IMG/VR virus record: IMGVR_UViG_3300033067_000326 | Coordinates: 1 to 40,418 of that record | Direction: 5' to 3' (one strand) | DNA from: a virus | Lineage: Duplodnaviria; Caudoviricetes | DNA length: 40,418 nucleotides | Shown here: piece after piece, positions 1-40,418 of the stretch | How the letters are laid out: the number at the start of each line of letters is the position of its first letter | Numbering within the stretch: the stretch's first letter is position 1 | Position numbers and translations under genes: made by a program | Notes under the pieces: generated by a model | The model's database searches: none | Seen by the model: only the letters and a program-made list of their open reading frames with translations | Told to the model about the DNA's origin: nothing

Positions 1-228
1 CATTCTACTGCAAGTGTAGTAGGCGGCAGCGGATATTATGGCGGCCCAGCAAACCATATTAGGAACCATAGTAATCTTGGATGGTCTGTGCAACACGGTA
101 TCGGGAACGGCGCCCCGGGAGCAGGTGGGGCTGCAAACGTAACGGATTGGGGATATGCTCACCCCCGCGGTCACTCGGCCGGAGAATACGGAACCAAAGG
201 TATGGTGACCGTATATGCATACAAATAA
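1..228 (+). CDS. 3' end of Gly-rich protein, probably tail fibre/virion-associated (5'-truncated)
   Basis: Frame 1 open to TAA at 226-228: HSTASVVGGSGYYGG...GAPGAGGA...GEYGTKGMVTVYAYK; Gly-rich with a G-x-V-x-V-Y C-terminus like phage Gly-rich domains. Confidence 0.55.
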   Translation, partial: HSTASVVGGSGYYGGPANHIRNHSNLGWSVQHGIGNGAPGAGGAANVTDWGYAHPRGHSAGEYGTKGMVTVYAYK

Positions 229-240
229 GGAAAAATTAAC

Positions 241-660
241 ATGGCGTTAAGAGGATTAATCAATAACAATGAACCTGGACGAATCTGTGAAATTGTGGAG
301 GCCGGGAATGAATTTGAAGTGCATGAATCGTTCCACTGGACAGACTTGCCAGATGGCACAACTACAGCAGATACATTGAATCCAGATGGTACAGTAACCA
401 AATTTGATATTACAAAGCAACCTGGGTTTGCGGAAAATGCGTACAAAGTTGCAAGGGGCATCGGTTACGGATCAATGGGTGATCAATTAGATATGCTTTT
501 TAAAGAGATCCAGGCTACAGGAACGATAAGTAATACTGGGCCATGGGCAACTCATATCGCTAGTGTTAAGGCCGCGATACCAAAAGATGATCCGTATGCA
601 GTACACGAATGGAATCTGCAATATTGGGAATCTATGCAAGGAAATGTTGCCCCTCAATAA
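241..660 (+). CDS. Phage protein, possible tail-fibre-associated/chaperone
   Basis: 139 aa, AAGGA RBS; motif Y-G-S-x-G-D-Q-L-D-M-L...W..HI..VK..IPK recalled from T4-like phage tail-fibre regions. Confidence 0.5.
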   Translation: MALRGLINNNEPGRICEIVEAGNEFEVHESFHWTDLPDGTTTADTLNPDGTVTKFDITKQPGFAENAYKVARGIGYGSMGDQLDMLFKEIQATGTISNTGPWATHIASVKAAIPKDDPYAVHEWNLQYWESMQGNVAPQ

Positions 661-669
661 GGGTAAAAT

Positions 670-1905
670 ATGAATTTCAAAAAGCGATTTTCGGTCGCAC
701 ATTACGATCAATTTCACGGCGAGTATTCGAGCACATATTACGAAATTATGAAAAATGCAGACCCAGCGTATCTGGAAAGTCTGCATGACATCTATTTCGG
801 CAAATACTTTTACTACGAATACAACGGTGTTCAAAAGAGGTGCGGCAATCCAATGGGTGTCGAAGCAAGTGATGAACAAATCGATTACTTGTTTAAGATC
901 CAAGAAGAGTTTGGTGTTGAAATCAGTTTGACATTCAACACTGTTGAAGTGCCGCATGAAGTGGTTTGGGATGAGAATGTTCGTGCTCAGTTTGTGGAAT
1001 GGATTGGCGGATACTATGATCGTGGCCTTCGCAGTTGCACAATGAGCAGTGAACACATTTTGCGTATGGGCGTACTTCAAGCCAGATGCCCGGATATGCG
1101 CTGGAAAAGCACAGTTAACCAAATTGTTGCAGATGCACAGCAGTTTATTGATTATGCATACTTGGGCTACAATACAATCTTGCTAGACCGCAGTTTAAAC
1201 CGCAATATCCGCGAGTTAAAGCGTATTAAACGAGCCCAGGACTACTTGAACAGTCTTAATCCTAAAAAGCGTGTGCTGACTAGTTTATTAGTCGCCGAAG
1301 CATGCATATACCATTGTCCTTTTAAGAAAGAGCACGACAGTGTGGGTGAAGTAATTGGAACCAACTACTTCCGTGGCCCTGCGGATCTAAGTTGTAACGG
1401 CTGGCGCCAGCATGGAGAGTTTGCTGAATTGCCACGCTCGGGTATTAACGTTGTGGCCGGCCAAGCAGACACCTTCAAAGAGTTTGCCGAGCTAGTAGAC
1501 ATCTTTAAGTACTCGGGACGTTTAACAAGTCCGATGTTTAAAGCAGAAGATGCAAAGCACATGCGAGCGGTGTGGTATTATGATAATATCAACAAGTTTA
1601 AACAATCAATATCATTTGCCGGGCAAACAGTGTATGCCGACAGTTTTGACGAAGTAGTTGAAAACAATCTGGGGCCAATTCACAATTGGATTCCGGGGTG
1701 GATTGATACACGGTACACTAAAGAAAATTGGCGCAAAACATACAAGCCGTACACCGGTATCTGGGCAACAGATCCGGGTAAGCGATTAGAAAAGATTCTA
1801 CGCACATGTCGCAACCAATGTTGGGATTGTCATGAGTGCGAGCGCACTTTTGGTATGCAAGACATTGACAGTGCTCTACAAATTCGCAAGTCAGGTGATC
1901 AATGA
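670..1905 (+). CDS. Peptidase U32-family-like (putative Fe-S) protein
   Basis: 411 aa; LDRSLNRN, LLVAEACIYHCP..EH, VDIFKYSGR and C-terminal CRNQCWDCHEC Cys cluster. Confidence 0.65.
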   Translation: MNFKKRFSVAHYDQFHGEYSSTYYEIMKNADPAYLESLHDIYFGKYFYYEYNGVQKRCGNPMGVEASDEQIDYLFKIQEEFGVEISLTFNTVEVPHEVVWDENVRAQFVEWIGGYYDRGLRSCTMSSEHILRMGVLQARCPDMRWKSTVNQIVADAQQFIDYAYLGYNTILLDRSLNRNIRELKRIKRAQDYLNSLNPKKRVLTSLLVAEACIYHCPFKKEHDSVGEVIGTNYFRGPADLSCNGWRQHGEFAELPRSGINVVAGQADTFKEFAELVDIFKYSGRLTSPMFKAEDAKHMRAVWYYDNINKFKQSISFAGQTVYADSFDEVVENNLGPIHNWIPGWIDTRYTKENWRKTYKPYTGIWATDPGKRLEKILRTCRNQCWDCHECERTFGMQDIDSALQIRKSGDQ

Positions 1906-2495
1906 AAGAAGTGATTATATTTGATGACTTATTGCCGCAAGGCTATGCAGACCAACTCGAAGCCGACTTAATGAGCATGCCGTTTCCGTGGCATTACATT
2001 GACGATGTAACTAACCAAAGCTACGGGTCCAACTCGGGTTTTGCTCATCTAGCATTTGACTTAGGTAAGCAACCCACCGAGTGGTACCAATTTCTTAAAC
2101 CGATTGTGTATCACATTGAAGAAGTTCAGGGCAAGCGTATGCTTGAGCTTTTGCGTATCCGAGTTGGGCTACTAATGCCGACTACGGAAGCTGACTACAG
2201 TCACAATACCCCGCATGTGGATTTTACATTCCCACACTACACTGCCTGTTACTATGTCACTGACAGTGACGGCGATACAGTTGTATTTGATCAGGCGTTA
2301 ACTGATGCCAAGTTGGACAACGTCACAGAGCAGGGTATAGTTGATTATGTAAAAGGCACCGAGTTCACAGTGCTAGGGCGAGCAAGCCCGAAGAAGAACA
2401 GTGTATGTATATTCGATGGACTAAAATTCCATGCGAGTACTAAACCAAAACATCACAGTAGAAGAATCGTAATAACAATTAACTATGTATCATAA
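1902..2495 (+). CDS. 2OG-Fe(II) oxygenase superfamily protein
   Basis: 197 aa; PHVD (HxD), distal FHAS His, RIVITIN (2OG-binding Arg); ATGA overlap with upstream gene. Confidence 0.75.
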   Translation: MKEVIIFDDLLPQGYADQLEADLMSMPFPWHYIDDVTNQSYGSNSGFAHLAFDLGKQPTEWYQFLKPIVYHIEEVQGKRMLELLRIRVGLLMPTTEADYSHNTPHVDFTFPHYTACYYVTDSDGDTVVFDQALTDAKLDNVTEQGIVDYVKGTEFTVLGRASPKKNSVCIFDGLKFHASTKPKHHSRRIVITINYVS

Positions 2496-4110
2496 TATCA
2501 AATCAATTTGTATCGTGGGCGGTGGTAGCAGTGGGTGGATGACAGCCGCAGCAATCTCTAAGATGTTGCCCGACATGGAACTAACATTGGTAGAAAGCTC
2601 GGCTATCCCCACAATTGGCGTGGGAGAAAGTACAATTGGGCACATTAATCAATTCCTAACAATGCTGGGTCTTAAAGATGAAGACTGGATGGCAGCGTGT
2701 AATGCCACGTACAAGACTAGTATCAAGTTTATTGACTTTAGGGACAATCCTGGCGAGCAACCTCATAAGTTCCATTACCCGTTTGGTATCTTTGACTTCT
2801 CGGACAAACCACGTGGTGCAATGGAATGGTTTTTAGCCGCAGCGGACCGCGGCGACATTGATCCAAGTAACTTTGCAGAGTTTTATCATGATGCAATTTT
2901 AATGACTGATCAAAACAAACTAACAAAGAACGAAGACTTTAAGATTCGCGGATTTAAGTTTAAGCAAGACACAGCGTATCACATGGATGCAGCTTTGTTT
3001 GGAAACTATTTGCGCGATAATCTCTGCTTGCCATTTGGTATGACACATATCGTTGATACGGTTGATCGAGTAGTACAACGTGAAGACGCAAGCATTGAAA
3101 AGATTGTTACCAAAGAAGGTAAGCACATCCACGCAGATTTGTTTATTGATTGTAGTGGCTTTAGAAGCATATTGTTGGATCAAACACTAAACGAACCGTT
3201 TGTTAGTTTCCACGACACGTTATTAAATGACCGTGCAGTTGCAACAGTTATTCCGTATATTGACAAAGATGCAGAGATGGAAAACTACACATCGTGTACA
3301 GCCATTGAGGCTGGATGGGTTTGGAACATCCCGTTATGGAATCGAATCGGTACCGGGTATGTTTACAGTAGCAAGCATGCAACAGAAGAAGAAGCAGAAG
3401 CTCAGTTCCGTAAACACTTGAAAAGCAATCGCATGATTTTCCCTGATGCAGCACGAGCAGATGAGTGCGAAGTGCGTCACATTAAGATCAAGCATGGTGT
3501 ACATCAACGTGCATGGGTCAAGAATGTTGTTGGGATCGGGCTTGCAAATGGATTCATTGAGCCACTTGAGAGCACAGGACTGATGCTAACTCACGAAGGC
3601 ATTATCAAACTTGTTAGTGCGTTACTGATGCGTAAAGGTCGGGTAAGCAACTACGATGTTGACTTGTTTAACTTTGGATTCCAGGAACAGATTATCGGGT
3701 TTAAGGACTTTATTAGTCAACACTATGCGTTGAGTATGCGCAATGATACGCCGTATTGGCAAGAAGTCTCTGGTAAGGTAACTTACTCACACGGCATGAA
3801 CGGTACTGAAAACTTGGCTGGGTTTAGTCATGGAGCCCAATCTCGCACAGACTTGGCATTTAGGTTGCATCGTAATCGCATGTTTGACCAAGGCATGGGT
3901 GGTATCATTTACATTGCAGCGGGAATGGGATACAATCCAGTAGAATCAAACTTCTTGCGCCACGAAGACGAAAGAGTGCATGAGAGCCCGGAAATGCGAG
4001 CACCTGTGTACGAGAATTGGCTAAAACATAAAGAAGAAGTGCTTGAGCATATCAAGACATTACCGACTCACTACGAATTCCTACGCGATAATATCTATAA
4101 TTCCAAATAA
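2485..4110 (+). CDS. Flavin-dependent tryptophan halogenase family protein (PrnA-like)
   Basis: 541 aa; VGGGSSGW FAD motif, IGVGEST, CNATYKTSIKF (catalytic Lys position), FIDCSGF, WVWNIP (WxWxIP), FIEPLESTG. Confidence 0.9.
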   Translation: MYHNIKSICIVGGGSSGWMTAAAISKMLPDMELTLVESSAIPTIGVGESTIGHINQFLTMLGLKDEDWMAACNATYKTSIKFIDFRDNPGEQPHKFHYPFGIFDFSDKPRGAMEWFLAAADRGDIDPSNFAEFYHDAILMTDQNKLTKNEDFKIRGFKFKQDTAYHMDAALFGNYLRDNLCLPFGMTHIVDTVDRVVQREDASIEKIVTKEGKHIHADLFIDCSGFRSILLDQTLNEPFVSFHDTLLNDRAVATVIPYIDKDAEMENYTSCTAIEAGWVWNIPLWNRIGTGYVYSSKHATEEEAEAQFRKHLKSNRMIFPDAARADECEVRHIKIKHGVHQRAWVKNVVGIGLANGFIEPLESTGLMLTHEGIIKLVSALLMRKGRVSNYDVDLFNFGFQEQIIGFKDFISQHYALSMRNDTPYWQEVSGKVTYSHGMNGTENLAGFSHGAQSRTDLAFRLHRNRMFDQGMGGIIYIAAGMGYNPVESNFLRHEDERVHESPEMRAPVYENWLKHKEEVLEHIKTLPTHYEFLRDNIYNSK

Positions 4111-4119
4111 ATATTGGAT

Positions 4120-4851
4120 ATGATTAACAAACTCTATAGAACAAATTATGGTGGTGAACTGATAGTAAACAGTTCAACCTACTCCAACGGTAAGTGGGAA
4201 TTTGATAAGGAGTTTGTTTATTCTATTATGTCGCCACAACAATTTGGTAAGAGTGCGTTGGTAATAGGGAATGGCATCAGTAGATCAAAGTTTGACCTGT
4301 CTTACATTAAGAATCATAAGAATGGTTCAATTGCAGCAGGCGCATTAAAAACATACGGGTGCAATGCATTATATCGAGACTATACTCCGCATTTCTTAGT
4401 AGCAGTCGGTAAAGAGATAACACAAGAGATTGTTGAGTCCCGCTACACTGAACAGAACATTGTGTATGCTCCAACGGTATCGCATGTTGCCCATCCGCAC
4501 AAGTTCTATAGAATCCCGCAAGATCCAAATTGGCACGCCGGTGCAATTGCAGCATACATGGCATGCTTCGACGGGCACAGCAAAGTTTACCTATTAGGGT
4601 TCGATGGAATTGATTCAGTTAGTCACAGTTACAATCTATACGAAGGCACAAACGGATATGCTGCTTTGCCTTATGGGTATAGTGAAGAATTCTGGGTGCA
4701 AGCAATGACTGAAGTTTTTAGCACATACTCTGAAGTAGAGTTTGTGAGAGTAGCGCCAAATCGAGATTATAGAATTCCTGAAGCATGGAAGTATGTAAAG
4801 AACTTCCGTCAAATTGACTTCAACGAGTTTGCCACTGAAGCAGACTTATAA
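4120..4851 (+). CDS. Maf/DUF115-like (glycosyltransferase-related Rossmann fold) protein
   Basis: LVIGNGISR, YGCNALYRD, G.IAAYMA..G..KVYLLGFD; start moved to ATG 4120, 6 nt after ATAAATA at 4107-4113. Confidence 0.55.
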   Translation: MINKLYRTNYGGELIVNSSTYSNGKWEFDKEFVYSIMSPQQFGKSALVIGNGISRSKFDLSYIKNHKNGSIAAGALKTYGCNALYRDYTPHFLVAVGKEITQEIVESRYTEQNIVYAPTVSHVAHPHKFYRIPQDPNWHAGAIAAYMACFDGHSKVYLLGFDGIDSVSHSYNLYEGTNGYAALPYGYSEEFWVQAMTEVFSTYSEVEFVRVAPNRDYRIPEAWKYVKNFRQIDFNEFATEADL

Positions 4852-5268
4852 AACGTGCTCTAACGTTTTAATTTTATCTAATATGCTTTGAAAATTGAAT
4901 GTGCGCCAGACACCTGGGTGCAACGGCTTTGGGTGGTCGTTGACGCTAGTCCATGCATACCCACGATGCTCGTGATTTAGTTCTGGAACAAACTCACGGT
5001 CTACACAGATCAAGTATGTGTGGTACTCGAATTTGGCATTGTCGCTGGTAAAGTGTTCGAGCGGAATAACTTTACTGTAGGATACAGTGCCAATCTCTTC
5101 GGTGATTTCTCTAGTTAGTGCCTGTGCAGGGGTTTCGTTAACTTCGACTTTGCCGCCTACTAATCCCCAATGGCCGTTATGCTTGTTCCCATTTCGCAAC
5201 AGGAACAAGTATCGTTTTGTTTGCTTGCTATAGAATAGTGCGCCTACGCCTACAGTATGATTGACCAT
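4846..5268 (-). CDS. NUDIX hydrolase
   Basis: Nudix box GGKVEVNETPAQALTREITEEIG. Confidence 0.9.
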   Translation of the reverse strand: MVNHTVGVGALFYSKQTKRYLFLLRNGNKHNGHWGLVGGKVEVNETPAQALTREITEEIGTVSYSKVIPLEHFTSDNAKFEYHTYLICVDREFVPELNHEHRGYAWTSVNDHPKPLHPGVWRTFNFQSILDKIKTLEHVL

Positions 5269-6635
5269 TCGCCTTCTCGATATACTCCCTCAATTGACTT
5301 GGTCCACTGACCGCCTAGCCATTTGTATTGAGTATTAGTAGTTAAGTTTGTTACATATTCTACTTGAGAGTGTGTGGTGCTGTCAAGGCTTACAGTCCAG
5401 TTTGAACCATTATATTGAATGATGTCGTTTGCGTGAGCAATTAAGCTGCCCCATGCCACGCTAGAACTTCCGGTTTGCCCGATGTCTTCTAGGATTAGAT
5501 ATCTAGTGCCAGTTGCAGGAGTCAACAAGTTAAGTTGATCTACGTTAACTGTTTGTGGATTAATAACAGCGTTAATTGGCGACAGTGTATTAGCTGGCGC
5601 AGTGTCAGTGTCGACGGTAAACAGTAATAACGTATCGTCGGTTGGGTGATATGCAACAGTGCCGACTAGCTCAGTTAAATTAGTGTATCCAACAGTCTCA
5701 TCGTACTCCGATGCTAACTGCAATCGAACTTGACTAATGCCGTCCTGCAAGCTGCCGTACATGTCAATGAGCGTGTGCCATGCATCCGCAGTACCTACCT
5801 TATCAGTTTGTTCTGCATTAACTAACTCGGACTTCTTGATTAGTTTTAAGGTATTGCCAACAAACAATACGCCGTATCCTAGAGGCGTAAGCATTTTCCG
5901 TGCTAGTAAATTGCTTTCTAGCAAACTGTTCTCATCAATGTTACCATTTGCATCAAATATGCTGGTAATAATTTTATGCACAACACCTAGTTGTTTAACT
6001 TTTGCAGGGCTACTGATCCAAATTGGAATCTCAAAAGTCATGGTATAAATGTCAATTGGCTCTTCAGTCCCAGTTGGCACACTTCGTCCTGTCCAATTAG
6101 TATCGGTTAAGGTTACTGTGCTTAAACTAGTCCAGTCAATGTAGTTGTCTGTGCTTTGGATCTCTAAGCTAGGATTAAAGATTGCACCAATCTGTTCAAA
6201 CAGTTGTAGCTTTTGCTCAGTATTACTGGTCCAAATGTCTAGCTTCAGTGTCATTTTGTAAGGCACCGGCATCATGCGTTCGATTGTGTACGCAGAATCT
6301 TGGGTAGTCCCGTATTCGCCTGTGGTTGGGTTGTAGCTCTTTTGACGGATCTGCATCTTGCCCACAAAGGACGGATCTTGTGTGCGGCTTTGATCGTATT
6401 GCATACCGCTAATATATGCAGCCATTGCGGGCACAGCGTTTAATGTGTTTTCACTGTTATTGCGTAAGATCATTGCAGCTTGTCTACTTGCATCACCGTA
6501 ATATACAGGAACACGTTGCAAGACAGTTTGTCCGTTACGATCCTTTCCAAACTCCACTTGGAAGTTACTCATCATGCGTATGAATTGAGTCAAGAATCGA
6601 CGTACTTGTCCGTCATAGTGAAATTGAGTAGCCAT
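5250..6635 (-). CDS. gp15: Tail terminator/sheath stabiliser, T4 gp15-like, with C-terminal extension
   Basis: N-terminal FHYD.QVRRFLTQF..M.SNFQV, RVPVYYG, MPVPYKMT.KLDIWT, QL.EQI...FNP; adjacent to gp14-like gene. Confidence 0.7.
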   Translation of the reverse strand: MATQFHYDGQVRRFLTQFIRMMSNFQVEFGKDRNGQTVLQRVPVYYGDASRQAAMILRNNSENTLNAVPAMAAYISGMQYDQSRTQDPSFVGKMQIRQKSYNPTTGEYGTTQDSAYTIERMMPVPYKMTLKLDIWTSNTEQKLQLFEQIGAIFNPSLEIQSTDNYIDWTSLSTVTLTDTNWTGRSVPTGTEEPIDIYTMTFEIPIWISSPAKVKQLGVVHKIITSIFDANGNIDENSLLESNLLARKMLTPLGYGVLFVGNTLKLIKKSELVNAEQTDKVGTADAWHTLIDMYGSLQDGISQVRLQLASEYDETVGYTNLTELVGTVAYHPTDDTLLLFTVDTDTAPANTLSPINAVINPQTVNVDQLNLLTPATGTRYLILEDIGQTGSSSVAWGSLIAHANDIIQYNGSNWTVSLDSTTHSQVEYVTNLTTNTQYKWLGGQWTKSIEGVYREGEWSIIL

Positions 6636-7738
6636 TAGTTATCCGCCTTAGGTTTAAGAGCTTTACTAAGCCCTTGCAAGGTATTATGTGTACCACCACT
6701 GTGGTCAGTGTATGTAGTAGTGTCATTGACGAATCCGCTACGTTGTGTCTTGTTATCTGGGCCGGGTGTTAGATTGGTTCTGACTGCATCTTCAATCTTA
6801 ACCCAACGATTGCCGTTGTATCTAAATAGTCGGTTAGGCACATAGTCCAAGCGTAGGTAGTAATCGCCGTTGTCTGGTGCTTCTGGGAAAACAATGCCGG
6901 CAGCAACAGCTAGGCCGTTTGGTGCAAGTCCGTCGCCTGTTAAGTAGCCGTGTACTTTGTCTTGTGGAGTCACTGCATCCTCGTCTGGATATACATCGGA
7001 TTTAATATATAGTCCGCTTGTGTCGTAACCGCTCTTAGGAAGATCAATTTCGGCTTGATCAATGATGGCATCGTTTATGTTCTGGAACTTTTGGATGGTG
7101 CTCAGGATATCGCCGATTGGTGATGTGGTGTTAGTACCGGTACTCACAGGAATGTTATTAAGTATGTCTTTGTATTCTTGGCTATCAGTTAGCGGATTCA
7201 ACTTAACACGCCAGATGTGTGGCCACCAAGTTGGGGTAAACCCTTCGCTACCAAATTGTGCATCGCTGCACACATAAAATCTTTTAAGAGCAACAGGTAA
7301 ACTTTGGTCTAATGCGTTATAATCAGTCAAGTGCTGCAACTCAATAACATCGCCGTTCATGATTTTACGTCCTAGCGTATCAACCATGTCGTTTAAGTGG
7401 AATGTCATAAACAGTGTACCAGTTTGCAAAAATAGTCCAAATTGACTTAGGTCAAAACTGTTGTCTTGCACTTGGTATTGCCCGCGCAAATCGTAAACGC
7501 TAGTGTCGTACTTGCGATCACGATTTTCTAGGAACAGCAAGTCCTGAATGTTCATTTCGCTTTGGTTTGTGTAAACTGGTTTTGTAGCATCAGTGCTGCC
7601 AGTTTGCTCGATTGGCCCTAGGTATTTGTGCAAATACACACCCACACCGCCGATGGTAAACATTTCACTGATTCTACGATCTAGAAATTTATAGTCGTTG
7701 CTGTGTTTACCGTTTTTCCAAAGGCTTAACCGTGCCAT
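6635..7738 (-). CDS. gp14: Neck protein, T4 gp14-like
   Basis: E.FTIGGV.VY, QDLLFLENRDRKY, LSQFGL, GDVIEL; position next to gp15-like gene. Confidence 0.6.
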   Translation of the reverse strand: MARLSLWKNGKHSNDYKFLDRRISEMFTIGGVGVYLHKYLGPIEQTGSTDATKPVYTNQSEMNIQDLLFLENRDRKYDTSVYDLRGQYQVQDNSFDLSQFGLFLQTGTLFMTFHLNDMVDTLGRKIMNGDVIELQHLTDYNALDQSLPVALKRFYVCSDAQFGSEGFTPTWWPHIWRVKLNPLTDSQEYKDILNNIPVSTGTNTTSPIGDILSTIQKFQNINDAIIDQAEIDLPKSGYDTSGLYIKSDVYPDEDAVTPQDKVHGYLTGDGLAPNGLAVAAGIVFPEAPDNGDYYLRLDYVPNRLFRYNGNRWVKIEDAVRTNLTPGPDNKTQRSGFVNDTTTYTDHSGGTHNTLQGLSKALKPKADN

Positions 7739-7756
7739 ACTTGTTCCTCAATGTAG

Positions 7757-7763
7757 TATTTAT
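7757..7763 (-). promoter_or_regulatory. T4-like late promoter (ATAAATA) for the gp14-gp15-NUDIX operon
   Basis: Minus strand ATAAATA-CTACATT-GAGG(RBS)-AACAAGT-ATG. Confidence 0.6.
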
Positions 7764-7766
7764 GGC

Positions 7767-7795
7767 TTGATTTGTTATCCAAAAGGTTGTACAAT
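7767..7795 (+). promoter_or_regulatory. Sigma70-like promoter
   Basis: TTGATT-17 nt-TACAAT; ATG 6 nt downstream (7802). Confidence 0.55.
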
Positions 7796-7801
7796 ATACT
7801 C

Positions 7802-8065
7802 ATGCTTAAAACACACCAAGCCCATCATGATGAGTTAGATGCTTGCCTGACGGTGCTGCAAAATACTCACAATATAGTGACTAAAAGCACATTGTGGAAG
7901 TTTTACAACAATCTGCGTCTTGCTTGGGTTGCGCTTGACAACGAAATGATTACTTGCAGGCGCCTTAATAAAGTAACACCAAAGTATAAAGACTTGGAAA
8001 GTGAGTTTACTTCGCATTACAAAAACTTTGAACAATGGCAAGTTATGGCAGCACTAATGTATTAA
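7802..8065 (+). CDS. Hypothetical protein
   Basis: 87 aa from ATG 7802, just after the -10 box. Confidence 0.65.
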   Translation: MLKTHQAHHDELDACLTVLQNTHNIVTKSTLWKFYNNLRLAWVALDNEMITCRRLNKVTPKYKDLESEFTSHYKNFEQWQVMAALMY

Positions 8066-8066
8066 C

Positions 8067-8095
8067 TTGATGCATAAAGTAACATGTGCTATAAT
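8067..8095 (+). promoter_or_regulatory. Sigma70-like promoter
   Basis: TTGATG-17 nt-TATAAT; ATG 6 nt downstream (8102). Confidence 0.6.
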
Positions 8096-8101
8096 AAGCT
8101 C

Positions 8102-8329
8102 ATGTATAAAGTAATATGTGAAAATACCACATGGGAACTGCACTCATTGGATGCAGCAATGGCCCATGCTAAGACATTAAACAAGTTTGTAACTATCCAA
8201 GGCCCAGACTTTGAGATAGTTGGAATGTTTGGCGTTGATAGCGTCAAGAATGGCAAATGCCCAGACGGAATTGAGTACGACTGGAACAAAGCGAGCCGAA
8301 TTGGCGCACCTAAACGGGTTCGCGCATGA
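8102..8329 (+). CDS. Hypothetical protein
   Basis: 75 aa from ATG 8102 (MYKVICENT...YDWNKASRIGAPKRVRA). Confidence 0.65.
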   Translation: MYKVICENTTWELHSLDAAMAHAKTLNKFVTIQGPDFEIVGMFGVDSVKNGKCPDGIEYDWNKASRIGAPKRVRA

Positions 8330-8502
8330 CACAAACAACTACACCCGAACAAGATTTAGTTTACCGTCTGCGTAAACGTGCCGAAATCCGTCGGCAAATT
8401 GCCACTCGTAAGTCAGTGCAAGAAGGCAAGCCAGACCGCATCAGCGACTTGCTGGAAGAAGCAGCCAGCGAAATTGAACGATTGAGGGGCACAGATGCGT
8501 AA
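8326..8502 (+). CDS. Small hypothetical protein (58 aa, absent from ORF track)
   Basis: ATGA overlap with upstream gene; MTQTTTPEQDLVYRLRKRAEIRRQIATRKSVQEGKPDRISDLLEEAASEIERLRGTDA. Confidence 0.75.
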   Translation: MTQTTTPEQDLVYRLRKRAEIRRQIATRKSVQEGKPDRISDLLEEAASEIERLRGTDA

Positions 8503-8647
8503 ATGGTTTGAGCGTTGGGCCGCTAGACGAGCGTTTAGGACCCTGTTGCTGTTCCATGACTTGAACATGCACAAGTTTAATCCGACTGAATCGGCTTACC
8601 TAGTCTTGACATTAGACAAAATTCGTAGTGTAATGCACGAAGACTAA
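8495..8647 (+). CDS. Small hypothetical protein (50 aa, absent from ORF track)
   Basis: GAGGGG RBS, 8-nt overlap; MRKWFERWAARRAFRTLLLFHDLNMHKFNPTESAYLVLTLDKIRSVMHED. Confidence 0.55.
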   Translation: MRKWFERWAARRAFRTLLLFHDLNMHKFNPTESAYLVLTLDKIRSVMHED

Positions 8648-8681
8648 CACATAGCTGATAAATTAAGTTATAAGGATTATT

Positions 8682-9848
8682 ATGGCGACCGTAGCTGGCA
8701 TTAAGATTAAAGTTAAAGCACCTAGAGCGGTGCGTATTGCATTTGCAGACGAAAAGTACACTGGGTCCGAACCAGTTTGGCCCGAAGAGGCTAAAGATTG
8801 GGACAATGACAAGTTCGACAGCTTTCTGCGTAAGAGTTTTTACTACTACAATTACTACTACAGTCAGAAAGACTGCAAGAAGTACGTGGTGGAGTGGCTG
8901 CAAAAGAACAGCAAGCTATCCATTGAAGAAGTTAAAGCCTTTAACCGCGCAGGCGACCGCTTGCTACCAATGACAGTGTGCAGTTTGATTATGGCGCATC
9001 GTAACGGAATGCCATTCCGTGGACGCCATATTGAGTTTATTGTTAACAGCGTTATGGATGTTGTGGCACAAGCAGAACCAGAAGTAGTAGAAGTAGCTGA
9101 AGGTGACAAACCTAAGGCATACGTGCCTACAATCCAGGATCGCTTAAACGAAAAGACCAGCGAAATCATTGGTGAGCTCGAAGGCATTTACGACGATATT
9201 GCAACAGGGGTAAAGAACCCCACTAAGCTGTACGACTTTTTGGTTAGTAACAACGTGGTGCAAAGCCAGTTAGGTAAGTATGAAGAACTTTACAACAGGC
9301 GTAAAGACGAACTATTACTCGCACAGTCTAAAAAAGACGAGCAAGTTAAAGAAGGTTATAGCCACCTTAAAGCCGCTGACTTCAAACGAATTATTGGGTG
9401 GATCGACGACCTCCTATCGGCCGTGGATCAGTACCGCGGGGTTAAAAAGGCAACAAAGAAGGCTCGAGTTAAAAAAGCTCCAAGCAAAGAAAAGTTGGTT
9501 GCAAAGCTCAAGTATGCAAAAGATGATAAGACCCTTAAGATTGTGTCTATCAATCCTGCAGACATTGTTGGATCAGCAGAGCTTTGGGTATACAATGCCA
9601 AAACTAGAAAAATTGGAAAGTATGTTGCAGCCGCGTATCACACTCTCAGTATTAAAGGCACGACCATCGTCGGGTACGATGAAGATAAATCTGTCGCAAA
9701 GACTCTACGAAAGCCCGACGAGCAGCTTAAAGAGTTTGCTAAAGCAGGTAAAATCGCTTTGCGTACCTTCATTAAAGATATCAAAGCCGTAGAAACTAAG
9801 CTGAACGGAAGAATCAATGAAGATGTCTTACTACTTAAAGTCGCCTAA
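8682..9848 (+). CDS. Conserved T4-like phage protein of unknown function
   Basis: 388 aa, AAGGA RBS; C-terminal LWVYNAKTRK.G.Y, SIKGTTI, KTLRKPDEQL, LNGRIN. Confidence 0.75.
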   Translation: MATVAGIKIKVKAPRAVRIAFADEKYTGSEPVWPEEAKDWDNDKFDSFLRKSFYYYNYYYSQKDCKKYVVEWLQKNSKLSIEEVKAFNRAGDRLLPMTVCSLIMAHRNGMPFRGRHIEFIVNSVMDVVAQAEPEVVEVAEGDKPKAYVPTIQDRLNEKTSEIIGELEGIYDDIATGVKNPTKLYDFLVSNNVVQSQLGKYEELYNRRKDELLLAQSKKDEQVKEGYSHLKAADFKRIIGWIDDLLSAVDQYRGVKKATKKARVKKAPSKEKLVAKLKYAKDDKTLKIVSINPADIVGSAELWVYNAKTRKIGKYVAAAYHTLSIKGTTIVGYDEDKSVAKTLRKPDEQLKEFAKAGKIALRTFIKDIKAVETKLNGRINEDVLLLKVA

Positions 9849-10071
9849 CACTGACCCCAAGTTCCTGGACCGGGTCGACAAGGAATGTGAGTGGATCGAA
9901 AACAAAATCAGGCAGGTTGAGCGTACTAAACTACCTAAGCGCCCAGGTGCAATGGCAGAAATTCGAGACCTGCAACGTCAGTTGCGACACAGGGAGCTAG
10001 AGTTAGCATTCACTGGGCCCGAGTGGGCAAAGTACGAAAAGTACGGTATTTGGGAATCACTAACGTCCTAA
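9817..10071 (+). CDS. Hypothetical protein
   Basis: 84-aa ORF filling the gap before the hairpin at 10077. Confidence 0.5.
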   Translation: MKMSYYLKSPNTDPKFLDRVDKECEWIENKIRQVERTKLPKRPGAMAEIRDLQRQLRHRELELAFTGPEWAKYEKYGIWESLTS

Positions 10072-10076
10072 TAGAC

Positions 10077-10119
10077 AAGTCCTGCAATCAGTAATAAATA
10101 CTGGTAACAGGACTTTTTC
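10077..10119 (+). promoter_or_regulatory. Hairpin/terminator containing a late promoter and masking the gp13 RBS
   Basis: AAGTCCTG(10077-84)/CAGGACTT(10108-15), inner TCAGTA/TACTGG, ATAAATA at 10094-10100 over the loop, then T-run. Confidence 0.65.
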
Positions 10120-10120
10120 T

Positions 10121-11017
10121 ATGGCCACACAAGATACAAGCATCTACGATGCAAAGGGTAATTTACTTACTGACAGTTTATTCAGCGCAAACACTGGCAC
10201 AGGCGGCGGGCATATTGCCAACGATCCTTCGCAGTTTGACAGCGCAAACGCTAAACGTGCAGAGATCACTGACTATATTCGTTTCCGTTTAGCTGACGGT
10301 ATTGTTGACGTTGAACTAGATAAAGAACACTACGAAATGGCTATTAACCAAGCGTTGATCAAGTATCGCCAACGCAGCAGCAACGCAGTAGAAGAAAGCT
10401 ATGCATTTTTGAAACTGTTGCCTGAAACGCAAGAATACATCTTGCCCAAAGAAATCATTGAAGTTCGTCAGGTATTTAGACGTGGTATTGGTAGTGTTAC
10501 TGGGACCACAGCAAGCCAATTTGAACCGTTTGCAAGCGGGTATTTAAACACTTACATGCTGGTTGCAGGCCGTGTTGGGGGTCTTGCCAACTACGAATTG
10601 TTTGTGGGCTATCAAGAACAAGCAATGAAAATGTTTGGCGGGCACATGAACTACACATGGAACCGAGCCACACGTAAACTAACAGTTGTTCGTAAAATGC
10701 CATTCCAGAGCACTGGCGCAGCAACTACAGCAGACGCAGAAGCATGCTTGGTTTGGTGCTACAACTACAAACCAGATTGGATGCTGTTTAGTGATCATAT
10801 GAGCTTTCCGTGGTTACAAGAATATGCATACAGTTTTGCTAAACGTCTATTAGGCGAAGCTCGTAGCAAGTTTGCTAGCATTGCTGGTCCGCAAGGTGGC
10901 ACACAGTTAAACGGGGTTGCATTAATTGCAGAAGCAAAAGAAGAAATTGTGGCATTAGAAGAAGAGCTTAAACGCTTCCAAGACGGCGGTATGCCAATGA
11001 CATGGATAACAGGATAA
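10121..11017 (+). CDS. gp13: Neck/head-tail adaptor protein, T4 gp13-like
   Basis: DYIRFRL..G.VDVELD.EHYE.AI..AL..Y, YILPKEII.V, WLQEY..S.AK..LG.ARSKF..I.GP.GG..LNG. Confidence 0.8.
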   Translation: MATQDTSIYDAKGNLLTDSLFSANTGTGGGHIANDPSQFDSANAKRAEITDYIRFRLADGIVDVELDKEHYEMAINQALIKYRQRSSNAVEESYAFLKLLPETQEYILPKEIIEVRQVFRRGIGSVTGTTASQFEPFASGYLNTYMLVAGRVGGLANYELFVGYQEQAMKMFGGHMNYTWNRATRKLTVVRKMPFQSTGAATTADAEACLVWCYNYKPDWMLFSDHMSFPWLQEYAYSFAKRLLGEARSKFASIAGPQGGTQLNGVALIAEAKEEIVALEEELKRFQDGGMPMTWITG

Positions 11018-11021
11018 ACAT

Positions 11022-11750
11022 ATGAAAATTAACGAAATCATTACAGAAGCTAAAGCGATTACCCAACGTCTTGATGCTAAATGCTGGAAAGGCAAGCACA
11101 AAGAAGGTACCAAGATTAAAGGTGGCGTAAGAGTTAATAACTGTGTTCCTAACGAATCAATTGAAGAAGAGTGGAGCAAAAAATATAAAGACAGTATCAA
11201 TTGCTCTGACCCAAAAGGCTTCTCGCAAAAGGCGCATTGTGCAGGCAAAAACGAAGATATTGAAGTTGCAGAAGGGCACGGACGTTACTATTGCTCAACC
11301 GATAAGAAATGGAAAACCCGCCAAGGTCCAAAGCAGACTCGCGCTAGCGAATCGTTGGACGAATCGTTGGATAAACAGTTTGACATTATTGAAGAAATGG
11401 TCAACAGTTTAGCTGAAGAACACGGTGTTGATGCTGACGTTATTTGGGAAGACTTTGAATCGGTTGACGACAATGAACTCTACGAAACAGCAGCCTGGCG
11501 CCGCAAAGCTGGTAAAAACAAAAACGGCGGACTAAATGCCAAAGGTGTTGCTAGCTATCGTCGAGAGAACCCGGGCAGCAAGTTGCAAACCGCAGTTACT
11601 ACTAAGCCTAGCAAATTAAAGAAGGGCTCTAAAGCAGCTAAACGCCGCAAGAGCTTTTGTGCTCGTATGAGCGGGGTCAAAGGCCCAATGAAAAAGCCAA
11701 ACGGTAAACCGACTCGTAAAGCACTTGCTTTACGTAAATGGAATTGCTGA
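11022..11750 (+). CDS. Modular basic protein (DUF6321-like C-terminus), probable internal head protein
   Basis: MKINEIITE N-terminus; CWKG...NCVP module; AAWRRKAGKN..GGLN.KG..SYRRENPGS.L...RRKSFCARM...ALRKWNC. Confidence 0.65.
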   Translation: MKINEIITEAKAITQRLDAKCWKGKHKEGTKIKGGVRVNNCVPNESIEEEWSKKYKDSINCSDPKGFSQKAHCAGKNEDIEVAEGHGRYYCSTDKKWKTRQGPKQTRASESLDESLDKQFDIIEEMVNSLAEEHGVDADVIWEDFESVDDNELYETAAWRRKAGKNKNGGLNAKGVASYRRENPGSKLQTAVTTKPSKLKKGSKAAKRRKSFCARMSGVKGPMKKPNGKPTRKALALRKWNC

Positions 11751-12622
11751 TGAGATCGAGTGAGTTTATAACCGAAAGCCTGAGCAGAACAGCGTTCCAT
11801 TACACTAATAACAAAACAGCGCTAGCTATTCTAAACTCTGGTGTGTTCCAGCTTAGTGGATCTATTGGTAGTATAGAACAGCAATATGCACCGATGGGGT
11901 ATCCGTACTACATGAGCACGACTCGTACTCGTCGTGGCGGGTACCACAGAGCAATTGGCGAGCAAGCTGCATTATTTGTGTTAGACGGTAACTGGTTTAA
12001 CAATCATTATCCTTCTAAGCCTGTTGACTACTGGGAAAACAGAAACCCTACACTTGGGCATCACAGAGATTCTGAAGCCGAGGACCGTGTGTTTAGCAAA
12101 GAGCCCACTATTCCAATTGGCGGCATCACTGCAATTCACTTGTATTGCGATCCAACTGCTAACGACACAGTTAGAGCATGGACACGCCAAGCACTGATTG
12201 CAGCAAAGCGTCTAGGAATCCCAGCATACTTCTACACAGACAAAGCGGCATGGCAAAACTTTGACACTCGTAAACAGGGTGATGTTAGTACGTTAACGGG
12301 TCAAGAGCACACAGGCGGATGGACAAGCCGACATAAAGGCTATTTGCTACCGTGGATGGAGCTACTGCAAGCCAAAGAGCGCTCGCAGTTAAGCAAGCAA
12401 GCTGAAAAATTGCGCTATGCACTACAGTACGGATATAACAAAGAAGATGCAGTCCATGGCTTAAAAACAGACCTTAGTAATGCACGTAAACCTAATGGCG
12501 GTGCAGACCGTGCTAACGCAGTTAAGATTTATAAGTTCATGAGACAGAATGGGTTCATAACCATTTCTAGCTTTGTTAATGCGATAGCAGAAAAGTGGAA
12601 AGAGCCCGAACAACGGACATAA
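11750..12622 (+). CDS. Putative ADP-ribosyltransferase-fold protein
   Basis: TGATG coupling; MRSSEFITES N-terminus; FHYT...AILNSG.F.L, MSTTR, EAEDR motifs in ART order. Confidence 0.5.
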   Translation: MRSSEFITESLSRTAFHYTNNKTALAILNSGVFQLSGSIGSIEQQYAPMGYPYYMSTTRTRRGGYHRAIGEQAALFVLDGNWFNNHYPSKPVDYWENRNPTLGHHRDSEAEDRVFSKEPTIPIGGITAIHLYCDPTANDTVRAWTRQALIAAKRLGIPAYFYTDKAAWQNFDTRKQGDVSTLTGQEHTGGWTSRHKGYLLPWMELLQAKERSQLSKQAEKLRYALQYGYNKEDAVHGLKTDLSNARKPNGGADRANAVKIYKFMRQNGFITISSFVNAIAEKWKEPEQRT

Positions 12623-12681
12623 CACATTTGACACCGCTTGACTAGATAATATAAAATGCTCTGTAATAAAGGGCATTTTTT

Positions 12682-13293
12682 ATGATTATTGGAATTTGTG
12701 GTTTCATTGGCAGCGGCAAAGACACAGCCGCAGACTATTTGTGCAACTTTCACGAGTTTAGGCGAGAGAGTTTTGCATCTACTCTTAAGGATGCAGTGTC
12801 AAATGTGTTTGGTTGGGACAGAGACATGCTCGAAGGTCGCACCAAACAAAGTCGCGAGTGGCGTGAGCAACAAGATGAATGGTGGAGTACACGACTAGGC
12901 ATGCCAATTACTCCTCGTTGGGTGTTGCAGAACTGGGGCACTAATGTTTTACGTGCTCACTTCCATGATGACATTTGGATTGCTAGCTTAGAAAACAAGT
13001 TACGCACTACTAAGGACAGTATTGTTATCAGTGATTGCCGTTTTCCTAATGAAATCAGTGGGCTCAAAGCCCAAGGAGCTAAAGTAGTATGGGTGCAGCG
13101 TGGTCTAACGCCGCATTGGTACAGTATTGCTGAAACTGCAAACAGGGGCGACACTAAAGCAATTGAGTGGTTAGCTAAAGAAGGGATCCATGCCAGCGAA
13201 TACAGTTGGGCAGGAACTCCGTTTGATGCTATTGTAGATAACAACGGCAGCATTGAGCAACTGTATGCGCAGCTTAAAAATCTGGTAGTATAG
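12682..13293 (+). CDS. gp1: Deoxynucleoside monophosphate kinase (T4 gp1-like)
   Basis: IIGICGFIGSGKDT P-loop, SFA..LKD, TPRWVLQ.WGT, VISDCRFPNE, HASE. Confidence 0.9.
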   Translation: MIIGICGFIGSGKDTAADYLCNFHEFRRESFASTLKDAVSNVFGWDRDMLEGRTKQSREWREQQDEWWSTRLGMPITPRWVLQNWGTNVLRAHFHDDIWIASLENKLRTTKDSIVISDCRFPNEISGLKAQGAKVVWVQRGLTPHWYSIAETANRGDTKAIEWLAKEGIHASEYSWAGTPFDAIVDNNGSIEQLYAQLKNLVV

Positions 13294-13624
13294 GACCGGG
13301 TTTCCAGGGCAACTTGCTTTTGTTAACTTCGATTGCACAGTTAGCGCAGATAGTTTTTAAGTTAGCCCAGTTGTTATTGTTTAATTTGCCATCCACGTAG
13401 AACACCTGTAGTTGTTCTTGGTGCTTGGCAACAAAGCCGCATTTTTCGCAATGCGGCTTTTTCTTGTACCCGCTAAGTGCCCATGCTGGCCGTTTGGGCT
13501 TTAATTTCTTGCCTTTTCGTAAGCAGCTATCGCATTGCTTTCGGTAATACGTGATATCGTTCTTTTTACAGTTGATTGCTACCGGCCTTGCATTGCATGT
13601 AGGGCATATTGGTCGTTGATCCAT
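13274..13624 (-). CDS. Zn-finger protein with degenerate HNH-like domain
   Basis: Four CxxC pairs; QVFYVDG..NNN...NL.TICANC lacks the usual His residues; start moved to ATG 13624, 4 nt after TATAAATA. Confidence 0.6.
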   Translation of the reverse strand: MDQRPICPTCNARPVAINCKKNDITYYRKQCDSCLRKGKKLKPKRPAWALSGYKKKPHCEKCGFVAKHQEQLQVFYVDGKLNNNNWANLKTICANCAIEVNKSKLPWKPGPILPDF

Positions 13625-13628
13625 AGTG

Positions 13629-13636
13629 TATTTATA
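13629..13636 (-). promoter_or_regulatory. T4 late promoter consensus TATAAATA
   Basis: Exact match on minus strand. Confidence 0.65.
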
Positions 13637-13687
13637 GTGCAAACCTTAATTAAGGGCACCGTAACAGCCCGTTTTTATCATATCCAA

Positions 13688-13694
13688 ATAAATA
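13688..13694 (+). promoter_or_regulatory. Late promoter (ATAAATA) for tail sheath
   Basis: Upstream of AAGGA RBS and ATG 13726. Confidence 0.6.
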
Positions 13695-13725
13695 TTGATA
13701 TCGTGTATTATAAAGGAAACACAAT

Positions 13726-16700
13726 ATGGCACTAGTATCACCAGGTTTACAGTTAAGCGTAACCGATGAAAGTCAATACGTTCCAGGCGCAGTTGGATCT
13801 GTCCCGTTGGTACTATTGGCTACCGCACAAGACAAAACAAACCCAACCGGCGCAACCGCAGCTGGTACAACCAAAGCTAACGCAGGTAAATTGCAAGCGT
13901 ATGCTAGCCAACGTGAGTTGGTGAGTGCTTTTGGTTATCCCGCATTCCAACAAAGTGCAGCAGGTACGCCTCTACACGGTGATGAGCGTAACGAGTACGG
14001 TTTGTTGGCAGCGTACAGCGCATTAGGTATCAGCAACCGTGTTTATGCAATTCGTGCAGACATTGACGTTGCTCAACTTAACGCTACCGCAGTTCGCCCA
14101 ACAGGCACTGTTGCAGATGGCACCTACTGGCTAGACCTAGTCGACACTGACTGGGGTATCACAGAATGGGACGCTACAGCAGGCACTTTTACAAAGAAAA
14201 CTCCAGTAGTTATTACATCTGCATCTGAGGTTACTAACGTTAGCGGTGTTAACGTGCCAGTTTCTAGCGTAGGCGAAATTGGTTCTTATGCAGTAGCATT
14301 GAGCCCATCATTGGGTGGCGCATACAATGGCAGCGTATGGTATGTATTCAAGAAGTTGTCTGACAACTCTTGGGCCAAAGTTGGCGATCGTAACTGGATG
14401 AACGATAACCCAACTATCCGCGGAACCACAAGTGCCCCGATCATTGCTTCTAGCACTCCAGCTGCTTCTATCGTTATTAACGGTACAACAGTTACAATCG
14501 GTAGCACTTCGGTTAACAAGTCGTTGGCTGACGTTGTTGTGTCGATTAACGCCGCAGCAATTGATGGTGTAACTGCTCGTTCAGTTAACAGCCGCTTAGA
14601 GATTTTGGCAACTGATTTGTCTGAATCTAATGGAACAACAGCGGACGGTAAGGTTATTATTGCTAACGGATCGCAAACTCCATTGGCTACCTTGGGAATT
14701 ACTGCTGGCACTTATGCTCGCCCAACCGCAGTGTATGGCACATACGTTGAAATCCCAGCTTGGAGAAGCACTGACACTCTACCACGTCCATCGGGCAGCG
14801 TTTTTGTTAAAACTACTGCAATCGGTTCTGGATTGAATGTAGTGGTTAAGAAGTTCAGCGCATCTACACAAACATGGAATGTGCAAGCAGACACAGCTTA
14901 CAGCTCTCCACAAAATGCAGTTTACGGTCTAGACCCAAGTGGCGGTGGCTACAACATTGCAGCAGGTTCTTTGTATGTTCGTTATAACATTGACAATGCT
15001 GGCTATGTAACATTTAAGCCATACTACCGTCGTGCTAGCGGTGCAACTAAGATCGTTGCTGATGTAGTATCTGCAAGTCCATTCACTCTAAACGATTCGT
15101 TTATCTTGTCTACTTCGTCAATTGGCAACAGCACAATGACATCGTATACCATTACCTTAAGCGGTACTGGTCGTGCAAACTTCGTATCGTCTGTATTGGC
15201 AGCTAATATCCCTGAAGTTACCGCAGCAGTTGAAACAAGTGGTGCAATCAGCTTAACTCACAAGTATGGTGGTGAGATCACTCTTGCAAACAGCGTAGGA
15301 ACTCCTATTGCTGATGCTGGTTTTAGCACATCGGTTACTGGTGTACAATCTAGTGCATCCGGTGCATTGGAATTGAGCAACTTTAGCTCGTTGTCGTACA
15401 CATACAGCGTCACTGAGCCAACACAAGATCCAGAAGATGGAACATTGTGGTACTACGGTTCTGCAACTGAAGTTGATATCATGATCAATACAACTACAGG
15501 TTGGAAAGGCTACCAAAACGAAACTACTGATGCACGTGGTTACGACTTGAGCGCAACTGACCCACTAGGTGTTATTGTTAGCGCAAGCAAACCAACTACA
15601 CAAACAGATAGCAGCGCATTGGTTGCTGGTGATTTGTGGTTAGACACAAGCGATTTAGAAAATTGGCCAGCACTAAGCCGTTACAACGGTACAGCATGGG
15701 TTAAGATTGACAACACTGACCAAATTGGTCAAAACGGTATTGTGTTTGCTGATGCACGTTGGGCAACAGCAGGTACAGTTGACCCAATTAGCGGTTCGTT
15801 GCCAAGCGTTGTTGACTTGTTGGCTAGCAACTATGTTGATCTAGACGCTCCTGATTATCGCTTATACCCACGTGGTGCATTGTTGTTTAACACACGCCGC
15901 AGCGGATACAACGTTAAGCGTTTTGTAAGCAACTATTTCAGCGAAGCTAACTTCCCGGATGACACATTGCCAACCGTTGCAAATGCATGGGTTAGCGCTA
16001 GCGGTCTCAAGGACGATGGCAGCATGTATGCTGGTCGCCAAGCTCAACGCCAGATGGTAGTCACTGCTCTTAAGGCAGCAATTGACGGAAACACAGCAGT
16101 TCGTGAAGACCAATTTGCTTTCAACTTAATTGCAGCACCTGGTTATCCAGAGCTGATTGCTAATATGGTTGCATTGAACAACGATCGTGCAAACACAGCG
16201 TTTGTTCTAGGTGATTCACCATTCCGTTTAGCACCTAACACTGTTGATCTAGTTAACTGGAGCAACAACAGCGACAACGCAACTGGTTTGTCAACTAACG
16301 ATCCTTACCTAGGTGTTTACTACCCAGGTGCAGCACAAACTAACGATGTGCAAGGCAACACTGTAGTGGTTCCAAGCAGCCATATCACATTGCGCACATT
16401 CTTGCATAGCGATAATGTTAGCTATCAGTGGTTCGCTCCAGCTGGTACACGCCGCGGATTGATTGACAATGCAACTAGCGTTGGATACATTGATGCAGCA
16501 ACAGGCGAGTACAATGCAATTGGTGTAAACCAAGGTCTACGTGACACATTGTACGAAAACCGTATCAACCCGATTACTAACTTGCCAGGTGTAGGTTTAG
16601 TGGTTTGGGGTCAGAAGACTCGTAACCCAGTTGCAAGTGCAATGGATCGCGTAAACGTGGCACGTTTGGTAAACTATATCCGTACAATCCTTGCAAGCGT

Positions 16701-16968
16701 AGGAAACGGATTCTTGTTTGAACCAAACGACAAGATCACTCGTGATCAGTTAAAGACAATCATCAGTGGTTCGTTGAACGACTTGGTAAGCAAGCGCGGC
16801 GTATACGACTACTTGGTTGTATGTGACGATAGCAACAATACACCGACACGTATTGCACGTAATGAATTGTATGTTGATATTGCTATTGAGCCAATGAAGG
16901 ATGTTGAATTTATTTACATTCCAATTCGCTTGTATAACCCAGGCGACATTGCAAAACTAGGCGCATAA
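13726..16968 (+). CDS. gp18: Tail sheath protein (T4 gp18-like)
   Basis: 1080 aa; MALVSPG, ELVSAFG.P, WFAPAG..RG, RDTLYENRINPI, VWGQKT, DRVNV.RL, FEPND..TR, VVCDDSNNTP, IEP.K..EFIYI. Confidence 0.95.
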   Translation: MALVSPGLQLSVTDESQYVPGAVGSVPLVLLATAQDKTNPTGATAAGTTKANAGKLQAYASQRELVSAFGYPAFQQSAAGTPLHGDERNEYGLLAAYSALGISNRVYAIRADIDVAQLNATAVRPTGTVADGTYWLDLVDTDWGITEWDATAGTFTKKTPVVITSASEVTNVSGVNVPVSSVGEIGSYAVALSPSLGGAYNGSVWYVFKKLSDNSWAKVGDRNWMNDNPTIRGTTSAPIIASSTPAASIVINGTTVTIGSTSVNKSLADVVVSINAAAIDGVTARSVNSRLEILATDLSESNGTTADGKVIIANGSQTPLATLGITAGTYARPTAVYGTYVEIPAWRSTDTLPRPSGSVFVKTTAIGSGLNVVVKKFSASTQTWNVQADTAYSSPQNAVYGLDPSGGGYNIAAGSLYVRYNIDNAGYVTFKPYYRRASGATKIVADVVSASPFTLNDSFILSTSSIGNSTMTSYTITLSGTGRANFVSSVLAANIPEVTAAVETSGAISLTHKYGGEITLANSVGTPIADAGFSTSVTGVQSSASGALELSNFSSLSYTYSVTEPTQDPEDGTLWYYGSATEVDIMINTTTGWKGYQNETTDARGYDLSATDPLGVIVSASKPTTQTDSSALVAGDLWLDTSDLENWPALSRYNGTAWVKIDNTDQIGQNGIVFADARWATAGTVDPISGSLPSVVDLLASNYVDLDAPDYRLYPRGALLFNTRRSGYNVKRFVSNYFSEANFPDDTLPTVANAWVSASGLKDDGSMYAGRQAQRQMVVTALKAAIDGNTAVREDQFAFNLIAAPGYPELIANMVALNNDRANTAFVLGDSPFRLAPNTVDLVNWSNNSDNATGLSTNDPYLGVYYPGAAQTNDVQGNTVVVPSSHITLRTFLHSDNVSYQWFAPAGTRRGLIDNATSVGYIDAATGEYNAIGVNQGLRDTLYENRINPITNLPGVGLVVWGQKTRNPVASAMDRVNVARLVNYIRTILASVGNGFLFEPNDKITRDQLKTIISGSLNDLVSKRGVYDYLVVCDDSNNTPTRIARNELYVDIAIEPMKDVEFIYIPIRLYNPGDIAKLGA

Positions 16969-17045
16969 AGTAGGTACATAACGGGATCGTAACTGGTCCC
17001 GTTAACTACCCAAAATAAGGTAAATACCTATAACAGGAGATTAAG

Positions 17046-17663
17046 ATGGCAGTATCGTCACTAACAAGATTAACAGTACCATTAGCTACAAACCAAAGTG
17101 CATCGGCACAAGGTTTGTTAATGCCAAAACTCAAATATCGCTTCCGCGCAAGTTTTGAGAACTTTGGAGTGAGTGCTGACAAGACAGAATTAACTAAACA
17201 AGTTATGGACATCAAGCGTCCAAGCGTAAACTTCAATCCGATTACACTTGACGTTTATAACAGTAAAGTTTACCTACAAGGTAAACCAGAATGGCAAGAA
17301 ACTACCATCAACTTGCGCGACGATGCTGCTGGCAATGTCAGTCGCTTGGTTGGTGAGCAAGTACAGAAGCAATTTGACTTCGCTGAACAATCTAGTGCAG
17401 CAAGTGGTATTGACTATAAGTTCTTGTTGCGTTACGAAGTATTAGACGGCGGCAACGGCGCTAATCAACCTAACGTGCTTGAAACATGGGAATTGTACGG
17501 CTGCTTAATTAGCAGTGTGGATTATGGTGACATGAACTATGCAACCAATGATCCAGTTACAATCGCATTAACAATCCGTTTCGATAACGCTGTGCAAACA
17601 CCGACTGGTGCAGGCATTGGCTCGATTGTTGGGCGTACATTAGGTACTATGGTTACTGGTTAA
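17046..17663 (+). CDS. gp19: Tail tube protein (T4 gp19-like)
   Basis: Follows sheath; PKLKYRFR, RPSVNF, GKPEWQ, WELYGC, I.LTIRFDNA. Confidence 0.85.
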   Translation: MAVSSLTRLTVPLATNQSASAQGLLMPKLKYRFRASFENFGVSADKTELTKQVMDIKRPSVNFNPITLDVYNSKVYLQGKPEWQETTINLRDDAAGNVSRLVGEQVQKQFDFAEQSSAASGIDYKFLLRYEVLDGGNGANQPNVLETWELYGCLISSVDYGDMNYATNDPVTIALTIRFDNAVQTPTGAGIGSIVGRTLGTMVTG

Positions 17664-17697
17664 TCCAGACGAACATATAATATAGTAGGACTAATTT

Positions 17698-17722
17698 AGC
17701 CCGGTTTCGACCGGGCTTTTTT
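17698..17722 (+). terminator. Intrinsic terminator
   Basis: AGCCCGGT-TTCG-ACCGGGCT then T-run. Confidence 0.85.
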
Positions 17723-17753
17723 GTGACTAAATAATACAAATAGGACGAATATC

Positions 17754-19397
17754 TTGAGCATTAACCAATTCTTTAAGCAACTCGGTAAAGGAGATCAGAT
17801 TAAAGATTATCAGCATGCATCTAAATTGTATGTTGGTGACAACTTTAAACTGGCACCGAGACAGGGCTTCCTATACCACGTATTCTTAGATTTAGATCCG
17901 TCGTTCTTAAATCGTGTTGGTAGTGATCCGCGAATTCAAGCAGGTATGCTAGTTAAAAGTGTTGACCTACCAAAGTTCTCAATTGATACTAAGTCCCTGA
18001 ACAGCTACAACAAATATAACATTGTACAGACAAAAGTAAAATACGATCCTATTACAATAGCCTTCCACGACGATCACGCAGACGTTGTTCGTAGTATATG
18101 GTTTCAGTATTACAATCACTATTACAGAGATGCTGATTTGGGTTACTCTGACCCAACTGGCCAAGTGAATCCGGGTTATAGACAAAATACCAAGTATGGC
18201 CAACGTTCAACAAACGACTGGGGTTATACTCCCAAGACTGCAAATACAAGAATTATAAACGCTATTCGCATTTATAGTATGAGCCAAAAGAGATTTGCAG
18301 AGTACACTCTAGTAAATCCTATAATCACAAACTTCCGCCATGGGCAGCATCAAGCAGGAAACAGTGAGCCGATGCAGCACGAAATGACCATTAGCTTCGA
18401 AGCAGTTTTGTACGGTGCAGGATGGGTAAGTAATCAAACTGTTGCCGGTTTTGCTGACGCAATTTACGATAAGACTCCGAGTCCATTGACACCGGCAGGT
18501 GGTGGTACACAAAGTATTATTGGGCCAGGCGGACTAATGGCCACTGCTGATAGTATTGTCGGGGACTTGAGTAAAGAGCCTCCAGCATCTGCCGCAGCGT
18601 TCTTTAAGGCATTCCGTGGCTACCAAAACTTAAAAAATACCAACTTGGCCGCAGTTGCCAAGAAAGAGTTAACGCAACTTGGTACAGATATTCTGCGTGG
18701 CAATAATCCACTTAATAGACTGTTTGTTCCCAATGCAGGCACTCTTGGTGCAGGGTCTCCAATTTTTGAATATGGTAAAAGCAAGGGAACTGGTAATGCA
18801 GGTGCACCACCGGGTAGTATTACAAGCAATGGGGTGGGAGTTGCAACTTCTTCAAGTATGGGAGTAGCAGGAACTTCTCTAGCGGGACTAGGCTCAAGCA
18901 TTGCCAGTGGTGGCACAGCGGGTTTACTATCAATTGGTGGCCTAGTTGCAGGTGCCGGGGCACTAAACAAACTAATTAAAATTAACCCAACCACTGGTGC
19001 GGTGGATAGCGTGTCGACTTTGCCGAATAAGACAGCAGCAGAAACAAAACTGGCCGGTATTGCTGGTGCCAATGTTAATGCACAGGTACAAAATGACTTA
19101 GCTGATCCTAGTGCAGTAACGGGCGAAGTAGTAGCAGACGCAACTGATTACGCAATGGAGAACCCGTCCTACTTTGAAAACAATGGCACAGTGTCGTTAT
19201 CGACTAACCCTGCACAAGCAGAGTCTGCTAATGTAACTTCAGAGACTAGCAACAACGAAACAAGTCCTGGGCTAACCCCAGCCGAGCTTGCAGCGCAAAC
19301 ATTAAGCAATGCCGAGTCTCAAGCGCAATCTGATCCTAACTTTTCAATGAATAATGTGAGATTCTTAGATCTACCAACTGATCAAGGTGACGTATAA
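17754..19397 (+). CDS. Tail-tube-like/baseplate-tube junction protein with Gly/Ser/Ala-rich tail
   Basis: TTG start with AGGA RBS and CTAAATA at 17727-33; VKSVDLPKF, YDPITI.FHDD, YTLVNPIIT.F.H tube-like motifs. Confidence 0.55.
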   Translation: MSINQFFKQLGKGDQIKDYQHASKLYVGDNFKLAPRQGFLYHVFLDLDPSFLNRVGSDPRIQAGMLVKSVDLPKFSIDTKSLNSYNKYNIVQTKVKYDPITIAFHDDHADVVRSIWFQYYNHYYRDADLGYSDPTGQVNPGYRQNTKYGQRSTNDWGYTPKTANTRIINAIRIYSMSQKRFAEYTLVNPIITNFRHGQHQAGNSEPMQHEMTISFEAVLYGAGWVSNQTVAGFADAIYDKTPSPLTPAGGGTQSIIGPGGLMATADSIVGDLSKEPPASAAAFFKAFRGYQNLKNTNLAAVAKKELTQLGTDILRGNNPLNRLFVPNAGTLGAGSPIFEYGKSKGTGNAGAPPGSITSNGVGVATSSSMGVAGTSLAGLGSSIASGGTAGLLSIGGLVAGAGALNKLIKINPTTGAVDSVSTLPNKTAAETKLAGIAGANVNAQVQNDLADPSAVTGEVVADATDYAMENPSYFENNGTVSLSTNPAQAESANVTSETSNNETSPGLTPAELAAQTLSNAESQAQSDPNFSMNNVRFLDLPTDQGDV

Positions 19398-19780
19398 TGA
19401 CAACAGAAACACACGTAAATTTAGACCCAATTGATTTATCAGTAAATGATAATACTTCGCCTGTGCGGTATTTTAACAATTACTTTGATCCGTCTATCAA
19501 TGTAAGTCCAAACGTTGACGCAGCAATTATGACATACTTTGAAGAGTTGTCATTTAATAAACTTTCGGCTAAAGCATTGGCTAGTGCGGTTATATATACA
19601 AGCAAGACCCAAGGCGTTGATCCAATGGATACTTTGCGAGAGTTCACAAAGTTGCCCAAGGGTGAACTAAATGCATACTTGGTAATGTTCCTTAACTTAC
19701 AGCGTAAAGGCACAAGCTATTTAGGTATCACAAATCAGCCTATTACTAACAAATACGTTAACAGAGCTATTCTTCCATGA
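19397..19780 (+). CDS. Hypothetical protein (structural module)
   Basis: 127 aa, translationally coupled at both ends. Confidence 0.7.
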   Translation: MTTETHVNLDPIDLSVNDNTSPVRYFNNYFDPSINVSPNVDAAIMTYFEELSFNKLSAKALASAVIYTSKTQGVDPMDTLREFTKLPKGELNAYLVMFLNLQRKGTSYLGITNQPITNKYVNRAILP

Positions 19781-20211
19781 GCAAGTATGCCCAGGGCAAA
19801 TTCCAAATGAAAAATCCTGAGAAGTATGTGGGCAATAAAACACCTACGTACCGAAGCAGTTGGGAATTTATGTTTATGAATATGTGTGATAACAATCCGT
19901 CTATCATGCAATGGGCAAGTGAAGCAATTCACATTAATTATAGAAATCCGCTAACAAATAGAAGCACAATTTATGTGCCCGACTTTCTGATTGTGTATGT
20001 CGATGCTAGCGGAAAACAGCATGCAGAAGTGATTGAAGTAAAACCCACTAAGGAAACTAGCTTAAAAGAAGCCGGTCGCAGCCCAAGAGCACAGGCCGCA
20101 GCAATTGTGAATATGGCTAAATGGGAAGCTGCTAGGGCCTGGTGTAAGCAGCAGGGATTAGTGTTTAGAGTAGTAACAGAAAACGATATCTTCCATCAGG
20201 GAACCAAATAA
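19777..20211 (+). CDS. gp4: Head completion nuclease (T4 gp4/TnsA-like PD-(D/E)xK)
   Basis: NPEKY.G, YRSSWE, WASE, YVPDF, IEVKP, VNMAKWEAA..WC, F.V.TE. Confidence 0.85.
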   Translation: MSKYAQGKFQMKNPEKYVGNKTPTYRSSWEFMFMNMCDNNPSIMQWASEAIHINYRNPLTNRSTIYVPDFLIVYVDASGKQHAEVIEVKPTKETSLKEAGRSPRAQAAAIVNMAKWEAARAWCKQQGLVFRVVTENDIFHQGTK

Positions 20212-20219
20212 ATATCGTT

Positions 20220-20726
20220 ATGACTAAAAAATTAGAAGAGCTCTTCAATCTGCCGCCTACTAAAACTGCACCAGACATGACAGTAGCAGAGGCAGTGGCA
20301 TTCACAGAAGAAAACAAAGACATTATCGCTCAAGTTGACGATGCAATTGACAAAATTGATGCTAGCTTACCACTAGTTAGGGACTTAGAAGCAGGCGACG
20401 AAGAGCTCGATGAGCTAGCAAAATTGGCCAAGGATAAGTTTGAAGACCTAATGGACTTGGGCATGAACGTTGATCCTCGTTTCGGGGGCCCGATTATGCA
20501 AACAGCAGGGGTGTTGCTAGGACATGCAATTAGCGCCAAGACTGCCAAAATGGATAAGAAGCTGAAAATGATTCAGCTACAGTTACAAAAAGCCAAATTC
20601 GATCATCAAGTTAAAAAGGACTCTGCTAAAGGCGGCGACGATGATGAACCAATTGACGGCAAGGGAATGGTATTAGATCGTAATGCATTGCTTGCTCAGA
20701 TTCTGGAAAAGAATAAGAAACAATAA
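20220..20726 (+). CDS. Putative terminase small subunit (gp16-like)
   Basis: Helical 168 aa with LMDLGM..DPR....MQ.A..LL pattern reminiscent of T4-type TerS; in packaging region. Confidence 0.45.
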   Translation: MTKKLEELFNLPPTKTAPDMTVAEAVAFTEENKDIIAQVDDAIDKIDASLPLVRDLEAGDEELDELAKLAKDKFEDLMDLGMNVDPRFGGPIMQTAGVLLGHAISAKTAKMDKKLKMIQLQLQKAKFDHQVKKDSAKGGDDDEPIDGKGMVLDRNALLAQILEKNKKQ

Positions 20727-20747
20727 ATATACAATACAGGAACGACT

Positions 20748-21341
20748 ATGAAACCCTACCAACAATACATTTTTGAAATTAACAAGGTATACGAATACCG
20801 TGTTAAAATTGCTGGTACTAACCCAACTGGTGAAGTTATGGAGCGTATTAAGAACGCCCTAGATGCATATTGTGTTGAGTCAGTAACTACAGCAAAAAGT
20901 ATCCCAATCCAAGAACACAAAGACTTTCCAAAGTTAGGCCCAACTGAGTGCTGGATCTTTGAAGTAGCAGTTAAGTACCCAACTACATCAAACCAATTGC
21001 GCCAATTAATTAAAGAACGTGCTGGCATTAACCCAGAGTGCGTTTGCGTTTATGGCAAAAACGAGTACGACTTCAACGAAGAATTTGAAGCACATGGCAA
21101 AGACCACGAAGGTAGCTTACTAGAGCAACCAGAACTTAAAGCTGACGAAGGTGGGCAAGAGTTAGTGGGTAAAAGTCGTTTTGACAGCTTGCTAAAAGAG
21201 CTATCTAGCCGCACATATGAATTCGCTGCAAAAAGCGAAGCAGATGGCAAAACCACAGACACAGAATCTCCAGCAGCAAAGAGTCCTGTTGGCAGCACAC
21301 AAGTTAAATTACCAACTCCACCTAAAGGATCAGTACGATGA
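20748..21341 (+). CDS. Hypothetical protein (late, probably head-associated)
   Basis: 197 aa, AGGA RBS, ATAAATA at 20723-29. Confidence 0.7.
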   Translation: MKPYQQYIFEINKVYEYRVKIAGTNPTGEVMERIKNALDAYCVESVTTAKSIPIQEHKDFPKLGPTECWIFEVAVKYPTTSNQLRQLIKERAGINPECVCVYGKNEYDFNEEFEAHGKDHEGSLLEQPELKADEGGQELVGKSRFDSLLKELSSRTYEFAAKSEADGKTTDTESPAAKSPVGSTQVKLPTPPKGSVR

Positions 21342-23389
21342 GCAACAGTAACGGAATGTATAACGTTCTAAACATTTTTAAAAAATTAGCACCTAAGCAA
21401 GAAGTAACTGCTAAGGAAGAAGCACAAAAGATCTACGAAAGCGTAGAATCTAAAGGTAGTATCCTTGAAGGTGTTGCTCGTGTCGAAGGCAAGCTAAAAG
21501 AGCAATTTGCTGCAATGAAAGAGGGCGAAGGCCAGGCAGCATTAAAGAAACAAAAGAACAAGTATAATCAAGCAGCCAAAGATTCTCGCGATGATCAGGC
21601 AGGATTTGGTAAAAAGATTGATGATAATAAAAAAGGTCTTCGCGCCAAGGATGTGGACAAAACCGTAGCAGAAGCTAACATTGTTCACAAAGGCACATAC
21701 GGCAACGATTATGATCTGGACGCTGATGGCAACGAAAAGCCAAAAGCTAAAGCTAAGAACCCAGACGGCCAACGCGGTCGTCCAAAGGCAGAAAAGCCAG
21801 CAGAGTACACTAAGAGTCACGATCTGTTTGGCCGTGTTGCTGACACAGCACACAAAGGTGCCAAGGGTACTAAAGTTGCTGGTAAAGCAATGGCAGAAAA
21901 CGAACAAGCTGGAAAAGTTGAAGCACATGGCGTATCTGGAATGAAATCCAAGCCATGGCGCAAAGTGTTTGCTAGCCAGCAAGCGTTTGAAAAATGGTTA
22001 GAGAAGAACGAAGGCAACGTAGAAGTACACGGCACTCGTGAACTTAAAGGTGCAGATGCTACTTTCCGCGAATCTGCAGACTACGGCAATTTAGAAAATG
22101 AATACTACTATGTGATTGACACTCAAACTGGTAAAGTCATTGATGGCCCATTTGATAACGTTGGTGAAGTTCCATTACGACTAATGGGATTTGACGGTGG
22201 TCATAAAGTTGTAAAAGGTGCAGAATTGAAGGGCGTGGCAGAGGCTTCGTCACGCAAATCGGCTAAGAATCCTTATGCAATTGGCATGGCAGCAGCCATG
22301 AAGAGCACTGGCGACAAGCCGCCATTGAAGAAAAGCACTATTAACAAAGCACACAAGATTGCCAAGCAAGTTAACGAAGGTATCAACTTCTCGGACTTGA
22401 TGAAAGAAACTGAATCTGGTGTTAGCGAAATGTTAGCTGAATTGCAACGTGACATCCAGGAGTACAAAGCAACTGGTAACGCTAGCGACAAGCTAGAAGC
22501 GTTCTTAAAGATTCACCACCATGGTAAGAAGCAACTTAAAGACGCTGTTCGCCCAGAAAACATTCCTGCGGTACAACGTAAGCAAGCTGGCCAAGATTTC
22601 CCTGCTAGCTTAGATCAAGTGTTCGCTCCTGGTGATAACATCAGCGATCTACGTAATATGCGTACATCCACTGGGCGCGACCCAGAGACAGGACGTCCAC
22701 AAGGTCTAGACGAGTTAGCTAAACTTGCTGGCTTGACTTTAGAAGGCAAAGCTGATAAAGACTATGACAAAGACGGCAAAATTGAAGACGAAAAGGATGA
22801 GGTCATTGGATCTCGTCGTAAGGCTGCTGGGCTAGATGAAGCCAAGCCCGACTTTCTTGACGTTGACAAAGATGGCGATAAGAAAGAGCCAATGAAAAAA
22901 GCTCTTGCTGATAAAGAAAAAGTCGACGAGGGCATGGGCGTAATGGGTTGTGCAGCAGACAGCATGGAACAACAGCAAGGCCGTATCAATGTTAGCACCA
23001 ACATGAGCAGCGATGGTAACAAGAATGTTAACATCAGCGCCGATGGTGATGCAGCTGATCAGTTAATGGCTATGCTAAAAATGGCAGGGTTAGGTGGCGG
23101 ACAGACTGCTACCAAACTAGCTATTGCTGTTCCTGCAGATAGCGGCGCAGGCGAGCCAGAGATTGAAATGGAAGAAACTGAGCAGTATGCAAATACGCCA
23201 GCTGAAGAATACGAAGGTATTGATGCTATTGTTAACCAAGGCGACGATATGAATCGCCAAAAGAAGCAATACGCGGATAAACCTAAAGCCGGCGATAACC
23301 CAATGGCAACGCAAGAAGCTATGGATCCAATTAAAAACTTGGGTCGTGATTTGATGGCTGAATACCAATCGTTAAAATTGCAAAAATGA
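21338..23389 (+). CDS. Large modular charged protein, probable internal head polyprotein
   Basis: 683 aa; repeated hydrophobic-x-E junctions, RGRPK, three DxDxDG motifs, two [L/M]AGL helices. Confidence 0.6.
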   Translation: MSNSNGMYNVLNIFKKLAPKQEVTAKEEAQKIYESVESKGSILEGVARVEGKLKEQFAAMKEGEGQAALKKQKNKYNQAAKDSRDDQAGFGKKIDDNKKGLRAKDVDKTVAEANIVHKGTYGNDYDLDADGNEKPKAKAKNPDGQRGRPKAEKPAEYTKSHDLFGRVADTAHKGAKGTKVAGKAMAENEQAGKVEAHGVSGMKSKPWRKVFASQQAFEKWLEKNEGNVEVHGTRELKGADATFRESADYGNLENEYYYVIDTQTGKVIDGPFDNVGEVPLRLMGFDGGHKVVKGAELKGVAEASSRKSAKNPYAIGMAAAMKSTGDKPPLKKSTINKAHKIAKQVNEGINFSDLMKETESGVSEMLAELQRDIQEYKATGNASDKLEAFLKIHHHGKKQLKDAVRPENIPAVQRKQAGQDFPASLDQVFAPGDNISDLRNMRTSTGRDPETGRPQGLDELAKLAGLTLEGKADKDYDKDGKIEDEKDEVIGSRRKAAGLDEAKPDFLDVDKDGDKKEPMKKALADKEKVDEGMGVMGCAADSMEQQQGRINVSTNMSSDGNKNVNISADGDAADQLMAMLKMAGLGGGQTATKLAIAVPADSGAGEPEIEMEETEQYANTPAEEYEGIDAIVNQGDDMNRQKKQYADKPKAGDNPMATQEAMDPIKNLGRDLMAEYQSLKLQK

Positions 23390-23766
23390 AAATTAACGAA
23401 GTTATTGTAGAAACCAGAGCTGGTAAAGTACCTGATGCGTACAAAGAAGCCAGCACTGGTCTACAAACATTTAGCGACAAAGAAGGTACCAACACTGATT
23501 ACACACATTATCGTTTGGGGCTAGCACTAGCTAGCGCCGACGGTAAAAGTCCGTTAGTGGATATGGACCCAAAGTCGTTTTATGGTAAAAAGCACACTGC
23601 ACATCCATACACTCAAGAAGAAGTTGAGATGCTAAAACAAGCATACAGAACTGTTGGTGCGAGTGTCGACGATTTGAATAACGGTAACCTAAATAGCTTA
23701 GAATTGCCAGACACAAATAAGTCGAGTACCACAGCTAAACCCAAGAAAAACCGTTACGGCGTCTAA
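23386..23766 (+). CDS. Hypothetical protein, probable internal head protein
   Basis: MKINEVIVE N-terminus like ORF 11022. Confidence 0.65.
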   Translation: MKINEVIVETRAGKVPDAYKEASTGLQTFSDKEGTNTDYTHYRLGLALASADGKSPLVDMDPKSFYGKKHTAHPYTQEEVEMLKQAYRTVGASVDDLNNGNLNSLELPDTNKSSTTAKPKKNRYGV

Positions 23767-24119
23767 TGAGAGAACGCAGATTTACTAGTGCAGATTACGT
23801 CCAAAGCAGTCAAGGGGAACCTGATGCAGTTATGGATTCGGCCGATCTAGCTAGAATATATCAATTGGCAGGAATTCCCGGACAGGGTATTGCAGAGGAT
23901 AAAAATGTTGCCGGGCAACTAAGTCCTGTAGGTAGCAACCCTAGCGAAACTGCCGCAGAATTACATAGACTCGAAAAACAACACCACATTAAGCCAGGCA
24001 CTCCGGAATGGTTCCAGTTGTGGTTCTCTAAACCGTACCTAACAGGCGAAAAGCCTGTGGGCAAAACTGCACCCACAGGCAATACGCTTTTCTCTAAGCC
24101 CGGAACGGGCAGTAATTAA
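23766..24119 (+). CDS. Hypothetical protein
   Basis: 117 aa; LARIYQLAGI, IKPGTPEWFQLWFSKPYLTGE. Confidence 0.7.
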   Translation: MRERRFTSADYVQSSQGEPDAVMDSADLARIYQLAGIPGQGIAEDKNVAGQLSPVGSNPSETAAELHRLEKQHHIKPGTPEWFQLWFSKPYLTGEKPVGKTAPTGNTLFSKPGTGSN

Positions 24120-24649
24120 CCGTTAGCGACTTGGCGATCAAGGCCCAAGTACTGTAGCCAGCTAGGATGGCCTACATGAATCGGGCGATCTTTCCAAGTT
24201 TTAATCAAGCTGTGATAGCTAGGCTTAAATGGCATACGCAGAGGCTTCTGCAATTTGTGGCCTTTTTTGCTGTTACATGCTTTGCAGCTAGTTACGCAGT
24301 TTTCCCAGTTAGTCCCACCGCCCATAACACGTGGAATCACGTGGTCAATGGTTAGTTCGCCGTTGGGGAAAGTGTCACCGCAATACATGCATTGGTACAG
24401 GTCACGCAAATACAAATTGTGGCGACTGAACTTTACACCCTTCTTAAAATTGTAGTAATCCTTTGTAACCGCAACCGCAGGCACATTGATACTCATGTGT
24501 TCGCTGCGAATTACGCGATCTTCGTAGGATTCCAAGATCGTAATACGATCAAGGAAGTGCAATTTTAATGCATGCTGCCAGCCGATAACGCTCAGCGGCA
24601 AAATGCTGATTGGTTGGTGGTCTGCGTTAAGCAATAGTGTGTCTGCCAT
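24116..24649 (-). CDS. HNH endonuclease (McrA-like)
   Basis: LLLNAD..P, RDLYQCMYCG, TIDHVIPR..GG...WEN.VTSC..CN.KKG. Confidence 0.9.
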   Translation of the reverse strand: MADTLLLNADHQPISILPLSVIGWQHALKLHFLDRITILESYEDRVIRSEHMSINVPAVAVTKDYYNFKKGVKFSRHNLYLRDLYQCMYCGDTFPNGELTIDHVIPRVMGGGTNWENCVTSCKACNSKKGHKLQKPLRMPFKPSYHSLIKTWKDRPIHVGHPSWLQYLGLDRQVANG

Positions 24650-24696
24650 TTCATTCTCTTTTCGAAGTTAAAAGACCCAATGTATTTAACCTTTAC

Positions 24697-24725
24697 AGTT
24701 TAGCATATATGGATATATAGGTCAA
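24697..24725 (-). promoter_or_regulatory. Sigma70-like promoter for HNH gene
   Basis: Minus strand TTGACC-17 nt-TAAACT. Confidence 0.5.
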
Positions 24726-24765
24726 CCAAAATATACATAAACTGCACATATTATGTAAATACAGT

Positions 24766-26334
24766 ATGAGCAAAGACATGGAAAATTCTATTGTAAAGAC
24801 GCCTTACCAAAAGACGTCTTACACAGAGCTGCAAATCTTAGAATTTGCAAAATGTTCCGACCCAGTAACTGGACCTGAATATTTTATGGACAACTACTTC
24901 TACATCCAGCACCCTACTAAGGGTAAGATGTTGTATCACCCGTTTGATTACCAAAAGAAGTTGATCCACAACTATCACAACTACCGATTCTCTATTAGTT
25001 TGATGCCACGTCAAACTGGTAAATCAACAAGTGCAGCCGGATACTTACTTTGGTATGCTATGTTTGTGCCGGACAGCACAATTCTAATTGCAGCGCACAA
25101 ATACACGGGCGCCCAGGAAATTATGCAGCGTATCCGTTATGCATACGAACTGTGCCCAGACTTTATTAGAGCAGGGGCAACCAGTTACAACAAAGGATCG
25201 ATTGACTTTGAAAACGGGTCACGTATTGTATCGCAGACAACCACAGAAACAACTGGTCGTGGTATGTCTATTTCCCTACTATACGCTGACGAATTTGCAT
25301 TCGTTCGACCCACCATTGCTAAAGAGTTCTGGACTTCCATTTCGCCAACATTAAGCACTGGCGGTAAGGCGATTATTACATCGACTCCAAACAGTGACGA
25401 AGACCAATTTGCGTTAATTTGGAAGGGCGCAAACAAGCGCATTGATGAGTTTGGTAACGAAACCGAACTTGGCACAAATGGATTCCGTGCATACCAGGCG
25501 AACTGGTGGGAACATCCAGATCGTGACGAACAATGGAAAGCAGAAGAAATTGGACGTATTGGTGAAGAACGTTTCCGTCGTGAACACGGTTGCGAGTTCT
25601 TGATCTATGACGAAACCTTAATTAACGCTACCACACTAATTGAAATGGCTGGCATTGACCCAATTGAGCGCCAAGGCCAAGTTCGTTGGTACAAGAAACC
25701 AGACAGAGACAAAACGTATGTGGTTGCACTTGATCCCAGCTTAGGTACAGGTGGAGATCCGGCAGCGATACAGGTACTAGAGCTACCATCGCTTAAACAG
25801 GTTGGGGAATGGCAGCACAACAAGACTCCGGTCCAGCGACAGATTGTTATCCTTAAGGAGATCTGTAACTATCTTTATGAGTGCGTTGGGACTGAAAATA
25901 GCATTTACTACAGCGTAGAAAACAATACACTTGGCGAAGCAGCATTGCTAAGTATTGCTGAAGTAGGGGAAGAAAACATTCGTGGAATTTTCCTCAGCGA
26001 GCCATATAAATCGGGCGGTAGTCGCAGTCACAGAAAAGGTTTCACAACAACAAACAAGAGCAAGCTAGCGGTGTGTGCTAAGTTTAAGAGTTTAGTTGAG
26101 CAAAAGAAACTGGTAATTGCCAGTAAGAATCTTATTTCGGAATTGAAGACGTTTGTTGCAATGGGCAACAGCTATGAGGGCAAAGTAGGAGAAACGGACG
26201 ACCTAGTAATGTCAATGATGCTAGCAGTTCGAATGGTACAAGCGCTGCAAAGCTACGATGCACAGCTAGACGAGCATGTAAAGGATATGGACGAGTACAT
26301 TCAGCCAATGCCCTTCATAATGAGTATGGGCTAA
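24766..26334 (+). CDS. gp17: Terminase large subunit (T4 gp17-like)
   Basis: PFDYQ, PRQTGKST Walker A, LLYADEFAFV Walker B, ITSTPN, VALDPS.G.G.D nuclease motif, DDLVM. Confidence 0.95.
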   Translation: MSKDMENSIVKTPYQKTSYTELQILEFAKCSDPVTGPEYFMDNYFYIQHPTKGKMLYHPFDYQKKLIHNYHNYRFSISLMPRQTGKSTSAAGYLLWYAMFVPDSTILIAAHKYTGAQEIMQRIRYAYELCPDFIRAGATSYNKGSIDFENGSRIVSQTTTETTGRGMSISLLYADEFAFVRPTIAKEFWTSISPTLSTGGKAIITSTPNSDEDQFALIWKGANKRIDEFGNETELGTNGFRAYQANWWEHPDRDEQWKAEEIGRIGEERFRREHGCEFLIYDETLINATTLIEMAGIDPIERQGQVRWYKKPDRDKTYVVALDPSLGTGGDPAAIQVLELPSLKQVGEWQHNKTPVQRQIVILKEICNYLYECVGTENSIYYSVENNTLGEAALLSIAEVGEENIRGIFLSEPYKSGGSRSHRKGFTTTNKSKLAVCAKFKSLVEQKKLVIASKNLISELKTFVAMGNSYEGKVGETDDLVMSMMLAVRMVQALQSYDAQLDEHVKDMDEYIQPMPFIMSMG

Positions 26335-26356
26335 ATACACTAATATAGGTTTTACT

Positions 26357-27784
26357 ATGCGCGAATTAGACAAAATTGCAGAGAATTTATTTGATAAGAT
26401 CCGTACTCGATTCGAGAACTTGAGTCTCGGGGACGAAAATGCCAAACGAACAGATAGCCCTGAGCAGGCCCGTTTCTTTAACTTTGATTACGTTGACAAG
26501 AATGGCAAGAACTACGGAAACGTAACCATTAGCATTATCGACGAAACAGGACTCAAAGTTTACTACAGTAAGAACATTACTGATGGACTAGAGGACGAAG
26601 AACAAGATCAGTGGTTTACCTTCCTAAAGAGTCTTAGAACTTTTGCCAAAACTAACCTGTTGAGCTTTGACGTTCGTGACATTAATAAGAGCAATTTGGA
26701 TCTACGTGATCTAAAGCAACAAAGCCGTTCGGATAGTACATACACTGATCAAGACGTTACTATGACTGAAAGCCGTATGTGGGGCACAAGCCGTAGCAGC
26801 TACCAAGAAATGGGTCCTGCTAAGATTATTGTACGTCACAGTGATAACGTTAGCGACGAGAAACGTGGCGATCGTAGCCGTAAAATTGAGTCAGTATTCA
26901 TTGAAAACAGCGTAGGCGAACGCCGTTTGCTAAACACCAAAAACCTACATGCAGCCCGTGCAATGGCACGACATGTAAGCGAAGGTGGTAACATTGACGA
27001 TGACATTGGATGCAGTATTTTAGAAATGGCACAGGAAATGGGTGCAATGGCCCATTTTGTACGCGAAGCAAAACGTCGCCAATTTGAAGATGCCGAAACT
27101 GGACAAATGGCCAATGCCGCAGTTGCTCGCTATGCAGAACTAAAAAATCAGCTAAAGCACTTGGGCGGCCGCAGAGGATACAGCAGCTATAAACTGGACT
27201 TTGCCCCAACTGAAGCAATTGAAGACACAATTGACGTTGATGCATTGCGTGAGCGCTTTGTTAAGAAGATCTACGACGACCGTTTCAATGATGCGTTACC
27301 GTACGTGTATCGAGCATACCAAAAGAACAAAACTCCAATGGGCGAAGAGTTTGAGTCTTGGGCCAATGATATTTCAGAAGATGGATTTGAGTCTGACGAC
27401 GAAGAACGCCAAGCGCTTGAGACTCTAATGTCTAAGCCATTGCATGCTGGTCAAGACGGGGTCGATGCACACCATGCTATTAGTAGAGTCTTTGATGCAG
27501 AGAGTCTACAAGCAGAGCTAACTAAATTGGCTAGAGTGCAAGGTCCGGATGCTGACGCACGCCAAACTGTGCTTGACTGGATGAAAGGCAACGGAATGAG
27601 TATTGTTGCTGGGGAGATTCAAGCTAAGTTACAGCAGCAAAGTGCATCCCAAACACCGCCTGCACCGGCGCAACCTGCACCGCAACCAGCTCCTGCTCCA
27701 GCTCCTGCTAGCACAGCCCCTGTTACAGCAGAATCTTCGGATCCGTTGGACTTTATGAAACGGCTTGCAGGCCTAGTCAGATAA
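26357..27784 (+). CDS. Conserved jumbo-phage protein, probably head-associated
   Basis: 475 aa, CTAAATA at 26331-37; Pro/Ala linker then C-terminal DFMKRLAGL. Confidence 0.7.
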   Translation: MRELDKIAENLFDKIRTRFENLSLGDENAKRTDSPEQARFFNFDYVDKNGKNYGNVTISIIDETGLKVYYSKNITDGLEDEEQDQWFTFLKSLRTFAKTNLLSFDVRDINKSNLDLRDLKQQSRSDSTYTDQDVTMTESRMWGTSRSSYQEMGPAKIIVRHSDNVSDEKRGDRSRKIESVFIENSVGERRLLNTKNLHAARAMARHVSEGGNIDDDIGCSILEMAQEMGAMAHFVREAKRRQFEDAETGQMANAAVARYAELKNQLKHLGGRRGYSSYKLDFAPTEAIEDTIDVDALRERFVKKIYDDRFNDALPYVYRAYQKNKTPMGEEFESWANDISEDGFESDDEERQALETLMSKPLHAGQDGVDAHHAISRVFDAESLQAELTKLARVQGPDADARQTVLDWMKGNGMSIVAGEIQAKLQQQSASQTPPAPAQPAPQPAPAPAPASTAPVTAESSDPLDFMKRLAGLVR

Positions 27785-27803
27785 CGCCAAAAAGCGTTTC
27801 ACC

Positions 27804-27833
27804 AAAGGCACAGAAATTTGTGCCTTTTCTTTT
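27804..27833 (+). terminator. Intrinsic terminator
   Basis: AAAGGCACAG-AAA-TTTGTGCCTTT then TCTTTT. Confidence 0.7.
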
Positions 27834-27861
27834 GACTTGGCTAAATACATTATCATATACT
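27832..27861 (+). promoter_or_regulatory. Overlapping sigma70-like and late promoters for gp32
   Basis: TTGACT-18 nt-TATACT with CTAAATA (27841-47) in the spacer. Confidence 0.55.
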
Positions 27862-27927
27862 AGCGACTGTGCTGTTATATGATTAGGCACTTAAAAGACC
27901 ATCTTAATTTATTAAAGGAAATACATC

Positions 27928-28938
27928 ATGGCAATGACATTAGCAGAAATTCGCGCAAAACTACAAGCATCCGAGAACCGCAAAGGCGGCGATCGACCAC
28001 AAGGCGATAACGCCATTTACGCACACTGGAACATTCCAGAAAACACAACAGCTCGCGTAAGATTCCTCCCCGACGCAGACACTAAAAACTCATTCTTCTG
28101 GGTTGAACGTGCAATGATCAAATTGCCGTTTGCTGGCATCAAAGGCCAGTCAGACAGCAAGCCAGTCACTGTGCAAGTACCTTGCGTTGAAATGTGGGGT
28201 GACGCATGCCCTATCCTTGCAGAAGTTCGCACATGGTTCAAGGACCCGAACCTTGAAGAAATGGGTCGCAAGTACTGGAAGAAACGCAGTTACTTGTTCC
28301 AGGGCTTTGTTCGCGACAATCCGTTGAGCGACGACAAGACTCCGGAAAATCCAATCCGTCGTTTCATCATCAGCCCACAGATCTTTAACTTGATCAAGAA
28401 CGCTTTGATGGATCCAGAAATGGAAAACTTGCCGACTGACTACCAAGGTGGTCTTGATTTCAACATCAAGAAAACCAGCAAAGGTGGTTACGCAGACTAC
28501 AACACTTCTACTTGGGCTCGTAAAGAATCTGCACTTACCGCAGACGAAGCAGGCGCAGTGGAACAACACGGTCTGTACAACTTGGCAGACTTCTTGCCAA
28601 AGCGTCCTGGTGACGTTGAGTTGAAGGTTATGAAGGAAATGTTTGAAGCGTCCGTTGACGGTCAACCATACGATCCAGATCGTTGGGCAAACTACTTCAA
28701 GCCAGCTGGCTTCCAAGGTGGCCAAGGTAGCACTGGTGACGACAGCGAAGCAAAGGCCAAGCCTGTTCCGCAAGCTCGCCCAGCAGTTGCAGCACCTGCA
28801 CCAGTTGCAGAAACTCAACCATGGGAAGACGATGCAGCAGAAGCAGCAGAAGCTCCGGTTGTTACCCCATCCGCAGCCAAGCCAAGCAGCCAACGTGCCG
28901 AAGACATCCTAGCGATGATTCGTAACCGTAAGCAGTAA
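27928..28938 (+). CDS. gp32: Single-stranded DNA-binding protein (T4 gp32-like)
   Basis: RVRFLPD, C.EMWG..CPI, RKYWKKRSY, G.DF.IKK..KGGYADY..S.W; directly upstream of UvsX. Confidence 0.85.
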   Translation: MAMTLAEIRAKLQASENRKGGDRPQGDNAIYAHWNIPENTTARVRFLPDADTKNSFFWVERAMIKLPFAGIKGQSDSKPVTVQVPCVEMWGDACPILAEVRTWFKDPNLEEMGRKYWKKRSYLFQGFVRDNPLSDDKTPENPIRRFIISPQIFNLIKNALMDPEMENLPTDYQGGLDFNIKKTSKGGYADYNTSTWARKESALTADEAGAVEQHGLYNLADFLPKRPGDVELKVMKEMFEASVDGQPYDPDRWANYFKPAGFQGGQGSTGDDSEAKAKPVPQARPAVAAPAPVAETQPWEDDAAEAAEAPVVTPSAAKPSSQRAEDILAMIRNRKQ

Positions 28939-28946
28939 TCTGCACT

Positions 28947-28987
28947 AAGGGGAGTTTAGGTGTGAGCCTAGCTCTCCTTTTATTTTT
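28947..28987 (+). terminator. Probable intrinsic terminator
   Basis: AAGGGGAGTTTAGG...CCTAGCTCTCCTT then T-rich tract. Confidence 0.5.
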
Positions 28988-28999
28988 CAAGGAACAATT

Positions 29000-30088
29000 A
29001 TGGCAAAACCATTTGATTTAAGTAAGTTTCGTAAGAGCATTACGAAAAGCATTGAAGGCCTAAGTGTAGGCTTTAACGACCCAACTGACTGGGTAAGTAC
29101 AAACAATTTCGCACTGAACTATCTGATCTCTGGGGACTTTAACAAAGGCATCCCAATGGGCAAGGTTACAGTGTTTGCCGGTGAATCCGGTGCAGGCAAG
29201 AGCTTTATCTGTTCGGGCAACTTGGTTGCTAACGCACAGAAGCAAGGTATCTACCCAATTCTAATTGACACAGAAAACGCCCTTGACGAAGCATGGTTGC
29301 ATGCCCTTGGTGTTGACACAAGTGAAGACAAGCTGTTGAAACTAAACATGGCTATGATTGACGACGTTGCTAAGATGATTAGCGAGTTCGTTAAGGAATA
29401 CAAAGCTATGCCAGAAGACAGCCGCCCCAAAGTCTTGTTCATCCTTGACAGCTTGGGTATGTTGTTGACCCCAACTGACGTTAACCAGTTTAACGCAGGT
29501 GACTTGAAGGGCGACATGGGTCGTAAGCCAAAGGCATTGACTGCATTGGTTCGTAACTGTGTAAACATGTTCGGTGACTTGAACTTGGGTCTAGTTGCAA
29601 CAAACCACACATACGCATCGCAAGATATGTTTGACCCAGATGACAAGATCTCCGGTGGTCAAGGCTTTATCTATGCTAGCTCTATCGTTGTTGCTATGCG
29701 TAAGTTGAAGTTGAAGGAAGACGAAGACGGTAACAAAGTTTCAGAAGTTAAAGGTATTCGTGCAGCATGTAAAATCATGAAGACACGTTACGCCAAGCCT
29801 TTTGAAAGTGTGCAAGTTAAGATTCCTTACGAGACAGGTATGAATCCTTACTCGGGTATGACTGACTTGATCGAAGCCAAAGGTATGTTGAAGAAAGAGG
29901 GTAACAGCCTTGTGTACACAACAGTTGATGGCGAGATTATCAAGAAGTTCCGCAAGGGCTGGGAGCGCAACGATGACGGCTGTTTGGATCATGTCATGAA
30001 GGACATTACCGATAATCCGCACATCTTTGACAAGAGCGTTGCAGAAGAAGCCCCTGCAGAAGCCGTGGACGAACCCGTTACAGAGTAA
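29000..30088 (+). CDS. uvsX: RecA-like recombinase UvsX
   Basis: LNYLISG, GESGAGKS Walker A, IDTENA, ILDSLG Walker B, NHTY, SGGQG..YASS. Confidence 0.93.
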   Translation: MAKPFDLSKFRKSITKSIEGLSVGFNDPTDWVSTNNFALNYLISGDFNKGIPMGKVTVFAGESGAGKSFICSGNLVANAQKQGIYPILIDTENALDEAWLHALGVDTSEDKLLKLNMAMIDDVAKMISEFVKEYKAMPEDSRPKVLFILDSLGMLLTPTDVNQFNAGDLKGDMGRKPKALTALVRNCVNMFGDLNLGLVATNHTYASQDMFDPDDKISGGQGFIYASSIVVAMRKLKLKEDEDGNKVSEVKGIRAACKIMKTRYAKPFESVQVKIPYETGMNPYSGMTDLIEAKGMLKKEGNSLVYTTVDGEIIKKFRKGWERNDDGCLDHVMKDITDNPHIFDKSVAEEAPAEAVDEPVTE

Positions 30089-30090
30089 CT

Positions 30091-30669
30091 ATGGGGCAGT
30101 GCCATCAGCGCATTCCGTTAACCATTTTTCATAACTGGGATACTACAATCTCAGTTATGAAGAAACTCATGCTGTTAAAGCAGCATGCAAGTACCGAAGA
30201 GTTTGGATACGCTATGCACTATAAACTAGGTGCAATTGGCACCTTAAGTGAGCATACATTAAGCGATTCGTGGTATAGATTAGCAGGGCCTGCTATTAAC
30301 AAGACTATGCCGTGGATTGCTGAAATGTTAGAATTGTTTAGTGATCTAACTCCCGACGAAGGCTGTATCAGTTACATGTCTGGCTCAGGTGAAGAGCATA
30401 TCGATCTCCCGCACAACAAAACAGCACTCAATTACATCTTTCATAGCACTGATCCGACTGCATATACCTGGGTCAAAGCAGACAACGGTATTGAGCAGTA
30501 CGTAAGTGATGTTGGTACGGCATGGTTATTAGATGCACACAAGTCTCACGGCATATATAATACTGGAGAGCGATGGAGTTTGAGTATTCATTTTGATCAA
30601 GAATACCATGTAGTTAAACAATGGTTTGACTCCCATCCAAATTTAGTTTTTGGCAACAACAGTAATTAA
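30091..30669 (+). CDS. Double-stranded beta-helix (2OG-Fe/cupin-like) protein
   Basis: EHID (HxD), ALNY, AWLLD...SHGIYN, RWSLSIHF. Confidence 0.5.
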   Translation: MGQCHQRIPLTIFHNWDTTISVMKKLMLLKQHASTEEFGYAMHYKLGAIGTLSEHTLSDSWYRLAGPAINKTMPWIAEMLELFSDLTPDEGCISYMSGSGEEHIDLPHNKTALNYIFHSTDPTAYTWVKADNGIEQYVSDVGTAWLLDAHKSHGIYNTGERWSLSIHFDQEYHVVKQWFDSHPNLVFGNNSN

Positions 30670-30677
30670 GGATAAAC

Positions 30678-30911
30678 ATGAGCATTGAAGTAGATGCACT
30701 AAGCGAAGTGTACACCATTTTAAAACAGTACATTCCGCAAAAAGACAGACAAGAAGCAGCAGACAACCTTATGGGCTTGTTAGTTGATGCGCTTGACGAT
30801 GTATCGTTAAAGGAATTCAGTGGCACCGATGCGGCTTTGGGCAGGGCGTACAAAGAGTACGCAGCAGGCTACGAGGACGACGAAGACATTGATTCAGAAT
30901 ACGAAGACTAA
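30678..30911 (+). CDS. Small acidic hypothetical protein
   Basis: 77 aa, AAGGA RBS. Confidence 0.7.
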   Translation: MSIEVDALSEVYTILKQYIPQKDRQEAADNLMGLLVDALDDVSLKEFSGTDAALGRAYKEYAAGYEDDEDIDSEYED

Positions 30912-30913
30912 GC

Positions 30914-31369
30914 ATGTGGTATAACCGAGTTGTATCGGACTTAGGACAAATTCCTGCGTTCATTGATTACTACGATAAAGAGTTAATTTCGGCCAAGTCC
31001 GAAATTGCGATTCGTGGAAATGTTGAACGTGGGGTTAGTAATCTTCCGGGCCTAACTGAACATAGATTCAACCAACTACAAGAAATTGAAGCGATCTTGA
31101 ACTATTTAAATATTCAGTTGCGAAAAATTCGAACTAAGCATTTCAAAAAGTATCTCGAAGGTTACGCTAGAGCGTTAACTAGTAGAGATGCTGAAAAGTA
31201 TGTGGACGGCGAAGACGAAGTGGTTGATTTTGAAACCATCATTAACGAAGTGGCGCTATTACGAAATAAGTGGTTAGGTGTCATGAAAGGGCTTGAGAGC
31301 AAGAACTTTATGCTAGGGCATGTGGTTCGACTTAGAACAGCTGGGATGGAAGACGTCACCATATCATGA
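30914..31369 (+). CDS. uvsY: Recombination mediator UvsY
   Basis: Coiled coil with KKYLEGY.RALTSRDAEKYVDGE and ..KGLESKNFML..VV.LR.AG; near uvsX. Confidence 0.75.
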   Translation: MWYNRVVSDLGQIPAFIDYYDKELISAKSEIAIRGNVERGVSNLPGLTEHRFNQLQEIEAILNYLNIQLRKIRTKHFKKYLEGYARALTSRDAEKYVDGEDEVVDFETIINEVALLRNKWLGVMKGLESKNFMLGHVVRLRTAGMEDVTIS

Positions 31370-31614
31370 GCTATAAAGAACACGCTAAGGAATTACTTGA
31401 AGAATTTTATTTGTGTGTTAAAGCAAAGCCAAAGCATAACTCTGTTGATTTGCAATTAGAAAAAGATCAATGTGAAAAATTGGCAGGTCGTCTAAATAAT
31501 TTGTTGGCATGGGGGGACGATAGTGAAATTGAAGAAGCATGCCAACAATTTGAACCCCGTTTGAAACGTCTTAAAGAAAAGCTAGTAATTGAAGTATTAA
31601 CACATGGCATTTGA
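31366..31614 (+). CDS. Hypothetical protein
   Basis: 82 aa, ATGA coupling. Confidence 0.65.
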   Translation: MSYKEHAKELLEEFYLCVKAKPKHNSVDLQLEKDQCEKLAGRLNNLLAWGDDSEIEEACQQFEPRLKRLKEKLVIEVLTHGI

Positions 31615-32356
31615 TAACGCATATAGCAGCCATGACCATAGTCGGTATATTTTAGATCTACTTTACGGTTACGACAGCTTCCTTGATAGCCTCGGTGTTA
31701 TTGCAGACTTTGGATGCGGTGCTGGGCTAGACATTGGATGGTGGGCAACCTTAACAACTAGGGAAGATCCGCCGGAGCCCCGGAACTACTTGGTGTACGG
31801 TGTGGACAGGGATATACAGCAAGTAGATCCCTCAGTGAAGTCTATGCCCAACGTTAAGCTGATCCAGGCAGATTTTGAACTAGACATTTCTATTCCTAGA
31901 GCATGTGACTTACTATGGAGTCACGATAGTTTTCAGTATTGCACTAATCCATTACATACGCTAAATCTTTGGAACCAGCAAATGAACGACAATGGTATGC
32001 TGGTCCTGAGCATTCCGCAGAGTACGTATTACTCATATGACAGGTTGCAGAATGTTAGCCACAGTCAGGTCTACTTTAACCACAATATTGTTGGGTTGAT
32101 GTACATGCTTGCAGTAAATGGGTTTGATTGTAAGGATGCATATTTTTGCAAAAATGCAAATGATCCATGGATCTATGCTGCGGTTTATAAAGCAACGCAG
32201 CCCATGGACCCAAAAACAACTAGTTGGCATACGCTAGCAGAAATGAATTTAGTAAACGATTCAGTTAAAGAAAGCCTGCAAAAGTACAACTATGTTAAGC
32301 AAGACGATCTGCTAGTAACGTGGCTTGACAAAGACTATCGCAGATTAAAAGAGTGA
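31604..32356 (+). CDS. Class I SAM-dependent methyltransferase
   Basis: IADFGCGAG motif I, YGVDRD, DLLWSHDSFQY..NP, NGMLVLSIP. Confidence 0.8.
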   Translation: MAFDNAYSSHDHSRYILDLLYGYDSFLDSLGVIADFGCGAGLDIGWWATLTTREDPPEPRNYLVYGVDRDIQQVDPSVKSMPNVKLIQADFELDISIPRACDLLWSHDSFQYCTNPLHTLNLWNQQMNDNGMLVLSIPQSTYYSYDRLQNVSHSQVYFNHNIVGLMYMLAVNGFDCKDAYFCKNANDPWIYAAVYKATQPMDPKTTSWHTLAEMNLVNDSVKESLQKYNYVKQDDLLVTWLDKDYRRLKE

Positions 32357-32359
32357 CGC

Positions 32360-32388
32360 TTGACGCAAACTAGACTAGATGCTATACT
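32360..32388 (+). promoter_or_regulatory. Sigma70-like promoter of first tRNA unit
   Basis: TTGACG-17 nt-TATACT. Confidence 0.75.
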
Positions 32389-32438
32389 TGCGGCTTAGAG
32401 AGAGAGATAGATAAGTATATCTAGATAGGTTGCTTTGT

Positions 32439-32511
<73 letters not shown>

Positions 32512-32538
32512 CAAAGCAACTTACCTCTCAAATAATGT

Positions 32539-32613
32539 CTGGCGTTAGTATAATGGATAATACAGCAAGCTTCTACCTTGCGAATGTGGGTTCGATTCCT
32601 GCACGCCGGACCA
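32539..32613 (+). tRNA. tRNA-Arg(UCU)
   Basis: CTGGCGT/ACGCCGG, GCAAG-CT-TCT-AC-CTTGC, TTCGATT loop, CCA. Confidence 0.9.
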
Positions 32614-32617
32614 AAAT

Positions 32618-33769
32618 ATGTTACACTCACTTGAACAAAATCCAAAATTAGGTTACTACACTGTAGGTACCAACGCTACCCCAATTTACAATAAACTAGA
32701 TGCCCTTGCAATTGCTGAAAAGACAGGTGCAGTAGTTAATTGGAATTTCAACAGTCATGCTTTCGGCAGTCTTGATTGGACTAAAGAGCCCGAAACTGAT
32801 ATAGACACTTTTTACAGAATACGTGCGCAACAGTTGCGCGATCGTTATGACTACTTGATACTGAACTACAGTGGCGGAGTAGACAGCACAAACGTATTGT
32901 ATTCGTTCCTGAAAAATGGAATACACTTAGATGAAGTGGTAGTTCGTCATCCCGAATCGGCCCTGCGAGATGTTAACATACATACTGACAGCAGCGGCGC
33001 AGCTAATACTATCTCCGAATACGAATACGCAGTAAAACCTCGACTGCAATGGATTAGGGACAATTATCCTAACGTAAAAATAACTGTACATGACTACTTT
33101 GACAGTATGGTTAATGAGGAAATTGATGAGTCATGGATTTATCTAGCTCGTGACTTTTTTCACCCGGGGCTAATTAAGAGATATAGCAATTTAGGGCTCC
33201 GCAGCATGCTAGATCTATACGACAAAGGGAAGACAGTAGGAATCATATTTGGGATAGACAAGCCCAGATTGTATTTTGATCACACTAGCGACAAGTACTT
33301 CTCTTACTTCTTAGACATTGTTGCAAACACTGCAATTAGTGAAAATGGGCAGTACAGTAACATTGCAACTGAGTTCTTTTACTGGACACCCGACTTACCC
33401 GAGATGGTAGTAAAACAAGCGCACATGCTCAAGAAATGGTATACCGCAAATCCGCAGTATAGATCATTGATTGAACTGTATAAGCCTATTGTAGGAGATT
33501 CGCTTGCGTTTGTTGAACGCAGCATTGTGGCTCCTATTGTTTACCCATCAACGCCTAATGTATTTCAATGCGACAAACCGTTTAACTCGATCTTCTCGGA
33601 ACACGATGCATGGTTCTTTGAGCACCACATAGACTCAAAGCCCGGGCAAGTTTGGAGAAGTGGTGTAAATGAACTGCTAAATAATTTTTCAAAGCACATA
33701 CGATTTAATCCCAACGGAAGCCCAGCAGGAGTTAAACTGTTCTGGAGCAAACTATACTCTCTACAATAA
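32618..33769 (+). CDS. PP-loop (adenine nucleotide alpha-hydrolase-like) ATPase, paralog 1
   Basis: LNYSGGVDS; shares GYY.VG, DW..EP, RA.Q.R..YDY, G.DK, EFFYW.PD.P, KQAH with ORF 34598. Confidence 0.75.
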   Translation: MLHSLEQNPKLGYYTVGTNATPIYNKLDALAIAEKTGAVVNWNFNSHAFGSLDWTKEPETDIDTFYRIRAQQLRDRYDYLILNYSGGVDSTNVLYSFLKNGIHLDEVVVRHPESALRDVNIHTDSSGAANTISEYEYAVKPRLQWIRDNYPNVKITVHDYFDSMVNEEIDESWIYLARDFFHPGLIKRYSNLGLRSMLDLYDKGKTVGIIFGIDKPRLYFDHTSDKYFSYFLDIVANTAISENGQYSNIATEFFYWTPDLPEMVVKQAHMLKKWYTANPQYRSLIELYKPIVGDSLAFVERSIVAPIVYPSTPNVFQCDKPFNSIFSEHDAWFFEHHIDSKPGQVWRSGVNELLNNFSKHIRFNPNGSPAGVKLFWSKLYSLQ

Positions 33770-33770
33770 T

Positions 33771-34430
33771 ATGAAAATCGAAAAAACAATTGACCAATGG
33801 AACACCATGTACCCAGCAGGTGCATTCTTAGTTGAACAGAACATCCCCTTAGTCTTGCCCGAGTTTTGCAAATATGCAAGCGTCTACGGATACTGTTTTG
33901 GTGACACTACTATCGAAATTGATGGAAAATTGCACAACCTAGAAAAAGGTCAGTACTTTGGGCTATTTGTCAATCAGACTTGCAAAGTAGCAACCGCTGA
34001 CAAATGCTTTATTGCTGTGCGTCTTGGATACAAGGTACAAAACCAAATCGGATGGATCGAAGACAAAGGGCGACTAACGTACATTGATGGATGCAGCGAT
34101 AGTCTTTTAGTGTATCCTGCCCGTTTAGGCGATTCGAGCTTGAACTTATTGTATTTTCCTGCTAACATTAACCAATCGTTCCACACACACCCTAGCATTA
34201 GGTTAGGATGTGTAGCAAGTGGTTCGGGATTTAGCGATGCAGGGGATGCTGGCGGAGTTACAGAGAACACGTTATCTGAGGGTGTTGTATTTTGTTTAGA
34301 AGAACAAGAGCGCCATAGATTCCGCACAAGCAATTCGCCGATGACGGTTATTGCATTCCACCCAGACGGTGATTGGGGCCCAACAGACCATAATCACACT
34401 ATGCTAAACCGTACCTATATTCAAAAGTAA
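33771..34430 (+). CDS. Cupin-domain protein
   Basis: QSFHTHPSIRLG, E..RHRFRT, VIAFHPDGDWGPTD.NH.M. Confidence 0.7.
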   Translation: MKIEKTIDQWNTMYPAGAFLVEQNIPLVLPEFCKYASVYGYCFGDTTIEIDGKLHNLEKGQYFGLFVNQTCKVATADKCFIAVRLGYKVQNQIGWIEDKGRLTYIDGCSDSLLVYPARLGDSSLNLLYFPANINQSFHTHPSIRLGCVASGSGFSDAGDAGGVTENTLSEGVVFCLEEQERHRFRTSNSPMTVIAFHPDGDWGPTDHNHTMLNRTYIQK

Positions 34431-34453
34431 GTTTTGTTGAGATAAATATCTGT

Positions 34454-34492
34454 ATGATCCATTTTACTATTAACTACATACGAATATCCTAA
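34454..34492 (+). CDS. Putative Ile-rich regulatory micro-ORF MIHFTINYIRIS
   Basis: 5 nt after ATAAATA (34442-48); Ile codons ATC, ATT, ATA, ATA; ends 11 nt before tRNA-Ile(UAU). Confidence 0.45.
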   Translation: MIHFTINYIRIS

Positions 34493-34503
34493 TCAGCAGA
34501 TTT

Positions 34504-34595
34504 AGGAGCGTAGTTTAACGGTAAAACAGCGGATTTATATCCCGTGTGCAACAGATAATTGGCCAATGTCGGTTCGACTCCGGCCGCTCCTACCA
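34504..34595 (+). tRNA. tRNA-Ile(UAU)-like with 22-nt variable region
   Basis: AGGAGCG/CGCTCCT, D stem GTTT/AAAC, GCGGA-TT-TAT-AT-CCCGT, GTCGG-TTCGACT-CCGGC, A-CCA. Confidence 0.8.
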
Positions 34596-34597
34596 AT

Positions 34598-35860
34598 ATG
34601 CAACCCACCCTTTTAACATATAGCAGACAAGATAAGTTTGGATACTATCTTGTTGGTAACGACATTAAGACTTACAGTAAAGTAGAAGCAGTTGAAGTAT
34701 CAAACAGATTGCGTAAACCTTTTAGATGGGTGTTCAACGAGGATGTGTTTTTAAACTTTGACTGGAAGACTGAGCCAACTGAATCCCTTGATGAGCTTTA
34801 CACACAGCGGGCACACCAAATAAGAGAGCAATACGACTACATTGTTATTTGGTACAGCGGCGGTGCTGACAGCCACAATGTGTTACAGAGTTTTATTAAG
34901 AACAACATTTTCGTAGATGAAATTGCACAATTTCATAGCCACGATGGAGACAAGACCTGGGACTCGTACCTAAACGCCGAAGTAGAGAAAGTGGCAATAC
35001 CAGTAACCCAAGAATTGCTAAATTCTATGCCTGGGACCAAGCACAGGGTAGTGGACTTAACAGAATTAGTGGGTAACTTATACAACACAGGCACCAATGC
35101 ACATGACTTCATATACATGTCCAACAAAGTGTTTGCCCCGAACCAGCTAGCTAGAACCTACCTACGTGAACGAATTGCAGACTATCAAGAGCTAATTAAA
35201 AGCGGAAAGAGAGTTTGCTTTGTTTGGGGTGCAGATAAGATCCGTGTCCACCAAGCCGGTGATCGCTACTATGTACACTTCTTGGACTTCATTGATGCAT
35301 ACGGTGTTGGTCCGAGAACACAGCAGCTAAACCGTGATGGGGAGTTTGACGAGTTGTTCTACTGGAGCCCGGATTGTCCAAAATTGATTGCAAAGCAAGC
35401 CCATTTAGTTAAGAACTACCTTCAACATCCCCCAGCAGACGAAATAAACAGCAGATGGCTATCTAATTCGCTCGAAGAGACTTGCACACAATGGACTGGT
35501 CGTCGTATACTACTTCAAAGCAGTCCAACACCAGGTACTGAAGATCAAAAGATGTTCATAACACGGGACGGGTTACACAGGATAATTTATCCTCACTGGG
35601 ATCCGGACACGTTTACGCTAGGGAAACCGGCGAGCAGCATCTTTACTCCTCGAGACGGGTGGTGGCTAAAAGACTCCAATGGGGAATTCCAAAAGAAGTA
35701 CCTAGCGGGAATAGTTAAACTTAGACAGATTCTTGGACTACCCGGAAAGACTCCGGCTAGCATGGACTATGGGATCGAATCAATGATGACAATAGCCAAT
35801 GGCGACATGTCGACACTGAATGTTCGCCCAATGTACAGCCCAAGATATTGGTTAAACTAA
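34598..35860 (+). CDS. PP-loop ATPase, paralog 2
   Basis: IWYSGGADS; start moved to ATG 34598 because the TTG at 34559 lies inside the tRNA. Confidence 0.75.
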   Translation: MQPTLLTYSRQDKFGYYLVGNDIKTYSKVEAVEVSNRLRKPFRWVFNEDVFLNFDWKTEPTESLDELYTQRAHQIREQYDYIVIWYSGGADSHNVLQSFIKNNIFVDEIAQFHSHDGDKTWDSYLNAEVEKVAIPVTQELLNSMPGTKHRVVDLTELVGNLYNTGTNAHDFIYMSNKVFAPNQLARTYLRERIADYQELIKSGKRVCFVWGADKIRVHQAGDRYYVHFLDFIDAYGVGPRTQQLNRDGEFDELFYWSPDCPKLIAKQAHLVKNYLQHPPADEINSRWLSNSLEETCTQWTGRRILLQSSPTPGTEDQKMFITRDGLHRIIYPHWDPDTFTLGKPASSIFTPRDGWWLKDSNGEFQKKYLAGIVKLRQILGLPGKTPASMDYGIESMMTIANGDMSTLNVRPMYSPRYWLN

Positions 35861-35895
35861 TTTGTCAAAAAGATAAATAAATTTGTCGACAGAGG

Positions 35896-35924
35896 TTGAC
35901 ACAAAAGGTAAATAAATATACAAT
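35896..35924 (+). promoter_or_regulatory. Strong sigma70-like promoter with embedded late promoter
   Basis: TTGACA-17 nt-TACAAT; ATAAATA at 35912-18. Confidence 0.8.
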
Positions 35925-35931
35925 AGGACTT

Positions 35932-36078
35932 ATGATGCAAAACACATTTAATCATTCGCTAAAACAACAACAGCCCGGATTAGGCATGTCAGCCTATTGG
36001 TCTTTGTTTGCGACGATTAATAGTGATCGCGCACCAGAGATTCGACCAGGGTTCCAAGAAGGAGCAGGTTACGCATAA
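35932..36078 (+). CDS. Putative attenuator leader peptide (48 aa)
   Basis: ATG 7 nt after the -10 box; codons 39-42 (CCAGGGTTCC) complementary to the 5' arm of the downstream terminator. Confidence 0.65.
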   Translation: MMQNTFNHSLKQQQPGLGMSAYWSLFATINSDRAPEIRPGFQEGAGYA

Positions 36079-36099
36079 CGCATAACAAGCACCCAAAAA

Positions 36100-36137
36100 G
36101 GAACCCTAGGATTAAAAACCCTAGGGTTTTTTGTTTT
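36100..36137 (+). terminator. Intrinsic terminator (attenuator)
   Basis: GGAACCCTAGG(36100-110)/CCTAGGGTTTT(36120-130) then TTGTTTT. Confidence 0.85.
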
Positions 36138-36148
36138 GTAAAGGAATT

Positions 36149-36307
36149 ATGAAGAAGATTGATTTAAAAAAACGTATGCGTGAAGTGAGGTTCGTTACTG
36201 AGAATGTACTAACCCCAGAACAACGTACAAAGTTGATTCAGGATAAGTTAGATCGTGCTCAAGTCGAGTTTGACAAACGCAAACAATTGAATCGAACTTA
36301 CGCATAG
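36149..36307 (+). CDS. Small basic protein (52 aa, absent from ORF track)
   Basis: AAGGA RBS; MKKIDLKKRMREVRFVTENVLTPEQRTKLIQDKLDRAQVEFDKRKQLNRTYA. Confidence 0.7.
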   Translation: MKKIDLKKRMREVRFVTENVLTPEQRTKLIQDKLDRAQVEFDKRKQLNRTYA

Positions 36308-36313
36308 TTTAAC

Positions 36314-36477
36314 AGTGTTAATAAGACCTATATGGCCAGGTAACGAGGACCTGAAAGAACACTATAATAATCTTTAAACGGGCGGACAGGATACATGAAT
36401 GGCATGGTGAGAACGTGCCGAGTAAGACTCCTGGTTAGGGTATTGACCCTAACATATCCAGCAGCAATGCTGGGTAT
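36314..36477 (+). ncRNA. Putative structured RNA (four adjacent stem-loops)
   Basis: AGTGTT/AACACT, CAGGA/TCCTG enclosing TGGCAT/GTGCCG, GTTAGGG/CCCTAAC, ATATCCAGCA-GCAA-TGCTGGGTAT. Confidence 0.5.
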
Positions 36478-36579
36478 TCTAAAACGTGCTAGATGAACAA
36501 TATATATATTTGAACCATATAATTATAGATCTTGCAGCACCGGTTAATGCAAGTTCGCCCTAGCACGTTTTAGAATACC
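36473..36579 (+). repeat. Perfect 20-bp inverted repeat enclosing 67 nt (putative RNA closing stem)
   Basis: GGTATTCTAAAACGTGCTAG (36473-92) / CTAGCACGTTTTAGAATACC (36560-79). Confidence 0.85.
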
Positions 36580-36650
36580 TTATGGATGAATATGAAACTA
36601 TCCTTTTGACGGGTAGTTTGTCCGGACCATTGCGCCGGAAACCATAGGGG
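36578..36650 (+). ncRNA. Putative three-way-junction RNA
   Basis: CCTTATGG/CCATAGGG closing stem; AAACTATCC/GGGTAGTTT and TCCGG/CCGGA hairpins. Confidence 0.45.
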
Positions 36651-36658
36651 ATATAATT

Positions 36659-36733
36659 GGAAGTATAGCAAAGTGGTAATGCACTACCTTCATACGGTAA
36701 CTATCGCTAGTTCGAATCTAGCTACTTCCACCA
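36659..36733 (+). tRNA. tRNA-Met(CAU), elongator-type
   Basis: GGAAGTA/TACTTCC, CTACC-TT-CAT-AC-GGTAA, CCA. Confidence 0.85.
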
Positions 36734-36738
36734 AATTT

Positions 36739-36822
36739 GGATGTTCGACGCAGTTGGAGAGGCGTGGCTGGCTGTAACCCAGTTCGTAAAGTGAGTAAGT
36801 TCGAATCTTACAACATCCACCA
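36739..36822 (+). tRNA. tRNA-Tyr(GUA)
   Basis: GGATGTT/AACATCC, GCTGG-CT-GTA-AC-CCAGT, long variable region, CCA. Confidence 0.85.
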
Positions 36823-36830
36823 AGTTTTAT

Positions 36831-37090
36831 TTCGTTGTAGTTTAGAGTGAGCAAAAAGGTAGCATTGAGTAGGTGAGATAATACATCTAGTAGCACAAAG
36901 TAGATAACAATCGCGTAGGCTGTAAAAAACCAAACACTGTGAGCCCGGGAAGTGCGGGACAGGTTGAAATGTGCAAAAAGTGGGATAAGGCATTGAGGGG
37001 ATGTGAGAATATTGTTCCGGAAGAACACAGGCACCCAGCATACGCGATTTTAGGCCTGAGACGTAGGTTCGAGTCCTACTAACGAAGCCA
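36831..37090 (+). ncRNA. 260-nt tRNA-shaped RNA with large D-region insertion and 21-nt anticodon loop
   Basis: TTCGTTG(36831-37)/TAACGAA(37080-86), G-CCA, T arm GTAGG-TTCGAGT-CCTAC, stem CAGGC/GCCTG. Confidence 0.7.
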
Positions 37091-37091
37091 G

Positions 37092-37240
37092 TTTTGAGAT
37101 AGACGGCACGATTGAGTCCCATTCTGCATAGCATACCGGCTGGTATGTGACAGCGCCAGTTTGCAGCTTATGGTAGTTTAAACTCTTGTGTACGAGACAA
37201 TCCAGTGAGTCCACCCAGGTGGATAGTTGGGCTCTCAAAA
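37092..37240 (+). ncRNA. Putative structured RNA between tRNAs
   Basis: TTTTGAGA/TCTCAAAA closing stem; nested GATTG/CAATC, CCAT/ATGG, CTGCA/TGCAG, GCATACC/GGTATGT, TCCAC/GTGGA. Confidence 0.55.
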
Positions 37241-37249
37241 ACCTTTTAT

Positions 37250-37324
37250 GGGCTGCTAGTATAGGGGGAATTACACTAGCCTTGCACGTTAGTAATCGGG
37301 GTTCGAGTCCCCGGCGGTCCACCA
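37250..37324 (+). tRNA. tRNA-Ala(UGC)
   Basis: GGGCTGC/GCGGTCC with G3:U70, CT-TGC-AC loop, CCA. Confidence 0.92.
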
Positions 37325-37332
37325 AACAATTT

Positions 37333-37410
37333 GCCACAGTAGCTCCAATCGCGTAGAGCAGTAGCCTGAAAAGTTATGTGTTGCTGGTTCGAGTCCAGCC
37401 TGTGGCACCA
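37333..37410 (+). tRNA. tRNA-Phe(GAA), D loop lacks canonical GG
   Basis: GCCACAG/CTGTGGC, CT-GAA-AA loop, D loop CAATCGCGTA, CCA. Confidence 0.9.
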
Positions 37411-37416
37411 AATTAA

Positions 37417-37492
37417 GCCGTGGTAGCTCTCTGGGTAGGGCACCTCACTGTCGATGAGACCTAGGCGGGTTCGATTCCCGTCCACGGCGCCA
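37417..37492 (+). tRNA. tRNA-Asp(GUC)
   Basis: GCCGTGG/CCACGGC, CT-GTC-GA loop, G73, CCA. Confidence 0.9.
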
Positions 37493-37499
37493 AGTTTAA

Positions 37500-37578
37500 C
37501 TGTGTGTAATGTCAGCCAGGTCAGACGGCCCTCTTTGGAAGTGGGAGGCCGCAGGTTCGAATCCTGCCACACAGACCA
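37500..37578 (+). tRNA. tRNA-Pro(UGG)
   Basis: CTGTGTG/CACACAG, TT-TGG-AA loop, CCA. Confidence 0.88.
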
Positions 37579-37583
37579 ATAAT

Positions 37584-37675
37584 GGAAAGTAATGCAGCGG
37601 GGTTGGTCCTGCGACTAGTCTTGAAAACTAGGTTCTCAGAAATGGGATGGGGTTCGACTCCTCTGCTTTCCGCCA
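37584..37675 (+). tRNA. tRNA-Ser(UGA), 8/4-type fold
   Basis: GGAAAGTA/TGCTTTCC 8 bp, T stem GGGG/CCTC 4 bp, CTAGT-CT-TGA-AA-ACTAG, long V arm, G73, CCA. Confidence 0.85.
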
Positions 37676-37681
37676 AAATAT

Positions 37682-37756
37682 ACCGGGTTAGCTCAGTGGT
37701 AGAGCAGCGGCTTGATAAGCCGTTGGTCGCAAGTTCAAATCTTGCATCCGGTACCA
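37682..37756 (+). tRNA. tRNA-Ile(GAU)
   Basis: ACCGGGT/ATCCGGT, GCGGC-TT-GAT-AA-GCCGT, CCA. Confidence 0.92.
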
Positions 37757-37761
37757 ATTAT

Positions 37762-37837
37762 GCCCCTGAAACCTTTAATGGATGAGGTCCTGTTTTGTAA
37801 GCAGGAGAAGTCGGTTCGATTCCGGACTGGGGCACCA
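37762..37837 (+). tRNA. tRNA-Thr(UGU), atypical
   Basis: CCTGT-TT-TGT-AA-GCAGG; A at position 8, T-T mismatch in acceptor, imperfect T stem; CCA. Confidence 0.75.
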
Positions 37838-37844
37838 AACATAT

Positions 37845-37919
37845 TCCAGTGTAGCACAGCGGTAGTGCAGTTGACTGTTAATCAATTGGTCGTAGGTTCG
37901 ATCCCTGCCACTGGAGCCA
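37845..37919 (+). tRNA. tRNA-Asn(GUU)
   Basis: TCCAGTG/CACTGGA, CT-GTT-AA loop, G73, CCA. Confidence 0.93.
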
Positions 37920-37924
37920 ATTTT

Positions 37925-37998
37925 ATCTCGGTAGTGTAATGGCAGCATAGCAGTCTCCAAAACTGTTTGTGGGGGTTCGAGTCCCTCCCGGGATGCCA
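37925..37998 (+). tRNA. tRNA-Trp(CCA)
   Basis: ATCTCGG/CCGGGAT, CT-CCA-AA loop, G73, CCA. Confidence 0.92.
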
Positions 37999-38007
37999 AG
38001 TTTTTGT

Positions 38008-38085
38008 TGGGGTATAGCTTAGTCTGGCCTAAAGCACTAGTCTTTGAAATTAGTATCATTGGTTCGAATCCAATTACCCCTGCCA
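38008..38085 (+). tRNA. tRNA-Gln(UUG)
   Basis: TGGGGTA/TACCCCT (U1-U72), CT-TTG-AA loop, G73, CCA. Confidence 0.9.
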
Positions 38086-38138
38086 TATATTTGTTAACTT
38101 CTAGTAGTGAATAAATATTTTTCTACTGTGAGGTTTCA

Positions 38139-39749
38139 ATGAACGTATGTGTTATAGGTGCAGGATTCACGGGAATCTTAACTGCATTAATTCTAAAGAA
38201 AAATTGTCCCAGTGTAACTATTACACTAATTGACAGCAACAAAGAACCAAAGAATTTCGGATTTGGTGAGAGTGCGCCACCGGCGTTCATGACATGGCTG
38301 CTTAACTCACTAAAAGTTGCACCCGAAGAAAGATCGCAATGGGTCACCGATTGGTTAATTGGTACAAACAGTACATTTAAGTACAACCTAAAGTGGCAGA
38401 ATTTTACAAGTGCATCCGACGACGGATATGTAAGTGGTGTACGTGACATGCCTGATTTTAGGGCTATACTTGACGGAAGTCCGGTAGGTCACGGGATGGA
38501 CATTAACATCGCAAATCCAGACAACAATGCATATCGCATGTTTGACCTCTGGTACGAACTGTACAAGGCAGGGCACAGAAAGTTAGAAGACTTTCAACCT
38601 GACACCAATGACTTGTACTGGCTTTCTAAGAAAGGCAGAGTTCCTTACTACGAAGGCAGGTTTGTGTTTGACGTAATGAGCAGTCACATTAACTCATTTG
38701 AAGTGTGTGAATGGCTTAGAAACAAATACGGAGATATCATTGATACTGTTGTAGTAGACACTATCAAAGACATTGAGTTTACATCGTCTGGGGCGATTAA
38801 AGAATTGCACCTAGAGTCGGGTAATACCACAACAGCAGATTTTTACATTGACTGTACTGGTTTTAAGCGGTTAGTAGGTAACAAAGCCAACTTGCCATTT
38901 AAGCGTCCGGATACTGACATCTACCATGATTCGGTTACTGTAGTGGCAAACAGCTACACGGAAAACTTTGAGCAAGAGATGTTACCGCAAACAGTTGGAT
39001 ACGGAATGGACTATGGTTGGACCTTTTCTATTCCGTTGCTAAACAGAAAAAGTTACGGATACACTTACAATTCCCGGGATCTAACGCCCGACCAGGCACT
39101 GGAGGAATTGGCAACACTAAGCGATCCAGCAACTAGAGTCATTGAGCCTATACATTTAAAGTGGACTCCTGGAGGGTACACCACATCGTGCAAGGAAAAC
39201 TTTGCACTAGTTGGGCTAAGTGCAGGATTCGTTGATCCGTTTGATGCTAACACAATTGGTCTACAAGTAATACAGCTAAACAATTTAGTTGAATTTTTCA
39301 ATGACACAACAAAGCAGCATCTACAAGATCGTTACAATGAAGAAACATGGGGCTTGTTTAGCTCTGTGGCAGAGCGTGTCGAATATCATTTTGGACTAGC
39401 ACCAAGATCGACGTCACCGTATTGGGAACGTAATCATCAAGTTGCAAAGCACAAACGTTTAGAAGATGCAATCTTTGAAACGCTAAATGATTACAAGCAT
39501 TCTCCAGATGCTGAACGCCGTGGTCGATTTATACCGTATCGCAGTGCATTGTATCTAAGTGAGTTAGTGTACTTTGACATTGACATGAGCAGACGTTGCA
39601 GAAACTCTAATCCGTCGCTGTTAATGTTTGCCAAGGACTTTTTCAAGACCAATGCAAACTTAAACAGGGCAAGAGCAGAGTTATTTCCTACATTGTTGCA
39701 GTGGTACAAGATGAAAGGCATTGACTTAAAGCAATTAAACGGTCTATAA
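38139..39749 (+). CDS. Divergent flavin-dependent halogenase family protein
   Basis: 536 aa; IGAGFTG, FGFGES, STFKYNLKW, YIDCTGF, WTFSIP, FVDPFDANT; GAGG RBS and ATAAATA at 38111-17. Confidence 0.8.
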   Translation: MNVCVIGAGFTGILTALILKKNCPSVTITLIDSNKEPKNFGFGESAPPAFMTWLLNSLKVAPEERSQWVTDWLIGTNSTFKYNLKWQNFTSASDDGYVSGVRDMPDFRAILDGSPVGHGMDINIANPDNNAYRMFDLWYELYKAGHRKLEDFQPDTNDLYWLSKKGRVPYYEGRFVFDVMSSHINSFEVCEWLRNKYGDIIDTVVVDTIKDIEFTSSGAIKELHLESGNTTTADFYIDCTGFKRLVGNKANLPFKRPDTDIYHDSVTVVANSYTENFEQEMLPQTVGYGMDYGWTFSIPLLNRKSYGYTYNSRDLTPDQALEELATLSDPATRVIEPIHLKWTPGGYTTSCKENFALVGLSAGFVDPFDANTIGLQVIQLNNLVEFFNDTTKQHLQDRYNEETWGLFSSVAERVEYHFGLAPRSTSPYWERNHQVAKHKRLEDAIFETLNDYKHSPDAERRGRFIPYRSALYLSELVYFDIDMSRRCRNSNPSLLMFAKDFFKTNANLNRARAELFPTLLQWYKMKGIDLKQLNGL

Positions 39750-39750
39750 T

Positions 39751-39825
39751 ACTTCCTTAGCTCAGCGGTAGAGCAGTACGTTGACATCGTAAAGGTCAGT
39801 GGTTCAATCCCACTAGGAAGTACCA
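39751..39825 (+). tRNA. tRNA-Val(GAC)
   Basis: ACTTCCT/AGGAAGT, TT-GAC-AT loop, CCA. Confidence 0.92.
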
Positions 39826-39834
39826 ATAAAGTAG

Positions 39835-39863
39835 TTGACAGTTATTGAACTGTTTGCTACAAT
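39835..39863 (+). promoter_or_regulatory. Sigma70-like promoter
   Basis: TTGACA-17 nt-TACAAT with TG extension. Confidence 0.8.
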
Positions 39864-39870
39864 AGATACA

Positions 39871-39900
39871 TGTTAAGAAATTAACAAACGTTCTTTAAAA
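39871..39900 (+). promoter_or_regulatory. rrn-like boxB/boxA antitermination leader
   Basis: TGTTAA-GAAA-TTAACA hairpin then CGTTCTTTAAAA (boxA consensus TGCTCTTTAACA). Confidence 0.65.
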
Positions 39901-39917
39901 ATTTAAGTGAAAATTTT

Positions 39918-40003
39918 GCGACTGTGGTGAAATAGGTAGACACAAGAGACTTAAAATCTCTCGCTGTAATGGCGTTCCGGTTCGATTCCGGACAGTCGCA
40001 CCA
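39918..40003 (+). tRNA. tRNA-Leu(UAA)
   Basis: GCGACTG/CAGTCGC, AGAGA-CT-TAA-AA-TCTCT, long V arm, CCA. Confidence 0.93.
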
Positions 40004-40128
40004 TATACAAACATTCTTGACGGGGTGTGTGCCGGGCTAGAATCCGGTAACTATTTCGGTCTCCTGGCAGAGGCGAAAGTAGCAGTGTGCCAGCACTGTG
40101 GCGAAATTGAGAGTGTTTCTATATGGTG
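39999..40128 (+). ncRNA. Putative kissing-loop structured RNA
   Basis: Closing stem CACCATATA-c-AAACATTC / GAGTGTTT-c-TATATGGTG; three inner hairpins; loops CTGGCA and TGCCAG are complementary. Confidence 0.65.
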
Positions 40129-40155
40129 ATTTAATAAAAACAAAAACAAATTCAT

Positions 40156-40230
40156 GGAGCATTCGTCTATCGGTTAGGACATCAGGTTTTCATCCTGAGA
40201 AGAGGAGTTCGATTCTCCTATGCTCTTCCA
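40156..40230 (+). tRNA. tRNA-Glu(UUC)
   Basis: GGAGCAT/ATGCTCT, TCAGG-TT-TTC-AT-CCTGA, U discriminator, CCA. Confidence 0.88.
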
Positions 40231-40232
40231 AG

Positions 40233-40418
40233 TTTTGCTGACACAGGGTGCGAGTAATCGCTATGTGGCTAATGTTGTAGAATGAGCAGTGTCGCCTTAC
40301 CGCAGACAATAGTTAGTCTCTACCCTTGCAACGGCGAACGATTTAGTGCCTCATACTATCAATCGGGAGAGCATTACCTAAAACCCTAAGCAGGGCATCG
40401 ACAGTAAAGGCAGTTGCC
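40233..40418 (+). ncRNA. Putative structured RNA, may extend past window end
   Basis: AGGGT/ACCCT, GCGA-GTAA-TCGC, GGCTAATGTTGT/ACAATAGTTAGTC, possible TTTTGCTG/CAGTAAAG closure. Confidence 0.4.

Follow-up and report, generated by a model that had tools for sequence, protein, structure and literature searches.

A conserved mini-ORF with a CGA-AUA codon pair ahead of an unusual tRNA-Ile(UAU) gene in uncultured phages and Xanthomonadales may sense AUA decoding

Organization of the locus

The window, i.e., the whole stretch of DNA analyzed here (40,418 bases), is an IMG/VR uncultured-virus record with a completeness rating of 12%, in which 17 tRNA genes were found. A tRNA-Ile gene with the UAU anticodon is preceded by a micro-ORF (hereafter the leader ORF), and its surroundings comprise the following features.

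34430: stop of the 219-aa gene upstream of the leader.
34442–34448, plus strand: ATAAATA, a motif resembling T4-type late promoters, 5 nt (TCTGT) before the leader ATG.
34454–34492, plus strand: leader ORF of 12 codons plus TAA (MIHFTINYIRIS), with homologous ORFs in phages and bacteria.
34463–34477, plus strand: codons 4–8 of the ORF, antisense to the tRNA D arm (34510–34526) in the minimum free energy (MFE) fold.
34478–34486, plus strand: ATA CGA ATA, the presumed pause codons, unpaired between two helices in the MFE fold.
34487–34507, plus strand: predicted hairpin of the ORF end and stop codon (TCCTAATC, 34487–94) with GATTTAGGA (34499–34507), including tRNA bases 1–4.
34504–34595, plus strand: tRNA-Ile, anticodon UAU (34536–38), 92 nt (ARAGORN, Rfam).
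34546–34564, plus strand: extra (variable) arm of the tRNA with the 7-base loop CAGATAA (34552–58), the loop being invariant among relatives.
34598–35860, plus strand: P0001, 420 aa, with an SGGxDS PP-loop motif; its ATG lies 2 nt past the tRNA CCA, without a Shine-Dalgarno sequence.

The leader ORF reads ATG ATC CAT TTT ACT ATT AAC TAC ATA CGA ATA TCC TAA and is separated from the tRNA by TCAGCAGATTT. Ile accounts for four of its 12 sense codons, the final two of which are both ATA. Across 42 window ORFs, ATA is rare (64 of 650 Ile codons, 9.8%), and so is CGA (65 of 531 Arg codons). A preliminary description of this DNA had noted the ATAAATA motif followed after 5 nt by a 12-codon ORF with four Ile codons, the last two ATA, and a downstream tRNA with an AUA-reading anticodon; the former was recovered at 34442–34492, and the latter is the tRNA-Ile(tat) called by ARAGORN at 34504–34595.

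Zero terminator-like sites were detected in 34250–34750, so P0001 is probably on the same transcript as the tRNA. Searches of P0001–P0003 against Pfam, PHROGs and PDB sequences returned only a sub-threshold cupin match for P0002, and the ESM Atlas pointed from P0001 to viral QueC/Asn-synthase-like clusters, which is a lead only. P0001 and the gene at 32618–33769 form a pair of paralogues that share the SGGxDS PP-loop motif and have no Pfam, PHROG or PDB sequence match. They start 2 and 4 nt past the CCA of tRNA-Ile(tat) and tRNA-Arg(tct), respectively, without a Shine-Dalgarno sequence; to judge from this spacing, tRNA processing may create leaderless mRNAs for both. The same tRNA-to-ATG spacing occurs in L086, L022 and L033 among the related loci described below. 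Furthermore, a long inverted repeat (ACCATATAAAAACACA ... TGTGTTTCTATATGGT) surrounds variable inserts between tRNAs in loci L040, L047, L076, L079, L095, L100 and L105, and its right-hand arm is present in the window at ~40004–40155, upstream of a tRNA-Glu.

A family of tRNA-Ile(UAU) with an invariant extra-arm loop

The tRNA at 34504–34595 is a member of the Rfam tRNA family RF00005, scoring 53.7 bits (gathering threshold 29) over the full model (positions 1–71) with a 19-base insertion in the variable region. Its predicted tRNA-Ile identity, i.e., charging by IleRS, rests on the anticodon and on ATA as the conserved codon of the leader. Bacterial tRNA-Ile is not otherwise known to carry a long variable arm.

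BLAST searches of GenBank phages with the 501-nt locus and the 92-nt tRNA gave zero matches. Relatives of the downstream protein (38–43% identity, six loci) were in no case accompanied by a tRNA-Ile(tat), and relatives were therefore sought through the tRNA itself. A 35-base core of the tRNA matched 27 viral contigs exactly, and a looser pattern matched at least 120 IMG/VR stretches, the total being estimated at ~230. The loci were oriented, duplicates were removed and five hits without an ARAGORN tRNA (L099, L117, L122, L131 and L147) were dropped, which left 111 unique loci of uncultured phages among the matches listed. All of these carry a tRNA-Ile(tat) of 90–93 nt, bar one odd call. The D, anticodon and extra arms are almost invariant across the family, and the acceptor stems vary. 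The CAGATAA loop of the extra arm is invariant in 97 distinct tRNAs, with the three loop-proximal pairs of the arm covarying (CAA/TTG, CGC/GCG, CGT/ACG, CCA/TGG). This loop contains GAT, the other Ile anticodon, in surroundings that, in our view, resemble those of an anticodon loop, and the arm could possibly act as a decoy for IleRS or a modification enzyme.

Reading of AUA by a UAU anticodon, and not by lysidine, is shared with the tRNA-Ile(UAU) of Mycoplasma mobile (PMC3575796). The long V-arm is shared with nematode tRNA-Ile(UAU) (PMC3333845, PMC4300185). The arm of the phage and bacterial family differs from both in its invariant CAGAUAA loop, and the abstracts of these papers do not mention a leader ORF.

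The leader ORF is conserved in part of the phage family

Another tRNA ends within 20 nt upstream in 50 of the 111 unique loci among the matches listed, which leaves no room for a leader. An unbiased sample was formed by the 56 unique loci, from the same 111 among the matches listed, whose upstream flank is 110 nt or longer and free of other tRNAs within 20 nt. Among these, ten have an ATG-initiated ORF with in-frame CGA-ATA that ends no more than 75 nt from the tRNA, compared to a mean of 0.08 and a maximum of 1 in 300 dinucleotide shuffles. The reverse complement of the upstream regions gave 0 by the same criterion, and the regions upstream of other tRNAs in the same loci gave 1 of 119, namely L112. 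The other 46 of the 56 loci (among the matches listed) are without a CGA-ATA ORF; together with the 50 array loci, they indicate that the tRNA works without a leader ORF. Thus, the conserved ATA-containing micro-ORFs that the preliminary description had proposed to look for upstream of homologues do occur far above the shuffled level, but most family members do without one.

Metagenomes were also scanned for copies of the tRNA preceded by CGAATA, a choice biased for the motif but not for its frame, and 28 unique loci were obtained. CGA ATA lies in frame within an ATG-ORF in 25 of them; in two it falls inside another tRNA, and in one there is no ATG. A search of viral contigs for CGAATA plus the exact D arm returned only seven loci that were already known.

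The phage leaders sort into about five groups. The leader of the window belongs to those of 12–13 codons, together with L171 (MSHFTIKQIRIS), L053 (MKTFTIKRIRISY), L176 (MYSTTFKRIRIS), L178 and L172; the L010 group (peptide MNHFTFKRIHITH) was placed with them. L092/L106 have a 14-codon leader with three ATA (MMKHFSIAGSISIR), the L026 group has leaders of 8–10 codons (MTVNTHRI), and the leaders of the L032 group have 29–31 codons and end in PRIRIR, PRIRLR or IRISN. In the L135 group (L135, L163, L186, L190), the place of the short leader is taken by a gene of 88–91 aa, which we liken to YggX; this gene ends with CGA ATA and a stop codon at a distance of 9 nt from the tRNA, and a 6-base complement of acceptor bases 2–7 follows the end of the ORF.

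Position and frame are constrained in these ORFs. The distance from ATG to CGA is 18, 21, 24, 27, 72, 75 or 81 nt in the phage leaders, and an ATG located 15–36 nt upstream of CGAATA is in frame with it in 19 of 20 short phage leaders. The stop codon follows in frame 0–4 codons (once 5) past CGA-ATA. Counting the bacterial leaders described below, indels come in threes over seven phage and four bacterial ORF lengths, with the distance from CGAATA to the tRNA ranging from 12 to 61 nt. The relative L171 (97% identity to the window over 262 columns) differs in leader codons 2, 7 and 8, in the hairpin loop and in the bulge, with ATA CGA ATA TCC TAA and both stems unchanged. Since the loci are related by descent, all these counts overstate the number of independent events, which correspond to about five phage groups and one bacterial group.

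Several other causes for the conservation of CGA-ATA were rejected. The motif is not a general repeat (16 copies in the window against 16.2 expected). The R-x-R type is a motif of nascent-peptide arrest, and R-I-R or R-L-R occurs in only some phage leaders, the bacterial ones ending in R-I-P-A. Pairing of CGAAUA with the tRNA was discarded as a general cause as well: the motif is partly paired only in some phage groups, and no complement of it was seen by eye in the Xanthomonadales tRNA.

Two further arrangements were observed upstream of the same tRNA. A second leader type with a long-range stem, AGGATC or AGGATG, ~45 nt and GATCCTGTT(A/T)T, the stem ending 5–8 nt before the tRNA, is present in L037, L044, L063, L068, L069, L078, L137 and L138. 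The leaders of 29–31 codons (L032, L170, L154 and relatives) contain an 8-bp long-range stem (AGACAACC / GGTTGTCT or AAGACAAC / GTTGTCTT), and the conserved MKTT start of these leaders is due to this stem at the RNA level.

The leader ORF in bacteria

Scanning prokaryote genomes, one for each species, gave 75 pattern hits, of which 59 were not tRNAs and were dropped. The 16 hits kept place this tRNA type in 14 Xanthomonadales (Xanthomonas, Stenotrophomonas, Pseudoxanthomonas, Lysobacter, Coralloluteibacterium and Rudaea), one Verrucomicrobiales MAG and one Bacteroidetes MAG. All 14 Xanthomonadales leaders have the same plan: ATG, 8–11 codons, CGA ATA, two codons (five in one leader) and TGA. 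The C-terminal R-I is all that the peptides have in common (for example, MSAYHRYEPGFRIPA, MKIFPRSEYARIPA and MCVPPIDHRIPA). The ATG-to-CGA distance is 24, 27, 30 or 33 nt in the bacterial leaders, and an ATG 15–36 nt upstream of CGAATA is in frame in 13 of 13 Xanthomonadales cases. The leader of the Verrucomicrobiales MAG contains ATA CGA, and the motif is absent from that of the Bacteroidetes MAG. The element occurs sporadically within Xanthomonadales, in 5 of 401 genomes sampled from this order, and it adjoins accessory genes, such as an SprT-like gene and genes with weak TnsA-like and TIR matches. Judged by these comparisons, start, frame, CGA-ATA and stop of the ORF are kept from Xanthomonadales to diverse uncultured phages, together with a –10-type promoter box ~5–6 nt ahead of the ATG and a hairpin that links the end of the ORF to tRNA bases 1–3 or 1–4, and the peptide drifts.

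Promoter boxes and a probable leaderless start

T4-type late promoters consist of a TATAAATA-like box located about 5–6 nt upstream of the start site. At 34441–48 the window has GATAAATA, identical in seven of eight bases to the consensus, and the ATAAATA at 34442–34448 is a candidate late promoter. The motif occurs 11 times in the window, in 10 cases upstream of ORFs on the coding strand. It precedes the leader ATG by 5–8 nt in the window and in 12 relatives (L171, L053, L176, L178, L032, L162, L170, L164, L165, L154, L192 and L179). Three long ORFs of the window (243, 168 and 116 aa) also have ATAAATA 4–6 nt before ATG and no Shine-Dalgarno sequence, at 4107–4122 (start 4120), 20208–20222 (start 20220) and, on the minus strand, 13624–13635 (start 13624); by their layout, they are probable leaderless late genes.

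In the bacterial loci, a TAnnnT box is located 6–9 nt before ATG in 11 of 13 cases, in eight of them at exactly 6 nt. It is preceded by TGn in nine loci, and the rate at random positions is 4.3%. Phage loci L092/L106 and L112 have TTGACA, 17 nt, TATACT or TATAGT, 6 nt and ATG. With the geometry of both promoter classes, the first transcribed base would fall at or beside the A of ATG. No Shine-Dalgarno sequence was seen before the leader ORFs of the window and its relatives. The spacing of the promoter boxes suggests that the leader ORF is probably leaderless, a trait overlooked in the preliminary description. In L010, L022, L033 and L189, the ORF is flanked by two tRNAs and is not preceded by a promoter box, and a leaderless start would there need RNA processing.

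Another leaderless-looking mini-ORF of four codons was noticed just upstream of the tRNA-Leu(taa) of the window, at 39870–39884 (within 39826–39917). It has the arrangement TTGACA, 17 nt, TACAAT, 6 nt, ATG TTA AGA AAT TAA, and its second codon is cognate to this tRNA, which could be chance.

Match between leader codons and downstream tRNAs

Eight long leaders are followed by tRNA-Ile(UAU) and then by tRNA-Leu(UAA). In addition to CGA-ATA, seven of these eight contain CGA-TTA and one contains CGA-TTG, and the 16 short leaders that have no tRNA-Leu(UAA) downstream all lack CGA-TTA. In L112, a sigma-70-type promoter is followed after 6 nt by ATG AAC TAC AAG GCA CAT CAC AGC ATA CGA TTA CGA ATA CGA TAG, then, ~60 nt downstream, by tRNA-Leu(UAA) and, after 3 nt, by tRNA-Ile(UAU). 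A CGAATAC/GTATTCG hairpin spans the stop codon of this leader. In a screen of 118 regions upstream of other tRNAs for CGA plus the cognate codon, L112 was the sole clear match. The regulatory codons thus appear to be cognate to the downstream tRNA, as is typical of attenuation, both for the in-frame ATA and for CGA-TTA with tRNA-Leu(UAA); as L112 and the long leaders represent two lineages, this match is suggestive only. Yeast has a set of conserved inhibitory codon pairs, one of which is CGA-AUA (PMC6379720). The pair would presumably slow bacterial ribosomes too.

Alternative RNA structures of leader and tRNA

The pairing of the ORF end with the acceptor bases AGGA across an AGCA loop and with one bulge, proposed in the preliminary description, was reproduced at 34487–34507; the bulged base is T, and AGGA, with which the pairing ends, corresponds to tRNA positions 1–4. 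That description had also conceded that so short a hairpin might be due to chance, and the computed values agree: the hairpin has –6.8 kcal/mol (z –1.86), and 13 of 200 shuffles fold as well. For the whole precursor, z is –1.21, with 21 of 200 shuffles as good. The hairpin of the window by itself is within chance, and the case against chance comes from relatives.

Individual folding of the distinct leaders of the two short groups close to the window placed the stop codon, paired, in one hairpin with paired tRNA bases 1–3 or 1–4 (seven bases in L172) in nine of nine, with z from –1.8 to –4.6. Covarying hairpins, the second thing to be looked for in homologues, were found as well. The change of TAA to TGA in L176 is compensated by T to C on the opposite arm, and behind the YggX-like gene the acceptors GGCCTG and GGGGCG face leader segments CAGGTC/CAGGCT and CGTCCC, respectively. 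Aligning ten hairpin segments with MAFFT misregistered the arms. The Xanthomonadales hairpins, which include the TGA, have 10 bp at –11 to –20 kcal/mol, and tRNA bases 1–3 take part in the three outermost pairs. The long leaders of the L032 group lack a hairpin of this kind (z near 0). The L026 group has a strong hairpin, with a T-rich stretch behind it, that stands between the ORF and the tRNA and contacts neither, and an antisense element is located inside the 8-codon ORF.

In the models, the hairpin of the ORF end with tRNA bases 1–4 would exclude the acceptor stem, giving the mutually exclusive structures characteristic of attenuation. The MFE fold of 34454–34595 is not a cloverleaf: codons 4–8 pair with the D-arm region, there are 18 leader:tRNA pairs in all, ATA CGA ATA is unpaired, and the hairpin described above closes the end. 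The leader can be viewed as an imperfect reverse complement of tRNA bases 1–26 with the rare codons inserted, and this antisense of the ORF body to the D arm had been overlooked before. In 19 family members, the natural leader favors the leader:tRNA fold over an enforced cloverleaf by 5.4–18 kcal/mol; these energies are approximate, as ViennaRNA does not return a cloverleaf as the MFE structure for the tRNA without its leader either. Compared to 100 shuffled leaders, the preference has p ≤ 0.05 in 15 of the 19 (0.06 for the window). In duplex tests, z was below 0 for 18 of 18 phage leaders, with p ≤ 0.05 in six of the 18, and p ≤ 0.05 was reached by three of 14 bacterial leaders. Taken together, the folding results give moderate support to pairing of the ORF body against the D arm.

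The position of the hairpin relative to a paused ribosome was scored as well. If CGA occupies the P site and the last AUA the A site, the hairpin begins +6 to +9 from the P-site codon in the window, in L171, L176, L178 and L172 and in 12 of 12 distinct Xanthomonadales leaders scored. Ribosomes unwind mRNA up to about +10/+11, and a ribosome paused there would consequently open the pairs that hold the acceptor strand. A ribosome with the first ATA in its A site would leave the hairpin, then at +12, closed. The earlier proposal that a pause at ATA-CGA-ATA would free the acceptor strand therefore fits the geometry at the last AUA, but not at the first ATA.

Proposed mechanism and alternative explanations

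The conserved position and frame of a short leader ORF are a further hallmark of attenuation. Classical attenuation through a transcription terminator was rejected, as 34250–34750 contains no terminator-like site, and a known Rfam leader was rejected too, no Rfam family (T-box included) being found on the leader. Our preferred reading, to which we assign a probability of roughly 0.5, is that the 12-codon ORF is translated, likely leaderless, and that a pause at CGA-AUA opens the hairpin, such that folding of the tRNA and its cutting by RNase P rise when AUA is decoded slowly. Ribosomes would translate the leader ORF from a leaderless late transcript and pause when AUA enters the A site next to CGA in the P site. 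This pause, or the mere transit of ribosomes, would displace the anti-acceptor and anti-D-arm pairings, and the displacement would, as a negative feedback, determine how much mature tRNA is made; the sign of this control is the weakest step.

A translated ORF might also sense AUA and act at another step or with the opposite sign, by Rho-dependent or terminator read-through, through precursor stability or as a positive loop or quality check that lets ribosomes get to the stop codon, and melt the hairpin completely, only if they can read AUA. We consider this unlikely, even though the ORF, frame and codon evidence fits it equally well. The closed hairpin at +12, intact until AUA is read, would agree with it, and so would the strong hairpin and T-rich stretch between ORF and tRNA in the L026 group. 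Against it, the vicinity of the tRNA in the window has no terminator-like site, and hairpins in the window group, like those in Xanthomonadales, run into the tRNA and not into a T run. Moreover, their outer pairs are exactly the first bases of the tRNA, which points to folding or RNase P access as the controlled step.

A quite improbable explanation is that the leader is merely a structured RNA involved in processing or stability, e.g., a site for RNase E/III or for a protein with CGAAUA as its motif, the ORF being untranslated and its frame a by-product. The conservation of the leader:tRNA and local hairpin structure and the missing Shine-Dalgarno sequence would be expected of such an RNA, and the likeness among the peptides (HFT.., TVN..) partly comes from antisense to the invariant D arm. 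Yet 32 of 33 ATGs share the frame of CGAATA, the stop codon is kept within a few codons of the pair, and lengths change in threes. The promoter boxes of two classes make ATG the predicted first transcribed triplet, and where the YggX-like ORF supplies translation, it still ends with CGA ATA and stop. The variable distance between CGAATA and the tRNA, the unenriched CGAATA of the window and the negative Rfam search also speak against this explanation. That a short ORF and a weak hairpin arose by chance in an AT-rich spacer is hardly credible: the statistics of the window alone are weak, as this would have it, but the comparative counts contradict it (10/56 loci against 0.08 in shuffles, 14/14 Xanthomonadales leaders and the frame test).

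In its broader form, the preferred reading describes a self-sensing tRNA gene, whose leaderless mini-ORF would gauge AUA decoding at CGA-AUA and so govern the amount of tRNA-Ile(UAU) that folds and is released by RNase P, and which would be ancient, mobile (in islands of Xanthomonadales and in uncultured large phages) and modular, with CGA-UUA as an added unit where a tRNA-Leu(UAA) is in the operon. We put this forward tentatively, at slightly under even odds.

Comparison with known systems

A search of the literature, in which few subscription journals were covered, retrieved no description of a leader ORF before a tRNA gene or of this tRNA type. Control of tRNA genes is generally ascribed to promoters and turnover. 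If the proposed mechanism is true, tRNA supply would join the targets of ribosome-mediated attenuation, and the prediction that a tRNA gene senses its own demand would be a first. A UAU anticodon may also misread AUG, and such control would explain how mobile elements can carry the risky UAU tRNA at a safe dose. Other tRNA operons can be screened for the same signature: a promoter box, ATG, CGA plus the cognate codon, and a stop codon within a hairpin that includes the tRNA 5' end.

Leader-peptide attenuators of amino-acid operons include trpL, hisL, pheL, thrL and ilvL. The arrangement reported here resembles them in having a short leader ORF that overlaps alternative pairings and whose conserved codons would report the supply of the product. 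However, the product is here a tRNA, and the reporter is one rare pair, CGA-AUA, instead of a run of codons. In addition, there is no terminator, the competing structure is the tRNA's own acceptor and D arm, and the ORF is probably leaderless. In translational attenuation of erm and cat genes (ermBL, ermCL), a pause on the leader ORF melts a hairpin with transcription unchanged, and a paused leader ribosome would likewise free a downstream element on the same RNA in our case. The element freed in erm/cat is a ribosome-binding site and the pause needs a drug and a nascent peptide, whereas here the element would be the 5' end of a tRNA and the pause would depend on codon supply. The pheST (pheM) attenuator and the T-boxes couple the state of tRNA to expression of the translation apparatus. 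They control synthetase genes, with the T-box binding the tRNA directly and without a ribosome, whereas the leader described here is placed before the tRNA gene itself.

Follow-up and report, generated by a model that had tools for sequence, protein, structure and literature searches.

A conserved leader open reading frame (ORF) and a two-state RNA fold, located upstream of the tRNA genes of an uncultured giant phage, probably act together to attenuate transcription of the tRNA array in a ribosome-dependent way. The window, that is the whole stretch of DNA which was analysed, is a 40,418-base IMG/VR record estimated to represent about 12% of a genome, and the leader lies on its plus strand, at 35896–36137. 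An attenuator layout had already been proposed for this site by a reading of the sequence alone; the layout stands because the comparative tests named in that reading came out positive, homologous leaders being found before tRNA arrays, with a frame that stays open while its peptide drifts and with covariation between antiterminator and terminator. The antiterminator, however, turned out to be longer than proposed, since it is a three-part helix, the apical loop of which includes the stop codon.

The family comprises at least 28 leaders, all distinct and all from uncultured giant phages, the window included, and the order promoter, frame and hairpin with T run is common to all 28; the contigs of the relatives reach 374 kb. 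Twelve distinct leaders, the window among them, were obtained by searching viral and metagenome contigs with the leader peptide and with ORF2, the first gene behind the putative gate, and 16 further, more divergent ones with a nucleotide pattern covering the last codons, which gave 116 stretches that were filtered for leader features. Pattern matches such as L096, L101, L106, L126 and L133 were rejected as chance occurrences devoid of leader, hairpin and T run; L049, scoring 35.5 bits with the covariance model of the family, is a doubtful divergent member and was excluded from the 28, and two weak partial matches in Flavobacteriia genomes, from a scan of genome contigs with the leader alignment, were taken as chance. 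The covariance model identifies exactly one copy in the window. The feature is regarded as above chance because it is conserved in relatives, and not because of its appearance in one sequence.

The window also encodes a T4-type large terminase, a single-strand DNA-binding protein and a UvsX-like recombinase, and a total of 17 tRNAs was detected in it by ARAGORN. Its terminase has 54% identity with those of the PA5oct-like Pseudomonas jumbo phages, which are the nearest isolates. Among 50,697 isolate phage records, blastn with the region 35500–36700 returned zero matches, and tblastn with the leader peptide only chance matches (E >= 6); an Rfam cmscan of 31000–40418, with E up to 1, yielded only tRNA-type and chance matches, none of them at 35896–36137. 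Just 5′ of the leader, a protein of 433 residues (34559–35860), which has no Pfam or PHROG match, contains the sequence YSGGADS, which we take to resemble the PP-loop ATP-pyrophosphatase motif; its homologues, with 38–43% identity, adjoin leaders in other contigs. The region upstream of the leader also comprises a tRNA-Ile with anticodon TAT (34504–34595), which is kept in relatives (L008:1323–1414, L009:2309–2400, L013:1358–1449) and whose 91–92 nt are an unusual length for an Ile tRNA.

The single elements on which the sequence-only reading was built, namely the promoter, the position of the ATG, the 48-codon ORF, the terminator and the bulged complementary segment, were all found again. The promoter (35896–35924, plus strand) is sigma-70-like, with TTGACA at 35896–35901, a 17-nt spacer and TACAAT at 35919–35924; it matches at 11 of 12 positions and is kept in relatives. 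It is one of three such 11/12 matches in the window, where the 17 sigma-70-like sites are no excess over the 17.0 expected from shuffles. The spacer carries TAAATAA; indeed, (G/C)TAAATAA directly 5′ of the -10 hexamer (35909–35918 in the window) is found family-wide, in leaders with and without a 5′ UTR alike, and in many leaders a second ATAAATAAA is located about 35 nt upstream. No other promoter of the extended form, with a TAAATAA-type spacer, was found within the window, and the motif may represent a protein-binding or promoter-class signature.

Two types of translation start are found behind this promoter. In the window, ATGATG is located at 35932, 7 nt past the -10 hexamer, and an ATG 6–8 nt after the -10, from which a leaderless mRNA is predicted, was recognised by eye in about 17 of the 28 leaders. 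About nine leaders, also read by eye, have the same promoter followed by a 5′ UTR of 45–55 nt with a Shine-Dalgarno site (AAGGA/AAAGAG), and so the leaderless start claimed for the window agrees with its own sequence but does not extend to the whole family. The occurrence of two unlike solutions for translation start argues that translation itself is selected. A small conserved hairpin (e.g., GGCAGCA-AUGG-UGCUGUC) opens Shine-Dalgarno-type 5′ UTRs, a few nt past the predicted start, in L031, L040, L104, L105, L136, L138 and L143.

The terminator is formed by GGAACCCTAGG (36100–36110), paired with 36120–36130 through a 9-nt loop; the T run comprises 36127–36132 and, after a G, TTTT ending at 36137, so that 3′ arm and T run together occupy 36120–36137. 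The program-made list of hairpins gave it on the minus strand only, the 9-nt loop of the plus strand being above the limit of 8. Its folding energy is -16.7 kcal/mol in the window and ranges from -15.1 to -19.2 kcal/mol in the family, with a T run following in 28/28. Codons 39–42 of the leader ORF contain CCAGGGTTCC (36046–36055), which is complementary to 36100–36110 with one bulged A at 36108; this segment is the 5′ strand of P1, the outer helix of the antiterminator, and the 5′ arm of the terminator, as the segment common to both folds, is its 3′ strand. When each leader was folded from 36 nt 5′ of the stop codon through the terminator loop, the 5′ arm of the terminator paired with the ORF segment in all 28, in a single irregular helix. 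In P1, GGGUUC(C) of the ORF, at codons about 7–10 before the stop, pairs with G(G)AACCC of the arm; the inner helices (36061–36093 in the window) are P2, a short middle stem, and the apical P3, which is GGUUAC:GUAAC in most leaders and holds the UAA stop codon (36076–36078 in the window) in its loop.

RNAalifold on plain MAFFT alignments recovered the terminator, but only six pairs of P1, and an alignment made with the covariance model was used because the P1 pairing shifts register between subgroups. In this alignment 77.5% of the cells pair, and ten of 20 pairs have changed on both sides, including eight of 11 in P1, a level reached by 0/500 shuffles, although shuffle counts are not probabilities here, owing to the relatedness of the sequences and to the fitting of the alignment to the structure; sliding the partner by 1–3 columns leaves 20–56% pairing. 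An alignment-free comparison, likewise inflated by relatedness, gave a binding energy of -17.1 kcal/mol for the ORF segment with its own arm versus -14.3 kcal/mol with the arms of other members, a difference obtained in none of 10,000 permutations. The variants of P1 include GGGUUCC:GGAACCC, GGGUCC:GGACCC and GGGGUCC:GGACCCC, as well as AGUUUCAUA:UAUGAAACC in L086; reading by eye shows two registers with respect to the reading frame (GGG UUC and G GGG UUC) and a synonymous GUU/GUC change that accompanies A/G in the arm. GGG, the rarest glycine codon of the phage (106/811), is retained at the P1 site. The two covariation tests and the register shift together are the reason why the pairing is taken as real.

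The antiterminator folds of the 28 leaders range from -21.0 to -31.6 kcal/mol (-25.0 in the window), and the minimum-energy fold of the full-length leader contains the antiterminator in 15 cases and, in the other 13, the terminator. If the competing strand is kept unpaired, the mean difference between the states is -2.9 kcal/mol (range, -7.2 to +1.4). For the 207-nt leader of the window, the fold has -59.6 kcal/mol (z -4.8) and contains the antiterminator, but the minimum-energy fold flips upon a 6-nt difference in the folded ends. Two folds that are nearly isoenergetic are the signature of a bistable element, whose outcome is decided by kinetics. In folds of the RNA preceding the terminator arm, no consistent upstream partner of the P1 strand, which could act as an anti-antiterminator, was found across the 28 leaders; a weak candidate was noted in the window and in L020.

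The small ORF and the approximately 12 tRNAs that had been recognised downstream correspond to ORF2, of 52 codons, and to 12 tRNAs detected by ARAGORN. The array, which that reading proposed to be gated, does lie on the same strand; the unit behind the terminator begins with ORF2 and a structured RNA, and a separate promoter-like site precedes the last three tRNAs of the window. ORF2 (36149–36307, plus strand) has an AAGGA ribosome-binding site at 36141–36145 and starts 12 nt past the T run. A homologue follows the terminator in 27 of the 28 leaders; the family consists of proteins of 50–60 residues with a core like TLTxEQxxxLIxxKxERA, to which no name is given by Pfam, PHROGs or the Atlas, the latter returning unnamed clusters only, at 0.80–0.82. 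As the ribosome-binding site lies only 4–35 nt past the T run in those 27 leaders, ORF2 can hardly have its own promoter. A scan for sigma-70-like sites, which does not cover phage-specific promoters, found none on the plus strand between terminator and first tRNA in 3/3 relatives scanned; the window itself has a promoter-like site at 36494–36523, which is not conserved. A TATAAT at 36363–36368 is conserved, with a poor -35.

Between ORF2 and the first tRNA, an RNA of about 340 nt (36308–36655, plus strand) is conserved above the neighbouring genes; 21 of its 79 predicted pairs have changed on both sides among six sequences, and it has no match in Rfam. Several of its hairpins show compensatory changes, e.g., CCAGGU-AACGAGG-ACCUGG, and UAUUCUAAAAC:GUUUUAGAAUA forms a long-range helix. 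In L104 this RNA directly follows the terminator, without ORF2. The tRNA array (36659–38085, plus strand) includes the 12 ARAGORN tRNAs and one tRNA-like match from Rfam. A tRNA array is present downstream, on the same strand and 120–1200 nt away, in 21/21 distinct leaders with readable surroundings, and all the 32 tRNAs detected in G001 are behind the leader, as are all those detected in some other records. The arrays of the relatives are close to complete, whereas the window stops within its tRNA region. In the window three more tRNAs follow after 39751 (ARAGORN), and a strong promoter-like site ahead of them (TTGACA-17-TACAAT with TG before the -10, 39835–39863), 55 nt 5′ of tRNA-Leu, suggests that some of the tRNAs may be independent of the gate.

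Other elements were noticed in the tRNA region. A gene for a flavoprotein similar to tryptophan halogenases is found at 38139–39749 (Pfam PF04820, 2.5e-47). The tRNA-like match at 37584–37671, between tRNA-Pro and tRNA-Ile, was missed by ARAGORN and scores 37.4 bits with the Rfam tRNA-Sec model, below the cut-off of 47; it is probably a long-arm tRNA. The gap of 427 nt between tRNA-Tyr and tRNA-Ala (36823–37249) has no plus-strand ORF of 60 codons or more, and a metatranscriptome contig (36853–37046) and pieces of relatives map to it; it may code for another stable RNA.

Public RNA contigs from two metatranscriptome runs of one study contain pieces that are 100% identical to the window, at a depth of 2.5–4.3: 35965–36153 and 36167–36337 in run X16, and 36167–36382 and 36853–37046 in run X15, with zero cover over 35400–35911 in these runs; neither the ends nor the levels of transcripts can be read from such contigs, and carry-over of DNA is possible. 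The piece 35965–36153 passes the T run by only 16–21 letters, less than the 31 letters of the bridging rule. High-depth pieces of relatives spanning the terminator are found in a third RNA run.

The leader ORF (35932–36078, plus strand) has 48 codons, from the ATGATG predicted to be leaderless to the stop TAA. Its frame is open in all 28 leaders, with lengths of 47–63 codons, and the other two frames in none; insertions and deletions preserve the frame, and among the first twelve leaders peptide identity to the window ranges from 41% to 98%. The dN/dS ratio is 0.26–0.89, below 1 in all 22 pairs, while the three codon positions differ almost equally (0.378, 0.375 and 0.427), unlike in a normal protein gene, which we ascribe to the constraint imposed by the RNA structure on synonymous sites. 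Codon adaptation is low, although not extreme (0.650 vs 0.742 +/- 0.068, 7.6th percentile). The dN/dS values, together with residues that are invariant or nearly so family-wide (W, D-R, E, E-G, G-Y), would also suit an ordinary small phage gene that has a promoter and a terminator to itself and whose 48-residue product is what matters, whose helix serves mRNA stability or translation control, and behind which expression occurs by unregulated leak-through or from other promoters. This explanation is unlikely: the helix is built on the 5′ arm of the terminator, with which it shows covariation and is isoenergetic, all of which would be needless for a stabilising hairpin; the distance from the T run to the ORF2 ribosome-binding site leaves no room for a promoter; the leader heads a tRNA array in every case where the surroundings can be read; and the peptide has no match to any family.

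The residues kept in the leader peptides are W, (S/N)DR(T)PE and EGxGYA. The last motif, followed by the stop, was demanded by the search pattern for 16 of the 28 leaders, so that its conservation, and that of the apical hairpin which it encodes, is partly ascertained and only partly informative; the conserved W and S/N-D-R-T-P-E suggest that the peptide itself may matter. If the leader were an arrest switch like TnaC or SecM, acting through the nascent peptide, W ... DRTPE ... EGxGYA-stop would stall the ribosome at or near the stop codon, perhaps depending on a ligand or factor, and thereby set the RNA fold. The conserved residues are indeed located 26, 17–13 and 6–1 positions before the stop, within the length of the exit tunnel, and all 12 leaders obtained independently of the pattern have TAA as their stop. 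However, besides the ascertainment, the C-terminal conservation mostly overlaps P1–P3, L017 ends in REGWDG and still keeps the switch, and the likeness to known arrest peptides lies in the pattern of conserved residues; a switch of this kind is thus considered quite improbable.

The use of 18 of the 20 amino acids, pointed out in the sequence-only reading, is unremarkable for the window; a near-complete set is a property of the family. The window leader uses 18 kinds (no Cys or Val), a number reached in 35% of 48-codon windows from the phage's own genes, and 36 kinds of codons, reached in 0.5% of such windows, yet in 10–18% of random unbiased frames. Across the family, all 20 amino acids are present in 16/28 leaders (by chance in 1.5–5% of gene windows and 3–9% of random frames) and at least 19 in 25/28 (12–24% of gene windows); without the last 14 codons, 12/28 still have at least 19 kinds (chance, 0.6–2.1%). 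Complete sets occur in several subgroups, with the rare residues at differing positions, the members being related. The subgroup of the window is the weakest case, with 15–17 kinds in the presumed sensing zone; the window has 17, a number reached by about 20% of gene windows of equal length.

The use of nearly every amino acid suggests that the quantity sensed would be general decoding capacity and not one amino acid. A classical attenuator of the trp/his type would sense a single amino acid, here glutamine, at codons 12–14 (CAA CAA CAG), and would form a 1:2 hairpin through which an untranslated leader terminates; KQQQ is retained in the subgroup of the window, and in one predicted fold of the window GCCCGGA (35972–35978) can pair with the P1 5′ strand. 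Such a sensor is very unlikely in view of the other subgroups, which have AKQA and no Gln run, of the inconsistent upstream pairing of P1 across the 28 leaders, and of the many specificities of the downstream tRNAs. A small non-coding structured RNA with an incidental frame, about 200 nt long and with its 3′ end at the terminator, would account for the strong structure of the whole leader, the near-flat codon positions and invariant synonymous sites such as GAUCGC, but is barely credible for a frame that alone is open in all the leaders, is preserved by indels and, in about nine members, has a Shine-Dalgarno site instead of the leaderless start.

The direction in which the attenuator would work is inferred from the helix geometry and from general ribosome footprint sizes. 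The strands of the antiterminator emerge before the 3′ arm of the terminator and the antiterminator is at least as stable, and no consistent upstream anti-antiterminator was found in the predicted folds; for both these reasons, a naked, untranslated leader should allow read-through. With a ribosome that is still over about 15 codons short of the stop, the antiterminator would likewise stay and the polymerase would read through. A ribosome with its A site within about 15 codons of the stop would instead cover or unwind the P1 5′ strand and free the 5′ arm, so that the terminator could form and the transcript would end near 36132–36137. A ribosome covers about 12–15 nt on each side. When placed on the stop codon it would occupy P2 and P3; the P1 5′ strand, 21–30 nt upstream of the stop, is just beyond the standard footprint of that ribosome, and its exclusion of the P1 helix would be a steric matter. 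The terminator begins 22 nt past the stop codon and should be free to form with a ribosome at the stop, because it lies outside the ribosome's reach.

Such a device would time the ribosome against the polymerase, with termination if the first ribosome keeps pace and read-through if initiation or elongation lags, and under slow decoding more of ORF2, of the structured RNA and of the tRNAs would be expressed. A general sensor of decoding is a fair reading of the family sequences, and a modest one for the sequence of the window. It may be tentatively proposed that freshwater giant phages use the leader as a decoding test: when decoding by the host falters, a tRNA set, a small protein and a structured RNA would be supplied on demand, as an answer to tRNA-targeting defence. 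The triggers could include tRNA cleavage by anticodon nucleases, tRNA loss upon host shut-off and starvation; the link to anticodon nucleases is a conjecture.

The reasons proposed for the presence of tRNAs in phages are the matching of codon usage, the replacement of degraded host tRNAs and the escape from tRNA-cleaving defences, and it is still debated why and when phages use these genes. If the attenuator is real, phage tRNAs would be a regulated response to decoding speed and not a constant supply, and the leader would provide a simple reporter for the insults that trigger the array. Leader-peptide attenuation would also be extended to viruses and to RNA genes, and an unnamed small protein and a structured RNA of about 340 nt would be co-regulated with tRNAs.

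Among the known systems closest to this layout are the attenuators of enterobacterial amino-acid operons (trpL, hisL, leuL, thrL, ilv and pheL). The phage leader shares with the trpL/hisL type a short translated leader, an intrinsic terminator, an antiterminator that uses the 5′ arm of the terminator and, if it works as proposed, the choice of the fold by ribosome position. Unlike these, it has neither a run of one regulatory codon (QQQ is found in one subgroup only) nor a consistent 1:2 hairpin in the predicted folds; the antiterminator 5′ strand is inside the ORF, the stop codon is in the apical loop, and the target is a phage tRNA array and not a biosynthetic operon. In the pyrBI/pyrE attenuators, a close ribosome blocks the terminator. 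The outcome is set by the distance between ribosome and polymerase, as it would be in the phage leader, but the sign would be opposite, because 22 nt separate the stop codon from the hairpin and a ribosome placed on this codon should spare the terminator and destroy only the antiterminator. Prevention of terminator hairpins by a closely coupled ribosome is described in one report (PMC5021804).

Ribosome-mediated attenuators that sense antibiotics, vmlR (PMC9226507) and msrD (10.1101/2021.11.29.470318), resemble the phage leader in having a leader ORF and a terminator switch which is reported to open upon ribosome inhibition; they are triggered by particular drugs and regulate resistance factors, whereas the phage leader has no known drug link. 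The nearest analogue in spirit, likened here by description, is the mycobacterial whiB7 uORF, in which stalling is believed to cause antitermination and which is activated by the loss of many genes concerned with amino acids, tRNAs and synthetases (Poulton et al., bioRxiv 10.1101/2023.06.02.543512). As described there, it is also a broad sensor of translation trouble, its response being set by the uORF's coding sequence; however, it is enriched in alanine and controls a bacterial transcription factor, whereas the phage leaders tend to an even, near-complete set of amino acids and precede tRNA genes.

In the full-text literature, where subscription journals are thinly covered and older phage work may be missed, no paper was found that deals with phage tRNA genes controlled by a leader peptide or by attenuation. 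If the phage leader is indeed an attenuator, its logic is that of known ribosome-mediated attenuation, and what would differ from the textbook design is the lack of a single regulatory codon, the default of read-through and the choice of viral tRNA genes as the target.

Follow-up and report, generated by a model that had tools for sequence, protein, structure and literature searches.

The window, i.e. the whole 40,418-nucleotide stretch of viral DNA analyzed, carries on its + strand a 260-nt gene for a tRNA-shaped RNA, here named X260, which extends from base +1 at position 36831 to an encoded CCA ending at 37090. The 5' strand of the acceptor stem (36831-36837) pairs with 37080-37086 and is followed by U8 and A9 (36838-39), which precede the 5' strand of the D stem, GTTT (36840-36843), and by the D-loop sequence AGAG (36844-47). 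An arm of 171 nt (36848-37018) is inserted here, directly before G18 and G19 (37019-20), and the D stem is completed across the insert by GAAC (37023-26). The place of the anticodon arm is occupied by 37028-37058, where a 5-bp stem (CAGGC/GCCTG, 37028-32/37054-58) encloses a 21-nt loop (37033-53). The gene continues with a 4-nt variable loop ending in C48 (37059-62), a T arm (37063-79) consisting of the stem 37063-67/37075-79 and the loop TTCGAGT, the 3' strand of the acceptor stem (37080-86), the discriminator G (37087), and the CCA (37088-90). The acceptor stem, G-CCA, T arm, variable loop and stem around the 21-nt loop were all found where the original prediction, made from the letters of the window, had placed them.

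Thirty distinct full-length X260 sequences, 255-260 nt in length, were identified, every one of them on jumbo-phage or metagenome contigs. The X260 CM scores 188.8-327.1 bits within this family and at most 50.6 bits on ordinary tRNAs, to which it aligns end to end with the arm deleted. ARAGORN calls no tRNA or tmRNA at 36831-37090, and no Rfam family matches this interval, RF00005 remaining unmatched even at E-values up to 10. X260 is a member of an uncatalogued conserved phage RNA family. The comparison with known families proposed along with the original prediction thus yielded no match by ARAGORN or Rfam, and the homologues, 30 sequences in all, show no decay without compensation.

All four tRNA stems of the cloverleaf are 98-100% paired in the 30 sequences and show compensatory changes. 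The seven pairs of the acceptor stem, six of which are Watson-Crick pairs and one a G.U in the window, are 100% paired, and four of them are changed on both sides; the sequence UUCGUU(A/G) is common to 29 of the 30 members, and the stem is entirely rewritten in the remaining divergent one, L066. The D stem (4 pairs) and the T stem (5 pairs) are likewise 100% paired, with two and three pairs changed on both sides, respectively, and the 5-pair anticodon stem is 98% paired with three such changes. In the case of the D stem, two pairings had been proposed: the long-range GTTT/GAAC is conserved, with changes to GAGT/ACTC or GTGT/ACAC, whereas the local GTTC at 37014-17 is specific to the window and pairs in helix I1 of the arm. 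In alignment A3, U8, A14, R15, G18, G19 and the T loop UUCGAGU are conserved, the T-loop nucleotides U54, U55, C56, R57 and A58 are present, and R15:Y48 covaries, G15:C48 being replaced by A15:U48 in L066. The discriminator is G in 28 members, A in one and U in one. A U occurs at -1 in all 30 sequences. The CCA is encoded in 29 of them, so that a CCA-adding step is not required.

The inserted arm is organized in a series of helices: I1 (36850-55/37012-16, 94% of cells paired), I2 (36862-66/37000-04, 97%), I3 (36872-75/36991-94, 95%), I4a (36893-97/36970-74, 87%), and I4b (36903-05/36963-65, 100%). Altogether, 17 of the 22 pairs in helices I1-I4 are changed on both sides among the 30 sequences. 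An imperfect direct repeat had been predicted in this part of the gene; the pattern does occur twice in the window (vs. 0 in 100 shuffles), but its two copies are actually the two strands of a quasi-symmetric helix, in which GCATT (36862-66) pairs with GATGT (37000-04) and GGTG (36872-75) with CATT (36991-94). The repeat was also tried as a wider motif and abandoned, the pattern having given a single unrelated match in a GC-rich intergenic region in IMG/VR (L008). The 37-codon ORF which had been predicted is present in the window, but an ATG and at least 27 codons are found in only six of the 30 sequences. The A-rich linker TAAAAAACCAAACACTGTGAG (36923-36943, + strand) is nearly invariant in alignment A3, the divergent L066 included, and no supported pairing was found for it. 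It leads to an apical hairpin (36944-36958) with the stem 36944-47/36955-58 and the invariant loop GGAAGTG (36948-54); its four pairs are 100% paired, the closing pair being U-A in 20 sequences and C-G in 10. A CUGU/ACAG helix under this hairpin is broken in the four sequences of the L054 clade and was excluded from the model. An alternative CACU/AGUG pairing with the loop fits that clade, but the change is one-sided only and the topology awkward, and it is not claimed here.

The arm and the oversized loop are linked by a pseudoknot. The strand AATCGCGTA-g-GCTG in the arm (36909-36922) and the strand CAGC-a-TACGCGATT in the loop (37036-37049), both read on the + strand, constitute a 14-nt inverted repeat which is 93% complementary and has a duplex energy of -17.9 kcal/mol. 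The prediction of a 9 + 4 bp knot holds for the 9-bp block and for the existence of a second block, but most members have 9 + 3 pairs, the fourth G-C occurring in the window and a few others. The 12 pairs made with 37037-37049 are 100% paired in the 30 sequences; two of them are changed on both sides, both in one clade of four sequences (L054, L025, L094, and L098), and the remaining 10 never vary. The pseudoknot was absent from the CM that built alignment A6. Part of its strand was fixed in the pattern used in the homologue search, and a pattern lacking that part led to the same 14 IMG/VR contigs. Together, the pseudoknot, linker and hairpin form a core of about 80 nt that is almost invariant even in L066, whose tRNA stems are rewritten.

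The loop at the anticodon site measures 20-21 nt in all 30 sequences, of which 12-13 nt are paired with the arm. Its 3' tail shifts register from one sequence to another (UUUUAG, UUUAA, UUUUGA, UUUGAA, etc.), so that no 7-nt loop can be restored: there is no contiguous deletion that would leave the 30 sequences with a common 7-nt anticodon loop containing U33 and an anticodon. Lacking an anticodon loop and having this site locked up in a helix of 12-13 bp, X260 is likely unable to decode.

The fold was assessed on two alignments comprising 59 pairs. In alignment A3, made with MAFFT, 95.5% of the cells are paired, as compared with 86.0 +/- 0.4% in shuffles (0/500 reaching the observed value), and 31 pairs are changed on both sides, as compared with 18.2 in shuffles. 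In the CM-made alignment A6, 97.7% of 1763 cells are paired and 32 of the 59 pairs are changed on both sides; all five measures gave 0/500 shuffles, and slid controls gave 32-41%. The acceptor, D, arm, anticodon and T helices are recovered independently by RNAalifold. At z = +0.27, the minimum free energy of -58.1 kcal/mol is unremarkable, 120 of 200 shuffles folding equally well: thermodynamics alone gives no signal for X260. The covariation, the tertiary nucleotides and the position in tRNA arrays all bear out the prediction of a tRNA-shaped ncRNA with a D-side insertion knotted to the loop.

At all 30 loci, X260 sits in a tRNA array and on the tRNA-coding strand. In 17 of them, a tRNA gene begins 76-92 nt upstream, so that it ends shortly before X260; the tRNA species adjoining X260 differ between loci. 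Another RNA or tRNA gene follows X260, and there is no ORF at this place. The carriers are jumbo phages, relatives of the Pseudomonas phage PA5oct group, and they already encode 46-54 tRNAs. E160 and other tRNA look-alikes bearing insertions, which are unannotated and skipped by tRNA finders, are also present in phage tRNA clusters. These phages have a second tRNA-like RNA, in which a hairpin bears the GGGAAGUG loop motif found in X260. Homology between X260 and the tRNA-like RNA of about 140 nt on the same contigs was rejected, the global alignment (z = 2.7) showing short motifs only. The region 35867-36500 was also considered as one large ncRNA; it has no Rfam match, and in the alignment it resolves into a promoter, a terminator, a small ORF and conserved RNA-like blocks of shorter length.

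X260 is present as a single copy in four related genomes (G001, G004, G005, and G006) and absent from G002, G003, PA5oct and Phosso, whole-genome searches of the latter two giving only matches of 17-19 nt. G003 and G004 are 91.5% identical over 280 kb, and X260 is precisely missing in G003, where the flanks abut. X260 is an accessory element, gained and lost as a unit. It was not found in 185,579 prokaryote genomes, and the GenBank phages gave T-arm matches only, with no homologue; an exact 28-mer from its 3' end gave 0 matches in IMG/VR. A halogenase-like neighbor gene, tried as a route to relatives, led to none, and the relatives reached via a neighbor encoding 393 aa (L002-L007) do not have X260. 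The only ORF common to the four carriers and absent from two non-carriers encodes a homing-endonuclease-like NUMOD3 protein. In this comparison, where only homing-endonuclease-like ORFs differ, the gene content shows no dedicated phage protein partner, and no transferase or synthetase gene co-occurs with X260.

Evidence that the gene is expressed comes from contigs assembled from metatranscriptomes, not from raw reads, and the signal of processed ends from a single run, X19, a freshwater metatranscriptome. In this run, the copy at locus L013 is covered by 100%-identical contigs at 5331-5423 (depth 2325.6), 5440-5499 (3791.7), and 5470-5587 (863.9), which are 18-107 times deeper than the flank contigs (48.4 and 35.6), contig depth being a coarse measure in which k-mers common to strains add up and tRNAs being poorly captured in such libraries. 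Stretches without RNA cover, such as the tRNA genes adjoining X260 in run X19, were not counted as evidence. X260 appears to be very abundant in a natural metatranscriptome. The outer ends of the L013 contigs coincide with +1 and the A of CCA. These ends, seen as contigs in one run, are in line with the 12-bp acceptor/T-arm stack and the GCCA 3' end, and would agree with the predicted tRNA-like maturation, except that the CCA-adding step proposed as part of it is not required. A 200-nt contig identical to the window covers 36853-37052 in run X15, and a variant contig in run X18 extends 34 letters beyond the CCA. Run X16 contributed no matching contig. The high-depth contigs span the exon-insert boundaries and retain the insert. 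No spliced RNA was found among the RNA contigs, where the only two joints listed (runs X20 and X18) have a depth of 11-15. The RNA contigs show no sign of self-cleavage.

X260 shares with canonical class I tRNA (RF00005) the acceptor, D, anticodon and T stems of 7, 4, 5 and 5 pairs, the tertiary nucleotides, a variable loop of 4-5 nt, the discriminator and encoded CCA, the position in tRNA arrays whose spacers are tRNA-like, and, judging from the contigs of run X19, RNA termini at +1 and CCA. It differs from it by the 171-nt D-loop arm and the anticodon-less loop of 20-21 nt engaged in a 12-13-bp pseudoknot. Like tmRNA (SsrA), it combines a tRNA-like acceptor/T-arm end with a large pseudoknotted insertion. 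tmRNA is not known to form a D stem or an anticodon stem, helix P2 and SmpB taking their place, and is characterized by G3:U70 and a tag reading frame. In contrast, X260 has both of these stems, with covariation in each, the pair at this position is C3-G70 in 29 of the 30 members and U-A in one, and there is no conserved reading frame. A separate permuted tmRNA was also called by ARAGORN in each of six related genomes. The prediction that X260 is not tmRNA-like was upheld, to the extent that sequence analysis can tell. Large phages, too, encode tmRNA (PMC7162821).

Other known RNAs were compared on the basis of architecture. The X260 arm resembles, by analogy only, the T-box Stem I on tRNA, in that one RNA arm would contact the elbow region as well as the anticodon site. 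The T-box Stem I is an RNA "caliper" on the tRNA anticodon and elbow, and pairs over 3 bp, whereas the arm of X260 is covalently part of the tRNA body and pairs over 12-13 bp. No T-box family match was found in Rfam, and there is no downstream regulated gene at X260. Bacterial YrlA/Y-RNA-like RNAs, mascRNA, plant-virus tRNA-like structures and the stable RNAs species 1 and 2 of phage T4, which lie in the tRNA cluster of this phage, are non-decoding RNAs whose tRNA shape serves in their processing or in the binding of tRNA enzymes. We know of no tRNA mimic which keeps a complete cloverleaf along with a D-loop arm clamped on the anticodon site, and no relation in sequence or in Rfam was found between X260 and these mimics. 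Bacterial group I introns sit in the anticodon loop of tRNA genes. Like X260, intron-bearing tRNA genes contain additional sequence, which in one of the cases lies at the D loop; they differ from X260, where the insert is kept in abundant RNA, no anticodon loop can be restored, and no intron family is matched. No group I or II intron was detected in Rfam at E-values up to 10, and joined exons would keep the 20-21-nt loop. An archaeal-type tRNA intron is unlikely in X260, since the abundant RNA is unspliced and the relatives of the phage are of the bacterial type. T-box Stem I on tRNA is the subject of PMC4919913, and archaeal bulge-helix-bulge introns, which also occur in D loops, that of PMC3241643. 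No description of such an RNA was found in the open-access papers covered by the search: a full tRNA body with an arm sealing the anticodon site is an architecture encountered in none of the catalogues and papers searched.

X260 is very probably a real, expressed, non-decoding tRNA-shaped ncRNA. As regards its life cycle, it would be cut from the array transcript by RNase P on the 5' side and by host tRNA 3'-end nucleases on the 3' side, which fits the intact 12-bp acceptor/T-arm helix, the U at -1 and the GCCA. The arm of about 170 nt would pair with the loop replacing the anticodon loop and decoding would be blocked. The clamped anticodon site would be hidden from anticodon-binding enzymes and anticodon nucleases, the free acceptor/T-arm end being offered to tRNA-binding factors, and the exposed tRNA surfaces might capture and tie up a host factor by which tRNAs are attacked or consumed. 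We consider it plausible, if somewhat short of probable, that X260, a tRNA core with an arm clamped on the anticodon site, works as a non-decoding tRNA mimic, most likely as a decoy for host defence nucleases targeting tRNA. The decoy role as such, directed against tRNA-targeting host factors in general, is our leading guess, made by analogy, and is put forward as a tentative possibility; it would fit an RNA that is abundant and accessory, has no phage protein dedicated to it, and is carried by phages with 46-54 tRNAs. Defences targeting tRNA and phage tRNAs are dealt with in PMC10264068, PMC11555353, PMC12851939, PMC13056530 and PMC12409363.

The near-invariant core of about 80 nt beside the rewritten tRNA stems of L066 suggests that the arm has a specific partner or activity, rather than that X260 simply mimics tRNA. 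It is possible, albeit doubtful, that the tRNA part is a handle and that the functional unit is the pseudoknotted arm core (36903-36965 plus the loop strand). In that case the core might have a protein, a small molecule or another RNA as its specific ligand, or it might act as a catalyst; the tRNA part would allow RNase P to excise the RNA and would give it defined ends and stability, much as tRNA scaffolds do in RNA engineering. The core hardly varies across the 30 sequences, L066 with its rewritten acceptor and arm helices included, the scaffold helices vary freely with compensation, the GGGAAGUG motif recurs in the hairpin of the second tRNA-like RNA, and the apparent abundance of the RNA is high; but the core matches no riboswitch or ribozyme in Rfam at E-values up to 10, no phage protein co-occurs with it in the comparison of four carriers and two non-carriers, signs of self-cleavage are absent from the RNA contigs, and the tertiary nucleotides and the acceptor sequence, nearly identical in 29 of the 30 members, are retained beyond the needs of processing. 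This strong conservation of the acceptor stem, along with the intact acceptor/T-arm helix, discriminator G and CCA and the fact that, among database entries, those most similar to the 3' part are phage tRNA-Gln genes, likewise with G73, would also suit an RNA charged by an anticodon-independent host aminoacyl-tRNA synthetase and acting via EF-Tu or the ribosome, or else donating its amino acid outside translation. Anticodon-independent synthetases recognize identity sets such as G3:U70, a long variable arm and G-1. Since none of these identity sets is present in X260, no transferase or synthetase gene co-occurs with it, and both the stem and the discriminator are changed in L066, we regard charging as unlikely.

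The 12-13-bp pairing might also connect molecules, the arm strand of one copy pairing with the anticodon-site loop of the next, to give dimers or closed rings of the ROOL/GOLLD type displaying several CCA ends and the invariant pseudoknot core. By covariation, pairing in cis is indistinguishable from pairing between molecules. The arm, with about 55 stacked layers per strand (36850-36905/36963-37016), is estimated at about twice the elbow-to-anticodon distance of tRNA, so that a simple clamp in cis would need sharp bends; homo-oligomers formed by phage-associated ornate RNAs are described in PMC12286853. Against this, the fold in cis is entropically favored and the bends could come from GA-rich internal loops, and pairing between molecules seems quite improbable. 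Our initial reading, that of a decoding tRNA with one or two introns, was rejected: in the window, removing 171 nt and 14 nt would give a tRNA-Lys(UUU), as the loop ends in ATTTTAG, a would-be Lys-UUU loop, and ARAGORN calls no tRNA-Lys in the window. This reading has become highly improbable, since the variable tail register leaves no common 7-nt loop in the relatives, which have separate tRNA-Lys genes, no group I or II intron is matched, and the deep RNA contigs keep the insert unspliced. As to a rescue RNA of the tmRNA kind, or a tRNA pseudogene in decay that has acquired a junk insertion, to which the large pseudoknotted insert between tRNA-like ends lends some resemblance, both are scarcely credible: the former in view of the separate permuted tmRNA in each of the six related genomes, the lack of G3:U70 and of a conserved frame, and the presence of the D and anticodon stems; the latter because the compensatory changes, together with the abundance of the RNA, rule out decay.

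The fold of X260 is well defined by covariation, and as a natural tRNA scaffold it may serve in RNA engineering. The "tRNA clusters" of phages hold several unannotated structured RNAs. If the pairing between molecules were true, X260 would be an RNA-only machine made by a phage, built from tRNA and akin in principle to the ROOL and GOLLD cages. Non-decoding tRNA-shaped RNAs, namely tmRNA, Y-like RNAs and viral tRNA-like ends, have each opened new biology, and X260 is a candidate for a move made at the RNA level in the contest between phages and bacterial defences over tRNAs.

X260, the tRNA-shaped element at window 36831-37090 (+), is a conserved and apparently abundant RNA of about 255-260 nt, in which a true tRNA core carries a D-loop arm paired to the loop at the anticodon site. 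All the features listed in the original prediction are present at the coordinates it gave. The acceptor stem (36831-37/37080-86), followed by U8 and A9, leads into a D stem (36840-43/37023-26) whose loop is divided into two halves, AGAG (36844-47) and CGGAA (37018-22, including G18 and G19 at 37019-20), separated by the 171-nt arm. The latter comprises the helices I1 (36850-55/37012-16), I2 (36862-66/37000-04), I3 (36872-75/36991-94), and I4 (36893-97/36970-74 and 36903-05/36963-65), and carries at its far end the pseudoknot strand (36909-22), a nearly invariant A-rich linker, and an apical hairpin (36944-58) with the invariant loop GGAAGUG. The anticodon stem (37028-32/37054-58) encloses a 21-nt loop containing the strand paired with the arm (37036-49), and the 3' part consists of a 4-nt variable loop, the T arm (37063-79), a discriminator G, and CCA. 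The direct repeat reported in the arm does exist in two copies, but these correspond to opposite strands of a single quasi-symmetric helix rich in G.U pairs (I2, I3); conservation does not extend to the local alternative D stem (GTTC, 37014-17), whose bases are paired in I1 in the model.

The checks for a known family gave no match: ARAGORN makes no call at 36831-37090, and Rfam 15 has no match there, whether at gathering scores or with E relaxed to 10. Homologs are also absent from the GenBank phages searched and from a scan of 185,579 prokaryote genomes. Six relatives found via a neighboring protein (L002-L007) lack X260 but carry the 160-nt stretch located just downstream of it in the window. 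A pattern built from this stretch identified 57 IMG/VR loci, eight of them with full-length X260 homologs (76-86% identity), while a pattern built from the conserved blocks of X260 itself identified 14 loci in IMG/VR and 23 in metagenomes; omitting the loop strand from it recovered the same 14 IMG/VR contigs. Once duplicates were dropped, 30 distinct sequences were obtained. The family covariance model (CM) scores true members at 188.8-327.1 bits, and also fits ordinary tRNAs over their full length once the arm is deleted, at no more than 50.6 bits.

The folding energy of X260 is unremarkable (-58.1 kcal/mol, z = +0.27), and the structure was analyzed comparatively. In the MAFFT alignment of the 30 sequences (A3), RNAalifold recovers all four tRNA stems (acceptor, D, anticodon, T) together with a series of long-range helices in the insert (48 pairs, 28 with compensatory change), and a scan over all column pairs finds these helices again, plus the pseudoknot. 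The resulting model contains 59 pairs in 11 helices; counted on the same sequences from which it was derived, it is paired in 95.5% of 1763 cells in A3 (shuffles: 86.0 +/- 0.4, 0/500 as high), and 31 pairs show changes on both sides (shuffles: 18.2 +/- 2.0). When partners are offset by 1-3 columns, only 32-41% are paired. In A6, the alignment made by a CM that left out the pseudoknot, 97.7% are paired, 32 pairs show both-sided change, and all five measures give 0/500. Compensation is found in the D stem across the insert (GUUU/GAAC, GAGU/ACUC, GUGU/ACAC), in the anticodon stem (CAGGC/GCCUG, GGGGC/GCCCC, GUGGC/GCCAC, CUGGG/CCCAG), and in the T stem (GUAGG/CCUAC, GCAGG/CCUGC, GCAAG/CUUGC), and the acceptor stem is entirely rewritten in one relative, L066. 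Support for the predicted pseudoknot comes from a single clade, in which four sequences show a compensated change, from AAUCGCGUA/UACGCGAUU to AAACGCUUA/UAAGCGUUU; its remaining ten pairs are invariant. The tRNA tertiary set (U8, A14, G18 G19, and the T loop UUCGAGU) is retained, with G15:C48 replaced by A15:U48 in L066. The nested part of the comparative model amounts to -30.6 kcal/mol (-44.7 when refolded under constraint), to which the pseudoknot duplex adds about -17.9. Since the homologs show compensatory changes rather than decay, X260 is not a decaying pseudogene.

Most of the window was found in fourteen DNA or likely-DNA sequencing runs from 11 studies, mostly of river, fresh, ground, and wetland water, and a small share of it is also present in six RNA runs. 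In the RNA run X19, short contigs covering window 36861-37002 reach depths of 2326-4993, versus 66 for a relative's tRNA-array contig, and a 200-nt contig in run X15 is identical to window 36853-37052. The X19 contigs were compared at the copy of X260 in the relative L013 (5331-5587), to which they are 100% identical: depths are 2325.6 (5331-5423), 3791.7 (5440-5499), and 863.9 (5470-5587) within the copy, and 48.4 (4844-5251) and 35.6 (5558-6100) in the flanks. The copy is 18 to 107 times deeper than its own flanks; this excess, which rests on the contigs of one run with one depth figure per contig and strain-shared k-mers summed, is larger than DNA carry-over would produce. The outermost contig ends coincide with base +1 and the A of CCA, which is a good hint, though not proof, that they mark the ends of the RNA. 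The only two joints listed on L013 come from runs X20 and X18 (depth 11-15) and neither occurs in the deep X19 contigs; a variant contig in X18 runs 34 letters past CCA.

The window is a 40,418-bp IMG/VR phage contig (12% complete by CheckV). Its genes include those for a large terminase of the T4 type and a tail sheath, as well as genes resembling RecA/UvsX, UvsY, and SSB. The terminase shares 54% identity with that of the group around the 287-kb Pseudomonas jumbo phage PA5oct. Two tryptophan-halogenase-like genes are present (2485-4110 and 38139-39749; Pfam PF04820, E 5e-113 and 2.5e-47), the second lying within the tRNA array between tRNA-Gln and tRNA-Val. This array comprises 17 tRNA genes (32439-40230, ARAGORN), and X260 starts 8 nt past the CCA of tRNA-Tyr (36739-36822). 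The intergenic stretch 35867-36500 shows 68-72% nucleotide identity to relatives, versus only about 40% for the flanking protein, and has no Rfam match. Within it lie a sigma-70 promoter close to consensus (35896-35924), a strong hairpin resembling a terminator (near 36102-36128), and a small ORF (about 60 codons), along with other conserved, RNA-like blocks just upstream of the tRNA array.

In 30/30 loci, X260 is part of a tRNA array and has the same orientation as the tRNAs. A tRNA gene starts 76-92 nt upstream in 17/30 loci, and thus ends close before X260, and the identity of this neighbor varies by locus (Met, Tyr, Leu, Thr, Trp, Ile, Asp, Pro, Val, or Phe). Among six related genomes (G001-G006), exactly one copy is present in each of G001, G004, G005, and G006 (complete or near-complete, 353-385 kb), and none was detected in G002 (100% complete) or G003 (92%) by BLAST; a CM search of their 674,680 nt likewise gave 0 matches (E up to 1e-11). 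G003, which shares 91.5% identity with G004 over 280 kb, precisely lacks X260, the flanks abutting at 56790/56791. Given this pattern of presence and absence, X260 is a modular, accessory, tRNA-like gene. By tblastn of 469 G004 ORFs in the four carriers and two non-carriers, a small and phylogenetically confounded sample, no dedicated protein partner emerged: the only ORF present in all four carriers and neither non-carrier is NUMOD3 homing-endonuclease-like, and the remaining differential ORFs are HNH-type or unknown. Such NUMOD3- and HNH-type ORFs (G004 220990-221679, 295495-295896, 181339-181977, and 2119-2664) make up most annotatable gene-content differences among these closely related jumbo phages. 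ARAGORN also identifies 46-54 tRNAs in five of the six genomes and 14 in G002, a CUA-anticodon (amber-reading) tRNA in 5/6, and in each a permuted (two-piece) tmRNA with tags such as ANDSQFLMVA.

These arrays contain several more unannotated structured RNAs. Directly 3' of X260 lies E160 (37091-37249), a conserved RNA of about 160 nt without an Rfam match, which starts 6-9 nt past the CCA of a tRNA or of X260. There are 53 distinct copies among the collected loci; for a subset of 36, RNAalifold predicts 23 pairs, of which 12 show compensatory change, the invariant blocks are GAUAGACG, AGUCCC, CGAGACAAUCC, and GAGUCC, and RNA contigs in X18 and X19 cover it. Several of these phages share a conserved tRNA-Ile(UAU)-like gene whose variable arm is unusually long, at about 15-27 nt (window 34504-34595; L014:2281-2395(-); L042:909-1023; L050:4502-4615). 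A second kind of insertion-bearing tRNA look-alike, of about 120 nt, combines an acceptor stem and CCA with D and T arms, while about 65 nt replace the anticodon arm (L025:2259-2393; L054:4363-4497(-); L022:271-407(-); L070:1363-1499(-)). In a third kind, of about 140 nt, the acceptor stem, T arm, and CCA enclose an insert of about 110 nt (L090:286-442(-); L080:5652-5808; L069:780-936(-)). It occurs on contigs also carrying X260, and one insert hairpin has the GGGAAGUG loop motif found in the X260 apical hairpin; its overall similarity to X260 (z = 2.7) falls short of showing homology. Between two called tRNAs, L013:4641-4930 holds a GUU-anticodon tRNA-like gene missed by ARAGORN and a further unannotated stretch of about 190 nt, which is kept in L057 and L025 and partly covered (4800-4873) by an X19 RNA contig at a depth of about 500.

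X260 has no anticodon loop and is not detected as a tRNA, and therefore falls outside that class, as it does those of tmRNAs and intron-bearing tRNAs. A split or intron-bearing decoding tRNA does not fit, since the 3' tail of the big loop shifts register and no deletion yields a common 7-nt loop; in addition, no intron family matches, the abundant RNA retains the insert, and the relatives carry their own tRNA-Lys genes. The original prediction rightly set X260 apart from tmRNA: the 3-70 pair is C3-G70 rather than G3:U70, the D and anticodon stems are both present, and the related genomes have a separate tmRNA. The 37-codon ORF it noted is not a conserved frame, an ATG followed by at least 27 codons occurring in just 6/30 sequences. 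The nearest geometric analogy is the T-box Stem I, which clamps tRNA at the anticodon and elbow; unlike it, the X260 clamp would be in cis and covalent. Such an RNA is undescribed in the open-access literature searched, including passages of PMC7162821, and forms no Rfam family.

By analogy with known tRNA maturation, RNase P would excise X260 from the array transcript at +1, given the 12-bp acceptor/T-arm stack, the U at -1 in 30/30, and the GCCA end, and host tRNA 3'-end nucleases would trim it at the encoded CCA. The product would be unable to decode; its anticodon side would be concealed from anticodon-binding enzymes and nucleases, whereas the acceptor end would remain exposed, as would much of the body. 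The leading guess, put forward tentatively, is that X260 might serve as a decoy for, or soak up, a host factor attacking or consuming tRNAs. This would fit an RNA that is apparently abundant, accessory, and without an evident phage partner, in phages having 46-54 tRNAs, a tmRNA, and a CUA-anticodon tRNA, as well as the growing list of tRNA-targeting defenses and phage tRNAs answering them (PMC10264068, PMC11555353, PMC12851939, PMC13056530, and PMC12409363). Its strongest rival, put forward just as tentatively, is that the work might be done by the arm's nearly invariant pseudoknot core, the tRNA serving as a processing and stability handle. As lesser rivals, X260 might be a charged, non-decoding tRNA, or might form an assembly joined by the same pairing in trans; the latter would fit an arm of about 55 stacked layers, a length estimated at roughly double the elbow-to-anticodon distance, and the homo-oligomers of phage-linked ornate RNAs (PMC12286853). 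X260 may work like a tRNA mimic; it is a real, conserved, and apparently highly expressed RNA gene, with a new architecture within the broad kind of tRNA mimics.

Follow-up and report, generated by a model that had tools for sequence, protein, structure and literature searches.

Directly 3' of a tRNA-Leu(UAA) gene of a T4-like jumbo phage lies a 126-base folded RNA which, judged by its sequences, is a member of a real small RNA family, absent from Rfam and uncatalogued in the sources that could be searched. The element is probably a conserved four-way-junction RNA carried within a stem that is anchored on the CCA end of the tRNA and predicted to be an RNase III substrate, and the freed 114-base RNA would be a compact decoy or scaffold locked by its loops. 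Comparison of the sequences showed the fold (helices P1 to P4) and the complementarity of two hairpin loops to be conserved, with covariation, in five phage records; it also showed that the carrier stem and the cargo are separate modules, because the stem recurs behind other tRNAs and with unrelated cargoes inside it.

The element and its genomic setting

The window, that is the whole stretch of 40,418 nt that was analysed, comes from a T4-like jumbo myovirus, of which it covers 40 kb, and encodes a tail sheath protein, a T4-type terminase (24766-26334), UvsX, UvsY and SSB. Its UvsX shares 66-68% identity with the UvsX proteins of CBB, GAP32, XbC2 and Atu_ph07, and the hosts of its closest cultured relatives are Proteobacteria. 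The window or part of it was present in 20 of the 24 public runs listed, mostly freshwater metagenomes; public RNA runs covered only small shares of it, with the exception of one run, which may be DNA. The 17 tRNA genes of the window are located at 32.4-40.2 kb, and the element makes up most of the gap between tRNA-Leu(UAA) and tRNA-Glu(UUC). A putative promoter upstream of tRNA-Leu, a consensus match only (two such sites were found versus 1.5 ± 1.2 in shuffles), is likely the start of a precursor that comprises tRNA-Leu and the element. Two genes of the tryptophan-halogenase family were also observed (2485-4110 and 38139-39749), one of them within the tRNA array; no related loci were found via the neighbouring halogenase gene. 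The features of the region are as follows:

39835..39863, plus strand: promoter-like site of the sigma-70 type (11/12, extended -10), 55 nt upstream of tRNA-Leu
39918..40003, plus strand: tRNA-Leu(UAA), whose CCA (40001-40003) provides the first three pairs of the closing stem
40001..40020, plus strand: 5' strand of P1, the carrier stem (19 pairs plus a mismatch at 40008)
40021..40058, plus strand: P2 arm (40021-26 with 40053-58, an internal loop, and an apical hairpin of variable sequence, 40031-40048)
40059..40074, plus strand: P3 hairpin GTCTC/GAGGC (40059-63/40070-74) with loop L3, CUGGCA, 40064-40069
40075..40078, plus strand: linker GAAA from P3 to P4, found in all five members
40079..40102, plus strand: P4 hairpin with loop L4, UGCCAG, 40088-40093
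40107..40126, plus strand: 3' strand of P1 (mismatch at 40119)
40156..40230, plus strand: tRNA-Glu(UUC), the next gene, presumably on the same precursor

The initial annotation had described a closing stem of about 17 pairs, with one C-C mismatch, over the CCA of tRNA-Leu. This stem is real and longer than claimed: 39999-40007 pair with 40120-40128 and, beyond the C40008.C40119 mismatch, 12 further pairs join 40009-40020 to 40107-40118; its outermost pairs (39999-40000) are not a conserved part. The fold of the element (-54.8 kcal/mol, z -4.71) was matched by none of 200 shuffles, and in the predicted fold of the precursor P1 and both tRNA cloverleaves form together. The hairpins GCCGG/CCGGT (40031-35/40044-48) and CAGTG/CACTG, noted earlier, are present in the sequence, and the loops at 40064-69 and 40088-93 are indeed exact complements (CUGGCA/UGCCAG); six contiguous complementary bases between two hairpin loops occurred in none of 3000 shuffles of the interior, five such bases in 22. 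A long middle stem (CTATTTCG/CGAAAGTAG) that had also been proposed had to be given up, its pair probabilities being ≤0.01 in the ensemble. It is replaced by the pairing of 40021-26 with 40053-58 (ensemble probability 0.62-0.63), which covaries in homologues, and covariation supports a four-way junction instead. Across four runs, the only variation inside the element is C40008A, at the stem mismatch.

Several other candidate RNA elements were observed in the window. An unannotated multi-hairpin RNA at 36330-36510 (z -3.4) has homologues at L019, L020, L044 and L290 and no Rfam match. In the stretch 36827-37092, about 260 nt, a tRNA-like acceptor stem, a T arm and CCA frame a long insert; the stretch was called neither by ARAGORN nor by Rfam and has no homologue among the collected loci. 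Right behind a CCA, 37093-37243 holds an element closed by a short stem, with homologues at L346, L094 and L290 and a fold not above that of shuffles, and 37584-37671 is a tRNA with a long arm and a Ser-like UGA anticodon loop that escaped ARAGORN and matches tRNA-Sec weakly (37.4 bits vs 47). Behind tRNA-Glu, 40240-40341 is a second swappable insert: contigs of three runs carry another 104-nt stretch there between unchanged flanks, and the version in the window folds no better than shuffles.

A small family with a conserved fold

A pattern for the tRNA-Leu end retrieved 40 loci, four of them with a similar closing stem around a different interior, while a pattern for the 5' stem strand retrieved 60, with the interior of the window in two (L279, identical with L339, and L301, identical with L340). 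A model built from the window, L339 and L340 and run on 100 IMG/VR records recovered the same two and added L341 (88.1 bits) and L342 (77.5 bits), everything else in those 100 records scoring ≤40.3 bits; altogether, family members score 77.5-132.8 bits and the best non-member anywhere 41.1. Pairwise identity among the five members is 0.51-0.72. Directly upstream lies tRNA-Leu in the window, tRNA-Gly in two homologues, tRNA-Lys in one and a plain hairpin ending ACCA in L342, a distribution that speaks against the earlier proposal of a regulator of tRNA-Leu in particular.

None of the ten IMG/VR records at least 90% complete, among the 100 scanned, carries this RNA, which is therefore accessory. 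Exact interior patterns yielded no homologue in IMG/VR (0, 2 and 7 matches, the latter two sets being chance), nor did blastn searches of cultured phages with the element or L341 as query. A core pattern had 25 matches in GTDB genomes, none of which scored with the model; model R1 found no member in 100 of 120 metagenome loci (best 41.1 bits) and model R2 none in 13 further records. Rfam assigned no family to the element, the best overlaps reaching 15-20 bits where the cut-offs are 47-65. Neither the family nor the CCA-anchored frame was found described in the literature searched; PMC10690425 presents 8,495 IMG/VR candidate RNAs, and its tables, as far as covered, contain none of the motifs, while the family may be in its alignments.

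The five members share the four-way junction of P1, P2 (interrupted by an internal loop and capped by a variable hairpin), P3 (5-6 bp), the GAAA linker and P4. In the alignment, which was fitted to a model built from three of the five members, 91.9% of 223 cells are paired, and in 18 of 45 pairs both partners have changed. When the partners are slid along the same alignment, 35-44% pair, and none of 500 shuffles reaches the observed pairing, a test in which sequences may outdo shuffles through their relatedness. In P2 the first three pairs (C-G, G-C, G.U) and in P3 the two outer pairs are identical in all members (both hand-anchored); in P4, the two pairs under L4 are invariant and the lower stem is mismatch-tolerant (75.6% of cells paired), and the P1 mismatch is A.C in three homologues. 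L3/L4 reads CUGGCA/UGCCAG in four members and CUGACA/UGUCAG in L340, a compensatory change of G-C to A-U; the loop-loop helix is paired in 30 of 30 cells, and L3 and L4 are spaced by 18 nt in every member. The original idea, a compact non-coding RNA in which two loops pair, is thus supported, all six loop pairs being kept in all five members, and the check suggested at the time, complementarity of the loops in homologues, was passed with one compensatory change. The support for the loop pair consists of that single change, five of the six pairs being invariant, and this invariance could also be caused by a protein or RNA partner. Both versions of L4 resemble the core of an anticodon loop, U-GCC-A that of tRNA-Gly and, in L340, U-GUC-A that of tRNA-Asp, which may be chance.

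In the SRP Alu domain and in phi29 pRNA, two hairpin loops pair and the ends are closed by a helix, features shared by the element; unlike SRP, it has no S domain and contains the GAAA linker. The best SRP hit was Fungi_SRP with 17.7 bits against a cut-off of 65 (E 0.058), and an SRP Alu domain was dropped as a reading. A phi29-type pRNA was rejected for lack of an Rfam match and in view of the phage, which has a T4-like terminase, not a phi29-type motor. Bacterial Y RNA (YrlA) is defined by GNCGAAN0-1G near the 5' end, the T and D arms of a tRNA-like domain and a Ro60 gene within about 4 kb. That motif is located mid-molecule in two of the five members and near the 3' end in one, and is absent from two; none of the five has a GTTCRA loop, and YrlA did not match over the element at E up to 10; a Y RNA was dropped as well. 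Ro60 (TROVE) was found neither among the 33 ORFs of the window, whose contig ends 290 nt downstream, nor in five related non-carrier records. Theta ribozymes, as the available text of PMC10879173 describes them, are likewise small RNAs at the 3' end of phage tRNAs and tied to trailer processing; unlike them, the element has no G1 and no HDV nested double pseudoknot, and it belongs to freshwater rather than gut phages. In this theta/HDV-like class the cleavage-site G1 lies ≤5 nt from the tRNA 3' end and opens the nested double pseudoknot. The theta-type ribozyme considered at first was accordingly dropped, as all five members lack G1 at the tRNA end, their first 10 nt, counted from the discriminator, being free of G.

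The CCA-anchored stem and its predicted processing

The overlap with CCA is special neither to tRNA-Leu nor to this element, the stem being common to many unrelated inserts. Many tRNAs in the fetched loci are followed directly by a stem of 17-22 bp which opens with the CCA of the tRNA itself and a U and closes with AUGG; the interiors are unrelated, and several such stems occur per genome. Dozens of unrelated RNAs are enclosed by this 19-bp stem in the tRNA arrays of related phages. Stem-bearing trailers numbered 73 among 781 distinct CCA-ending tRNA trailers, a set enriched for the stem because some of the source searches looked for it, versus 9 among 1562 shuffled ones. U follows CCA in 74 of 75 trailers with the stem versus 159 of 742 without. 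The stem-bearing trailers form 45 interior clusters, 35 of which were kept and 10 dropped (stem without CCA, or wobble-rich). At L340 and L342 the last bases of the stem are the first two of the next tRNA, the element forming an exact spacer. The frame is likely a processing signal for all its inserts. No CCA-anchored stem was seen at a tRNA in the fetched parts of the T4, CBB, XbC2 and XacN1 genomes. At L105/L141 and L342 the cassette has no tRNA directly before it and a short ACCA-ended hairpin is found there instead, as though the signal included a helix followed by CCA.

Other cargo families were noticed in such loci. One, of 160-182 nt, between tRNA-Leu and tRNA-Met, has a covarying long-range pair (UGUCA/UGACA, UGUCUA/UAGACA) and no Rfam match on ten loci (L138, L139, L141-L144, L146, L148, L149, L157; in metagenomes e.g. 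L190, L240). Another, of 118-121 nt, with a 6-nt hairpin loop that is palindromic in 7 of 7 variants, is a candidate self-dimerising RNA (L272:199-319:-, L355:442-560:+, L348, L350, L353, L356, L189:1062-1179:+). A third, of 91-93 nt, behind tRNA-Lys or tRNA-Thr, has a tRNA-type T loop (L206, L213, L319 and about 30 similar loci).

In E. coli RNase III substrates, the determinants given in the accessible part of PMC5141509, counted in pairs from the cut centre, are CWUW/WAWG at 2-5 and UU/AG at 10-11; PMC1540722, likewise covered in part, supplies pair rules for the boxes and states that one set of boxes suffices. The rules applied here are those of E. coli. With the centre placed after pair 6, the tRNA's own C-A plus the next U-A form the outer proximal box, CAUA 40002-40005/UAUG 40122-40125, in full agreement with CWUW/WAWG. 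Only the two middle pairs fit in the inner proximal box, CAAA/UUUC, which in the window has a mismatch beside the cut and A-U where G-C is canonical. The distal box, CU 40016-40017/AG 40110-40111, located at pairs 10-11, agrees with the UU/AG or CU/AG rule and is present in four of the five members; L341 is without it and has two extra stem pairs. With its 19 pairs and one mismatch, 12 pairs being inside the predicted cut, the stem has the required length of about two turns and the at least 11 bp called for between distal box and cut; a second distal box would not fit into the short outer arm. Among the cargo clusters, the outer box and both distal pairs fit in 27 of 35, versus 0-8 in six other registers, where it must be considered that the 35 stems are not independent, many deriving from one ancestral sequence, and that two outer-box pairs were fixed in advance by CCA and by the filter; among clusters not matching the 5' search pattern the fit was 20 of 28. 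The T7 substrates R1.1 and uR1.1, as partly described in PMC1540722 and PMC5141509, are alike in having about two turns and boxes at 2-5 and 10-11, as well as an irregular pair beside the cut (PMC1540722). Unlike R1.1, the tRNA's own CCA supplies a box here, the stem encloses a swappable RNA, and the cut is predicted. New E. coli RNase III sites, in the section of PMC5371410 covered, fit the consensus poorly, and the consensus is therefore a weak guide.

A precursor starting from the putative promoter at 39835 would fold P1 over the CCA, and host RNase III would then probably cut at 40007|40008 and 40121|40122, the positions suggested by the boxes. The expected products would be tRNA-Leu with a 4-base tail, the 114-nt RNA, still closed by 12 pairs of the stem, and tRNA-Glu preceded by a short leader; exonucleases would trim the tail, and RNase P would remove the leader. 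Trimming by exonucleases and leader removal by RNase P belong to general tRNA maturation. No RNase III domain is encoded in five near-complete related genomes, none of which carries this RNA family, and the enzyme would therefore be that of the host.

A different use of the same stem was weighed, in which P1 is bound or cut by something other than RNase III, either a phage protein or Mini-III, an enzyme that cuts at ACCA/UGGU-like sites; the entire stem would then stay on the mature RNA once RNase Z/E and RNase P have acted on the flanking tRNAs. The sequence is strongly conserved all along the stem, beyond the needs of RNase III, the element at L340 and L342 is an exact spacer up to the next tRNA, and B. 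subtilis Mini-III cut an ACCA variant well according to the covered part of PMC5141509. We consider this use improbable, as the outer box defines a centre from which the distal-box pairs are exactly 10-11 pairs away, and Mini-III, in the same partial source, works without a distal box. RNase III remains the preferred enzyme. Comparable RNAs are the stable species 1 and 2 of phage T4 (rnaC, 139 nt, and rnaD, 119 nt; NC_000866), which are alike in size, in their tRNA cluster and in their location directly behind CCA. They differ in that the T4 stretch fetched has no CCA-anchored closing stem and rnaD ends in its own CCA, and no sequence likeness to this RNA was noticed.

The kissing loops and the freed RNA

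Because it is accessory and swappable, has no downstream gene and moves between tRNAs, the freed RNA would most likely act in trans. During infection it may bind a host protein or a small molecule at the invariant junction, and it is tentatively that we propose a decoy or scaffold for a host factor bound there, on inference only. L3 is predicted to pair with L4, with a slightly better than even chance that this happens within one molecule; the looseness of lower P4 and the fixed spacing of the loops were counted in favour of such a kiss.

Pairing between molecules has a chance somewhat short of even, and a further possibility, doubtful and by no means far-fetched, is that the freed RNA builds rings or cages like manA, ROOL and GOLLD, self-assembly being its main property. 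All six bases of both loops pair and the P3-P4 linker measures only 4-5 nt; by geometric reasoning, with no model behind it, a kiss within the molecule would need a sharp angle or a frayed P4. On the other hand, the mismatch-tolerant lower P4 could flex, and the SRP Alu domain provides an example of neighbouring hairpins whose loops pair inside a single molecule. In a sibling cargo that uses this frame, GC(A/G)AAA is preceded by a palindromic 6-nt loop in all seven variants (CUGCAG in six, AUGCAU in one, the palindrome being kept through a double change), which by analogy hints at oligomers; this cargo scores 35.4 bits, mostly from the stem, and its homology to the present RNA is not established. 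GOLLD, ROOL and manA are, in the parts of the reports covered, phage ncRNAs of unassigned function held by kissing loops that may link separate molecules, and GOLLD and ROOL lie near tRNA islands (bioRxiv 10.1101/2024.12.08.627333). Covarying loop pairs proved intermolecular in ROOL and GOLLD in that preprint, as far as covered, and loop pairs build manA pentamers in the available portion of bioRxiv 10.64898/2026.07.01.735769. GOLLD lies just upstream in two of the five members. Unlike GOLLD and ROOL, this RNA is much smaller and has one loop pair only, and the GOLLD, ROOL and manA family models gave no match over the element, either in the window or in the four homologues. The furthest extension, in which freshwater jumbo phages run a modular small-RNA factory that releases interchangeable RNAs from RNase III sites built on the CCA of a tRNA, and the 114-base cargo joins itself loop-to-loop into a protein-free ring or cage as a new self-assembling family, is in our judgement unlikely.

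The loop-locked decoy or scaffold, which we prefer, shares its invariant junction with another reading, a new small ribozyme or ligand-binding RNA whose pocket is the junction (ACGG, UCGGU, GCGAAA) held by the kissing loops. The junction pairs and the GAAA linker are invariant in all five members while the arms vary, and adjacent helices locked by loops, with an A-rich linker, recall the purine and c-di-GMP aptamers, which are built in this way. Since neither a ribozyme nor a riboswitch class is matched in Rfam, no downstream gene is there to be controlled, and a protein-type processing signal already makes self-cutting dispensable, this reading appears quite improbable. Least probable is a folding switch that controls the 3' maturation of tRNA-Leu by hiding its CCA: P1 does cover the CCA and is stable in the predicted precursor fold, but the family occurs behind different tRNAs and once behind a non-tRNA hairpin, the same stem is used by unrelated cargoes, and no conserved alternative fold was seen.

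If the favoured explanation is right, the natural RNAs gain a small family whose kissing loop covaries and whose size permits direct probing and cryo-EM, and a stem that is anchored on CCA and can free any cargo would make a simple expression tool. The frame also offers a handle for finding dozens of uncatalogued RNAs. Furthermore, exact predicted cut sites would then be available for the release of unexplained RNAs from phage tRNA arrays, a question that has been open since T4 species 1 and 2.
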